A stretch of DNA of 64,000 bases, from contig NC_086383.1 of NCBI RefSeq assembly GCF_036588685.1, positions 42,036,001-42,100,000 on the forward strand. Reading direction: 5' to 3'. The number at the start of each line of letters is the position of its first letter. Position 1 is the first letter of the stretch. This DNA comes from Mytilus trossulus. Lineage: Eukaryota. Both the position numbers and the translations under genes were made by a program. The notes under the pieces were generated by a model. It was not told where the DNA came from. It ran no database searches and worked only from the letters and a program-made list of their open reading frames with translations. This document shows positions 1-64,000 of this stretch, in pieces.

Positions 1-360
1 AATAAAAAAAATGACACTTTTCTTGGTTATATATTAAAAACCTGCAAAATATAGGCTTTAACCATACATTTGTGCCTTCAATTTCTTCATGAGTTAAAAA
101 AGATAAAGTGTTTTTGACATATTTCAATGTTTTAAATATTTGTATTGGATCTTTCAGATAACTAAATAAAAAAAGTAAGCAGGATAAAAGACAAACTACT
201 TCTACTTGACTAAAAGGTTTAATGGGAGTTGTGAATAAAAGATAGAATTTGTATTTATGTCAAATATAGTTCATTTCATTTTAAGGAATTCACATTTAAA
301 CGTTGTTGCAAAATTGTCTGTTTACCTTTTATAATTATTATAGAAATACATTCATTGCAG

Positions 361-577
361 CTCACATAGGGTTAGTGTATGATGCTGCAATTTGCATACA
401 AGGCAAAACACAGGAGCAGGGTGGATGTACAATGATGGTTCTCCAATAAGGTTTAACAGATGGATTCAAGATGAACCAAAAGGATTATCGAACGTCATCA
501 TGATGTTTCGGTTTGCACACAACGGATGGGCAGTCCCTAAAAATGACAATGTGTGTAGCTATATTTGTGAATACTGA
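361..577 (+). pseudogene. Last exon of PAN/C-type lectin paralog (copy A), with a 1-bp frameshift
   Basis: Acceptor CATTGCAG ends at 360; near-identical to exon 35452-35669. GGCAAAACAC (A4) versus GGCAAAAACAC (A5) gives a premature TAA at 447-449. Could be a homopolymer sequencing error. Confidence 0.7.
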
Positions 578-1905
578 TGATTGACCAAGAACTCTCATAC
601 TATGAATATCCTGAATAAATAAAAAAACAATGTGAAAATTATCATGACAATTGAAACCTTAATCTTATTAATAGTAAAGCATAGACATATACAATAATAT
701 TACACAAAATAATAGCAAAAGACAAAGCTCTTACAATCAGATACTTTCAGTAAACAGAAGATAAAATGGCACGATCCTACACTTTAGTTGGCACATTAAA
801 TGATTGGTCATTTCGATCTATCTTTCAAAACTTTGCCTATCATAAGCAATTACTGTTTACATTTCTATACAACCCTTGAGTTTTGATTTGTAGTTAAAAG
901 ACTTTTTTGTGTCGTCAAATTTTTATTTTTTATAAAGTTGATTTTTTTTAAATATAGTCACATTAAAAATCCAGCCACAGTCATGAAATTAACATATTGT
1001 TATTATTTGAAAGCTTTTTAATGCACCAAAGTAAAGAGAATGAAAGTGAACTTACGTTCTAATATTGTGTTTACCTGTTTTTGTTTAAATGTCTTTTTGA
1101 GCGAGTTAAGCCATTTCAATTGATATTTTATAGTGTGTCTTTTATTTTGTAATTCTACACTACTGTCTCAGGTTAGGTTGAAAATTGGCTCATGTTTAAA
1201 GGTTTAAACCCGCATCATTTTTATGCACCCCTTCCTAAGTCAGAAGTCAGTCGGTGTGAGCCAATGCTACACATGAAAGGCCGTACCTTGACTATAATTG
1301 TTAACTTTGTATACATTGTGACTTGGATGATGAGTTGTCTCATTGGTTTTATGTTCTTTGTAGTATTTTGATTTTTCGCTTTGCGTGACAAATGTTGGTG
1401 TTTATCTCTTTGATGTACATTGTTTTTTTTATTGATCTCTTATGATCTTCTCACTTTATTTAATTTTAAAAAAACCTTCTTTACCAGAATGAATGAATGA
1501 ATAACATAATAAAATTCTTTAGAACAGAAAAAAACATCATGTGTATAATTTATAACGGTCTTTGCTTTTCTTCTTGATTTATGAACATCACAAATATGAT
1601 CCTTCGGACAATATTTTCAACCAGTTTTTCGCAAAGTGTTTTTTGATTAAAAGACATCTAAGTATTTTTTTGAAATAATGCTGAATTCTATACAAAAAAA
1701 TTGTTGAATAATACAATTCCTGGTACTAAAAAAATAATAAAGTGTACTCCAGTAATGCAGTACTAACAATCGATTATTTTTTTCCATAGCTTAAGAAAAT
1801 CAATTTCATTTATTATTTGTCTATCATGTCTATTGCATATCAAATTAAAGGCATGTGTGAACACGTTTTTTTCTATTCAAAATAACTCGACATTACACAA
1901 AGATT

Positions 1906-2331
1906 GATTGATTGATTGTTGTTTGCTTAACGTCCAGTGGCAAATATTTCATGCATATTCAGGACGAGAACAAGTTCACAATAAATACTATAGGTAGGTT
2001 GATACAATAGAGGCCATATGGATGATGGTCGGAGAAATTTGGACTGCCACCGGAAAAGGAGGGTATATTGGATAGGGACAGAATTTTTGCCTTGCAACAG
2101 GCCACCTACGGACCCCTCAAAGAGTTGTTGCAAGGGTTCTTAACGTTCAAAGAGCGTGGCACTCTCTTTACACGAGACATCGGATTTAACGTCCCCCTTC
2201 TGACCGGACGTGACTGCGAACTTGATACATCCCGCACAGTCAAACGGACGCCCCACTTCGGCGAGCGTTTTACTGCCGGTCGGGATAAGACCAATTGACC
2301 ATATTTCTATACCCCAGTCACCCTTGGGGGT
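1906..2331 (-). mobile_element. 5'-truncated SINE with Deu/Nin-like core and (CAAT)n tail, copy A only
   Basis: 17-bp TSD GACATTACACAAAGATT (1889-1905, 2332-2348); empty site near 37090; (ATTG)n tail at 1903-1918. Core GGGGGACGTTAAATCCGATGTCTCGTGT...GAACGTTAAGAACCC resembles the Deu domain (recognised from memory). Confidence 0.85.
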
Positions 2332-2460
2332 GACATTACACAAAGATTTCGGGAGAAATAACGAATAAGGGAATGTTAATATTGAATATCACTTTCATGT
2401 TATTTTGTTCTATACAAAGAGTTGTCTAATTTGCAAGAAAACCACATTTTCCTCCTTTTA

Positions 2461-4422
2461 TTGATTGATTGATTTGTGTTTAACGCCACTTTCGACACTT
2501 TTGTGATATCTTGTGGTGGTTAGTTTTTATTGGTGAAGGTGTAATGCCACAAATCATCAGGTTGCATACGTAAAAGGGTCGAAGAAATATTCCCTTGAAT
2601 TTGACAGTTGTAGGAAATTAATCTTACATTTCATTGCAGTAAAAATTTACTGAGTCATAAACATATATCTTGGGTGTTTCAACGCCCATTATTTTTTTTT
2701 ATTTGGTGTTTCTATAGAATATTTTGGAAAGCAAAGCTTATACACAGGGAAAAAAAGGGATGATAATTTGTTGGTTAATTTCCAGTGTTGTTCAGTTTCT
2801 TATATGCAATGAAATGTATGTGAAATTTTGTCTATAGAACTGGACAGGATAAAACTTTATTTGAAACAAAGATAAATTCTGCACATTTTTTAAAAAGTGC
2901 AAATTTAACAAAGACTTATGAGGGAATGTCAATGGTGGTATAACACCTATTATGGGAAGCTGCACATGCACCTTTAACTTGTGAGTACTCACATTTGTTA
3001 AAATGTCATGCTATTTAAGTGAAATATTACAAAAATGAAATATTCTGAGTGGATTGAGTCTCAAAAACTCATTTTATGAGAAAACTGCCTTGAAATAGGA
3101 CTCTACCTTGAATGTTAGTAGACAGAGCAGCCATACTCAGTCTTTTGGGGAGCTTGTTCTCACTTTTTTTCCTTATTTCTGATATTTTGCTATAATAGAA
3201 AACTTTTTCCTAAGAAACACTTTAATAAATATATAGATATTAGTAAATGATTTTTTTTTAAGCAGTAACAACAAATTATTTACGAAAGGGAAGCTTTGTA
3301 TGTCCCTCTCTGGAACGCGGCGTAAATTTGAATTTTTCGGAAGGACTTATTGAAACCTCCATGGAGTCAGTAAACATTTATATGGATAGTTCATTCGGCT
3401 TGAATACTTCAAATACTCAATCACATTTCTTTCATAAATGAGTGAAAGTAACATCAACAAATACTAAAATTTTGAGAAAATGAGAGGTATAAATGAAACA
3501 AAAGAGACCTTATAATGAATATAAAGGGGTTTCAGTGGTATTTATCATCCTAAAGTCATCTAGTGTATCATATTCAACTGTGTGTAGGCAGATGAGATAA
3601 CACTACATCTACCATGATGAGGCTTGATTTGAATTTTTCGAAGAAATTTTGCTTGATCACTGTCGATGTCGTCTTACATTATACTAGATTTTTCTCAAAC
3701 TAATGAACTGATTATGATAAAACTTGACATAAAATAACCAGTATTTCAAAGGGAAACAATCACATTCAGTTTATTCAATAAAAAAGTCTTCTTTATGTGA
3801 AATACCACCAAATCATACTACGTCACATCCGGTTGCATCTTAAAAAGGGTTAACAATAATTATTACCTTGGATTTGACAGTTGTAGGAAATTAATCTTAA
3901 TTTTCATTGCAGTAAAAAATTTCTGAGTCATAAACATATATCTTGTGTGTTTCAAAGCACCATTATTTGTTTTATTTGGTGTTTCTATTGATTATTTTTG
4001 AAAGTAGAGGTTACATAAAGCTTGTACACATGTAAAATATGATTGGCTAATTTCCAGTGATTGTTATTTTCTTATATGCAATGAAATGTTATGTGAAATT
4101 TTATCTATGGTACTGGACAGGATTGAACTTTACTCATGCCAAGTATTTCTTTATTTGAAACAAAGATAAATTCATCACATTTTTTTTAAAAGTGCAAATT
4201 AAACAAAGACTAATATGGGAAAATCAATGGTGGTATTACACGTAAAGGAAGCCGTCTACGGAGAAAACCATCGACCTTCGGTAGGAAAACTGACATTTCT
4301 AGTCAATTAAGGTTGGAGTCGAGTGCACCCGCACGAGCGAGGTTCGAACTCACAACCTCAGTGTTGACTGGCTAGTGATAACAGTAGTTAAACTGCTTAG
4401 ACCACTTGACCACCGAGGCGCC
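2461..4422 (-). mobile_element. tRNA-derived V-type SINE, split by a 1.7-kb insertion
   Basis: Minus strand: A box TGGTCAAGTGG (4402-4412), B box GTTCGAACC (4341-4349), V-like core GGTTTTCTCCG..GGCTTCC, (CAAT)n tail at 2461-2472; probable TSD TTCCTC(C/T)TTTTAT. Confidence 0.8.
2539..4241. mobile_element. 1.7-kb non-coding element with two ~410-445-bp direct terminal repeats, each bounded by GTGTAATACCACCA-type inverted ends
   Basis: Repeats at 2539-2946 and 3797-4241; inserted into the V-SINE with apparent 6-bp TSD GTGAAG/GTAAAG. Confidence 0.7.
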
Positions 4423-4901
4423 TGGTTCCTCTTTTTATATCAGCCAGTTGATATTGTACCACTAAGCACAACTTCTCACATTGTCGAAATTTTATACGCT
4501 GCAAGGTATATTAAATGTCATTCATGTCTTAATAAAAAAAACTGTGGAATGCCATTTAAGACTTAATGTAGACGAAACGCGCGTCTGGCGTACTAAATTA
4601 TAATCCTGGTACCTTTGATAACTATTTACACCACTGGGTCGATGCCACTGCTGGTGGACGTTTCGTCCCCGAGGGTATCACCAGACCAGTAGTCAGCACT
4701 TCGGTGTTGACATGAATATCAATTATGTGGTCATTTTTATAAATTTCCTGAATATAAAACTTTGAATTTTCGAAAAACTAAGGATTTTCTTATCCCAGGA
4801 ATAGATTACCTTAGCCGTATTTGGCACAACTTTTTGGAATTTTGGATCCTCAATGCTCTTCAGCTTCGTACTTGTTTGGCTTTATAAATATTTTGATATG
4901 A

Positions 4902-4945
4902 GCGTCACTGATGAGTCTTATGTAGACGAAACGCGCGTCTGGCGT
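4902..4945 (+). ncRNA. Type I hammerhead ribozyme 1
   Basis: GCGTCA-CTGATGA-GTCT(TATGT)AGAC-GAAA-CGCGCGTC^TGGCGT: intact core, stem II, palindromic minimal stem III, stem I closed with GU pairs; predicted cleavage after 4939. Confidence 0.92.
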
Positions 4946-5255
4946 ACTAAATTATAATCCTGGTACCTTTGATAACTGTTTACACCACTGGGTCGATGCC
5001 ACTGCTGGTGGACGTTTTGTCCCCGAGGGTATCACCAGCCCTGTAGTCAGCACTTCGGTGTTGACATGAATATCAATTATGTGGTCATTTTTATAAATTT
5101 CCTGAATATAAAACTTTGAATTTTCGAAAAACTAAGGATTTTCTTATCCCAGGAATAGATTACCTTAGCCGTATTTGGCACAACTTTTTGGAATTTTGGA
5201 TCCTCAATGCTCTTCAACTTCGTACTTGTTTGGCTTTATAAATATTTTGATATGA

Positions 5256-5299
5256 GCGTCACTGATGAGTCTTATGTAGACGAAACGCGCGTCTGGCGT
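5256..5299 (+). ncRNA. Type I hammerhead ribozyme 2
   Basis: Identical motif; predicted cleavage after 5293. Confidence 0.92.
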
Positions 5300-5609
5300 A
5301 CTAAATTATAATCCTGGTACCTTTGATAACTATTTACACCACTGGGTCGATGCCACTGCTGGTGGACGTTTCGTCCCCAAGGGTATCACCAGCCCAGTAG
5401 TCAGCACTTCGGTGTTGACATGAATATCAATTATGTGGTCATTTTTATAAATTTCCTGAATACAAAACTTTGAATTTTCGAAAAACTAAGGATTTTCTTA
5501 TCCCAGGAATAGATAACCATAGCCGTATTTGGCACAACTTTTTGGAATTTTGGATCCTCAATGCTCTTCAACTTCGTACTTGTTTGGCTTTATAAATATT
5601 TTGATATGA

Positions 5610-5653
5610 GCGTCACTGATGAGTCTTACGTAGACGAAACGCGCGTCTGGCGT
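5610..5653 (+). ncRNA. Type I hammerhead ribozyme 3
   Basis: Same motif with loop II variant TACGT; predicted cleavage after 5647. Confidence 0.92.
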
Positions 5654-5771
5654 ACTAAATTATAATCCTGGTACCTTTGATAACTATTAATGGTTTAGAA
5701 TTCATAGTACTCTAAGCTTTCAATTGCTATATTGTCTTTAGTAGTATTGCTAGAAAACATTCTATATCCAT

Positions 5772-5878
5772 CTACATAACTCGAAAAATTCAGCGCCATC
5801 TTACGATCAGTGTCGTTCAGAGTTAATCGAGTGATCGTAGTGAGCGGAATATAACGACTGGATTATTCGGGTTAACAA
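5772..5878. mobile_element. ~105-bp MITE-like repeat; an inverted relative lies at 10982-11082
   Basis: 5820-5878 is the reverse complement of 10982-11038 (TGTTA(A)CCCGAATAAT..GTCGTTATATTCCGC); both have imperfect inverted ends. Confidence 0.5.
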
Positions 5879-7579
5879 CTACTAGTATGGTAGTTAATTA
5901 ATATAACTTCATATACAATAGGTGTGACTTTTTAAAATCAATCCTTTTTTCACGATAAAGATTAAAACTTTCTACAGATTATTCAGTGACTTGGTTCCTC
6001 AAATTAACTCTTTTTATATATTAATAATTGGTGTTTTCATAAATTTGTAAGGTCTTTCCACATTACTTTTCTAAGTAGTTGATAAGAAGCTACTTCCGAT
6101 TCAATTAAAGTTACTATTGGCATTCAATTATATAAATTTCTTCATAATAATTAAAAAATTATAAGGTTTCTATATACTTTTAACTTAAATATGGGAAATA
6201 CTTTGCTACTTCCGGTTAATAAAATATCATTTCTGGTTTCATATGATAGCTTTCTTTGCACTGATTCAAAAATATAATGGTTTTCATATACTTTTTCCTT
6301 ATATATAGGATATAATGTGCCACATCCGGTTAAAAAAATGTCATTTCCGGTTTCATAAGATAGCTTACTTTCCGCTTATTCCGAAAATGTATGATTTCTA
6401 TAATAGATACTTTTCTTTCAAATAAGGGAGATACTAAGCTACTTCCAGTTTACGGAAGGCGATTTCCGTGTAATTAAAAGGTTATTGTATGTTGATTGAA
6501 AATTAATAGTTTGTAAGTACTTTTCCTTTGAATAAGTACTTCCGGTTTGCACAAGGTAACTTCCGATTGATATTTTTCAAGGTCATGTGTCATCCAACCC
6601 TTTGCAAACACACGTTTGCTTTATCATGTACCAGAATGAAGTTATATTAGATTTATCTAAAATTTTAACATTTTAGAGATCGCTTCGAACTAGATCTACC
6701 ATTTCTGTGTCTCAACAACACAAAAAATTAACATCAGTTCTTTTATAACTAGCTTTCATAGCATAAGATAGGATGCACACACAACAAAGGGCAACATTAA
6801 AAAATGACCTTACCTTAGACCTTGACACCATTTTCTTTTGGTGGACAATGGACCTCAAATCAGGATACCGCATGTCTCTATCACTTACTGTTCATGAGTT
6901 ACATTTACATAACACCCATCATGTCAAATGCAAAAGGGGACATAACTCTCATATGGAGTCTCAGTATCGCTTCGGTTAAAATTGACCGAAGAATCATGAA
7001 GATTAAACGAGCAATTTCGAAAAATAAATTTGTCGATTTCTTTTACGGTTTCGAATGAGATGTGTACACAAGAAAAACAGTGTTTGAGGAGATAACACTT
7101 ACAAAGAATATTGTTCGGTTAACAAAACCAAATATTTAAGCGACATGTTGCCAAACAAAAATTACACGCAAGAACAAAACTTGTCGTAAGAAAAAAAATA
7201 TAATCAGAACAAATACAATAAGTTTTTGCTCATACCCTGTAATTTTTTTTTCAAATGCAAATACAATAGATGTAACTTTTAAAAATTGTTTTGAAAAGAT
7301 AAGCATTGCTTTTGCTCTGGTTTTCAGGTTTTGTTATTTATACTTTCTATTTTCAAATGTATGATTGTGTTGTATCTACCGATAACAATTTTGGCTTTAT
7401 TTGTATTAAAAAAATTCTTACTTTCACAGTCGGCCAAGTTGAAGGGTTTGATAACTTAATATCTATCTATGAAAGTCATTCAGAAATAAACAAATTCTAA
7501 ATAGAAAAAAAAACTATTGTTCTGATTATTTCGAAAGACCCGATTGTTCTTTGTAAAACAAACGGTAATGCTGTTTCTT

Positions 7580-8052
7580 TATTTTTATACCCCACCTACG
7601 ATAGTAGAGGGGAATAATGTTTTCTGGTCTGTGCCTCCGTTCGTTCGTTCGTTCGTCCGTTCGTCCGTTCGTTCGTCCCGCTTCAGGTTAAAGTTTTTGG
7701 TCAAGGTAGTTTTTGATGAAGTTGAAGTCCAATCAATTTGAAACTTAGTACACATGTTCCCTATGTAATGATCTGTCTAATTTTTATGCCAAATTAAAGT
7801 ATTGACCACAATTTCACGGTCCAGTGAACAAAGAAAAAGATAGTGTGAAGCTCAGGTTAAAGTTTTTGGTCAAGGTAGTTTTTGATGAAGTTGAAGTCCA
7901 ATTAACTTGAAACTTAGTACACATGTTAACTATGATATGATCTTTCTAATTTTTATGCCAAATTAAAGTATTGACCACAATTTCACGGTCCAGTGAACAT
8001 GTAAAATAATAGTGCGAGTGGGGCATCCGTGTACTATGGACACATTCTTGTT
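7580..8052 (+). mobile_element. HINE/pearl-like non-autonomous Helentron derivative, two 169-bp core repeats
   Basis: Sub-terminal IR (ATRCCC(C)AC / GTGGGGCAT), (GTTC/GTCC)n microsatellite, tandem core units at 7683 and 7852, 3' hairpin GTGTACTATGGACAC then TTCTTGTTT. Confidence 0.75.
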
Positions 8053-8302
8053 TGCGCTATTTTCACATGTCTTGATCGGTGTGAGAAAAACATTTATCCT
8101 CACTAGTGAAATATCTGTTCTCGGCAAATGATTGGTCGAAATTCAATTATAACGTCAAATTTTCTTGGTTTCTTTTGAAATTCTTGTTGAGACGTCATGA
8201 AAAAGGGCGACCATATTTGATGACGTCACATATAAAGCACACAATTTTCTGCAAATCTTTTGAAAAGGTAGGATACAAATCATGAGAGAAACACTATTAC
8301 TC

Positions 8303-8423
8303 GTGTATAACGATATTTCTCTACTCTCAACAGTTAAAGTTTAATTATCTGAAAAGCTCGGTAAGCCTTGCACTTTAAATATTAAAATTTAACTGTCTCG
8401 AATGGAGAAATATCGTAACACAC
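8303..8423. repeat. Imperfect ~120-bp foldback palindrome (also near 48291-48411)
   Basis: GTGTATAACGATATTTCTC..ACAGTTAAA pairs with TTTAACTGT..GAGAAATATCGTAACACAC. Confidence 0.65.
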
Positions 8424-9421
8424 TCGTGGCATTGGTGGAATCTCTATTTCTTACATGCGACAAATTCAGAATAACTATTTATAGGAGAAAGGGCAATTAA
8501 AGGGCATTTGTGAAATTTTTATTATTCCTAATATCACTAAAGGAATAATATCAAAAATAAAGGTCAAGTGTCAAGTAAACTATCAAATATCCGAAAAGAT
8601 TTATTTTGATTCAAAAATATTAAAACTTCGTTTAAAATGTAATTTCCAGCGTCAATGATAGCTTATTGTACGCTGATTTAAAAAATATATGGTCTCTGGA
8701 CATGTTATTTTAATAAGGTAGATAATTTGTTTCTACCGGTATGAAAAATGTCACTTACGTAATATTTGATAGTTTACTTGACACTGATTCCAAAAATATA
8801 TGGTTTTATATACTTCATTTAACATTACACAAATACAAAAATTATCTCATTCTGGTCCACACAATGTTACTTCCGGTTGGCTTTTCCAATGTCATATGAC
8901 TTGCAACCTAATGCAAAAAGTCCCATAACTGTGTCATGTATACATATGAAGTAAAAGCAAAGGTCAAAATCTAGAACGTAAAATTTACCTATGACCTTGA
9001 GCTCAATTTGAAGGTCATAAACCAAAGACCTCAAATCAAAAGACACTAGGTCTTTATTATATATGTTGAATGAGTTATATCACCATATGCGTAATTTTAC
9101 CATAACCTGTGACATAACCAATTTACTGTAACTTGACCTGAAGACGTTTTTCTTTTCAATTCACTCTAATTCCGTCTTGGTTCGATGTCATTATAAAAAT
9201 AAGAAGACGTGGTATAATTGCCAATGAGACAACTATCTATGAAATATCAAACGAAGTGAAAGTAAGCAATACCAACTAACTGGATAAAGCTCTCTCACAA
9301 GCCACAAAAACTATAACAATTACCGTAAAAAAAATAATAGAATACAACACAAGCACTGGGCCACATTCTACAGCATCCACACATCATGTTGGTAATTTTT
9401 CAAATAGGACAATGCTATATT

Positions 9422-9580
9422 TAATGAATGGCTGTTATTTATTTTGAATTTATTGAACCATAAAATTAATTTTTGACTCTTCACATTGAATAATCCGCGA
9501 AGCGGATTATGTTAAATGTGAAGAGTCAAAAATTAATTTTATGGTTCAATAAATTCAAAATAAATTATTGCCATTCATTA
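9422..9580. repeat. Near-perfect 159-bp palindrome centred on CCGC-GAA-GCGG
   Basis: Arms of about 75 bp are complementary from TAATGAATGGC to GCCATTCATTA; loop GAA at 9499-9501. Confidence 0.9.
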
Positions 9581-11761
9581 TGAATAAATTTCTATCAAAA
9601 ATAAGGTTCAAAGATATATATTAATACGAATAACAACGTACACAGGTGTTTGCGTATGAATACGCAACGTTAGAGTGGGCGTGTCGCCATAAAAATTGAT
9701 AACATTGAAAATAAAGCTAATTCTTTTAACCAATCAGAAGACGATAAATATACAAAATTTATTCATTTCAAGGAAGGGCCTAATCGTACCTACAATTTTT
9801 ATTAAGGATTTTCGCTCCTCTTGTTTTTGATTCTTTGTCAGATATTTGGAATTCTCTGGTTTTAAAAACGGTACATACAAATGTCAGCCATTATATTGAT
9901 TACGATTATACATATCGACCTTTATTAATCACCCAAATGATATTTTAGCTTTAAAAATTGCTTTTAACGGTTTAACCAAAAAAAAGCCTGTAATCTAGAG
10001 CAAAACCTGTATCTGATTTCCATATATGGATTATACTTTTTGGTTTCAATAGGGTTTCGTAATCTTGTACTTTATAAAACCGCATATAGTTTCTAATCCC
10101 GAACGTCATGAAACAGGTAAACTATATAGTTTCTAAACCCAATCGTGATATAAATTACCTTGTAATCTTTCGAAAAGAAAAAATAACATGTAATTTTAAA
10201 AGCAGTAATTATCTACAAATACATGTATGAGAAAGTGTGAAACGAGAGAGTTTAATAATGTATAAAACACAGTTACAGAAACAGTATTTCTAAACTGTGT
10301 GTCATTTATCAGGTGAGTGATAATATCTTAATGTTTAATTTGATATCAGAGGGTTTTGACGGGGTTTAGGGAATAAAGAATAGAGGGAAAAAATATTAAA
10401 AAATCCATAAAAATCGAGAAAACAGACCAAAAAAAAGTTAAGAATAGAGAATACAAGTGCTAAAATATAAAGAATAGAGAATAATGATCAAAATTTATAA
10501 AAAATAGAAAAAATGGCTTAAAAATTGTATTATCATACAGATAACACAGAAAAAAAAAGAAAAAGAAAAGTAAAATAATTTCATGGTGGAGGTGGTATGT
10601 TTTTTCTTTCTTTCGATACAAACATGCCGTTAAACTTTAACAATACAAGATTCAGATTCCAAATATCTGGCAAAATTTCAAAAACAAGAGAAGCGAACAT
10701 CCTTAATTGAGAAACCAATGCATATACAAACGATTCAAAAGAAAAATTATAGCACGAATTCCATGCGTGTAAAAATATAGAACACTTTTCGGAATACACC
10801 GTAGTAGGATTGTATACAAAAGGACAGACTGTAATTAGACATCAACCCCCTGTTATCTATATTTTTGTTGATCATGCGTGAAATATTTGAGAAAAATCTT
10901 GAACTCTTAACGAGACTTAATGTTTTTAGGTTTAGACTTTTCTTATGATGTTAAAATAATATTAAACAGTATTTATTCGTATGTTACCCGAATAATCAAG
11001 TCGTTATATTCCGCGCTCTACGAGCACTCAATTAACCCTGGACGTAAGAGGGCGCCGCTGAGCGGCAGTATTATCAGGTGTCATCCCGAATTTCCTAAAT
11101 AATAAACACATCAAGAAAAAATAATAATTATTTCCCGAGTCCAGATGAGGGTAAATCCCAAATGCCCGCGAAAATTTAGGGGGACCCTGAATTTTGGAAA
11201 AAATATAGGCCTAATCCCGACGTCCCTAAAAGGTCGTTCAGCCCTTCACAAGTAATGTGGAGTGACCCTTAAGATTCTGTTAAAAGAAAACAGTGTTTTA
11301 AAAAGTTAATACCAATTTCTACTCGTGTGTTTGATTTTAAATATGTTATTTGGATAAATTCTGATAACCATTATCTTTAAAAAGAACAGTCAAATGTGAC
11401 GTTACAAATAAGCCAGGCCAAGAGTAAATTTTTGCAGCTAGGAAAAAGCAATATTTATATCAAGTGAGTAAAATATTAATGACCGACATTTTCATCAGTT
11501 CTCTGAAACAATACCTGACATATCTTAGGGTACGGATGGGGAGTACATCTTTTCTGTATTCTTTAATTTTTTATATAAATTTTCATATTTTTTTCTTTTT
11601 TTCTCCCATTTTTTTCTATTCTTTATATTTTAGGACCCAATTATTCTCTATTCTTTGTTTTTTTGGCCAATTTTTCTCTATTCTTTATTCATTTTGTCAA
11701 TTATTCTCTACAGTTTGCCAATTATTCTCTATCCTGTAATCCCATTCCAGACCCTCATATT

Positions 11762-12918
11762 CACTGTGCTTAAACGGCCGTGGGTAACTTAAGTTACCCA
11801 CAGCCCAAGATGGAACCGCCTGACTTCGGTTAGGAAGTTTGCTCCTATATAATTACAATACCATGAATAAAAAAGAAATGTTCAGTAATTAAAAAGTTAT
11901 TTAAATCTTTTAGGGAAACTCTGCAATGTAAAACGTGGTTAGTTACTACAAAATAAACGATTACAGCACGATTTGCCAAAACACTTATGATGTCCGTAAC
12001 TTCAAAACAACTTGTCCGTAACTTTTTTCCTTATACCAATAGGGATGTCCGTAACTTTAGCATGATATCAGAAACTTTCAAAGAGGTCAATCCTTAGCAG
12101 AAATACAGATGGATCAGTCCAAACCTCTAAAGAAGATATGTATGATTTGATACCCGATCTTATTGAACCCCTGAGGTCAATGAAACTGTTTTAAATCTAC
12201 CTTTATTGCTATAATAAACTAACACATGTTCAACAATATAGCCTTCAACTACTCCTAGATATTGGCATTTTTTTCTCACAATCAACAACACATCACCTAG
12301 TAGAGACCATACCTTTTTGGCTAACAATTCAGAAATTATTTAAAGGAAAGAATATCAATTTTTTCCGCCAAGGACTCATCAGTGAACAATCTATAAAGCT
12401 AGAAGAATGTTGGATAAATTTCGCCGTTCCGTCAGATCCCGTTTTATCCCGGGAATATTTTTTTCAAATTTAACGGAAAATCCGGGACACTCTGGTTCAC
12501 TTTTTCTCTTGTTTAGTTTGAAGCATATCGCTATTGTATAAATCTATGTAATAATTAAGGAGTTTGATAGTGTTTATTGTCCTTTAACTGTTGAAATTGT
12601 TAATCTTACAATTTTGAAAAAGAAGTTACCCACATCCGAAAATAAAGTTACGGACAGTCTGATTATTTTTAACTTATAAGTTACGGACATCTTATGCATT
12701 TTTTAAAAGTTGGCCTTGCGCTAAAGTGAAGTCAAAATTAACGAATTTGAAGTGATGGTAGGTGATTTCTTTATTAAAAAATCCTATCAATATTTACATA
12801 GATCATGAAAAAAGTTGCAAAAAGTATATTTCGTATCAACTGTCATCTCAACGAGTTTAGAGTCCGCCATCTTGGGCTGTGGGTAACTTAACTTACCCAC
12901 GGCCGTTTAAGCACAGTG
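11762..12918. mobile_element. Non-autonomous DNA transposon with CACTGTG...CACAGTG termini and 5-bp TSD (Transib/RAG-like), copy A only
   Basis: ~52-bp TIRs with one mismatch; TSD ATATT at 11757-11761 and 12919-12923; empty site CTCATATTGAC at 51708-51718; no ORF. Confidence 0.85.
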
Positions 12919-13978
12919 ATATTGACAAATGAATTTATAATAATCTAGCTATCTGAAATTATTTGGCAAAAAAACAACCAACAACCGGTCATTAATTGAT
13001 AGGATTCTTCTGTATGATGGTTTAATGTCATTAATTGATAGGATTCTTCTGTATGACGGTTTAATGTCATTAATTGATAGGATTCTTCTGTATGACGGTT
13101 TAATGTCATTAATTGATAGGATTCTTCTGTATGACGGTTTAATGTCATTAATTGATAGGATTATTCTGTATGACGGTTTTATGCCATTAACAGGTAGGAT
13201 TATTCTGTATGACGGTTTTATGTCATTAATTGGTAGGATTATTCTGTATGACGGTTTAATGTCATTAATTGATAGGATTATTCTGTATGACGGTTTAATG
13301 TCATTAATTGGTAGCATTATTCTGTATGATGGTTTAATGTCATTAATTGATAGGATTCTTCTGTATGACGGTTTAATGTCATTCATTGATAGGATTATTC
13401 TGTATGACGGTTTAATGTCATTGATTGATAGGATTATTTTGTATGACGGTTTTATGTCATTAATTGATAGGATTATTCTGTATGACGGTTTAATGTCATT
13501 AATTGGTAGCATTATTCTGTATGGAGGTTTAATATCATTAACTGGTAGGATTATTCTGTATGACGGTTAAATGTCATTAATTGGTAGGATTATTCTGTAT
13601 GACGGTTTAATGTCATTAATTGGTAGGATTATTCTGTATGACGGCTTAATGTCATTAATTGGTAAGATTATTCTGTATGACGGTTTAATGTCATTAATTG
13701 ATAGGATTCTTCTGTATGACGGTTTAATGTCATTAATTGGTAGCATTATTCTGTATGACGGTTTAATGTCATTAATTGATAGGATTATTCTGTATGACGC
13801 TTTCATTTCATTAATTGGTAGGATTATTCTGTATGACGGTTTATTGTCATTAATTGGTAGGACTATTCTGTATGACAGCTTAATGTCATTAATTGGTAGC
13901 ATTATTCTGTATGACGGTTTAATGTCATTAACTGGTAGGATTATTCTGCATGACGGTTTAATGTCATTAATTGGTAAG

Positions 13979-14740
13979 TGTGCTATTGCGGACCTCTTTT
14001 TGTATTGTTACGAGTTACAATTTATGACAAAAATAAGCAAAGACCCATCAAAACAACATCTGATAAACAAATTTAATAATACTTTTAGATATTTGGATGA
14101 TATTTTGGCTCTCAATAATGACGACTTCAGTATGTATATTAATGAAATTTATCCTGGTGAACTCACTTTAAATAAAGCTAATACTAACAATGACCACTGC
14201 CCTTTCCTCGATCTTGATATCTATATCACTAACGGAAAGCTGAATACTAAAATTTATGATAAAAGGGATGATTTTTCATTTCCTATCGTTAATTATCCGT
14301 TTTTAGATGGTGACGTTCCCTTGTCACCATCTTACGGTGTTTATATATCTCAACTTGTACGATTCGCTCGTGTATGTAACAATGTTTTAGATTTTAACGA
14401 GAGAAATTTATGTATTACTGAAAAATTATTACACCAGGGGTTTCGATATCACAAACTAGTCAAAACATTTACTAAATTTTATCATCGGTATAAAGACATC
14501 ATTCGAAAATATAGCTCAACATGCAGACTTTTTATACGTTCAGGTATTTCACATCCAATTTTTTATGGAAATATTCTTTATAAAGCACAAAGGTGTCAGT
14601 ATTCACCTCATAAACTTACAAAACCTTTGAATAGACTTATTAAGAAGGGATATAATTACGATACTGTTGTCAAGTCATTAAAGATTGCATATTTTGGAGT
14701 TAATATTGAGTCACTGATAAGGTCTTTGCGTCGGAACTAA
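13979..14740 (+). pseudogene. RT palm/thumb fragment of the Naiad-type PLE, open to TAA
   Basis: C-terminal ~253 aa of ORF 13571..14740; the ORF's N-terminal part is satellite read-through. Confidence 0.85.
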
Positions 14741-14790
14741 ACACATTTATTCTAAAAACAGTTGTTGGCATGACACGGGTTATGTTCTTC

Positions 14791-14857
14791 TCATATATGT
14801 TATGATGGTATGATACTAAACCCCTTACGGGAAGGATTGTGCCTGATGTTCATATGA
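14791..14857 (+). promoter_or_regulatory. Eukaryotic SECIS element (type II) in the Naiad 3' UTR
   Basis: ATGA at 14802, 12 nt, then AAA at 14818-14820; apical CCC/GGG mini-stem; helix II GGTATGAT/ATTGTGCC; 3' quartet strand TGAT at 14844; helix I TCATAT/ATATGA. Confidence 0.8.
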
Positions 14858-17800
14858 TGAAATCATAATCTTTCAGTCAGTTTAATTGAAGTCTGGAGCT
14901 CGCATGTCAGTTAACTGCTAGTAGTCTGTTGTTATTTATGTATTATTGTCATTTTGTTTATTTTCTTTGGTTACATCTTCTGACATCAGACTCGGACTTC
15001 TCTTGAACTGAATTTTAATGTGCGTATTGTTATGCTTTTACTTTTCTACACTGGTTAGAGGTATAGGGGGAGGGTTGAGATCTCACAAACATGTTTAACC
15101 CCGCCGCATTTTTGCGCCTGTCCCAAGTCAGGAGCCTCTGGCCTTTGTTAGTCTTGTATTATTTAAATTTTAGTTTCTTGTGTACAATTTGGAAATTAGT
15201 ATGGCGTTCATTATCACTGAACTAGTATATATTTGTTTAGGGGCCAGCTGAAGGACGCCTCCGGGTGCGGGAATTTCTCGCTACATTGAAGACCTGTTGG
15301 TGACCTTCTGCTGTTGTATTTTTTTATTTTGGTCGGGTTGTTGTCTCTTTGACACATTCCCCATTTCCATTCTCAATTTTAAGATTATTCTGTATGACGG
15401 TTTCATTGTCATTAATTGGTAGGATTATTCTGTATGATGGTTTAATGTCATTAATTGGTATGATTCTCCTGTATGACGCGGTTAAATGTCATTAATTGGT
15501 AGGATTATTCCGTATGATGGTTTAATGTCGTTAATTGGTAGGATAATTCTGTATGACGGTTTATTTTAATTAATTTGTAGCATTACTCTGAATGATGGTT
15601 TAATGCCATTAATTGGTAAGATTTTCTGTATGACAGTTTAATGTCATTAATTGGAAGGATTATTCTGTATGATGGTTTATTGTCATTAATTGGTAAGATT
15701 ATTCTGTATGACGGTTTAATGTCATTAATTTGTAGGATTATTCTGTATGACTGTTTAATGTCATTAGCTGGTAGGATTATTCTGTATGACGGTTTCATGT
15801 CATTTATTGGTAGGATTATTCTGTTTGATGGTTTAATGTCATTAGTTGGTGAGATTATTCTGTATGATGGTTTAATGTCATTAATTGGTAGGATTATTCT
15901 GTATGATGGTTTATTGTCATTAATTGGTAAGATTATTCTGTATGACGGTTTAATGTCATTAATTGGTAGGATTATTCTGTATGACGGTTTAATGTCATTA
16001 ATTGGTAGATTACTTTTCTTGACGGTTTAATGTCATTAATTGGTAGATTACTTTTCTTGACGGTTTAATGTCATAAATTGGTACAATTATTCTGTATGGC
16101 GGTATAATGTCATAAATTGGTCGGATTATTCTGTACGACGGTTTTACGTCATTTATTGGTAGCATTATTCTGTATGACGGTTTAATGTCATTAACTGGTA
16201 GGATTATTCTGTATGACGGTTTAATGTCATTAATTGGTAGGATTATTCTGTATGACGGTTTAATGTCATTAATTGATAGGATTCTTCTGTATGACGGTTT
16301 AATGTCATTAATTGGTAGGAATATTCTGCATAAAGTTTTAATGTCATTAATTGGTTGGATTATTCTGTTTGACGGTTTAATGTCATTAATTGATAGGATT
16401 ATTCTGTATGACGGTTTAATGTCATAAATTGGTAGGATTCTTCTGTATGACGGTTTAATGTCATTAATTGATAGGATTCTTCTGTATGACGGTTTAATGT
16501 CATTAATTGGTAGCATTATTCTGTATGACGGTTTAATGTCATTAATTGATAGGATTATTCTGTATGACGCTTTCATTTCATTAATTGGTAGGATTATTCT
16601 GTATGACGGTTTATTGTCATTAATTGGTAGGACTATTCTGTATGACAGCTTAATGTCATTAATTGGTACCATTATTCTGTATGACGGTTTAATGTCATTA
16701 ACTGGTAGGATTATTCTGCATGACGGTTTAATGTCATTAATTGGTAAGATTATTCTGTATGACGGTTTCATTGTCATTAATTGGTAGGATTATTCTGTAT
16801 GATGGTTTAATGTCATTAATTGGTATGATTCTCCTGTATGACGCGGTTAAATGTCATTAATTGGTAGGATAATTCCGTATGATGGTTTAATGTCGTTAAT
16901 TGGTAGGATAATTCTGTATGACGGTTTATTTTAATTAATTTGTAGCATTACTCTGAATGATGGTTTAATGCCATTAATTGGTAAGATTTTCTGTATGACA
17001 GTTTAATGTCATTAATTGGAAGGATTATTCTGTATGATGGTTTATTGTCATTAATTGGTAAGATTATTCTGTATGACGGTTTAATGTCATTAATTTGTAG
17101 GATTATTCTGTATGACGGTTTAATGTCATTAGCTGGTAGGATTATTCTGTATGACGGTTTCATGTCATTTATTGGTAGGATTATTCTGTTTGATGGTTTA
17201 ATGTCATTAGTTGGTGAGATTATTCTGTATGATGGTTTAATGTCATTAATTGGTAGGATTATTCTGTATGATGGTTTATTGTCATTAATTGGTAAGATTA
17301 TTCTGTATGACGGTTTAATGTCATTAATTGGTAGGATTATTCTGTATGACGGTTTAATGTCATTAATTGGTAGATTACTTTTCTTGACGTTTTAATGTCA
17401 TTAATTGGTAGATTACTTTTCTTGACGGTTTAATGTCATAAATTGGTACAATTATTCTGTATGGCGGTATAATGTCATAAATTGGTTGGATTATTCTGTA
17501 CGACGGTTTTACGTCATTTATTGGTAGCATTATTCTGTATGACGGTTTAATGTCATTAACTGGTAGGATTATTCTGTATGACGGTTTAATGTCATTAATT
17601 GGTAGGATTATTCTGTATGACGGTTTAATGTCATTAATTGATAGGATTCTTCTGTATGACGGTTTAATGTCATTAATTGGTAGGAATATTCTGCATAAAG
17701 GTTTAATGTCATTAATTGGTTGGATTATTCTGTTTGACGGTTTAATGTCATTAATTGATAGGATTATTCTGTATGACGGTTTAATGTCATAAATTGGTAG

Positions 17801-19358
17801 GATTCTTCTGTATGACGGTTTAATGTCATTAATTTGTAGGAGTATTCTGCATGATGGTTTAATGTAATTAATTGGTAGGATTATTCTGTATAACGGTTTA
17901 ATATAAGATGTGTATTGTTGACTGACTGACTTGCTCATATACAGTATGTTTCTATATGATATTTGCTAGCATACCGTTCTCCCTTAAACTAACTAAGCAT
18001 TTTCATGATATTCTATTCTATTCGATATTTTCCCTATTTATCAAATTAACCATTGGTAGCATTATTCTGTATGACGGTTTAATGTCATTAACTGGTAGGA
18101 TTATTCTGTATGACGGTTTAATGTCATTAATTGGTAGGATTATTCTGTATGACGGTTTTATGTCATTAATTGTTAGAATTCTTCTGTATGACGGTTTAAT
18201 GTCATAAATTGGTAGGATTCTTCTGTATGACGGTTTAATGTCATAAATTGGTAGGATTCTTCTGTATGACGGTTTAATGTCATTAATTGGTAGGAGTATT
18301 CTGCATGATGGTTTAATTTTATTAATTGGTAGGAGTCTTTTGCTTGACGGTTTAATGTAATTAATAGGTAGGATTATTCTGTATAACGGTTTATTATAAG
18401 ATGTGTATTGTTGCATGACTGACTTGCTCATATACAGTATGTTTCCATATGATATTTGCTAGCATACGGTTCTCCCTAAAACTAACGTAGCATTTTCATG
18501 ATATTCTATTCTATTCGATATTTTCCCTATTTATCAAATTAACCACTGTAACAAGTCGATATCAAAATTAAAAAAAAGTAGCAAGTATGTTTGCATTTCA
18601 AAATCAAACTTTAAAAAAATATTTTAAATTTGTTTGAGCGGGCAACTCAACCTAATATTGGACAGTGGTGTAACAGCCAACTTTCAAGGTCAACCATGCA
18701 AAGTGCAGTGCGTTATCCTCACTTTTGTTATTTTAATCAGATTTAATGGGTAATGTTTTTGAAGGAAAGTCATTTTCAAACATCCCTTCGGTCATCATTT
18801 TTGGATTTATTCCTTTACTTTTGTTTTAAAATGGAAGCGTATAGCCAATAAACATATCACTTAAAACCATTAACATATTCAAATAACCTAACGTCATAAC
18901 GTACCAAAAACTAAAACCAGATTGGTCAAAATTGCATCAACAAATTTCAAAAAGCAAGGCTACATACTGTTTCAAACGCTAGTAATTTCTTTGTTTACTC
19001 TTCTTTACTGGAGACAAATTATATTTTGAAAATAAACAATACTCACTATTCAGTTTACTTGCTCGCGATTTGCAGTCATATTCTATGACTGTTTTTTCAC
19101 CTATAAATTAAAATATAATTGTTAGTGATTTTAGTTTGGTACGAAAATTCAGACCTCAGAAGAAAAATCATATTTGAATAGTAAATATTTATTTGCCCAT
19201 AATTGCAGTTAACTTCTATTCTATTACACGCTAAATTGGTCAGTTTTGAAACAAGTCTAGACAATGGTTGTGATTATTGTACCTATCTAACTTGATGTTG
19301 AATATAAGAATATCATTTCGGCAAAGAACTGAAGCATTTAATTTTTCTTAGTAATTGG

Positions 19359-20293
19359 GATTTCAGGGAGACAAGGTGAGTCGACAATTAGTTACTACGA
19401 TTTTATTTAGACAAGCTAAGTCGACAAATAGAAACTACGATTTGAGGGTGACAAGGTGAGGCGACAATTAGTTACTACGGTTTGATTCAGACAAGCTTAG
19501 TCGACAAATAGTAACTACGATTTGAGGGAGACAAGGTAAGGCGACAACTAGTTACTACGGTTTGATTCAGACAAGCTTAGTCGACAAAAAGTAACTACTC
19601 TTTGAGGGAGACAAGGTGGGTCGACAATTAGTAACTACGATTTGATGGCGACAAGGTGAGTCGACAAAAAGTAACTACGATTTGAGGGAAACAAGGTGAG
19701 TCGACAATTAGTTACTACTTTTTGATTTAGACAAGCTTAGTCGACAAATAGTAACTACGATTTGAGGGAGACAAGGTGAGGCGACAACTAGTTACTACGG
19801 TTTGATTCAGACAAGCTTAGTCGACAAAAAGTAACTACTATTTGAGGGAGACAAGGTGGGTCGACAATTAGTAACTACGATTTGATGGCGACAAGGTGAG
19901 TCTACAAATAGTAACTACGATTTAAGGGAGACAAAGGGAGTCAACAGAAAGAAACTGTTATTTGAATTAGAAAAGATAGGTCTACAAAGGGTAAATACGA
20001 TTTGACTGAGACAAGTGGAGTCGACAGAAAATAACTACAATATGATTAAGACAAGGGAAGTCTATAGAAAGAAACTATTATTTGAATTAGAAAAGATAGG
20101 TCTACAAAGGATAAATACGATTTGACTGAGACAAGGGTAGTCTACAGAAAATAACTACAATATGATTAAGACAAGGGTAGTCTACATAAAGTATCTGCGA
20201 TTTGAGTAAAACAAGGTAAAACGACATGAAAAAGCTAAGATTCAAGTGAGAGAAAGGGTAGTCGACAAGAAGCATCTACGAGTTCAGTTAGAC
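19359..20293. repeat. 40-bp minisatellite (GGGAGACAAGGTGAGTCGACAATTAGTTACTACGATTTGA), partly 80-bp dimeric, degenerating toward the GPCR
   Basis: GTCGAC/GTCTAC recurs every 40 bp. Confidence 0.9.
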
Positions 20294-20458
20294 ATTTATT
20301 TGTGTTTAAGATTATGATACGTATTGTTTACAATGTTTATATTAATTATTTCCAAGTTTATCCACAAATGTATTTATTTCCTTTGTTCTGATTTTGTTTG
20401 TTTTTTCATATTGCTTTCTTTGAACCAATGCACATCTGTTTCAGGTACCCTAGTTGAT

Positions 20459-21580
20459 ATGCCACCAACGAATATATCATCTTGGTTAAATGCTTTGTTC
20501 AACAGTGTTCCAGATGTAAAGACTGTTCAACAGTTACACGAAATAAGTATTTTCTCACCGAAAAAGCAGTTTTCTGAAGATATACAATTATATTTTATTT
20601 ACTGCCAACCTATACTAATCTCTCTGATTTTAATTTGGATGGGAGTATCACTGAAAATTGTTTGGACAGATGATTTCAGGAACAAATATGGACTGATGAC
20701 AGCTTACACCAGTCTTGAAATAGTCGCATGTATACTGCAAAATATAGCATGCATACTCGTTTTTTCGACAGAAAGCAATTATGTTGAATATGAATGGTGT
20801 TATGTTTATGAAGCGGCATCAGAATATATTCCAGGATGTTTGCATTTAATTTCGAAGGGTTTAAGAATTGGCCATGCTTTGTTAATTGTCATCCTACTTT
20901 ACACACCACTAAAATTCAAAACCATCATCAATATAAAAGCATGTGTTTTGTTTTGCACATTAACTGTTTTTTGTTCATGTACTGTTTTTGTTACATATTT
21001 TTTGTTATCTGTTCGTTTTGAAAAGACAACAGTGTTTGATCAAACCACGCAGGAAATAAAAGCAGTATGTCGACATAAAGATGGTTTCGTCAACTCAAAT
21101 ACAATAAACGAAGATACCGAATTTGTTCGACAGATTATCATGGATGTAATGAGTCATATTGCACCTACTTTATTGATGATATGTCTGTCAATAGCCATTC
21201 ATTTACTTTTAAAAAAACAGATAAAAACCAGACTGAAACTTCGGAGAGAGTGCACGGAACGGGTGAAATCAGACACCAGACTTGCAAGAGTAACATTAGT
21301 GGCGACATTAATCTCTATCATATTCACCCTACCAGCAATACCTACAACTATTGTACTAAACACGGAGTTGAAATCATTGGAAGGTGCAATAAAAATTTTA
21401 GAGATCATCAACACAGTCGTGAAAGTAACATTCATATTAAATGTACCTATTAATTTCTTTATTTTCAGCTGGCTCTCTAAAGACTTCAGAGAAAACATAA
21501 TGAAAATATTGAAGTCTGTACATCTGACGCAGAAGAAACCAAGGGGACATGTTTCATCGCAGGAAGCAATTATAGAATGA
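20459..21580 (+). CDS. Orphan rhodopsin-class 7TM GPCR (FMRFamide/sex-peptide-receptor-like or chemoreceptor-like), 373 aa, copy A
   Basis: Acceptor TTTCAG ends at 20444 before ATG 20459; N-glycosylation site NIS; seven hydrophobic segments; WC at the top of TM3 and an ECL2 Cys; TM5 Pro (IAP), TM6 LP, TM7 PINFFIF plus helix 8 SKDFR. Confidence 0.88.
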   Translation: MPPTNISSWLNALFNSVPDVKTVQQLHEISIFSPKKQFSEDIQLYFIYCQPILISLILIWMGVSLKIVWTDDFRNKYGLMTAYTSLEIVACILQNIACILVFSTESNYVEYEWCYVYEAASEYIPGCLHLISKGLRIGHALLIVILLYTPLKFKTIINIKACVLFCTLTVFCSCTVFVTYFLLSVRFEKTTVFDQTTQEIKAVCRHKDGFVNSNTINEDTEFVRQIIMDVMSHIAPTLLMICLSIAIHLLLKKQIKTRLKLRRECTERVKSDTRLARVTLVATLISIIFTLPAIPTTIVLNTELKSLEGAIKILEIINTVVKVTFILNVPINFFIFSWLSKDFRENIMKILKSVHLTQKKPRGHVSSQEAIIE

Positions 21581-21794
21581 AAAACATATTTATAGATCAT
21601 CGAAAATTTGGATCCATATTTTAAAACCCATGACAATATTTAAGTTTTTTTTCTGCTCCTTGATTAGGTTCCTTTTGCAAGAAAATGATGGGAAAGTTTT
21701 GCGCTTTATCTTATAATTTAAAAGCTGAAATATATTCCTCTCAAAATGCACATAAATATCTTATCATATCAAATACAAAAACGTAGATATATTA

Positions 21795-21957
21795 TGGCGA
21801 CCAGTTGTTGTTGTTGGAGGAAGCCAATTAATAAGGAAAAACCACCAATTCGGCAGAAAAACTGGCAATCCTCGTCAGTTAAGATCGGAGAAGAACGCAC
21901 CTCCCACTAGCGAGGTTTGAAATCACAATATCAGTGTTGACAGACTACGGAGGTCAC
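21795..21957 (-). mobile_element. Degenerate V-type SINE fragment (also near 57719-57882)
   Basis: Similar to 4245-4372 (GGAGGAAGCC, GAAAACCACC, CAGTGTTGAC). Confidence 0.6.
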
Positions 21958-23041
21958 CTTTAACTAATCAATGTATTATGAAAGAGTAGGATATCATTGG
22001 ACAATTTATCCCATGATGTCCAGGGGAAAAGGGGGAAAAACAAAAAAGAACTGTAATGTTGCTTACAATTCAAGAGTGTTCAGAGAATAATAGACTCATA
22101 CTACTGTCAGGTATCATTGAATAAAAAATTTTACATAAAATAATTGTTATTAACACATACCACCTTTATCCTGTTGTTTATGTATTGTTCATGCATGTTC
22201 ATGAATACATTGGTTATTGTTGAGTTGTATTTGTCTAACATCCAACGGCAATTACTTCAGAATCGGAACAATTTAAAATAATTATAGAAAGGATACAAAC
22301 ATTGTCAAAAAATCAAATGGCAAATGGGTAGGGAAAGTATGGAAAGAAATTTAGCTTTACAAAATATGATCTAGAATAACTTACTTTCATTTAACAGTTG
22401 TGTTGCTCTTATTTTTCAACGTTCAAAGAGTGTGCTTTACCCCCAAAATACATGCATTTAGATTCAAATCCGAAGACCAAGATTATCTATTGATTATCAG
22501 TCACTGCCAATTCGTGAGTACTCAAATATCTTAATACCCTACAACACCGTCTCACATATACAAAACGGTAATATTTGAAACAAGAAAAATCCTATTGGAA
22601 TCGACTTAGTTAGGACAGTGAAATAATTCCACAACCAAACGAGGAGGTATGGCATTGATAAGACAACTTGTTTGTCCCCCCCTGAATTTGAAAGTTAAAA
22701 AGTATTATTGGTTTTCCAAATTAAATCCTTTAGATGTTCATAAGACATAAAATGGTCATTCATCAGGATTTATTTTTTGTGTCTCAGCTTTTAGGGCCTT
22801 AAACTTTAACATTAAAAGGAAAACTGCAATCGTGAAAAAATTGCATCATTTTGAGATCTTTTTATTAATGTCGAAATACGAGCCAAGACTTTACCCATAA
22901 CGATATTTTACTACCATGACAACCATATCCATTTTAAAAAGACGATAATGTGTGTAAAAATATTTTTTTGCTGAAGGAATTCTTTCACATTTAAGTTTAC
23001 TAAATAAAAAATTGCCATTTGCGGTCCAATATCATGATAGA

Positions 23042-23360
23042 TATAAGAAGATGTGGTATGAGTGCCAATGAGAAACCTCTCCATCCAAGTCACAATGTGT
23101 AAAAGTAAACCATTATAGGTCAAAGTACGGCTTCAAGACAGAGCCTTGGCTTACACCGAACAGCAAGCTATAAAGGGCCCCAAAAATTACTAAGATAAAA
23201 CCATTCAAACAGGAAAACCAACGGTCTATATAAAAAACGAGAAACGAGAAACATTATGAACCACATCAACAAACGACAGCCACTGAACATCATGTTCCTG
23301 ACTTAGAACAGGTGCAAACATATGCAGCTGGTTCAAACGGTTAATAGGTGCCAACCCTCT
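23042..23360 (-). mobile_element. Dispersed repeat ending in TTGTCTCATTGGCA..CATACCACATCTTCTTAT (relatives near 1090-1345, 9200-9240, 26880-27255, 58965-59282)
   Basis: Mutual similarity among these copies and the shared CCTGT.C(C/T)AAGTCAGGA module. Confidence 0.6.
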
Positions 23361-26300
23361 TCCGACCTGACAGATATTTTTTTTTCAGAGTGTTTTTCTA
23401 GCAATTCATGTAGTTGGGTAAAATGGCTTTAAAAACGATATACGGTATGAACAATTGGCTACGATATGATTTATTTAAATTGGTGTTTGAGAAAAATAGT
23501 CAAACTATGCTTCTCACAAAAATTCACTGGATTAGACGCTTGATATTTTGATTTACAACGTATCTAATATTTTAGAAGACATTGTTTTCAAAAGCAGTCA
23601 AAATTCTAACTGTGCTCGAATTCGGTCGGTTTGTTTCTTTATTCATACGGGACCTTCTTCATACATGAACTTCTAAAGAGGAAAAAACAACGCTGTCTTT
23701 GTATTTTCACTTAATGTCCACAATGAACACGACATCATCTTACTAAATAATTGATAGTTGGTGACTATGTTGAAAGAATTTATCCCCAACAAACTAAAAA
23801 TAACACAGATAATTCTCGACTCTTTGTCACGTATTTTCTCTGTTTGTTAAAAACCCATTGTTGGCCTTTGGCTGTTTTCTGCTCTTTGCTCAGATTTTGT
23901 CTCTTTGACACATTCCCCGTTGGTATCGTCTGCCTCTTACATGTCTTAGTTTTTTTTCTATAAAGATCTTAGTTGGGAATTGTCATCGTGTTTTATATAA
24001 CTTATGTTGTTATAAGATACTTGCATTTTCACCAAAGCAGTATTGTTTCCAAATAGGGTTTCTGGAACAGTGGCAAGGTCATTCTCTTCCAGGATTCAGA
24101 AAAAAAAACTGATGTTAAATTTTGAGAGTTGTTTTACTAAAATGTTACTAATGCTAATTGACAAAATACAAGTTTCAACTGTTAATGGGCTCAAAAAGCA
24201 AAACTGTGTAATTTTATAACCAAAATATAAATATGAGGGTCATTCCTCATAGTAAGTTTGTTGTTTATACTTTATGTCCGTGTTGTTCAAATTTTCTTAG
24301 ATATTTAATGCAATTATGCATAAAGACATATACGCTATAACTATGTTATTTGTAGTAAATGAAAAATAAAATTTATTCAAATGATCGTTTAACTCTCTAA
24401 ATTATAAAATAAGATGAGACTAGATAACACTTTAAAACTATATACCATAATTCATAGCTCATTAAAGAAAACGTACTTATTAAGTAAACAATAATTCAAT
24501 CAATAATTGAATAAATACACAATGAATATTAACAAAAGTCAGACCAGCTCAAACAACAGTTATAGTATGTTATTATTGTAAAGAAATCACAGTTACAATG
24601 ACTAAATGATTAGAATTCACTTGTGTGTTAAATCATTCACTTAAAAAAGTTGTTATTGATGTTCCTTTTTCTGTCTGAAATACGTATGAAGTATTTTCGA
24701 ATGGATGTTTTCGAAGGTATTTTAAACAACTTAGAAAAATGCAACGTTTTATAAAGTAAGTATATAGTGTTAATCCTTGCACAAGCGAACAAAACGAAGT
24801 AAAATACTGATTTTTGGAGATGAAGTCTTTATTCTCCGAAGGGCGTTCTAAAGATAATCATTTCTCCAGCAAATTACCCTCTCCGTTGTCTTGGCCAGTA
24901 AATAATTAATACATACGTTAAGGCATTGGTGTTGTTAGTATATTTTAATGATAATAATTTTCACCTTTGTATTCTTTTCTTATTTTAATCGAACTCGTTC
25001 GGTCGGTCTGATATGATTCCTTGTTTGTAAGGGTGTGTGTTTGCCCACAATTAAGTCTTTAAGAAAACTCTAGATACTTTGCTCGAAATTCTCGGACTTT
25101 CAATGACGTTCAAACTTTGAGATTGGAATAGTCTTTATAAGTAGATCAATTCTGTAAGTCTAACGAGTCATTCCACATGTTCAGCAATGTTAGTTTATTG
25201 ATGACATTGTGTTATGACAAGTCGTATTTCATGGCAGAGAATACATAATATGTAACAGTTTTTTTCTACATATAGTAACTACATACAGCTTTAAAATTGT
25301 CTCAGGGAAGCTTGGAACTTCTATAAGTCCTCTGCCTTTGCAGTCCGTCGGTATAACACACTATTTCACAGCTAAATATTATCTTACAATCTTGATTGGC
25401 TTTGCAACTCTCCCCAATTAATAATGGTAGTGTTATTTCCTTGCACCAAAGTATTCATGACAAGGTTATACGAGTTTTTTTTTATATTGTGTCTATTATA
25501 TATACATTTAGAGCACACATTTATTTAATCATTGCTTGCTTTGTTCCTTCATTTATTTACTGTCATTATGATCAATTTAAATGCATGAAAGATCACAATT
25601 TTGAATTGAAATAGAAATAGGTGCATAATGTCCTTTTTTACGAATGAATAAAATGATTATGTTTTGTCATATTGTATAAGTGTATAGTGTAGTATCGCTT
25701 AACCCATTAAAGCATTTTGTTTTGGTATTTGAAGAATGCGTTACGGATGAAACAAAAAAAGTATTTATCTAAAACAAAATATTTATTATTTATGTGGACC
25801 ATAGAAAAAACTCTTTTATTGCGTTTCTGAAAATTAAAATAGACCCGTATACAGTTTTGGCACTCATTATATATCTAGATTGTTTTTAAAAAGGTATATT
25901 TGAAACTTTTATTGAAGTTCCCTTTTCATGTTAGTATTATACTGTACTGCACTTTACTTCATAGTTTAGCTAGAAACTTATTTTGTGATAATTTAGGTAG
26001 TAGTAAAATTGTATCTATGACTTATTGGAATTTTTGAATTTAATTATACAGATTACGGGTAGTAAGGTCGTCATATCGAGGAGCGTTTAGTTAAGTGATT
26101 TTGTCATAGTTTGGTTTAGTTTGTCATGGATTAGTTAGGTTACTTCCCAGAACGATTGCCTCAAATAAGCAAATAAAAAGCAAACTACATGTTTAAATCT
26201 ATATTGTAAGTCAAACGATCTAAATTAAAATTGACGTTTTTAAGAAAATAAGGATGTCCAAAATATCGATATTGGTATTATTTGGTTAAGCATTGCTTCT

Positions 26301-28545
26301 GTTTCAAATAGACACCAGTTTAATCTCATTTCTTTAATAACCTATAGTTGAAATTGACATAAAAAAATACTTTCAAAGTGTTAAATTTAAATGCAAGAAA
26401 GATCACATTTTTGAATTGAATTAGAAATAGGTCCATAATGTCCTTTTTTTTTTTAACGAACGAATAAAATGATCATGTTTTGTTATATTGTATAAGTGTA
26501 TTGTGTAATATCACTTCACCCATTAAAACATTTCTTTTTCTTTTATGCAATAAAGTTCCGATAGTAAAAAAATATGAGTATTTAGTATGAAGAAATGTAC
26601 ATGATTATATGTGATCGATAAAAATAATTGAAAAATTCCAAGATACACTTGTTATAGTTTTTAGTACAATAAGTACATTTTATGGCCTTACTTTTGACCC
26701 GACTAGACGAGAAATAAGAGAATAAGATGAATATTAATTGGAAACAGAATTCCATTCTGAAATTAAAAAAAATGGATTTAAGATTTTTTTAGTTGCTATT
26801 GGCTTGAAAATACTCACAGATCGGTTCTTTGTGTCTTTGGTGTTTTTACTTGATTATTTTGCTTTGTATCGATCTGATGAGTCAAGTCCTTTTCATCTAA
26901 TTTTTATAGTTTGTTTTGTTGTTACACTTCTGCCCAGGTTATGGCAAGGGAATGGTTGGGATACTTCAAGCATTTAAACTACGCCATATTCTTCATGTGC
27001 CTGTCTTAATCCAGAGTCTGTAATGAAGTGGCTGTCGATTGTTACTGTATATCATATTTTTTTTTATTATTGTTTTGAACATAAATCAGATCGTCGGTTT
27101 TCTAATTTGAATTGCTTAATCTTTAATTGTGTCGGAGCCTTTAATTGCTTACTAAGAGATATGAGTTTTGTTGAAGGCTGTAAAGCAACCTAACATTTAC
27201 GTCATTTGGTCTAGGGCGGATAGTTGTCTCATTGGAAATCATACTGCATTTACTAATTGTATATTACCATGTTCTTTTTTAGGTCCTTTTCTATTCCGAT
27301 TGAAATGCATTTAATTTAACATATTACTCTCGTGATATATTTATACATGCGTGGTCTATAAATATGATAACTATAATAATAATATCTTAAATTCACACGA
27401 TTTATTTCACTAGTAACACGATTTAAGTCATTTTGGTCTGATCAAGTCTGAATTGACTATATTTACCGCTAGAGAACAACGTTAAGACTTTTTCAGACTT
27501 TCAGACGCTGTTCCGATATACTGTGTTCAGTCCGTTCATTCATGTCAAGATAAACAAGACGGACGGCTCAAGCGTTCGTTTAAGACTTGATCAGACCAAA
27601 GGTAAACATTCTGTTGAGTTTTTGTAAGATCGTGTCCAGTCGTGTTAAGATTTTGAAGATTTTAAATAAAACGGGCGACACTTACTCTTTGTCTCTCAGG
27701 GGTTGCTCCCCCTTTATGAATAAAATCGGCAAAGTTTGGAGGATATATTTTTGTGGTCTTTCAATGTAGTACTGTATATCTATTTCATTAACGTATGGAA
27801 ACTTACAATTCATTTTTTTCTTTCCGATAGGATTTTTAACATTTAATTTGTTATATATAAGAAAATATTAATTGTTGTAAAGTCATAAAAACTTTGCAGT
27901 CGTGCTGTCTGACACAAATTAATCCTGTGTTTATTCATTCCGCCTGTAAAGATATAATGATTAGTACTATATCTCAAAAATGTTCTTAAACACATGTTTG
28001 TCTGTAAAGTCAAATAATTGTTCTTAGCCATATTTAATTTGTCAAGAAAAACATATTCTGAGTATCTGATTAACTTTAATTTAATTTTCAATTTTTGACA
28101 GATAACAGATGTTTGGTGAAAGTCATTTACATTTCAATAAAAGGATCGGGTAAAATTATTATATTTACAAAAAAAAGATTATCCTTTTTCAAAATGAATG
28201 CAACAAGAATACAAGCATATCTTAAGAATTTAGTTAACAGTTTATATTTACCATAAGGTACCTATCAGACCGATTTTGATACTTCTCTGACACTTTTTTC
28301 CATCACGTTTTTTCAAGCAATAACTAATAAATACTAATAAGTACTTTTTGGTTTAACTGTTTTAAAAAAAATTTAAATTGGGAAATAAATCATATTTAGA
28401 AGAGGAAAAGACACAAGGATATTAAAACCAGAAAAGAAGAACATAAACTAAATTAGGTGTTTTGGTATAAATGTACTGTTTATTAATAAAAGAGGAGCGG
28501 GCGAAATATACCAGAGGGACAGTCAAACTCATATATCGAAACACT

Positions 28546-28914
28546 GTGTTGTTTTGAATTTTTTTACATCACCGGGTCGAAACCTCTGCTGGTGAAATAT
28601 CAGTTCCCGTGGGTATCATCAGCTCAGTAGTAAGTACTTCGGTACTGACATGCATGATTTAACAAACTCTAAAATTGTCCGTTTAGAAATATTGAAATTA
28701 TTAAGAAACTAAGGTTTCAACTCCCTCAGGCAAAGTTGACTTTAGATGAATTTGGCTATTTATTTTAGATATTTTTGTCATATAGCTCTTCAACGGTTTC
28801 GGTTCTTATATATCTTTGGATTTCAAATATTTGTCTTTGAACGTTCTTTATGAAGGTAATCCAGAAAAGCGCTTTGGACGCATATAATTATTAAACGTGT
28901 TGTTTCAATTTTTT
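28546..28914 (+). mobile_element. Second retrozyme family, ~1.05 units of 351 bp, with a decayed hammerhead
   Basis: Terminal redundancy GTGTTGTTT at 28546 and 28897; shares the GGGTCGA..GCTGGTG..GGGTATCA..TTCG-hairpin domain with the 354-bp unit; HHR-like ACGTTC-TTTATGA-AGGTAATCCA-GAAA-AGCGCTTT^GGACG with a mutated core. Confidence 0.75.
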
Positions 28915-29899
28915 GTAAGCTATACCAGTTCCCCATCATTACCAAATGCATGTAAAACCATTAAAAAACGAAGACAAAAGTATAATTTTGGCAGAATAAA
29001 TAAAACAATAAAAAAAAAACAAATGTGACACATAAATTATTTTTGAAAAAAACGACTCCCTCAGTTATTATAGGGGTTCGCATAACATCTAATAACTTGA
29101 TCAGAATTATTGCAAAGCTTTTATTATTGCTAAATGTGCGACTAGAAGAATCATCATGAAATAGAACTCGCATTTTTATAAATTTATTTATGTAACTTTT
29201 CATGTAAACCACATTTTTGTGCACTGTTCAATAATCGGGAAAAAATAAGTACATACACACATTTCTGAATTTACAACAGTTTAAAGTTAGGTGGTGTATA
29301 TGGAAAATGTTAAGACAGCGCTTTGCACCTAAGAGAACATTTTTGATGATGATTGAATGAAACCCTTAAAACGTAATGCATTTCGATGATTTGAACACAT
29401 AAAGAGGTTTTTCCCACGTAATCGGATAATCCTATTAAACCGATTTTTGCCGTTAAACAGTTTATGGAAATCTAGATTTGTCAGGTTTCTTACATTTGAA
29501 AGCGTTATATCTAAAGCCATAAAGACTATTATGCATTTGTAGGGTCAACTACTGCAAATATTAGAAAGAAAAAGAAACCAGACAAAAATAAATTATTTGA
29601 ACTCTACTAAATGGAACATTTAGATTTTAGGTTCATCCCTCTGCATTGATAACTTCCCGATAAGTTCATACAAATACGGGCAGTTTAGTTCAGATTATTA
29701 AACTTTTATTGTAACCAATTAGAACAGTCAGTTATAGTAAACACAATGAAGATAAAAGAGTAACAGAACGGTTGTCAGATAAAAATATGCAATAGGGCTG
29801 AGGCCTCAACTAGGTCGTGGCCTGGTTCAAGCGCATAATATTTAAAAACAACACCCTGTACGAAGATAAAAGAAATTTAAAAAAAAGTATGGTCGAATC

Positions 29900-30742
29900 A
29901 AAAGAGGGACGAAAGATACCAATGGACAGTCAAACTCATAAATCGAAAATAAACTGACAACACCAAGGCTAAAAATGAAAAAGACAACCAGACAAATAAT
30001 AGTACACATGACACAACATAGAAAACTAAAGAGTAAACAACACGAACAGCCCCAAAAAATAGGGGTGATCTAAGGTGCTCCGGAAGGGTAAGCAGATCCT
30101 GGTCCACATGTGGCACCCATCGTGTTGCTTATGTGATAACAAATTCGGTAAAGAGTCCTATTCGGTATAGGTCAAATTCATGAAAGGGAAGCGGATTGTA
30201 GTAACGACGTAAGGAACATATCCAATATCATTTGTGAAACGGTTATTTCATAACGGTCAACCAGCGCGTGATGGCGTCCGTAACATTAACGAAGTGATGA
30301 TTCAACTTTTCCATTTGGAACTCTTGATTTAATAGTTTCCTTGTGAGCAACAACCCTCTATCAAGAAAATCATGATAGGAAATGCAAGCATGGGAATATC
30401 GTATCAATTGAGAGATATATACACCGTATGGAGGTGCTGCTGGAATGTTGCTACTTAGAAATGGAAAGTTCACAATTGGAAAGCTGAAATCTCTTTTGTC
30501 GTAAAGTTTTGTTTTCAACCGACCCTCATTGTCAATTTCTAGATGTAAGTCAAGATATGAGGCCGACTTAACTGTATCTGTTTTATCCTTTACCTCTAGT
30601 TCGATGGGATAGATGCGTTCAACATAATCACCAAATTTTGAATTATTTAGTGAAAGAACATCATCTATATAGAGGAAAGTAGAGTTAAAAGATATTGCTA
30701 ACTTTTTTTATCTTTCTTCATAAGAAGCTCCTGTATGAAGTC
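29900..30742 (-). mobile_element. Decayed 5'-truncated Naiad-type PLE (RT fragment plus 3' UTR)
   Basis: Minus-strand FLYIDDVLSLNN near 30645-30680 and YDKRDFSFPIVNFPFLSSNIPAAPPYGVYISQLIRY; frameshifts and stops. Confidence 0.88.
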
Positions 30743-30976
30743 AAAATATTCTGTTAAAAAATAAACTATTTAGTAGCGTATTAATAGATACATGATATAA
30801 GATGATGTGTTAAATATTTTTCAAAATCATCTTATGATAAACCAAAATTTTCCAGCTTCGTTGTTAACGGATTATCTAAAACGTTAAATCGCATAAACGT
30901 TTAACAAATATACTGAACTCAAAGGCAAACTCAAAAAGGGGAAGTTCATATTTTTTCTCTCGTTATCTATCAAAGA

Positions 30977-31160
30977 TGGGGATAGGGCCTTTATCGGGTA
31001 TTTTTAAGCTCGGGATTTCGGGATTGATCCTTTCGGGATCCGGTAATTCTTTTTTTTTAACTTCGGGATGTCGGTATTTAATTTTTTTAAATTCGGGACC
31101 TCGGGATTTTGTGTTTTTAATCCTGGGATTTCAGGACCAGGACCCCTCCTAACCCCCCTC
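30977..31160. mobile_element. Small MITE-like element with internal (TTCGGGA)n motifs
   Basis: G-rich left end, C-rich right end, repeated TCGGGA; ATCAAAG flanks both sides (possible TSD). Confidence 0.45.
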
Positions 31161-32080
31161 ATCAAAGGAACAAGCGAAACAAGACTGCTATACTTTTGAC
31201 TGGGTACAGATATCTTCTAAAGATAAGGGTGGGTTTAATCAGGTTAAATAGACAGCTAAATTCCCATATGGTCTGATGAATGTTTTCTTAGATAAGATAC
31301 TTTTTCTTGTAATTGAAGCCAAAAAGTGGCATATTAGTGGATGGTATATACACTATCTAAATCTGAGTAAATTTAAGAGCAGTTATCTGACATATGAAAG
31401 CAACAAAACTTTTCCATTGCTTTCAATATTTAAAAAAAACCCCATCTTTTTCTTGTGTGGTAAGAAAAATCAAAATAACCAAGTCACGTAAAACTCATAC
31501 AGTTAGTTATGCCTCTTTGTCCAATAGCCATCACTTCATTTAAGGCTTATGAGAAATAACAATTCGCATTGGGGCAAAATGAACACGATGAATAATGCTT
31601 ATCTTAGGAAACAGGATAGCACAATTAGAAATTAAACACTTAGTTTACGAAAATTGGTACAAAGAGTCTTCACTCACATGCATGGAATGAACCATACTTG
31701 AAAATCAAAATAACCAAGTCACGTAAAACTCATACAGTTAGTTATGCCTCTTTGTCCAATATCCATCACGTTGTACATCTAAGGCTAATGAGAAATGACA
31801 AGATGAAGAATAAAGGCAACAGTAGTATACCGCTGTACGAAATTCATAAATCGATTGAGAAAAAACCCCAAATCCGGGTTACAAACTAAAATTGAGGGAA
31901 ACGCATCAAATATAAGAGGAGAACTACGACACAATTGAAACACAACATTAAAATGTAACATACACAGAAACGAACTTTAATATAAGAATGGCTATTTTCC
32001 TGACTTGTAGCATGCCAAACCATTTCTAAAGAAAACATTCCTTAACAAAGATGATAGAACAATTAGAAATATAACACTTT

Positions 32081-32139
32081 ATGTAGACGAAACGCGCGTC
32101 TGGCGTATAAAATTATAATCCTGGTACTTTTGATAACTA
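32081..32139 (+). mobile_element. 59-bp retrozyme fragment (3' half of the hammerhead plus 39 nt)
   Basis: ATGTAGACGAAACGCGCGTCTGGCGT...GATAACTA; the related local repeat near 31621-31700 lacks it. Confidence 0.85.
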
Positions 32140-32491
32140 TTATCACAAATGTACAAAGGGTTTTCACTCACCTGCCTTTAATGAACCATACTTGAATATT
32201 CCATATAACTACGAGGGTCTTTATAAAATTAAGAAATGTAGCATAACTGCAAAATTAGACGATTATCCACTGGAGACTAACGTTCGTCTTTAAATAAAAT
32301 GTGTTGACTGTGTACATTTTGTACCTGTAGATATTAATGACTAAGAACGAATAGATTTAATTAAAAGTTGACTCTCGTCGTGTAGGCATAAAAGTTATGA
32401 GGTCATTTGAAACAAAAGAAAATGCCAGTCTTTATATTAGATATCAAACTGAAAATGTAATGCTAATGTATGATACTGATATTTGAGGATA

Positions 32492-32697
32492 TGAATTTTC
32501 CGAAAAACTAAAGATTTTCTTATCCCAGGCATAGATTACCTAAGCCGTATTTGGCACAACTTCAGGAATTTTGGATATTCAATGCTCTTCAACTTTGTAC
32601 TTATTTGGCTTTATAATTATTTTGATATGAGCGAGTCTTATTTAGACGAAACGTGCGTCTGGCGCACTAAATTATAATCTTGGTACCTTTGATAACT
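32492..32697 (+). mobile_element. Truncated retrozyme copy with the hammerhead core deleted
   Basis: Homologous to the 354-bp unit; GAGCG^AGTCTT lacks TCACTGATG. Confidence 0.85.
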
Positions 32698-33844
32698 TCT
32701 ATAGATACATGTCTTTATGTCATTTGCCTTATCGTCTAAAAAGTAGAAGAAAGATAAAAAAAATATCGAACCCCGAGGAAATTTCAAAACAGAAAGTCTG
32801 TTATCAAACGGCAAAATCAAAACCTAAAACACATCAAACTAATGGTTAACAACTGTCATATTTCTGACTCGGTACAGAAGTTTTCTTATGCATAAATTGG
32901 TGGATTAAAACTGGTTTTATAGCTAGCTAAACCTCTTACTTGTATAACAATCTCAAGTATAGAGTGGTACCAATAAAAACTAGTATGATAGAACAAACAA
33001 AGAATATGTGGTATCCATAGGCAAAAACCCACAAAAAGCATGTAGCATTTTCACTAAACTCAAACTGTTGAACAAAAAGGAGTTGTCTATTGTTTAAATT
33101 ACTTTCAAGTAATAAAATATAACTATCCCCTTCATCCCTCTTGACAAAACTTTGTAGACCCCATCGAACCGTGTTACCATTTCTTTCGTGTTTTCCCTGA
33201 TAATACACGCATTAGATTGCGCCATACATTATGCCAACGTCTTAAGATAAAGAAATGCGTCATAATAGCCATTTTGATAACAGAAAGTGTACGTTAGCAA
33301 CGATATGCCAACGTACGTCCTTCAATTTTAAACAAAAACTCATACAATATTATAGGATATGAAAAAAACCCCGACAGGACAAATGTAAAACGATATGAGA
33401 TAGAAAGCTAACATATCAAGAAATGGGTAATTTGATATGTATTATTGTCAAGAAAAGAACTAAAAAAGTCACAAGTTAAGTATCGAATGACAATATAAAA
33501 CTTTTAAAATTGGCACAGTAAACATATTTTTCTTCTTAAAAGTGTCCTATTGTTACTTTATTTGAAATATTATTCTATAAGTTTTAATGTTTAATGACAA
33601 AAAAATGACGCGACAATGATAGAACGAGTAAGCAACAAATAACGCTTGACAAGAAATTCAACATTAATTGATCAATGTAACACGACTGACCAACCAGTAT
33701 TGACACAAACACGTGATTCTGTAAGTCAATGTCTCACTTCTGACCTATCAGTATTGACAAAAACACGTGATAAGTCCATGCCTCACTTCACGCCCAAAGA
33801 ACGATAGAGATAAAATAACAGATAATGTACACATTCAGCATTAC

Positions 33845-34163
33845 ATGATGAAAAAGTATGTACTATTTTGTATTCTCTACATCCAAACGGCATCCACACT
33901 GGCGATTGAAGAATCTAGAATCAAGCCGATCTCTGCAGACTATATACCCGAGCATGATAACAACTATGAAGAAATGAATTCCGTTGGAATATACCAAGAA
34001 AGTTCCTTCTTGGAATGCGCTATGAAATGTTCTTCAGATGAGCATTGTTTGTCGTTTTTTTACAATAATATGACAAGAGTATGCATCCTTCATCAAGATC
34101 CATTTACTTATACTGTCATGTCATTGAGAGAGAATGAATGGAAGTTTTACCTCACAAGGGATC
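33845..34163 (+). CDS. Exon 1 of secreted PAN/apple + C-type lectin-like protein (signal peptide and PAN domain)
   Basis: MMKKYVLFCILYIQTASTLA signal-like start; PAN pattern ECAMKC...CLSFFYN...CILH; phase-1 donor C|GTAAGT at 34164. Confidence 0.85.
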
Positions 34164-34290
34164 GTAAGTTTAAGTTTTACCTCACACGGGATCGTAAGTT
34201 TAAGTTTTACCTTACACGGGAATTTAAGTTCAAATTTTATCTAACACGGGAATATGAGTTCAAATTTTAACTAACACGGGAAGTTAAGTA
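34142..34290 (+). repeat. 30-bp tandem repeat (5 units) spanning the exon 1 donor
   Basis: AAGTTTTACCTCACA(A/C)GGGATCGTAAGTTT units with progressive divergence. Confidence 0.9.
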
Positions 34291-34612
34291 CCACATCTCT
34301 ATTCAATGTTTTAAGTATTCTCATAGAAACTATGAAGGGGTTTAGAAATATGATGTTGAAACGGTCAGTCAAAAGTAGGAAATAAAGAATCTGCGCTTTT
34401 ATGATATTTTTTTGCAGAACTAAAATATGTGGAGGCGGTTTTTGGGTTAAAATAAGCTTCACTTTCTACAAGCACGTTTATGTCAGCCATTATCAGTATC
34501 TTCTAAAAAACACATGATTTTATATATTTTTGCAATTCTATTTTTACTAAGTGCATGACAAGCCTAAATCTAAAATAATTTGTACAACGTTTTTGTCCAT
34601 CATATTTTGCAG

Positions 34613-34771
34613 GTAGTGGTCGCTGTTTGGTTGATTTTGTTTACTTCAGAGAGCTTGACCTTTGTTATCAGTTTGGTCCTATATTTCAACAGAATGATTC
34701 AATGAGCCTAACAAGTTATCTTATTCGTATTAACTCAATAGAAAGACACCAGTACATTCGACTTGTAACAG
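34613..34771 (+). CDS. Exon 2 of PAN/C-type lectin gene
   Basis: TTTTGCAG acceptor and G|GTAAGG donor, phase 1-1; encodes SGRCLVDFVYFRELDLCYQF...LIRINSIERHQYI, the CTLD N-terminus. Confidence 0.85.
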
Positions 34772-34954
34772 GTAAGGAAGAATCGTTATCCTGAAGGCAC
34801 ATTTTAATGCCTTTTTTCTCCCAATAGATTGGTTACAAAATAAATCAAAAATTAAGATGACAAAATTGTTGGTTGTATATTGGATTCAACCTATAATTAA
34901 AATTTAAAAATAAGAAAGCAATGAATTATATTAGTTTATGTTTCTTTGCTACAT

Positions 34955-35386
34955 ATATGACGTGGCTTAATACTTATACATCCCGTCATTGTGTTATTGT
35001 ACTATATTAATTTCTGTATTTTTGTCTTAGTTTTTTTGCTTCTGTGTAACATATTTGTTTGGTTTTTAGTGATTAAGATTATAACACAATCTTGACAGTT
35101 GTCCCCCTATTTTTGACATGTTTACCTATTATTTCTGTTTGTTTTGTCCATGCATCGTTGTTAATATACTGGAATTTGATGTGACTGTCATACAAGTGAG
35201 AGGTTAAGTAATGTAATAATCCAGGTTCAATCCACCGTTTTCTACATGAAGATGCCTGTTCCAAGTCAGGAATATAACAGTTGTTATCCATTCGTTTGAT
35301 CTGTTTGAGCTTGTGATTTGCTATTTGATTTGGGACTTTCTGTTTTGAATTTCCTCGGAGTTCTGTATTTTAGTGATTATCACATT
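34955..35386 (+). mobile_element. Naiad 3'-UTR-like fragment in lectin intron 2 (relative near 32755-32945, minus)
   Basis: Shares the TGACGTGGCT..TACATCCCGTCA hairpin and the terminal CAAGTCAGGAATAT...GTATTTT.GTGATT segment with the 62126-63331 UTR. Confidence 0.7.
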
Positions 35387-35451
35387 TAAACGTTGTTGCA
35401 AAGTTTGTCTGTTTATCTTTTATAATAATTATAAAAATACATTCATTGCAG

Positions 35452-35669
35452 CTCACATAGGGTTAGTGTATGATGCTGCAATTTGCATACAAGGCAAAAA
35501 CACAGGAGCAGGGTGGATGTACAATGATGGTTCTCCAATGAGGTTTAACAGATGGATTCAAGATGAACCAAAAGGATTATCGAACGTCATCATGATGTTT
35601 CGGTTTGCACACAACGGATGGGCAGTCCCTAAAAATGACAATGTGTGTAGCTATATTTGTGAATACTGA
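35452..35669 (+). CDS. Exon 3 of PAN/C-type lectin gene (total CDS 696 nt, 231 aa)
   Basis: CATTGCAG acceptor; in frame WMYNDGSP..WIQDEPK..CSYICEY*; AATAAA near 35706. Confidence 0.85.
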
Positions 35670-37538
35670 TGATTGACCAAGAAACTCTCATACTATGAAT
35701 ATCCTGAATAAATAAAAAAAAACAATGTGAAAATTATCATCACAATTGAAACCTTAATCATATTAATAGTAAAGCATATACATTAATATTACACAAAATA
35801 ATAGCAAAAAGACAAAGCTCTTACAATCAGATACTTTCAGTAAACAGAAGATAAAATGGCACGATCCTACTCTATACTCGGCATATTAAATGATTGGTCA
35901 TTTCGATCTATCTTTCAAAACTTTGCCTATCATAAGCAATTACTGTTTATATTTCTATACAACCCTTGAGTTTTGATTTGTAGTTAAAAGTCTTTTTTGT
36001 GTCGACAAATTTTTGTTTTTTATAAAGTTTTTTTTTTTTTTTAAATATAGTCACATTAAAAATCCAGCCACAGTCATGAAATTAACATATTGTTATTATT
36101 TGAAAGCTTTTTAATGCACCAAAGTAAAGAGAATGAAAGCAAACTTACGTTCTAATATTGTGTTTATATTGCGTCCAGTGAATGTTTACCTGTTTTTGTT
36201 TAAATGTCTTTTTGAGCGAGTTAAGCCATTTCAATTGATATTTTATAGTGTGTCTTTTATTTTGTAATTCTACACTACTGTCTCAGGTTAGGTTGAAAAT
36301 TGGCTCATGTTTAAAGGTTTAAACCCGCTTCATTTTTATGCACCCCTTCCTAAGTCAGAAGTCTGTCGGTGTGAGCCAATGCTACATGTGAAAGGCCGTA
36401 CCTTGACCTATAATTGTTAACTTTGTATACATTGTGACTTGGATGATGAGTTGTCTCATTGGTTTTATGTTCTTTGTAGTATTTTGATTTTTCGCTTTGC
36501 GTGACAAATGTTGGTGTTTATCTCTTCGATGTACATTGTTTTTTTTTATTGATCTCTTATGATCTTCTCACTTTATTTAATTTAAAAAAAACCTTCTTTA
36601 CCGGAATTAATGAATGAATAATATAATAAAATTCTTTAGAACAGAAAAAAACATCATGTACATAATTTATAACGGTCTTTGCTTTTCTTCTTGATTTATG
36701 AACATCACAAATATGATCCTTCGGACTATATTTTCAACCAATTTTTCGCAAAGTGTTCTTTCATTAAAAGACATCTAAGTATTTCTTTGAAATAATGCTG
36801 AATTCTATACAAAAAAATTGTTGAATAATACAATTCCTGGTATTAAAAAGACGTAGACAATTTTCTTGTATATACAAATTCATACAGAACAAATCTACCG
36901 TTGATTTTCATGCAATTTCGATAGCAAAAAAAATTAATAAAGTGTACTCCAGTAATGCAGTACTAACAATCGATTATTTTTTTTCCATAGCTTAAGAAAA
37001 TCAATTTCATTTATTATTTGTCTATCATGTCTATCGCATATCAAATTAAAGGCATGTGTGAACACGTTTTTTTCTATTCAAAATAACTCGACATTACACA
37101 AAGATTTCGGGAGAAATAACGAATAAGGGAATGTTAATATTGAATATCACTTTCATGTTATTTTGTTCTATACAAAGAGTTGTCTAATTTGCAAGAAAAC
37201 CACATTTTCCTCCTTTTATTGATTGATTGATTGGTGTTTAACGCCACTTTCAACACTTTTGTGATATCTTGTGGTGGTTAGTTTTTATTGGTGAAGGTGT
37301 AATGCCACCAAATCATCCGGTTTCATACGAAAAAGGGTCGAAGAAATATTCCCTTGAATTTGACAGTTGTAGGAAATGAATCTTACATTTTTTTTTGTAA
37401 TTATTTTATTTTTCAAGATGAAACATGTGATATTACATAATACAGTATTAGACACAAGGTATAAAAAGTTAATTAATACTTATCAGATCGATTAAATCAT
37501 AATGGTATAACAAGATATAAATATTACAATTGATTTTG

Positions 37539-40500
37539 TTAATTAAATGCTGCTTCTAACAATTGCCACTTCTGATCCATTTTTATTTTTTGTGTAGGGG
37601 TTAAGAAACATACAGAGTATTTTTCTATTGTAATCCAATACTTTAAATATTCTATCCCACCATATTTTGTGGGCAGTACACTCTTACATCTACATTTGTA
37701 TATATAGTATTTAAATAACAACAAGATATTATTAACTGTTTTACTGTTGACAGAATCCTCAGACACACCTAAAATGACCTCTTTTGCACTAAAAGGCAAG
37801 AAGATTTCGTAATTTCTAATCCAATCTATAATGGATAACCAGAAGTTTTGTGTTACATTACATTCCCAAAAAATGTGAAAAATATTTTCTTTAACTTCTG
37901 AACAAAATGTACATAGTTCAGTTTCTTTTAATTTACATTTATATAAAAAGGAATTACATGGTAAAATCCTATGAACAATCTTAAATTGAAAATTTTGTAA
38001 AAACGAATTTTTGGTTATAATGAAGGGCATGGAATAAATAGCATTCCAATCTTCAATCTGTAAATTTAAGTCTATTTACCATTTGTTACGGGAAGAAAGA
38101 GATAATACTTTATTATCCTCCAGAAATAAATTATAGAAAAAATTACAAGACTTAGGTTCTTTTTTAACTTTATCTACTAATTTATTTTCAATATTATCAA
38201 GTTTAGAACTACCTACTATCCTACTTTTCCATATATTTGGAATAGCACTTAAAATACCATAAAACTCTACAAAATTAGTATTGAAATTATACTTTTTCGC
38301 AAATTCTTCATATGAGAATAATGTATTATTATCTGACACCAGATCATTGATGAAAAATATGCAATTTTCAATATATTTACCCTTCAAAATCATCTTGCCA
38401 TCCATTTTGATGTTTGGATTTAGCCATATGGACTGGGACAGAATATCGGTGTTGTTTTCAACTTTCAGTTTATTTTTCAATTTTGAAAAATTAACCAGGA
38501 TATCATGCCAAAAGGGATTGACTTTTTTTGCTAAATAAAGCAATCCTTCCTTACTTAAATGTAAAATTTTGTCCCCCCCCAAATTTTTGTATATAACTAA
38601 GCAGCAACACTTTCCAAGGAGAGTAATTTTGGGGGTCTAGTAATTTATACAGCCAAGACATTTTAACGCTATAACAAAAATAGTAAATATTAGGCATCTT
38701 AAGACCGCCATCACAGTGTTCGGACATAACCACTGTTCTTTTCACTTTATCTGGTTTTCCTTTCCATAAAAAATTGAAAAATATATTTTGAATCTCCTTC
38801 AAAACCCCATCTGGGGGGTTAGGGAGGACAGTCGGAACTTGAACCAGAATGGGAAGTGCTAAAGTTTTAATCACCACCACCCTCCCAATATATGTTAGTT
38901 CTCTATAAGCCCAAGTATTAAGAAGTGACTTGATACTGTTTATCTTGGCTGTAAAATTACATAGAGTCTTATCCCTTTTAGCAAGCTCAAACCATATTCC
39001 TAATAGTTTGAACCTCCCAGAAAGGTTCCAAACAAGATTTTTTTCTGGTAAAAGTTTTTCCATACTACCCTTTTTTGACCCAATCCATATGGCCTCAGTT
39101 TTGTCAACATTACACCTGAGTCCAGCACATTCTGAAAATTTATCAAACAAATTTAGACATTGATTTAGAGACTTTTGGTCACCATCCAGGACAAGGGAAG
39201 AATCATCAGCATATTGACTCAATAAAAATTCTGAGTCATTAATAGTTACTCCAGCAACATCAGGGTCATTTTTAATAGCTGTCCGTTGTTTAACACTGCA
39301 CTAGAGGCATCACAGTAGCATGCCTTAATCCAACTTATAAATGTTTGGTCAAAGCCATAAAACTGCAACGCCTCTAGTATAAAAGACCATTCGACCGTGT
39401 CGAAAGCTTTTTCAAAATCGACTAAAAGTAAAAGTCCAGGAATGTCGTCTTCCTCCATCTTTTCCATTAGATCATAAATAAATCTAGTACATTCACCTAT
39501 GTACCTACCTTTAAGAAATCCTTTTTGTGTTTGACTTATTATATTTACCAGCACCTTTTTTAGTCTATTTGCTAAACTTGCTGTAGCTATCTTATAGTCT
39601 ACACACAAAAGTGTGATAGGTCGCCAGTTCTTTAAATAAAATTTTGACTTACCCTCCTTTGGTATACAAGTAATGAGTCCCTGTCTTTGTGTGATTGAGA
39701 ACTTTCCATATTCAGGACAGACATTCCTGCATTGTTAAAAGTCCCTCACAGGAACCCACCTCTTCCTCATTCGGTTTTGTAATAAAAGGATTATCATGTT
39801 AAAGAAATGTGTCCCTGTGAGTTTCAAGTAACAATGGTTTACAACAAGTATATAATTTTTTATAAAACTGTTTTTGCTCATTTCTAATAGAACTAGGATC
39901 TGTTATCTCAGTCTCGTCCTCCAAAATAAGTTTGGGAATAATTTTTTCTGTGTAATGTTTTTTTTCCAAATTACAAAAAAAGTTACTTCCCTTTTCCCCC
40001 TCTACTTGCCATCTTGCCTTAGCTCTTGTAATTATCCCTTTTACATTTTTTTCCCTCAATATTTTTAATTCTAGTTCCATCCCTTCCCTTTCTTGGTATA
40101 CTGATGGCAAGTTATTCTCCAAAAGTTTTTCATCTAATAATGATATCTTATATAGTAAATCTTTTTCTTTTTATTTTCTTCTTTTTTCTGGAAAGACGAC
40201 AAAGAGATAGCAGACCCACGGACTTTCATCTTAATCATATCCCATAAAAGCTGATAGCTTATATTAAACTGTTTATCCTCTGTCTCAATATCAATAGATG
40301 GATCAGACTCATATTCTTCAATGACAGTTTTGATGTCCCCTTTTACTTTCTCAATAAATTCAGTTTCCCTTAAAAGACTGTTATTAAATTTCCATGTACC
40401 CTTCCCTCTTATCTGACTAGAAAACTTTAAATTAATCGACACAGGAGAATGATCCGATCTATAACTTATTCCTATATCTGATGAAACTACAAATACTTCT

Positions 40501-41129
40501 ATATCTGATGTAATCATGAAGTAGTCCAAACGACTTTGTTTGTGATTTGGACCCCGCCATGAGTACCTATTATCAAAAGGGTGCTGCTGGCGCCATATAT
40601 CTAATAGATCTAGTTCATGCATTACCTCATGAATCTTGGCTTTTGACTGGGGGTTGTTTTCACTTCTATAATGTAATGTGTCCATGTCATAGTCTTGAAC
40701 AACATTCCAATCTCCCACTACTACAATTGACGAATTGCTGTAGCGGGATATTTTCTGTTTTATGTTCTCAATAAAGACTGGGTCATCATTATTCGGTCCA
40801 TATATAGCTGCCAAAGTTATACGGTAGTCCTGAATAGTGATATCTAATGTAATAAAATTACCCACCAGGTCTATAGTTTCATCATGAATCTTGAATTCGA
40901 AAGTATTTTTGAAAAGAATAGCTACCCCTCTACTTTTACTAGAATAAGAACTAAATTTCCCCACATATCCCCATTCATGAAGCCATTGTTTTTCTTTTTC
41001 AGATGTGCTATGGGTGTCTACTAATATAGTTATATCATATAAGTCCTTATATTTTGTAAATATATCAATTCTTTTAACTGTTTCTGATAAACCCCTGCAG
41101 TTTACGCTACCAATAGTTATATTCGACAT
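37539..41129 (-). pseudogene. LINE ORF2 (APE endonuclease, RT, zf-RVT), fragmented
   Basis: SVNCRGL, IYGPN, GDWN, SRLDY, SDH (APE); WRPITLL, DFEKAFD, YADD (RT); CTFC..ENIFHIFWEC. Several frameshifts; the QG motif region is deleted near 39280. Confidence 0.92.
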
Positions 41130-42530
41130 AATATAATAAAGTGGTTAAAAATGAGTAGCATAAATAATATAAATATCTACAAGCACAATATATCAAAGCA
41201 GCATTAACAAAACATACACACATGCGTCTATAATACGTAAAAGTTGTTTCACAATGTTTCAATTTTTTACTTAAAGTTACCCCCAACCCCCAAAGACTTT
41301 TTGTCGAAAGCACCATGCTATGAATAGAATGAGCATTACTTTTGTGCTAAAGTAGAAACAAAAAAATATATCATAAAAGTTCTGTAAATCTCCAATTTTT
41401 TTTCTCAATTTGCATGTTTTAAATTTTAAATTTGTGTATTGTTTGTCTAAAGGAGAAGACAAACAAATAAAGATGAATTAATAATATTAACATCGTGAAA
41501 AGAAATAACTGAAGAAAAAAGTAAATAACGAAAAAGAAACAACACAGAATATTTAACAACACATAAACATGATAAACTTGTATTCACACAATGTAAACAA
41601 AACACATATAAATATATATACACACATGCGCCCCACATGCATTTACTGATACAAGAACATACATCTATAATTTTTCCTGTCTGAATTTTTAAACAGCACA
41701 GATTCACTACCTTTACATGTACATTCTCTTTATTTTGCATAAATATTGTAAGAAGAGTGTCAATTCTTAAGTATGAACATACCCAGATTTGACGAATCTA
41801 TTTATAGAAGATTATTTTTGCATACATATCAAGGTTGGATCCGTAATTTTAATAATGAACTATCTAAAAGTACATGTGAACCTATGACCTGTTTTATACC
41901 ATGTTGTAGTTATACTTATAGCTACATGTATTTGTTGGAGAAAGCCTGTCAATTTCAAATAAATTGCATGCTGGTAGGTTTATGCATACATGTAGGGTTT
42001 GTTTCTAACTGGATCATAATATCCATGTAATCAGACTAGTTTTATCAAAGTATCTAAACGGTCAATGAAAATTCGTTTTAATACGTTTAGATGACGCCGT
42101 GTATATTGTCATTGATTAAGATTTTACTTATATTTAATTATAAAATAGAATACGCTATATTGGGTACACTTTTGCATATCAGTATAGTGCCATTTCAGTT
42201 TTTGAGTTAATAATCACAGTAAAAACCGATTAATTCTTACCAATAATCTTTAAAAAGTGTATTTTCAATGTGTGTTTTTTATAAAAATTGTACACCGGAA
42301 GTTTTGAAACGGATAGTAAAAGTATACACAAAGACGGAAATGACTTTTTATATTCCGTAAAAAAACAAAATTAAACTCAGGTAATTCTGACTACAATACA
42401 AATATTCACACTTACAACTCTTGTGAAAAGGAAAAAAACGAAATACTATAGGAAAAACAACCATAAACGAGAACAACATTAAATAGATTGAAAAGAATGG
42501 ACATCAAATATTAAATGGACAGTTATGCAT

Positions 42531-43494
42531 CTATTCTATGCCGGATTTTAGTTTCTGCCTTATGTTGTCGTAAATGTCAAAACGATGCCGATCTCCGTTA
42601 TTGTCAGTGCCATATATGTGTCCGTTGAAATACCACGCACTGGTAACATCCTCATGTAGGTATAACCGATTAAGAAGTCCTTGGTTTAATCGTGTTACAT
42701 CATCAGAAATCCGAACTTCCAACTTCTCATTGATTAGTTTTCTATTTCGAAGTAAAGCAATTTTAGATTCCATGCGGAGAAATTTTACTAAAATTGGCCT
42801 AGGTTTGCCCGGTTTTCCAGGGATCCTGTGTGCTTCTACAATTTCTGATTGGTCAATATTAACGTCCAGTTTACCTATCTCAGTGAGAAAATTGTGAGGC
42901 AATTTTTCCCCCCTTTTTTTCTGGAAAGTCAAATATTTTAACGTTTTTCTTCCTTGAATATTGTTCATTCCAATTAGATAATTGCATTGCATCTGTTGCA
43001 CGCCTACCTGTATTTTCTATTTCTTCTTTCAGTAGTCTGTTCTCTTTATGAAGGCTTGCGTTGTTTTCTAAAATATTTGCATTGTCAAATTCTACGCTAT
43101 CAATTCTTGCACTTAGCCTAGATACTTCTGATTTAAAGTGTTGTTCTACTTTCTCTTGGTTAGATTGAATTTCGACCATCATTTCTTTTTTTAGTTCTTT
43201 TTTCATCTCTTTTTTCATTTGGGTGAGTAAGCTTGTTACAGTTTGTGTTACAATCAATTCAACATCTTCTTTTCTCAATATGTTTTTCATGGAATTTCTT
43301 ATTTCATTTAATTCTGTTTCAATGCATAGACTGTGATCGCCATCGCTAGATAGGCATGTAAGCGGGCGTTTTGCAGATTTTGGTTTTGCGGGTGTTGAGT
43401 CACTAAATACAGAGTCGTCATTTTCCGGTGTAGCAGATAGTTTGCCAACGTTAGCTGTCGATACAAAGCTTGTTATTTGCTGTTGTAGTGCCAT
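42531..43494 (-). pseudogene. LINE ORF1 (coiled coil plus L1-type RRM/CTD), frameshifted near 42910
   Basis: EQYSRKKNVKIFDFPE joins AHRIPGKPGKPRPILVKF...ISDDVT...AWYFNG across two frames. Confidence 0.85.
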
Positions 43495-46400
43495 TATCGG
43501 AGGACGGAAAATGTTAATGTTTAAATACTATACTATACAATATTGATATCTGGCTTTGTTTTGTTTTTGTTTACAAAATTTACGATCTATTTTTGAACTG
43601 CTATATAGTGAGTGTTTTTTACTCAATTAAGTCACTACCAATGTCTATATTTAGAATGTTTTTTTCTATCTTGAATCTAACATTTCATTGCAGTAAAAAT
43701 TTACTGAGTCATAAACATATATCTTGGGTGTTTCAACGCCCATTATTTTTTTTCATTTGGTGTTTCTATAGAATATTTTGGAAAGTTGAGGTTTTCTGGT
43801 GAGTGAAGCTTATACACAGGGAAAAAAAGGGATGATAATTTGTTGGTTAACTTCCAGTGTTGGTTAGTTTCTTATATGCAATGAAATGTATGTGAAATTT
43901 TGTCTATAGTACTGGACAGGATAAAACTTTACTCATGCAAAGTATTTCTTTATTTGAAACAAAGATAAATTCTGCACATTTTTTAAAAAGTGCAAATTTA
44001 CCAAAGACTTATAAGGGAATGTCAATGTTGGTATTACACCTATTGTCGGAAGCTGCACATGCACCTTTAACTTGTGAGTACTCACATTTGTTAAAATGTC
44101 ATGCTATTTAAGTGAAATATTCTGAGTGAATTGAGTCTCAAAAACTCATTTTATGAGAAAACTGCCTTGAAATAGGACTCTACCTTGAATGTTAGTAGAC
44201 AGAACAGACATACTCAGTCTTTTGGGGAGCTTGTTCTCACTTTTTCTCCTTATTTCTTATATTTTGCTATAATAGAAAACTTTTTCCGAAGAAATACTTT
44301 AATAAATAGATAGATATTAGTAAATGATTTTTTTTTAAGCAGTAACAACAAATTATTTACGTAAAGGGAAGCTTTGTATGTCCCTCTCTGGAATGCGGCG
44401 TAAATTTGAATTTTTCGGAAGGACTTGTTGAAACCTCAATGGAGTCAGTAAACATTTATATGGATAGTTCATTCGGCTTGAATACTTCAATACTCAATCA
44501 CATTTCTTTCATAAATGAGTGAAAGTAACATCAACAAATACTAAAATTTTGAGTAAATGAGAGGTATAAATGAAACAAAAGAGACCTTATAATGAAGATA
44601 AAGGGGTTTCAGTGGTATTTATCATCCTAAAGTCATCTAGTGTATCATATTCAACTGTGTGTAGGCAGATGAGATAACACTATATTCTACCATGATGCGG
44701 CTTGATTTGAATTTTTCGAAGAAATTTTGCTTGATCACTGTCGATGTCGTCTTACAATATACTAGATTTTTCTCAAACTAATGAACTGATTATGATAAAA
44801 CTTGACATAAAATAACCAGTATTACAAAGGGAAACAATCACATTCAGTTTATTCAATAAAAAAGTATTCTTTATGTGAAAAACCACCAAATCATACTACG
44901 TCACATCCGGTTGCATCTTAAAAAGGGTTAACAATAAATATTACCTTGGATTTGACAGTTGTAGGAAATTAATCTTAATTTTCATTGCAGTAAAAAATTT
45001 CTGAGTCATAAACATATATCTTGTGTGTTTCAAAGCACCATTATTTTTTTTTATTTGGTGTTTCTATTGATTATTTTTGAAAGTAGAGATTACATAAAGC
45101 TTGTACACATGTAAAATATGATTGGCTAATTTCCAGTGATTGTTATTTTCTTATATGCAATGAAATGTTATGTGAAATTTTATCTATGGTACTGGACAGG
45201 ATTGAACTTTACTCATGCCAAGTATTTCTTTATTTGAAACAAAGATAAATTCATCACATTTTTTTTTAAAAGTGCAAATTAAACAAAGAATAATATGGGA
45301 AAGTCAATGGTGGTATTACACGTAAAGGAAGCCGTCTACGGAGAAAACCATCGACCTTCGGTAGGAAAACTGACATTTCTAGTCAATTAAGGTTGGAGTC
45401 GAGTGCACCCGCACGAGCGAGGTTCGAACTCACAACCTCAGTGTTGACTGGCTAGTGATTACAGTAGTTAAACTGCTTAGACCACTTGACCACCGAGGCG
45501 CCTGGTTCCTCTTTTTATATCAGTCAGTTGATATTGTACCACTAAGCACAACTTTTCACATTGTCGAAATTTTATACGCTGCAAGGTATATTAAATGTCA
45601 TTCATTTCTTAATAAAAAACTGTGGAATGCCATTTAAGAATTAATGGTTTGGAATTCATAGTACTGTAAGCTTTCAATTGCTATATTGTCTTTAGTAGTA
45701 TTGCTAGGAAACATTCTATATCCATCTACATAACTCGAAAAATTCAGCGCCATCTTACGGTCGGTGTCGTTCAGAGTTAATCGAGTGATCGTAGTGAGCG
45801 GAATATAACGACTGGATTATTCGGGTTAACATCTACAAGTATGGTAGTTAATTAATATAACTTCATATACAATAGATGTGACTTTTTAAAATCAATCCTT
45901 TTTTCACGATAAAGATTAAAACTTTCTACAGATTATTCAGTGACTTGGTTCCTCAAATTAACTCTTTTTATATATTAATAAATGGTGTCTTCATAAATTT
46001 GTAAGGTCTTTCCACATTACTTTTCTAAGTAGTTAATAAGAAGCTACTTCCGATTCAATTAAAGTTACCATTGGCATTCAATTATATAAATTTCTTCATA
46101 CTAATTAAAAAATTATAAGGTTTCTATATACTTTTAACTTAAATATGGGAAATACTTTGCTACTTCCGGTTAATAAAATATCATTTCTGGTTTCATATGA
46201 TAGCTTTCTATGCACTGATTCCAAAATTATAATGGTTTTCATATACTTTTTCCTTAAATATAGGATATAATTTGCTACACCCGGTTAAAAAAAATGTCAT
46301 TTCCGGTTTCATAAGATAGCTTACTTTCAACTTATTCCGAAAATGTATGATTTCTATAATAGATACTTTTCTTTCAAATAAGGGAGATACTAAGCTACTT

Positions 46401-47740
46401 CCAGTTTACGGAAGGCGATTTCCGTGTAATTAAAAGGTAATTGTATGTTGATTGAAAATTAATAGTTTGTAAGTACTTTTCCTTTGAATAAGTACTTCCA
46501 GTTTGCACAAGGTAACTTCCGATTGATATTTTTCAAGGTCATGTGTCATCCAACCCTTTGCAAACACACGTTTGCTTTATCATGTACCAGAATGAAGTTA
46601 TATTAGATTTATCTAATTTTTTTACATTTTAGAGATCGCTTCGAACTAGATCTACCATTTCTGTGTCTCAACAACACAAAAAAATTAACATCAGTTCTTT
46701 TATAACTAGCTTTCATAGCATAAGATAGGATGCACGCACAACAAAGGGCAACATTAAAAAATGACCTTACCTTAGACCTTGACACCATTTTCTTGTGGTG
46801 GACCATGGACCTCAAATCAGGATACCGTAGGTCTCTATCACTTACTGTTCATGAGTTACATTTATATAACACCCATGTCAAATGCAAAAGGGGACATAAC
46901 TCTCATATGGAGTCTCAGTATCGCTTCGGTTAAAATTGACCGAAGAATCATGAAGATTAAACGAGCCATTTGGAAAAATAAATTTGTCGATTTCTTTTAC
47001 GGTTTCGAATGAGATGTGTACACAAGAAAAACAGTGTTTGGGGAGATAACACTTACAAAGAATATTGTTCGGATAACAAAACCAAATATTTAAGCGACAT
47101 GTTGCCAAACAAAAATTACAGGGAAGAACAAAACTTGTCGTAAGAAAAAAAGTATAATCAAAACAAATACAATAAGTTTTTGCACATACCCTGTTATTTT
47201 TTTTTCAAATGCAAATACAATAGATGTAACTTTTAAAAATTCATCCTATTTTCACGATAAAACCTAAAATGTTCTACAAATTATTCAGACACTTGATTCC
47301 TCAAAATAAATCTTTTTATCTATTTATAATTGCTGTCTTCATAAATTGTGTTTGAGAAAAAATCATTTTTGTTAAACATTGTCATTTTAGTCAGTTTCTC
47401 AACTTTAATTTTTGGTTTATGACGGGCGCAGCTCATCCATAGTTATGTTTTGAAAAGATTAGCATTGCTTTTGCGCTGGTTTTCAGTTTTTGTTATTTGT
47501 ACTTTCTATTTTCTAATGTATGATTGTGTTGTATCTACCGATAACAATTTTTGGCTTTATTTGTATTAAAAAATTCTTACTTTCACAGTCGGCCAAGTTG
47601 AAGGGTTCGATAACTTAATATCTATCTATGAAAGTCATTCAGAAATAAACAAATTCTAAATAGAAAAAAAACCTATTGTTATGATTATTTCGAAAGACCC
47701 GATTGTTCTTTGTAAAACTAACGGTAATGCTGTTTCTTTA

Positions 47741-48041
47741 TTTTTATGCCCCACCTACGATAGTAGAGGGGAATTATGTTTTCTGGTCTGTGCCTCCGTT
47801 CGTTCCTTCGTTCGTCCGTTTGTCCGTTCGTTCGTCCCGCTTCAGGTTAAAGTTTTGGTCAAGGTAGTTTTTGATGAAGTTGAAGTCCAATTAACTTGAA
47901 ACTTAGTACACATGTTAACTATGATATGATCTTTCTAATTTTTATGCCAAATTAAAGTATTGACCACAATTTCACGGTCCAGTGAACATGTAAAATAATA
48001 GTGCGAGTGGGGCATCCGTGTACTATGGACACATTCTTGTT
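47741..48041 (+). mobile_element. HINE/pearl-like element, copy B, one core repeat
   Basis: As 7580-8052 but with a single 169-bp unit. Confidence 0.75.
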
Positions 48042-49342
48042 TGCGCTAGTTTCACATGTCTTGATCGGTGTGAGAAAAACATTTATCCTCACTAGTGAAA
48101 AACCTGTTCTTGGCAAATGATTGGTCGAAATTCAATTATAACGTCAAATTTTCTTGGTTTCTTTTGAAATTCCTGTTGAGACGTCATGAAAAGGACGACC
48201 ATATTTGATGACGTCACATATAAAGCACACAATTTTCTGCAATTCTTTTGAAAAGGTAGGATACAAATCATGAGAGAAACACTTTTACTCGTGTATAACG
48301 ATATTTCTCCACTTTCAACAGTTAAAGTTTAATTATCTGAAAAGCTCGGTAAGCCTTGCACTTTAAATATTAAAATTTAACTGTCTCGAATGGAGAAATA
48401 TCGTAACACACTCGTGGCATTGGTGGAATCTCTATTTCTTACATGCGACAAATTCAGAATAACTATTTATAGGAGAAAGGGCAATTAAAGGGCATTTGTG
48501 GAATTTTTATTATTCATAATATCACTAAAGGAATAAAATCAAAAATAAAGGTCTTTCCATCCGAAAAGATTTATTTTGATTCAAAAATATTAAAACTTCG
48601 TTTAAAATGTCATTTCCAGCGTCAATGATAGCTTATTGTACGCTGATTTAAAAAATATATGGTCTCTAGACATTTTATTTTAATAAGGTAGATAATTTGT
48701 TTCTACCGGTATGAAAAATGTCACTTCCGTATTATTTGATAGTTTACTTGACACTGATTCCAAAAATATATGGTTTTATATACTTTGATTAACATTACAC
48801 AAATACAAAAATTATCTCATTCCGGTTTACACAATGTAAGTCCCATAACTGTGTCATGTATACATATGAAGTAAAAGCAAAGGTCAAAATCTAGAACGTA
48901 AAATTTACCTATGACCTTGAGCTCAATTTGAAGGTCATAAACCAAAGACCTCAAATCAAAAGACACTAGGTCTTTATTATATATGTTGAATGAGTTGTAT
49001 CACCATATGCGTAATTTTACCATAACATGTGACATAACCAATTTACTGTAACTTGACCTGAAGACGTTTTTCTTTTCAATTCACTCTAATTCCGTCTTGG
49101 TTTGATGTCATTATAAAAATAAGAAGACGTGGTATAATTGCCAATGAGACAACTATCCATGAAATCTCAAACGAATTGAAAGTAAGCAATACCAACTAAC
49201 TGGATAAAGCTCTCTCACAAGCCACAAAAACTATAACAGTTACTGTAAAAAAAAATAACAGAATACAACACAAGCACTGGGCCACATTCTACAGCATCCA
49301 CACATCTTGTTGGTAATTTTTCAAATAGGACAATGCTATATT

Positions 49343-49501
49343 TAATGAATGGCTGTTATTTATTTTGAATTTATTGAACCATAAAATTAATTTTTGACTC
49401 TTCACATTGAATAATCCGCGAAGCGGATTATGTTAAATGTGAAAAGTCAAAAATTAATTTTATGGTTCAATAAATTCAAAATAAATTATTGCCATTCATT
49501 A
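49343..49501. repeat. GCGAAGC-centred palindrome, copy B
   Basis: Paralog of 9422-9580. Confidence 0.9.
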
Positions 49502-51779
49502 TAAATAAATTTCTATCAAAAATAAGGTTCAAAGATATATATTAATACGAATAACAACGTACACAGGTGTTTGCGTATGAATACACAACGTTAGAGTGGG
49601 CGTGTCTCCATAAAAATTGATAACATTGAAAATAAAGCTAATTCTTTTAACCAATCAGAAGACGGTAAATATACAAAATTTATTTATTTCAAGGAAGGGC
49701 CTAATCGTACCTACAATTTTTATAAGGATTTTCGCTCCTCTTGTTTTTGATTCTTTGTCAGATATTTGGAATTCTCTGGTTTTAAAAACGGTACATACAA
49801 ATGTCAGCCATTATATTGATTACGATTATACATATCGACCTTTATTAATCACCCAAATGATATTTTAGCTTAAAAAATTGCTTCTAACGGTTTAACAAAA
49901 AAAAAAGCCTGTAATCTAGAGCAAAACCTTTATCTGATTTCCATATATGGATTATACTTTTTGGTTTCAATAGGGTTTCGTAATCTTGTACTTTATAAAA
50001 CAGCATATAGTTTCTAATCCCGAACGTCATGAAACAGGTAAACTATATAGTTTCTAAACCCAATCGTGATATAAATTACCTTGTAATCTTTCGAAAAGAA
50101 AAAAAACATGTAATTTTATAAGCAGTAATTATCTACAAATATGAGAAAGTGTGAAACGAGAGAGTTTGATAATGTATAAAACACAGTTACAGAAACAGTA
50201 TTTCTAAACTGTGTGTCATTTATCAGGTGAGTGATAATATCTTAATGTTTGATTTGATATCAGAGGGTTTTGACGGAGTTTAGGGAATAAAGAATAGAGG
50301 GAAAAAATATAAAAAAATCCATAAAAATCGAGAAAACAGACCAAAAAAAAAATTAAGAATAGAGAATACAAGTGCTAAAATATAAAGAATAGAGAATAAT
50401 GATCAAAATTTATAAAAAATAGAAAAAATGGCTTAAAAATTGTATTATCATACAGATAACACAGAAAAAAAAGAAAAAGAAAAGTAAAATAATTTCATGG
50501 TGGAGGTGGTATGTTTTTTTCTTCTTGATACAAACATGCTTTTAAACTTTAACAATACAAGATTCAGATTCCGAATATCTGGCAAAATTTCAAAAACAAG
50601 AGAAGCGAACATCCTTAATTGAGAAACCAATGCATATACAAACGATTCAAAAGAAAAATTATAGCACGAATTCCATGCGTGTAAAAATATAGAACACTTT
50701 TCGGAATACACCTCAGTAGGATTGTATGCAAAAGGACAGACTGTAATTAGACATCAACCCCCTGTTATCTATATTTTTGTTGATCATGCGTGAAATATTT
50801 GAGAAAAATCTTGAACTCTTAACGAGACTTAATGTTTTTAGGTTTAGACTTTTCTGATGATGTTAAAATAATATTAAACAGTATTTATTCGTATGTTACC
50901 CGAATAATCAAGTCGTTATATTCCGCGCTCTACGAGCACTCAATTAACCCTGGACGTAAGAGGGCGCCGCTGAGCGGCAGTATTATCAGGTGTCATCCCG
51001 AATTTCCTAAATAATAAACACATCAAGAAAAAATAATCATTATTTCCCGAGTCCCGATGAGGGTAAATCCCAAATGCCCGCGAAAATTTAGGGGGACCCT
51101 GAATTTTGGCAAAAATATAGGCCTAGTCCCGACGTCCCTAAAAGGTCCCTAAAAGGTCGTTCAGCCCTCCACAAGTAATATGGAGTGACCCTTAAGATTC
51201 TGTTAAAAGAAAACAGTGTTTTAAAAAGTTAATACCAATTTCTACTCGTGTGTTTGATTTTAAATATGTTATTTTGATAAATTCTGATAACCATTATCTT
51301 TAAAAAGAACAGTCAAATGTGACGTTGCAAATAAGCCAGGCCAAGTGTAAATTTTTGCAGCTAGGAAAAAGCAATATTTATATCAAGTGAGTAAAATATT
51401 AATGACCGACATTTTCATCAGTTCTCTGAAACAATACCTGACATAGCTTAGGGTACGGATGGGGAGTACATCTTTTCTGCATTCTTTAATTTTTTTATAT
51501 AATTTTTCATTTCTTTTCTTTTTTTCTCCCATTTTTGTCTATTCATTATATTTTAGGACCCAATTATTCTCTATTCTTTATATTTTAGGACCCAATTATT
51601 CTCTATTCTTTGTTTTTTTGTCAATTTTTCTCTATTCTTTATTCATTTTGTCAATTATTCTCTACAGTTTGCCAATTATTATCTATCCTGTAATCCCATT
51701 CCAGACCCTCATATTGACAAATGAATTTATTATAATCTAGCTATCTGAAATTATTTGGCAAAAAAACAACCAACAACCG

Positions 51780-54197
51780 GTCATTAATTGATAGGATTCT
51801 TCTGTATGACGGTTTAATGTCATTAATAGGTATCATTATTCTGTTTGATGGTTTAATGTCATTAATTGGTAGCATTATTCTGTATGACAGTTTAATGTCA
51901 TTAATTGGTAGCATTATTCTATATGACGATTTAATGTCATTAATTGATAGGATTATTCTGTATGACGGTTTTATGTCATTAATTGATAGGATTCTTCTGT
52001 ATGATGGTTTAATGTCATTAATTGGTAGCATTATTCTGTATGACGGTTTAATGTCTTTAATTGGTAGGATTATTCTGCATGACGGTTTAATGTCATTAAT
52101 TGATAGGATTATTCTGTATGACGGTTTAATGTCATTAATTGATAGGATTCTTCTGTATGACGGTTTTATGTCATTAATTGATAGGATTCTTCTGTATGAT
52201 GGTTTAATGTCATTAATTGGTAGCATTATTCTGTATGACGGTTTAATGTCTTTAATTGGTAGGATTATTCTGCATGACGGTTTAATGTCATTAATTGGTA
52301 GCATTATTCTGTATGATGGTTTAATGTCATTAATTGATAGGATTCTTCTGTATGACGGTTTAATGTCATTAATTGATAGGATTATTCTGTATGACGGTTT
52401 AATGTCATTAATTGATAGGATTATTCTGTATGACGGTTTTATGTCATTAATTGATAGGATTCTTCTGTATGACGGTTTAATGTCATTAATTGGTAGCATT
52501 ATTCTGTATGACGGTTTAATGTCATTAACTGGTAGGATTATTCTGTATGACGGTTTAATGTCATTAATTGGTAGGATTATTCTGTATGACGGTTTAATGT
52601 CATTAATTGGTAGGATTAATCTGTATGACGGCTTAATGTCATTAATTGGTAAGATTATTCTGTATTACGGTTTAATGTCATTAATTGATAGGATTCTTCT
52701 GTATGACGGTTTAATGTCATTAATTGGTAGCATTATTCTGTATGACGGTTTAATGTCATTAATTGATAGGATTATTCTGTATGACGGTTTCATGTCATTA
52801 ATTGGTATCATTATTCTGTATGACGGTTTATTTTCATTAATTGGTAGGACTATTCTGTATGACAGCTTAATGTCATTAATTGGTAGCATTATTCTGTATG
52901 ACGGTTTAATGTCATTAATTGGTAAGATTATTCTGTACGACGGTTTCATTGTCATTAATTGGTAGGATTATTCTGTATGATGGTTTAATTTCATTAATTG
53001 GTATGATTCTCCTGTATGACGCGGTTTAATGTCATTAATTGGTAGGATAATTCTGTATGACGGTTTAATTGAATTAATTTGTAGCATTACTCTGGATGAT
53101 GGTTTAATGCCATTAATTGGTAGGATTTTCTGTATGACGGTTTAATGTCATTAATTGGAAGGATTATTCTGTATGATGGTTTATTGTCATTAATTTGTAA
53201 GATTATTCTGTATGACGGTTTAATGTCATTAATTTGTAGGATTATTCTGTATGACGGTTTAATGTCATTAGCTGGTAGGATTATTCTGTATGACGGTTTC
53301 ATGTCATTTATTGGTAAGATTAATCTGTTTGATGGTTTAATGTCATTAGTTGGTGAGATTATTCTGTATGACAGTTTGATGTCATTAATTGGTAGGATTA
53401 TTCTGTATGATGGTTTATTGTCATTAATTGGTAAGATTATTCTGTATGACGGTTTAATGTCATTTATTGGTAGGATTATTCTGTATGACGGTTTAATGTC
53501 ATTAATTGGTAGATTCCTTTTCTTGACGGTTTAATGTCATAAATTGGTACAATTATTCTGTATGGCGGTTTAATGTCATAAATTGGTCGGATTATTCTGA
53601 ACGACGGTTTTACGTCATTAATTGGTAGCATTATTCTGTATGATGGTTTAATGTCATTAACTGGTAGGATTATTCTGTATGACGGTTTAATGTCATTAAT
53701 TGGTAGGATTATTCTGTATGACGGTTTAATGTCATTAATTGATAGGATTCTTCTGTATGAGGGTTTAATGTCATTAATTGGTAGGATTATTCTGTATAAC
53801 GGTTTAACGTCATTAATTGGTAAGATTATTCTGTATGACGGTTTAATGTCATTAATTGGTAAGATTATTCTGTATGACGGTTTAATGTCATTAACTGGTA
53901 GGATTATTCTGTATGACGGTTTAATGTCATTAATTGATAGGATTATTCTGTATGACGGTTTAATGTCATTAATTGATAGGATTCTTCTGTATGACGGTTT
54001 TATGTCATTAATTTGTAGGATTCTTCTGTATGACGGTTTAATGTCATAAATTGGTAGGATTCTTCTGCATGACGGTTTAATGTCATTAATAGGTAGGAGT
54101 ATTCTGCATGATGGTTTAATTTCATTAATTGGTAGGAGTATTTTGCTTGACGGTTTAATGTAATTAATTGGTAGGATTATTCTGTATAATGGTTAAA
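51780..54197. repeat. 39-bp satellite array, copy B (uninterrupted, shorter)
   Basis: Same unit; no Naiad and no 1365-bp duplication. Confidence 0.97.
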
Positions 54198-55160
54198 TAT
54201 AAGATGTGTATTGTTGCATGACTGACTTGCTGATATACAGTATGTTTCTATATGATATTTGCTAGCATACGATTCTCCCTTAAACTAACGTAGCATTTTC
54301 ATGATATTCTATTCTATTCGATATTTTCCCTATTTATCAAATTAAGCACTGTAACAAGTCGACATCAAAATTAAAAAAAGTAGCAAGTATGTTTGCATTT
54401 CAATATCAAACTTTTAAAAAATATTTTAAATTTGTTTGAGCGGGCAACTCAACCTAATATTGGACAGTGGTGTAACAGCCAACTTTCAAGGTCAACCATG
54501 CAAAGTGCAGTGCGTTATCCTCACTTTTGTTATTTAAATCAGATTTAATGGGTAATGCTTTTGAAGGAAAGTCATTTTCAAACATCCGTTCGGTCATCAT
54601 TTTTGGATTGATTACTTTACTTTTGTTTTAAAATGGAAGCGTATAGCCAGTAAACATATCACTTAAAACCATTAACATATTCAAATAACCTAACTTCATA
54701 ACGTACCAAAAACTAAAACCAGATTGGTCAAAATTGCATCAACAAATTTCAAAAAGCAAGGCTACATACTGTGTCAAACGCTAGTAATTTCTTTGTTTAC
54801 TCTACTTTACTGGAGACAAATTATATTTTGAAAATAAACAATACTCACTATTCAGTTTACTTGCTCGCGATTTGCAGTCATATTCTATGACTGTTTTTTC
54901 ACCTATAAATTAAAATATAATTGTAAGTGATTTTAGTTTGGTACGAAAATTTTGACCTCAGAAGAAAAATCATATTTGAATAGTAAATATTTATTTGCCC
55001 ATAATTGCAATTAACTTCTATTCTATTACACGCTAAATTGGTCAGTTTTGAAACAAGTCTAGACAATGGTTGTGATTATTGTACCTATCTAACTTGATGT
55101 TGAATATAAAAATATCATATCGGCAAAGAACTGAAGCATTTAATTTTTCTAAGTAATTGG

Positions 55161-56216
55161 GATTTCAGGGAGACAAGGTGAGTCGACAATTAGTTACTAC
55201 GATTTTATTTAGACAAGCGTAGTCGACAAATAGAAACTACTATTTGAGGGAGACAAGGTGAGGCGACAATTAGTTACTACGGTTTGATTCAGACAAGCTC
55301 AGTCGACAAAAAGTAACTACGATTTGAGGGAGACAAGGTGAGTCGACAATTAGTAACTACGATTTTATTTAGACAAGCTAAGTCGACAAGTAGTAACTAC
55401 GATTTGAGGGAGACCAGGTGAGGCGACAATTAGTTACTACGGTTTGATTCAGACAAGCTTAGTCGACAAACAGTAACTACTATTTGAGGGAGACAAGGTG
55501 AGTCGACAATTAGTAACTACGATTTGATTAAGACAAGCTCAGTCGACAAAAAGTAACTACGATTTGAGGGAAACAAGGTGAGTCGACAAATAGTTACTAC
55601 GTTTTGATTTAGACAAGCGTAGTCGACAAATAGTAACTACGATTTGAGGGAGACAAGGTGGGTCGACAATTAGTAACTACGATTTGATGGCGACAAGGTG
55701 AGTCTACAAATAGTAACTACGATTTAAGGGAGACAAAGGGAGTCTACAGAAAGAAACTATTATTTGAATTAGAAAAGATAGGTCTACAAAGGGTAAATAC
55801 GATTTGACTGAGACAAGTGGAGTCGACAGAAAATAACTACAATATGATTAAGACTAGGGAAGTCTATAGAAAGAAACTATTATTTGAATTAGAAAAGATA
55901 GGTCTACAAAGGGTAAATACGATTTGACTGAGACAAGTGGAGTCGACAGAAAATAACTACAATATGATTAAGACAAGGGAAGTCTATAGAAAGAAACTAT
56001 TATTTGAATTAGAAAAGATAGGTCTACAAAGGGTAAATACGATTTGACTGAGACAAGGGTAGTCTACAGAAAATAACTACAATATGATTAAGACAAGGGT
56101 AGTCTACATAAAGTATCTGCGATTTGAGTAAAACAAGGTAAAACGACATGAAAAAGCTAAGATTCAAGTGAGAGAAAAGGGTAGTCGACAAGAAGCATCT
56201 ACGAGTTCAGTTAGAC
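55161..56216. repeat. 40-bp minisatellite, copy B
   Basis: Paralog of 19359-20293 with a different unit count. Confidence 0.9.
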
Positions 56217-56381
56217 ATTTATTTGTATTTAAGATTATGATACGTATTGTTTACAATGTTTATATTAATTATTTCCAAGTTTATCCACATAAGTATTTAT
56301 TTCCTTTGTTCTGATTTTGTTTGTTTTTTCATATTGCTTTCTTTGAACCAATGCACATCTGTTTCAGGTACCCTAGTTGAT

Positions 56382-57503
56382 ATGCCACCCACGAATATAT
56401 CATCTTGGTTAAATGCTTTGTTCAACAGTGTTCCAGATGTAAAGACTGTTCAACTGTTACACGAAATAAGTATTTTCTCACCGAAAAAGCAGTTTTCTGA
56501 AGATATACAATTATATTTTATTTACTGCCAACCTATACTAATCTCACTGATTTTAATTTGGATGGGAGTATCACTGAAAATTGTTTGGACAGATGATTTC
56601 AGGAACAAATATGGATTGATGACAGCTTACACCAGTCTTGAAATAGTCGCATGTATACTGCAAAATATAGCATGCATACTCGTTTTTTCGACAGAAAGCA
56701 ATTATGTTGAATATGAATGGTGTTATGTTTATGAAGCGGCATCAGAATATATTCCAGGATGTTTGCATTTAATTTCGAAGGGTTTAAGAATTGGCCATGC
56801 TTTGTTAATTGTCATCCTACTTTACACACCACTAAAATTCAAAACCATCATCAATATAAAAGCATGTGTTTTGTTTTGCACATTAACTGTTTTTTGTTCA
56901 TGTACTGTTTTTGTTACATATTTTTTGTTATCTGTTCGTTTTGAAAAGACAACAGTGTTTGATCAAACCACGCAGGAAATAAAGGCAGTATGTCGACATA
57001 AAGATGGTTTCGTCAACTCAAATACAATAAACGAAGATACCGAATTTGTTCGACAGATTATCATGGATGTAATGAGTCATATTGCACCTACTATATTGAT
57101 GATATGTCTGTCAATAGCAATTCATTTACTTTTAAAAAAACAGATAAAAACCAGACTGAAACTTCAGAGAGAGTGCACGGAACGGGTGAAATCAGACACC
57201 AGACTTGCAAGAGTAACATTAGTGGCGACATTAATTTCTATCATATTCACCCTACCAGCAATACCTACAACTATTGTACTAAACACGGAGTTGAAATCAT
57301 TGGAAGGTGCAATAAACATTTTAGAGATCATCAACACAGTCGTGAAAGTAACATTCGTATTAAATGTACCTATTAATTTCTTTATTTTCAGCTGGCTCTC
57401 TAAAGACTTCAGAGAAAACATAATGAAAATATTGAAGTCTGTACATCTGACGCAGAAGAAACCAAGGGGACATGTTTCATCGCAGGAAGCAATTATAGAA
57501 TGA
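56382..57503 (+). CDS. Orphan class A GPCR, copy B (373 aa)
   Basis: Intact ORF; 5 aa differences from copy A downstream of the inferred ATG. Confidence 0.88.
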   Translation: MPPTNISSWLNALFNSVPDVKTVQLLHEISIFSPKKQFSEDIQLYFIYCQPILISLILIWMGVSLKIVWTDDFRNKYGLMTAYTSLEIVACILQNIACILVFSTESNYVEYEWCYVYEAASEYIPGCLHLISKGLRIGHALLIVILLYTPLKFKTIINIKACVLFCTLTVFCSCTVFVTYFLLSVRFEKTTVFDQTTQEIKAVCRHKDGFVNSNTINEDTEFVRQIIMDVMSHIAPTILMICLSIAIHLLLKKQIKTRLKLQRECTERVKSDTRLARVTLVATLISIIFTLPAIPTTIVLNTELKSLEGAINILEIINTVVKVTFVLNVPINFFIFSWLSKDFRENIMKILKSVHLTQKKPRGHVSSQEAIIE

Positions 57504-60500
57504 AAAACATATTTATAGATCATCAAAAATTTGGATCCATATTTTAAAACCCATGACAATATTGAAGTTTTTTTTTCTGCTCCTTGATTAGGTTCCTTTT
57601 GCAAGAAAATGATGGGAAAGTTTTGCGATTTATCTTATAATTTAAAAGCTGAAATATAATCCTCTCAAAATTCACATAAATATCTTATCATATCAAATAC
57701 AAAAACGTAGATATATTATGGCGACCAGTTGTTGTTGTTGGAGGAAGCCAGTTAATAAGGAAAAACCACCAATTTGGCAGAAAAACTGGCAATCCTCGTC
57801 AGTTAAGATCGGAGAAGAACGCACCTCCCACTAGCGAGGTTTGAAATCACAATATCAGTGTTGACGGACTACGGAGGTCACCTTTAACTAATCAATGTAT
57901 TATGAAAGAAAAGGATATCATTGGACAATTTATCCCATGATGTCCAGGGGAAAAGGGGGAAAACAAAAAAGAACTGTAATGTTGCTTACAATTCAAGAGT
58001 GTTCAGAGAATAATAGACTCATACTACTGTCAGGTATCATTGAAGTAAAATATTTACATAAAATAATTGTTATTGACACATACCACCTTTATCCTGTTGT
58101 TTATGTATTGTTCATGCATGTTCATAAATACATTGGTTATTGTTGAGTTGTATTTGTCTAACATCCAACGGCAATTACTTCAGAATCGGAACAATTTAAA
58201 ATAATTATAGAAAGGATACAAAAATTGTCAAAAAATCAAATGGCAAATGGGTAGGGAAAGTATGGAAAGACATTTAGCTTTTCAAAATATGATCTAGAAT
58301 AACTTACTTTCATTTAACAGTTGTGTTGCTCTTATTTTTCAACGTTCAAAGAGTGTTCTTTACCCCCAAAATACATGCATTTAGATTCAAATCCTAAGTC
58401 CAAGATTATCTATTGTTTATCAGTAACTGCCAATTCGTGAGTACTCAAATATCTTAATACCCAACAACACCGTCTAACATATACAAAACGGTAATATTTG
58501 AAACAAGAAAAATCCTATTGGAATCGACTTAGTTAGGACAGTGAAATAATTCCACAACCAAACGAGAAGGTATGGCATTGATAAGGCAACTTGTTTGCCC
58601 CCCCTGATTTTGAAAGTTAAAAAGTATTATTGGTTTTCCAAATTAAATCCTTTAGATGTTCATAAGACATAAAATGGTCATTCTTCAGGATTTATTTTTT
58701 GTGTTTCAGCTTTTAGGGCCTTAAACTTTAACATTAAAAGGAAAACTGTAATCGTGAAAAAATTGCATCATTTTGAGATCTTTTTATTAATATCGAAATA
58801 CGAGCCAAGGCTTTACCCATAACGATATTTTACTACCATGACAACCATATCCATTTTAAAAAGACGATAATGTGTTTAAAAATATTTTTTTGCTGAAGGA
58901 ATTCTTTCATATTTAAGTTTACTAAATAAAAAATTGCCATTTGCGGTCCAATATCATGATAGATATAAGAAGATGTGGTATGAGTGCCAATGAGACAACT
59001 CTCCATCCAAGTCACAATGTGTAAAAGTAAACCATTATAGGTCAAAGAACGGTCTTCAACACAGAGCCTTGGCTCACACCGAACAGCAAGCTATAAAGGG
59101 CCCCAAAAATTACTAAGATAAAACCATTCAAACAGGAAAACCAACGGTCTATATAAAAAACGAGAAAAGAGAAACATTATGAACCACATCAACAAACGAC
59201 AGCTACTGTACATCATGTTCCTGACTTAGAACAGGTGCAAACATATGCAGAGGGTTCAAACGGTTAATAGGCGCCAACCCTCTTCCAACCTGACAGATAT
59301 TTTTTTTCAGGGTGTTTTTCTAGAAATTCATGAAGTTGGGTAAAATGGCTTTAAAAACGATATACGGTATGAACAATTGGCTACTATATGATTTTTTTAA
59401 ATTGGTGTTTGAGAAAAATACTCAAACTATGCTTCTCACAAAAATTCACTGGATTAGACGCTTGATATTTTGATTTACAACGTATCTAATATTTTAGAAG
59501 ACATTTTTTTTAAAAAGCAGTCAAATTCTAACTGTGCTCGGATTCGGTCGGCTTGTTTCTTTATTCATACGGGACCTACTTCATACATGAACTTCTAAAG
59601 AGGAAAAACAACGCTGTCTTTGTATTTTCACTTAATGTCCACAATGAACACGACTTCATCTTACTAAATAATTGATAGTTGGTGACTATGTTGAAAGAAT
59701 TTATCCCCACAAACTAAAAATAACACTGATAATTCCCGACTCTTTGCCACGTATTTTCTCTGTTTGTTAAAAACCCATTGTTGGCCTTTGGCTGTTTTCT
59801 GCTCTTTGCTCAGATTTTGTTTCTTTGACACATTCCCCGTTGGTATCGTCTGCCTCTTACATGTCTTAGTTTTTTTTTCTATAAAGATCTTAGTTGGGAA
59901 TTGTCATCGTGTTTTATATAACTTATGTTGTTATAAGATACTTGCATTTTCACCAAAGCAGTATTGTTTCCAAATAGGGTTTTTGGAACAGTGGCAAGGT
60001 CATTCTCTTCAAGTATTCAGAAAAAAAACTGATGTTAAATTTGAGAGTTGTTTTTCTAAAATGTTACTAATGATAATTGACAAAATACAAGTTTAAACTG
60101 TTAATGGGCTCAAAAAGCAAAACTGTGTAATTTTATAACCAAAATATAAATATGAGGGTCATTCCTCATAGTAAGTTTGTTGTGTATACTTTATGTCTGT
60201 ATTGTTCAAATGTTCTTAGATATTTAATGCAATTATGCATAATATACATATACTCTATAACTATGTTATTTGTAGTAAATGAAAAATAAAATTTATTCCA
60301 ATGAATATTCTCGACATTATAAGATAAGATAAGACTAGATAACAGTCTAAAACTATATACCATAATTCATAGCTCATTAAAGAAAACGTACTTATTAAGT
60401 AAACAATAATTCAATCAATAATTGAATAAATACACAATGAATATTAACAAAAGTTAGACCAGCTCAAACAACAGTTATAGTATGTTATTATTGTAAAGAA

Positions 60501-62125
60501 ATCACAGTTACAATGACTAGATGATTAGAATTCACTTGTGTGTTAAATCATTCACTTAAAAAAGTTGATATTGATGTTCCTTTTACTGTCTGAAATACGT
60601 ATGAAGTATTTTCGAATGGATGTTTTCGAAGGTATTTTAAACAACTTAGAAAAATGCAACGTTTTATAAAGTAAGTATATAGGGTTAATCCTTACACAAG
60701 CGAACAAAACGAAGTAAAATACTGATTTTTGGAGATGAATTCTTTATTCTCCGAAGGGCGTTCTAAAGATAATTATTTCTCCAGCAAATTACCCTCTCCG
60801 TTGTCTTGGCCAGTACATATTTTATACATACGTTAATGCATTGGTGTTGTTAGTATATTTTAATGATAATGATTTTCACCTTTGTATTCTTTTCTTATTT
60901 TAATCGAACTCGTTCGGTCGGTCTGATATGCTTCCTTGTTTGTAAGGGTGTGTGTTTGCCCACAATTAAGTCTTTAAGAAAACTCTAGATACTTTGCTCG
61001 AAATTCTCGGACTTTCAATGACGTTCAAACTTTGAGATTGGAATAGTCTTTATAAGTAGATCAATTCTGTAAGTCTAACGAGTCATTCCACATGTTCAGC
61101 AATGTTAGTTTATTGATGACATTGTGTTATGACATGTCGTATTTCATGGCAGAGAATATATAATATGTAACAGTTTTTTTCTACATATAGTAACTACATA
61201 CAGCTCTAAAATTGTCTTAGGGAAGCTTGGAACTTCTATAAGTCCTCTGCCTTTGCAGTCCGTCGGTATAACACACTATTTCACAGCTAAATATTATCTT
61301 ACAATCTTGATTGGCTTTGCAACTCTCCCCAATTAATAATGGTAGTGTTATTTCCTTGCACCAAAGTATTCATGACAAGGTTATACGAGTTTTTTTATAT
61401 TGTGTCTATTATATATACATTTAGAGCACACATTTATTTATCCATTACTTTCTTTGTTCCTTCATTTATTTACTGTCATTGTGATCAATTTAAATGCATG
61501 AAAGATCACAATTTTGAATTGAATTAGAAATAGGTGCAAAATGTCCTTTTTTACGAATGAATAAAATGATTATGTTTTGTCATATTGTATAAGTGTATAG
61601 TGTAGTATCGCTTAACCCATTAAAGCATTTTGTTTTGGTATTTGAAGAATGCGTTACGGATGAAACAAAAAAAGTAATTATCTAAAACAAAATATTTATT
61701 ATTTATGTGGACCATAGAAAAAACCCTTTTATAGCGTTTCTGAAAATTAAAATAGACTCGTATACAGTTTTGGCACTCATTATATATCTAGATTGTTTTA
61801 AAAAAGGTATATTTGAAACTTTTATTGATGTTCCCTTTAGATGTTAGTATTATACTGTACTGAACTTTACTTCATTGTTTAGCTAGAAACTTATTTTGTG
61901 ATAATTTAGGTAGTAGTAAAATTGTATCTATGACTTATTGGAATTTTTGAATTTAATTATACAGATTACGGGTAGTAAGGTCGTCATATCGAGGAGCGTT
62001 TAGTTAAGTGATTTTGTCATAGTTTGGTTTAGTTTGTCATGGATTAGTTAGGTTACTTCCCAGAACGATTGCCTCAAATAAGCAAATAAAAAGCAAACTA
62101 CATGTTTGAATCTATATTGTAAGTC

Positions 62126-64000
62126 AAAAGTAAAATCACAAAAATACTGAACTCAGAGGAAAATCAATTTGGAAAGTCCATAATCACATGGCAAAATCAA
62201 AAAACAAAACGCATCAAAAACGAATGGACAAGAACTGTCATATTCCTGACTTGGTACAGGCATTTTAAAATGTAGTAAATGGTGGATTAAACCTGGTTCT
62301 ATAGCGCTAACCCTCTCACTTTAATAACAGTCTCATCAAATTCCGCTACATTTACATGATGCGTTAAATAAACAGTCACAATTAATAAAATAGTCAAAAT
62401 ATGGGTACATCAGTCATCATCGTATAACAATTTAACAGGACATAAAACATCTACTATCTACGAACACATGGATTGATTTGAGTGTCTGACGTCAGAAAAA
62501 TTATATACGTCACATAAATTTGTCGTTCAATGTGCATACAATAGTTATCAAAAAGTACCAGGATTATAAACAATTTTAAAATTTACATAGGCAATGAACG
62601 CATACAGGGTTAAAAAAATCAAAAGTATGTATTAAAGAATAAATTACAGAAATAGACCGAGATTCAAACTAGTCCAAAGGTATACATAGAATTTATGAGA
62701 ATCCAAAACTTTTAAAAGGAACAATTTAAGAGGACACAAAAACCTATCTACGAACAAATGGATTGATTTGAGTGTCTGACGTCAGAAAAATTATATACGT
62801 CACATAAATTTGTCGTTCAATGTGCATACAAACAATTTTAAAATTTTCATAGGCAATGTACGCATACAGGGTTAAAAAATCCAAAGTATGTAAGAATAAA
62901 TTACAGAAATAGACCGAGATTCAAACTAGTCCAAAAGTTATACATAGAATTTATGAGAATCCTAAAATTGTTAATTCCACTACGCCATTGATTGATTTTG
63001 ACGTTTGTGGTTCAACGTATATAGTAATTCATAATAGAAATATATCATAATGACATATTATAGACAAATATCATACTGACGGGATCTTTTAAAGTACAGA
63101 GTCACGTTAAAAGCACAAAAGAAATACAAAGAGTCTCATATACAAAACAAATCACAAAAAAATGAAAGCCAATACAAACATATTGACGAGATGTATAAGT
63201 ACCGAGCCACGTCAAACGGATATCACATAAAACCATTCAACAGTAAAAGTAATCTTAATAATAGAACAAAAACAAATAAAAGAACAATAAAACATGTTGT
63301 TAAGATGATACACAACATCAGTACGCAGAATCTATACATCAAGACCATCGTGTATTATTTGAGAAGTTGTTACGGAATATTTATCAACAAGGTCTTGGTA
63401 CCTTCCGATGAACTTTTTTTTAGAAAAAGGACGAGACGTTCTTTGACATACCCCTGGTTCATCAACTTTCTACTCAGACACTGATGACGTTTTACAAAGT
63501 CTGAGTAGGAGCTGCAAGCTCTTGAATATCGAATAAGTTGAGAAATATATATCCCATACGCAGGTGGAGTTGGTATATTGCTACTAAGGTGGGGGAAATT
63601 TATAATTTCGAAATTAAAATCGTCTCGTTTGTCATAGATTCTGGTACTGAGATGACTGTGTAAGTCAAATTCGAGATATAAGTCTAAAAATGAGGCGGAG
63701 GAAACCGTGTCTGTTGTTTCTTTAATCTCGAGTTCTGGGGGATATATTAATGGAACCCAATCAGAAAAGTTCGGATTGTTTAAGGAAAGAACATCATCAA
63801 TATATCTGAAAGTGAAATTAAATAATCTGGCTTCTTTGATCCTCTTGTTTTTGACAAGTGTCTGGAGGAACTCCGATTCATATGAAAATAAGAAGAGGTC
63901 GGCAAGAAGAGGCGCACAGTTTGTTCCCATAGGAATGCCGACAACTTGTTGGAAAAGTTTACCTCCAAACTCAACAAATATGTTGTGGATAATAAACTCC
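62126..64000 (-). mobile_element. Naiad-type PLE, RT plus 1.2-kb 3' UTR, running off the window end; copy B only
   Basis: FQQVVGIPMGTNCAPLLADLFL, FRYIDD, YDKRDDFNF, AYGIYISQLIRY. Homopolymer frameshift at 63414-63421; corrected frame ends at TAG 63332-63334. The UTR has a ~290-bp tandem duplication (62454/62744). Confidence 0.92.
62541..62568 (-). mobile_element. 28-bp retrozyme 3'-end micro-insertion
   Basis: Reverse complement TATAATCCTGGTACTTTTTGATAACTAT; absent from the sister repeat at 62830/62831. Confidence 0.8.

Follow-up and report, generated by a model that had tools for sequence, protein, structure and literature searches.

The tandem repeat at 4569-5686 of the window (the whole Mytilus trossulus stretch of 64,000 nucleotides that was analyzed) is, at a probability of roughly 0.8, a mussel-type retrozyme, present in 3.16 head-to-tail copies, flanked by a target-site duplication (TSD), and pasted in by Penelope-like enzymes from circular or uncut multimeric RNA. 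One array with a period of 354, 3.2 copies and 98% matches was reported by Tandem Repeats Finder at 4566-5688, and base-level comparison with a duplicate block in the window placed the insertion at 4569-5686, i.e., 1118 bp or 3 x 354 + 56; the coordinates and the 3.2 units of 354 bp given in the initial annotation were thus exact. In the self-comparison of the window, most of 278-26215 recurs at 35367-62128; the left flank of the insert was alignable through 4568 and the right flank from 5686-5687, and their counterparts are adjacent around 45640-45646. Copies of TTAATG bracket the insert as a 6-bp TSD (chance expectation from base frequencies, about 8e-4), and the duplicate block, which is about 2% diverged, carries a single TTAATG at 45641-45646 and no insert, the absence of the array from the duplicate having been noted from the sequence earlier. 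A deletion from the duplicate block in place of an insertion was ruled out, the TSD standing on both sides of the insert and in one copy at the empty site. Target and element also share microidentity at both array junctions (ATG on the 5' side, TT on the 3' side). The features of the locus are as follows.

4563-4568 (+): left TSD, TTAATG, of which the last three bases (ATG) match the element too; base-level comparison
4569-5686 (+): retrozyme insertion, 3 x 354 + 56 bp; tandem-repeat search, self-comparison and alignment
4569-4585 (+): 5'-truncated hammerhead half beginning in loop II, without the CUGAUGA core and the 5' strand of stem I; sequence
4586-4939 (+): unit 1, with no intact ribozyme 5' of it, so that release as a monomer is not predicted; sequence
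4902-4945 (+): type I hammerhead 1, predicted cut 4939/4940; RF00163, 33.0 bits
4940-5293 (+): unit 2, predicted 354-nt monomer; sequence and motif anatomy
5256-5299 (+): type I hammerhead 2, predicted cut 5293/5294; RF00163, 33.0 bits
5294-5647 (+): unit 3, predicted 354-nt monomer; sequence and motif anatomy
5610-5653 (+): type I hammerhead 3, predicted cut 5647/5648; RF00163, 33.3 bits
5648-5686 (+): 39-nt tail beyond the last cut site, ending at the fixed 3' terminus of the family, the putative start of reverse transcription; alignment and family ends
5687-5692 (+): right TSD, TTAATG, of which the first two bases (TT) match the element too; base-level comparison
45641-45646 (+): empty site of the duplicate block (or second allele), with one TTAATG; self-comparison and alignment

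The two blocks could represent either a tandem duplication or a pair of alleles that the assembly has joined; for M. galloprovincialis a heterozygosity of 1.73 +/- 0.24% has been reported, along with extensive hemizygosity (PMC7653742). A second filled and empty pair is formed by an L1/Tx1-like LINE at 37391-43673 (-), which has an ORF1-like region, an endonuclease (PF03372) and a reverse transcriptase (RT; PF00078) in several broken frames, is confined to the second block, and has its empty site near 2620-2631. The window also holds two intact single-exon copies of a rhodopsin-family GPCR-like ORF at 20318-21580 and 56241-57503 (+), which differ by 6 synonymous and 7 non-synonymous codons. 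In addition, strongly strand-skewed minisatellites with repeats of 39 bp and 40 bp occupy 12988-18393, 51780-54198, 19359-20267 and 55161-56139, the 39-bp repeat having long open repetitive frames on both strands.

When Rfam was searched by E-value, Hammerhead_1 (RF00163) matched three times (33.0, 33.0 and 33.3 bits; E 4-5e-6). A scan of the window at the gathering score gave no matches, since all three motifs score just under the RF00163 threshold of 34. When both strands of the 64-kb window were scanned with a motif descriptor, these three intact motifs and no others were recovered, and the three intact type I hammerheads of the initial annotation, with their palindromic stem III, were thereby confirmed. 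Each consists of a 6-bp stem I, the core CUGAUGA, a 4-bp stem II with a 5-nt loop, GAA, and the cut triplet GUC; stem III is 2 bp with a GCGC loop, lying in the perfect 8-nt palindrome ACGCGCGU. Self-cleavage of array transcripts after GUC is predicted, the first base after the cut being 4940, 5294 and 5648. Since the partial motif at 4569-4585 has no catalytic core, only units 2 and 3 should be releasable, in agreement with the two monomers proposed at the outset. For a published mussel retrozyme monomer the cleavage rate is about 0.1 per min (PMC7229834). Eight of nine vertebrate dimers tested did not cleave (bioRxiv 10.64898/2026.07.22.740005), a caution for predictions of this kind.

It had also been suggested that such hammerheads often cleave as dimers, and as a requirement this was not supported. 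The letters of stem III are identical to the Rfam Hammerhead_1 consensus, and hence the motif is canonical rather than minimal; in the dimer-dependent minimal type I hammerhead stem III is absent or 1 bp, whereas here it has 2 bp and a tetraloop, and the published mussel monomer does cut (PMC7229834). In folding, the active fold of the 44-nt motif alone reached -5.7 kcal/mol against a minimum of -9.2 kcal/mol, the double hammerhead was the minimum of the two-copy fold (-29.5 kcal/mol), and in the whole-unit fold the active stems had near-zero predicted pair probability. Folding therefore permits a dimer route without requiring one. The amphibian satellite-2 and axolotl retrozymes are similar in their palindromic stem III loop, their possible double-hammerhead cleavage and their units of 330-350 bp, near the 354 here; however, they need dimers to cut efficiently, whereas in invertebrates monomers suffice for motifs that, like the present ones, have a stem III of 2 bp (PMC7229834).

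The array is almost certainly a non-LTR retrozyme. Such elements consist of tandem non-coding units of 150-450 bp with a GC content under 45-50%, and the units here are 354 bp with 39% GC (window, about 31%). They contain at least two consecutive intact type I hammerheads, one per unit, and three were found, each about 1 bit under the gathering score. They have a TSD of more than 4 bp and no LTR pair round a PBS/PPT body; the insert has its 6-bp TSD and, as its sole terminal redundancy, 56 bp (4569-4624 = 5631-5686). They are abundantly transcribed, which was found for the family, not for this locus specifically. Within 4569-5686 there was neither an ORF of 120 amino acids nor an ORF with RT plus GIY-YIG.

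In M. galloprovincialis, Cervera and de la Pena (2020, PMC7229834) described about 5000 type I hammerheads in two families with self-cleaving 350-390 bp repeats. The array agrees with that description in its tandem units, one type I hammerhead per unit, low GC and abundant RNA, and no difference was found in this comparison by description. It very probably belongs to the published Mytilus family, which it resembles in size, type I motif, GC and lack of an ORF. The Mytilus retrozymes number thousands of copies in two ribozyme families, and here a second, diverged family lies in the same window. Its decayed full unit at 28563-28915 (+) is 77% identical over unit positions 40-132 and alignable throughout, with short terminal redundancy and a hammerhead-like end of altered core and palindromic AAGCGCTT stem III; no Rfam hammerhead match was obtained in it. 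A UUCG hairpin with one compensatory change is common to this unit and the array unit.

It is highly improbable that the repeats are instead the pseudo-LTR (pLTR) ends of an autonomous Penelope-like element. Penelope-like elements do have type I hammerheads in their pLTRs and a tail of 30-40 bp (PMC8557442), and the Xenopus retrozymes are related to pLTRs (bioRxiv 10.64898/2026.07.22.740005). However, the TSD fixes both ends of the insert with nothing coding between them, and head-to-tail joints of the unit were seen both in RNA and at another locus, L002. Descent of the unit from a pLTR is possible.

The retrozyme belongs to a dispersed multicopy family, with four more pieces in the window, seven of nine further loci (L001-L007; the remaining two, L008 and L009, were chance 21-mer matches), and 150779 aligned contigs in the contig set X15. 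Two sequence patterns of the family found no loci in viral contigs; in genome contigs the tail pattern found none and the hammerhead pattern gave three matches, two of them chance matches in GC-rich bacteria. The L007 copy (182-275) comes from a contig assigned to a cyanobacterial metagenome bin; the end of the contig that holds it is A/T-rich and is probably animal DNA. In the eight family copies inspected, the element terminates at a common point 38-44 nt downstream of the cut site, and the target DNA is A/T-rich. The tail was matched 13 times in the window and in L001-L006: seven matches end no more than 3 bases beyond unit position 38, and six continue into the next unit; the L007 copy stops at position 44, and the second-family unit terminates at the equivalent place. 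An AC-rich stretch begins after unit position 41. In reads and contigs, among the ends listed, loose ends with unlike continuation were frequent behind 4977 (402, 501 and 441 reads and 331 contigs), where the continuation is A/T-rich and starts with ATT (agreement 0.41-0.52), with a smaller number behind 4981-4982 (74-149). At 4900 and 4946 the loose ends continue uniformly and belong to a related subfamily, which is also seen in L001.

The 5' ends are variable. Three of eight visible ones lie at unit position 337-338 (4569, 32083 and L005), the others near 168, 178, 240, 304 and 324; it is to be noted that the L loci were selected by a pattern starting at position 338, which bears on these apparent 337-338 ends, and that no preferred 5' end in loop II appeared among the 24 loose-end rows listed from reads and contigs. 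The terminal redundancy of the array (loop II to +39) recurs as solo 57-nt copies at 32083-32139 (+) and in L005 (9-68), the former having a TTAT duplication and lying in a repeat with a diverged, uninterrupted relative near 31620-31690. Two 5'-truncated copies, 32492-32697 (+), which has lost its catalytic core through a 9-nt deletion, and 62540-62569 (-), both end at the common 3' terminus.

RNA of the family was examined with unit 4763-5116 as query in three RNA runs from two studies and in X15 (kind unrecorded), i.e., 4 of 24 listed runs. All three RNA runs contained it: 5678 of 8.71 M, 6423 of 8.25 M and 3114 of 12.73 M reads aligned, or 652, 778 and 245 per million. First mates fell on the minus strand about five times more often in two runs (ratios 5.2 and 5.1 over nine bins), the third being unstranded; in the usual stranded library such an excess denotes RNA of the ribozyme strand. 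Only 185/5678, 154/6423 and 80/3114 reads (2-3%) were at least 99% alike to the query, and at the variants of this locus (4863, 4978, 5018, 5042) most reads show the other letter. The RNA is therefore family RNA from other copies, and expression of the array locus itself was not borne out. An 11-mer at 4990-5000 (unit positions 51-61), kept in both retrozyme families, resembles a B-box. Pol III transcription of the unit was set aside, as seven runs of at least four T per unit disfavor read-through.

The commonest head-to-tail joint, 5116 to 4767, was crossed by 441, 507 and 71 reads and was also found in X15 contigs. Read starts and ends did not pile up anywhere on the unit in the three RNA runs, and the cluster of ends anticipated at the GUC^UGG cut site was accordingly missing there. 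Head-to-tail joints without pile-ups favor circles, or multimers left uncut, over abundant linear monomers, and since the same joint stands in the X15 contigs, the reads cannot separate circles from arrays. Of the circularization expected in the initial annotation, abundant family RNA compatible with circles is what stood; the joints also fit uncut multimers. Circles are the main retrozyme RNA in Mytilus; Mg353, a mussel monomer of 353 nt, was circularized to about 30% by RtcB, against about 1% by self-ligation (PMC7229834).

Variation among the units bears on the age of the insertion and on its template. The three units vary at 10 of 354 sites (2, 3 and 5 per unit); the closest pair, units 1 and 2, has 5 differences, and each of these differs from unit 3 at 7 or 8. 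Their mean divergence is 1.9% (95% range 0.9-3.5%), and five flank stretches are 1.9-2.8% apart from their duplicates (2.2% pooled). The similarity of the two values makes the insertion, within error, roughly contemporary with the divergence of the two blocks; 'young', as the array had been called, is thus apt in a relative sense, but the array is not demonstrably very young. At unit positions 166, 167 and 282 all three units carry bases that are in the minority among family reads, and they therefore share one source. At position 170, however, unit 3 has the family-majority base (170C) and units 1 and 2 share a minority base, and the 39G of unit 2 recurs in L007; thus the units do not form a clean star from a single circle. 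Of the earlier case for arrival of the whole array in one event, the single insertion site with its TSD is upheld, but the argument from private SNPs is not, since with just three units any two-letter site looks private, and position 170 speaks to the contrary. The units may stem from one circle and have mutated later, from a mixed multimer, or from growth in place. Neither terminus of the array coincides with a ribozyme site, and the copy runs through four junctions; hence the template was not a cleaved linear monomer. We regard it as an even bet that the template was one circle, as opposed to a multimer or to the outcome of later local growth.

In one alternative, which we consider unlikely, a copy of 1.16 or 2.16 units inserted once and grew locally to 3.16 by unequal exchange, leaving no rolling-circle record. 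Such growth would preserve both ends and the TSD, agrees with the closeness of units 1 and 2 (5 differences versus 7 and 8) and their shared base at 170, would yield the solo 57-nt copies (32083-32139, L005) as the reciprocal product, and is the model preferred by Li, Clavereau and Pollet (2026; bioRxiv 10.64898/2026.07.22.740005). However, it is a single site that groups two units against the family majority, and a unit divergence of 1.9% against 2.2% for the blocks leaves little time between insertion and growth. It is similarly unlikely that the template was an uncut linear multimer from a source array, with circles having no part in mobility. The Anolis Penelope-like element uses mainly uncut RNA, and its ribozyme mutants still insert (PMC11167929); some of the unit variants are, moreover, standing variants of the family (39G in L007, 222A in 5% of the X15 depth, 170C in the majority). 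On the other hand, four successive junctions would have to be left uncut, and circles make up 75-95% of the retrozyme RNA detected in mussels (PMC7229834).

As to the enzyme, insertion by a Penelope-type enzyme is very likely. Penelope-like elements have been proposed as the mobilizers of the Mytilus retrozymes (PMC7229834), and the vertebrate non-LTR retrozymes, which are like the present one in their short arrays (at most 7 units in 75% of families) and proposed Penelope link, are held to be non-autonomous Penelope derivatives by co-occurrence and pLTR homology (Li et al. 2026, bioRxiv 10.64898/2026.07.22.740005). The one Penelope-like enzyme purified so far, Poseidon of Anolis, cuts at ATT and starts in an AC-rich stem-loop downstream of the hammerhead (Frangieh et al. 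2024, PMC11167929). Poseidon and the array have in common a type I hammerhead, partial-tandem insertions, a fixed internal start of reverse transcription (putative in the array), and ATT or A/T-rich targets; in contrast, Poseidon is autonomous and encodes its RT-endonuclease, whereas the unit here has no ORF, and Poseidon starts 111-118 nt into its ORF (about 85-92 nt past the cut) versus about 39-41 nt here. By this analogy, the unit would resemble a Penelope-like element in behavior, with its fixed internal 3' end and A/T-rich target, without being a member of that group.

The window yielded no autonomous element that shares this tail. It has two C-terminal RT fragments, at 14012-14740 (+) and 30243-30707 (-), with no hammerhead nearby, which look Penelope-like by their YxDD and DKR motifs; the former matched PF26215 (Atlas), and a Pfam search of both gave no match. 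Mobilization by a LINE, such as the L1/Tx1-like element of the window, is improbable. That element has endonuclease and RT domains (37539-43527), and a 6-bp TSD with variable 5' ends would also suit LINE-type priming; however, the insert has no poly(A) or simple-repeat tail, its 3' end is fixed and internal, and in the self-comparison the unit has no similarity to the LINE.

With a Penelope-type enzyme, the insertion may be envisaged as follows. Units would be transcribed mainly from one strand and across unit junctions, as was seen for the family at other copies. The hammerhead is predicted to cut after GUC, and a host RtcB-type ligase to close the monomers of about 350 nt into circles, both steps being documented for the Mytilus family (PMC7229834). 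A Penelope-type endonuclease would then nick A/T-rich DNA, here TTAATG, and reverse transcription would initiate at an internal position of the RNA, about 39-41 nt downstream of the ribozyme site. The enzyme would traverse four ribozyme junctions, i.e., 3.16 rounds of a circle, and copying would stop in loop II, where ATG matches the target. Repair would account for the observed outcome, a 6-bp duplication round units that are now 10 substitutions apart.

Tentatively, we suggest that the circular RNA has a defined start for the Penelope-type RT, with priming 39-41 nt past the junction and copying that tends to stop in loop II, a reading we hold to be somewhat less probable than its negation. 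The docking site would lie just upstream of the AC-rich stretch and the hairpins kept between the two retrozyme families.

Retrozymes of this kind are already published, with self-cleavage and circular RNAs, and so, probably, is the family of the array; with element and circles known, the finding itself changes little, and the fixed start site may be the only part not yet in print. No mapped insertion ends or empty sites were found in the available text of PMC7229834, nor molluscs or junction mapping in that of Li et al. 2026, and no mapped 3' terminus of an animal retrozyme was found in the literature as available, although supplements may contain one. The filled and empty sites define both ends of the insertion to the base, and the family-wide 3' end indicates where the mobilizing enzyme must start. 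The link between retrozymes and Penelope-like elements has so far been argued from homology and co-occurrence (bioRxiv 10.64898/2026.07.22.740005), and a mapped start site makes it testable in vitro. According to a 2020 review, animal retrozymes have no conserved motif that indicates their mobilizer (PMC7761336); if the tentative reading is true, the start site would be the cis signal reported to be missing from retrozymes, and it would explain the insertions of n + 0.16 units and the solo 57-nt ends. The array would then preserve, as a clean fossil, an event in which a host circular RNA was copied by rolling-circle, target-primed reverse transcription.

Follow-up and report, generated by a model that had tools for sequence, protein, structure and literature searches.

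A gene-less inverted-repeat transposon with paired and mirrored 12-bp motifs in a duplicated block of the Mytilus trossulus genome

The element and the duplicated block around it

The window, the whole 64,000-nucleotide stretch of Mytilus trossulus DNA that was analysed, contains an element of 1157 bp at 11762–12918. Read inward, either end of the element gives CACTGTG, and here the coordinates and letters of the preliminary description were borne out by the window sequence. The terminal inverted repeats (TIRs) are 52 bp each and 51/52 identical (E 7e-20, BLAST of the window against itself). They had been described as about 52 bp long and ending in CAAGATGG(C); the length and CAAGATGG held for both TIRs, whereas the final C follows in the right one only. 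ATATT flanks the element on the left and on the right. The features of the locus are listed below by window position (TSD, target-site duplication; L048, a sister copy described in the next section).

11757–11761, no strand: left ATATT copy; a 5-bp TSD, or flank A, TSD TAT (11758–11760) and the element's terminal T (11761)
11762–11813, + strand: left TIR, 52 bp, or 53 bp if T11761 is the terminal base; ends in CAAGATGG
11779–11790 (variant) and 11791–11802: motif pair of the left TIR, a back-to-back palindromic pair of 12-bp motifs
11814–11990, no strand: left spacer, 177 bp; about 72% identity to L048, unrelated to the right spacer
11991–12057, + strand: left subterminal array of three exact TGTCCGTAACTT copies, with starts at 230, 252 and 285 bp counted from the left end
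12059–12570, no strand: non-coding, replaceable interior; no homology to the 1.2-kb L048 interior and no Pfam match in the frames scanned
12623–12689, − strand: right subterminal array of three motif copies, with starts at 285, 263 and 230 bp counted from the right end
12690–12866, no strand: right spacer, 177 bp; about 80% identity to L048
12867–12918, − strand: right TIR, 52 bp; one base (12892) unlike the left TIR
12919–12923, no strand: right ATATT copy; a 5-bp TSD, or terminal A (12919), TAT and flank T
51711–51715, no strand: empty target site in the paralogous (or allelic) block

The longest stop-to-stop frame in the element is 92 aa. None of the nine longer stop-to-stop frames scanned matched Pfam, and the element gave no match in Rfam. 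No DDE transposase-like ORF was recognised by eye among the 45 window ORFs of at least 100 aa, and in the six window ORFs scanned with Pfam the matches were to a LINE endonuclease and to PAN, with a single weak one to a coiled coil. In the sister copy L048, none of 12 longer stop-to-stop frames rose above the Pfam cut-off (one weak match, E 0.047), and scans of viral, genome and metagenome contigs found no autonomous partner or long copy. Because a transposase was not found, the superfamily was read from the ends alone.

A block of about 26 kb occurs twice in the window, each copy with many private insertions: approximately 268–26215 matches approximately 35359–62128, with 94–98% identity in the main non-repetitive pieces. 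At 51711–51715 the second block has a single ATATT and the element is absent, and the flanks around the insertion site differ between the blocks at 53 of 2895 aligned positions (1.8%). The two blocks may have arisen by duplication in tandem, or may be two haplotypes that the assembly placed one after the other; whether paralogs or haplotypes, the simplest reading would be that the element inserted after the blocks diverged. Its presence in one block copy and absence from the other upheld the earlier proposal of a recently mobile, non-autonomous TIR transposon. Its TIRs, the target duplication relative to the empty site, the dispersed copies and the lack of a transposase place it among non-autonomous TIR DNA transposons. 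The empty paralog had also been taken to back a 5-bp TSD. The empty site is indeed exact, but CAC..GTG with a 5-bp ATATT and TCAC..GTGA with a 3-bp TAT rebuild the identical empty sequence, and it thus gives no specific support for 5 bp.

Several other repeats and frames lie in the two blocks. An AT-rich repeat of about 230 bp at 11526–11756, built of 30–32-bp units and with inverted ends that are weak, terminates directly at the insertion site and is likely another small element; related units occur in inverted orientation at 10400–10524 and 50314–50439. A 39-bp (13-codon) satellite forms long arrays at 12988–18393 and 51780–54198, and the first-block array is broken at about 13977–15382 by an open frame that by eye resembles the end of a reverse transcriptase, with no Pfam match. 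Two copies of an intact 420-codon frame (20318–21580 and 56241–57503) appear by eye to encode a multi-pass membrane receptor-like protein; the one copy scanned had no Pfam match at E 0.001. A broken LINE with an endonuclease domain at 37539–43527 (− strand) is private to the second block.

Family copies and a conserved 12-bp motif

To place the window copy among its relatives, contigs from other sources were compared with it. Parts of the element occur in at least 20 runs, drawn from 10 studies, and four of the runs are labelled mollusc metagenome. Four runs out of the whole set were examined, and each yielded element contigs (17, 62, 378 and 887 records) in which alternative letters and internal skips were numerous; summed contig depths were not taken as copy numbers, and runs with a low word share and no contig assembly were left out of the evidence. 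One contig of 878 letters differs from the window copy at 7 letters, and position 12892, where the window TIRs disagree, is G in most of the contig depth of three runs. The empty-site joint was seen in two of the four runs and may be the paralog.

A complete sister copy, L048, spans 436–2310 of its contig (1875 bp) and was the one family member among 42 metagenome loci (43 stretches) collected with a degenerate TIR pattern. Its own two TIRs are 52/52 identical and match those of the window copy at 51/52 and 50/52 positions. Its arms, of about 297 and 348 bp, are 82–83% identical to the window copy, whereas its 1.2-kb interior is unrelated to the window copy's interior. At 12058 and 12571, loose ends in the runs leave the window copy and continue with letters of the L048 interior, indicating that the second subfamily also exists in those runs. 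Thus, two subfamilies have arms of about 300–350 bp in common and unrelated interiors. The target of L048 reads AACTT. Within the L048 interior, positions 1661–1687 are a 27-bp piece of a repeat also found at 63190–63216 of the window, which suggests captured or nested host DNA.

The TIR patterns gave no match in viral contigs, genome contigs or the first metagenome scan, in which L048 was missed by one base. A two-motif pattern returned 24 viral loci, which were rejected as none is related to the element (best E 0.007). The same 18-bp palindrome was seen in fifteen contigs of one assembly (L032, L033, L036, L038, L040, L042–L044, L051, L056, L057, L060, L062, L064 and L065) and in a few of others, where it lies within another dispersed repeat that is flanked by C/G runs and lacks a CAC terminus. 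The curated library of bivalve DDE elements (PMC10294476), compared over the first 400 letters of each sequence, contained no start resembling the element's TIR and no match to the 12-bp motif described below. No published description of the TIR family was found in the literature; the TCAC terminus as such lay outside that search, and Repbase or Dfam may already include the family.

The motif TGT(C/G)(C/G)GTAACTT occurs in eight exact copies in the element and nowhere else in the 64 kb (chance mean 0.03). Each TIR carries a back-to-back pair, which makes the sequence locally palindromic, and one member is slightly altered in the window copy. In the window copy, the subterminal motifs start at 230, 252 and 285 bp when measured from the left end and at 230, 263 and 285 bp when measured from the right; the corresponding values in L048 are 230/252/285 and 228/261/283 bp. 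The arrays are therefore mirrored at 230–296 bp from both ends, and the spacings of 22 and 33 bp correspond to whole helical turns. Long degenerate TIRs were considered as an explanation and rejected, because shuffled sequences align as well as the arm spacers do. The left and right 177-bp spacers are unrelated (shuffles scored as well in 158/300 cases for the window copy and 33/300 for L048), so the mirrored distances are not the remnant of a long TIR.

Between the two subfamilies, the six subterminal motifs are identical at 72/72 positions, compared with 363/460 in the rest of the arms (P 1.5e-7). Judged by this conservation, the motifs are predicted to be cis-acting protein sites under selection for mobility, and the 12-bp motif is likely the site of a transposase or helper protein. 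Subterminal motif arrays occur in other superfamilies too, and outer and inner sites about 230 bp apart resemble those of IR/DR Tc1 elements.

Element termini and superfamily assignment

To compare the two possible TSD lengths, the ends of other copies were tallied by hand from those listed in the read contigs of the four runs and in the L048 contig, excluding the window copy. The tally covers the listed ends, with a further 256 loose-end rows and 1350 pieces beyond the listing, and two or more rows may represent a single end. Rows with short anchors favour the window copy's own flank, whereas long-anchored rows, with at least 50 letters inside the element, are free of flank selection. A 5-bp TSD repeats the same five letters on both sides, and T beside CAC must consequently equal A five positions out in frequency. 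Among the ends listed, a small and partly biased sample, the base adjoining CAC was T in 14/15, and the fifth base out was A in 6 of the 10 readable ends. In the long-anchored ends among those listed, T stood beside CAC in 7/8, above background (P 0.003), and A at −5 in 1/3. The 6/10 at −5 would be low if the true rate were 14/15 (binomial P 0.003); the contrast of −1 with −5 was not significant in a Fisher test (P 0.064 for all ends and 0.15 for the long-anchored ones).

In one run, the common TIR contig starts exactly at T and three flanks diverge at the next base. Whether CAC or TCAC is taken as the end, L048 lacks a TSD at every length between 1 and 8, and for this reason it may be a chimeric assembly. 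Repeated ATATT/TATT loose ends were not accepted as evidence that the target is fixed and AT-rich: the overlap of the flank contigs with the TIR is only about 30 letters, and a match to the window flank favours their recruitment. Judged from these end sequences, a TCAC terminus with a 3-bp TSD is probably the right reading, at about two in three. The preliminary description had mentioned TCAC..GTGA with a 3-bp TAT only as a caveat, and the ends of other copies now favour it (T at −1 in 14/15 of those listed). No TCAC-starting consensus followed any of the three header endings tested in the curated bivalve library (PMC10294476).

The element had been assigned to RAG-like transposons, and that assignment was not supported on several points: the match to the RAGL consensus is 8/17, TR5 is reversed, a nonamer is lacking and the target is AT-only. 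Compared with the protostome RAGL consensus (PMC7204232), the TIR agrees at 8/17 positions and has CTT instead of AAA at positions 8–10. In ProtoRAG, TR5 reads GCCATCTTG inward and lies 27/31 bp after the heptamer (PMC8289069). In the element, TR5 is present only as the reverse complement, starting at TIR position 45; the description of CAAGATGG as the reverse complement of a ProtoRAG motif is accordingly right as to a 9-bp TR5 string on the opposite strand, in an orientation that is wrong for ProtoRAG. Published TSDs of non-autonomous RAGL elements (PMC7204232 Fig. S2b) are AT-only in 0/14 cases, one ends in T, and their GC content is 66%; 16 rows of the figure give a 5′ TSD, two were dropped for mismatched sides and 14 match or nearly so.

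A non-autonomous, ProtoRAG-like RAGL element mobilised by a RAG1L/RAG2L pair would account for the CAC terminus and a possible 5-bp TSD, and RAGL elements with non-autonomous derivatives are known in bivalves (PMC7204232). This origin is nevertheless highly improbable given the 8/17 match, the missing AAA at 8–10, the reversed TR5 and the 0/14 AT-only RAGL TSDs. Furthermore, the oyster and pearl-oyster RAGL TIRs presented in PMC7204232 agree with the element's TIR in the first few bases only and become asymmetric after about 13 bp, compared with the element's symmetric 52 bp, and no non-autonomous RAGL element was found in the two mussels surveyed there. Overall, the element resembles RAGL/ProtoRAG non-autonomous elements (PMC7204232, PMC8289069) in its CAC start and in the 9-bp TR5 string on the opposite strand of one end, and it differs in the 8/17 match, the lack of the TR2 AAA at 8–10, the reversed TR5, the symmetric 52-bp TIR and the AT-only target. 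A CAC start together with CAAGATGG is not diagnostic of RAG or Transib, because bivalve Tc1 elements and a Chapaev3 TIR have similar features: 21 curated bivalve Tc1 consensus sequences begin with CACT and one has CCAAGATGGCC about 35 bp in (PMC10294476), and a lizard Chapaev3 TIR begins with CACTATG (PMC3014272), which equals the ProtoRAG heptamer (PMC8289069). A RAG-type origin is unlikely, and the likeness of the ends to antibody-gene recombination signals is a loose one.

The main rival is a Transib origin, in which the element would be non-autonomous, end in CAC, have a genuine 5-bp TSD and belong to a lineage preferring an unusual AT-rich A-N-N-N-T target. It holds this place because of the perfect 5-bp repeat, the near-consensus heptamer and the fixed palindromic targets of some Transib families. 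The window site fits a perfect 5-bp TSD; CACTGTG is near the Transib consensus CACAATG; on the CAC reading of the end, though not on the TCAC one, the element has the invariant Transib CAC at positions 1–3 and an A at position 35; and palindromic targets are strongly specified in some Transib families (PMC1131882). A at −5 in 6/10 scored ends among those listed, including one long-anchored L048 end, points the same way. Transib targets, however, are strongly GC-rich (PMC1131882), against the AT-only ATATT of the element and AACTT of L048, and the best nonamer candidate matches 4/9 positions of the RSS nonamer at spacings of 11–13 and 22–24 bp. A at −5 is broken in 4/10 ends against 1/15 for T at −1 (among the ends listed; binomial P 0.003 if the rates were equal), and Transib accounted for 1 of 14,275 DDE ORFs in a mollusc survey (PMC10294476). 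Non-autonomous Transib elements (PMC1131882) thus share the CAC(T)GTG heptamer-like end, symmetric TIRs, a possible 5-bp TSD and A at 35 with the element, which differs in its AT-only target, the absence of an A-rich nonamer, the near-invariant T beside CAC and the motif arrays. A Transib origin is doubtful on this balance, and less likely than the TCAC/3-bp reading: possible but not favoured.

If the element belonged to another or an unclassified DDE superfamily (hAT5, a lineage of the PHIS type, or Tc1-like elements that have inner binding sites), its CAC-like end would be a coincidence. We regard this as unlikely, although bivalve Tc1 consensus sequences commonly begin with CACT (21 cases; PMC10294476) and NuwaII in PHIS has the same 3- versus 5-bp ambiguity on record (PMC4482050). 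The likeness of the outer and inner sites, about 230 bp apart, to IR/DR Tc1 elements also speaks for it. The TA duplication of Tc1/mariner is absent at the window copy and at L048. In the portion of the bivalve library available (PMC10294476), hAT5 starts with CAGG in 14/14 consensus sequences listed, of 16, and the element differs from these and from the Sola1, Zator, Merlin and ISL2EU starts among those listed. Given CAC ends, the PHIS target rules ANT, AT, TWA and CWG misfit the flanks (PMC4482050). Chapaev3 (PMC4079192, PMC3014272) shares the CACTG start, as in a bivalve Chapaev3 consensus, the AT-rich target and heptamer-like starts. It duplicates TWA between A and T, so that A adjoins CAC (PMC4079192), and it was rejected on this TSD, T standing beside CAC in 14/15 of the ends listed.

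In CACTA elements the TSD is 3 bp, and subterminal motifs in both direct and inverted orientation are bound by TnpA; in En-1 these motifs are 12 bp long (PMC2613891). The element likewise carries short subterminal motifs in direct and inverted copies, as in CMC (EnSpm/Chapaev) elements; the CACTG core is present at its terminus, and a 3-bp TSD would need an extra terminal T. With the non-autonomous EnSpm/CACTA elements dSpm and Tgm (PMC2613891), it shares the CACTG core, a likely 3-bp TSD, a replaceable interior and a 12-bp motif in direct and inverted copies within the subterminal 300 bp. It differs in the likely extra terminal T, a 52-bp rather than a 13-bp TIR and the lack of any transposase seen; and EnSpm/CACTA arrays are asymmetric, whereas the element's motifs are few and stand at mirrored fixed distances. 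By analogy, EnSpm/CACTA is the closest working model for the element. Described CMC-Transib lineages begin with CA, not T (PMC12730594), and because an extra terminal T would depart from these, we did not file the element as a CMC member. Only two CMC families have been curated in bivalves (PMC10294476).

Proposed mobilisation and implications

The element is a gene-less TIR transposon of a multi-copy family. We consider it about an even proposition (roughly 0.5) that it is moved in trans by cut-and-paste by an enzyme on the CMC (EnSpm/Chapaev) side of the CMC-Transib clade, and not by one of RAG/Transib type, and that it has a T-CAC terminus and a 3-bp TSD. A transposase encoded elsewhere, or a TnpA-like helper protein, would bind TGT(C/G)(C/G)GTAACTT at the back-to-back pair in each TIR and at the three copies spaced 22 and 33 bp apart, 230–296 bp from each end. 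The motif-bound sites would bring the two element ends together, and the enzyme would then cut at the termini and insert the element with a short stagger, the sequence between the two arrays being dispensable filler. The window copy would have landed after the flanking blocks diverged, and the element is likely young and recently active.

Tentatively, the family might represent a lineage new to the CMC-Transib clade, with recent activity in molluscs and recognisable by TCAC..GTGA ends, 3-bp duplications and phased 12-bp sites 230 and 285 bp from the ends. If this were true, the transposase of that lineage would sit between EnSpm/Chapaev and Transib/RAG in end recognition, and the motif arrays would act as a ruler, with helically phased candidate sites held at fixed distances across unrelated spacers. 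What is new here is the 12-bp motif paired within the TIRs and the mirrored subterminal arrays.

As it stands, the finding adds one more gene-less DNA transposon family to a repeat-rich invertebrate genome. It also carries a caution, namely that CAC ends and an apparent 5-bp duplication in a single copy do not identify Transib or RAG. If the TCAC/3-bp ends and the mirrored arrays hold, they would suggest that an unplaced lineage within the clade ancestral to RAG1 has a transposase that was active recently, and would offer a ready prediction of its binding site.
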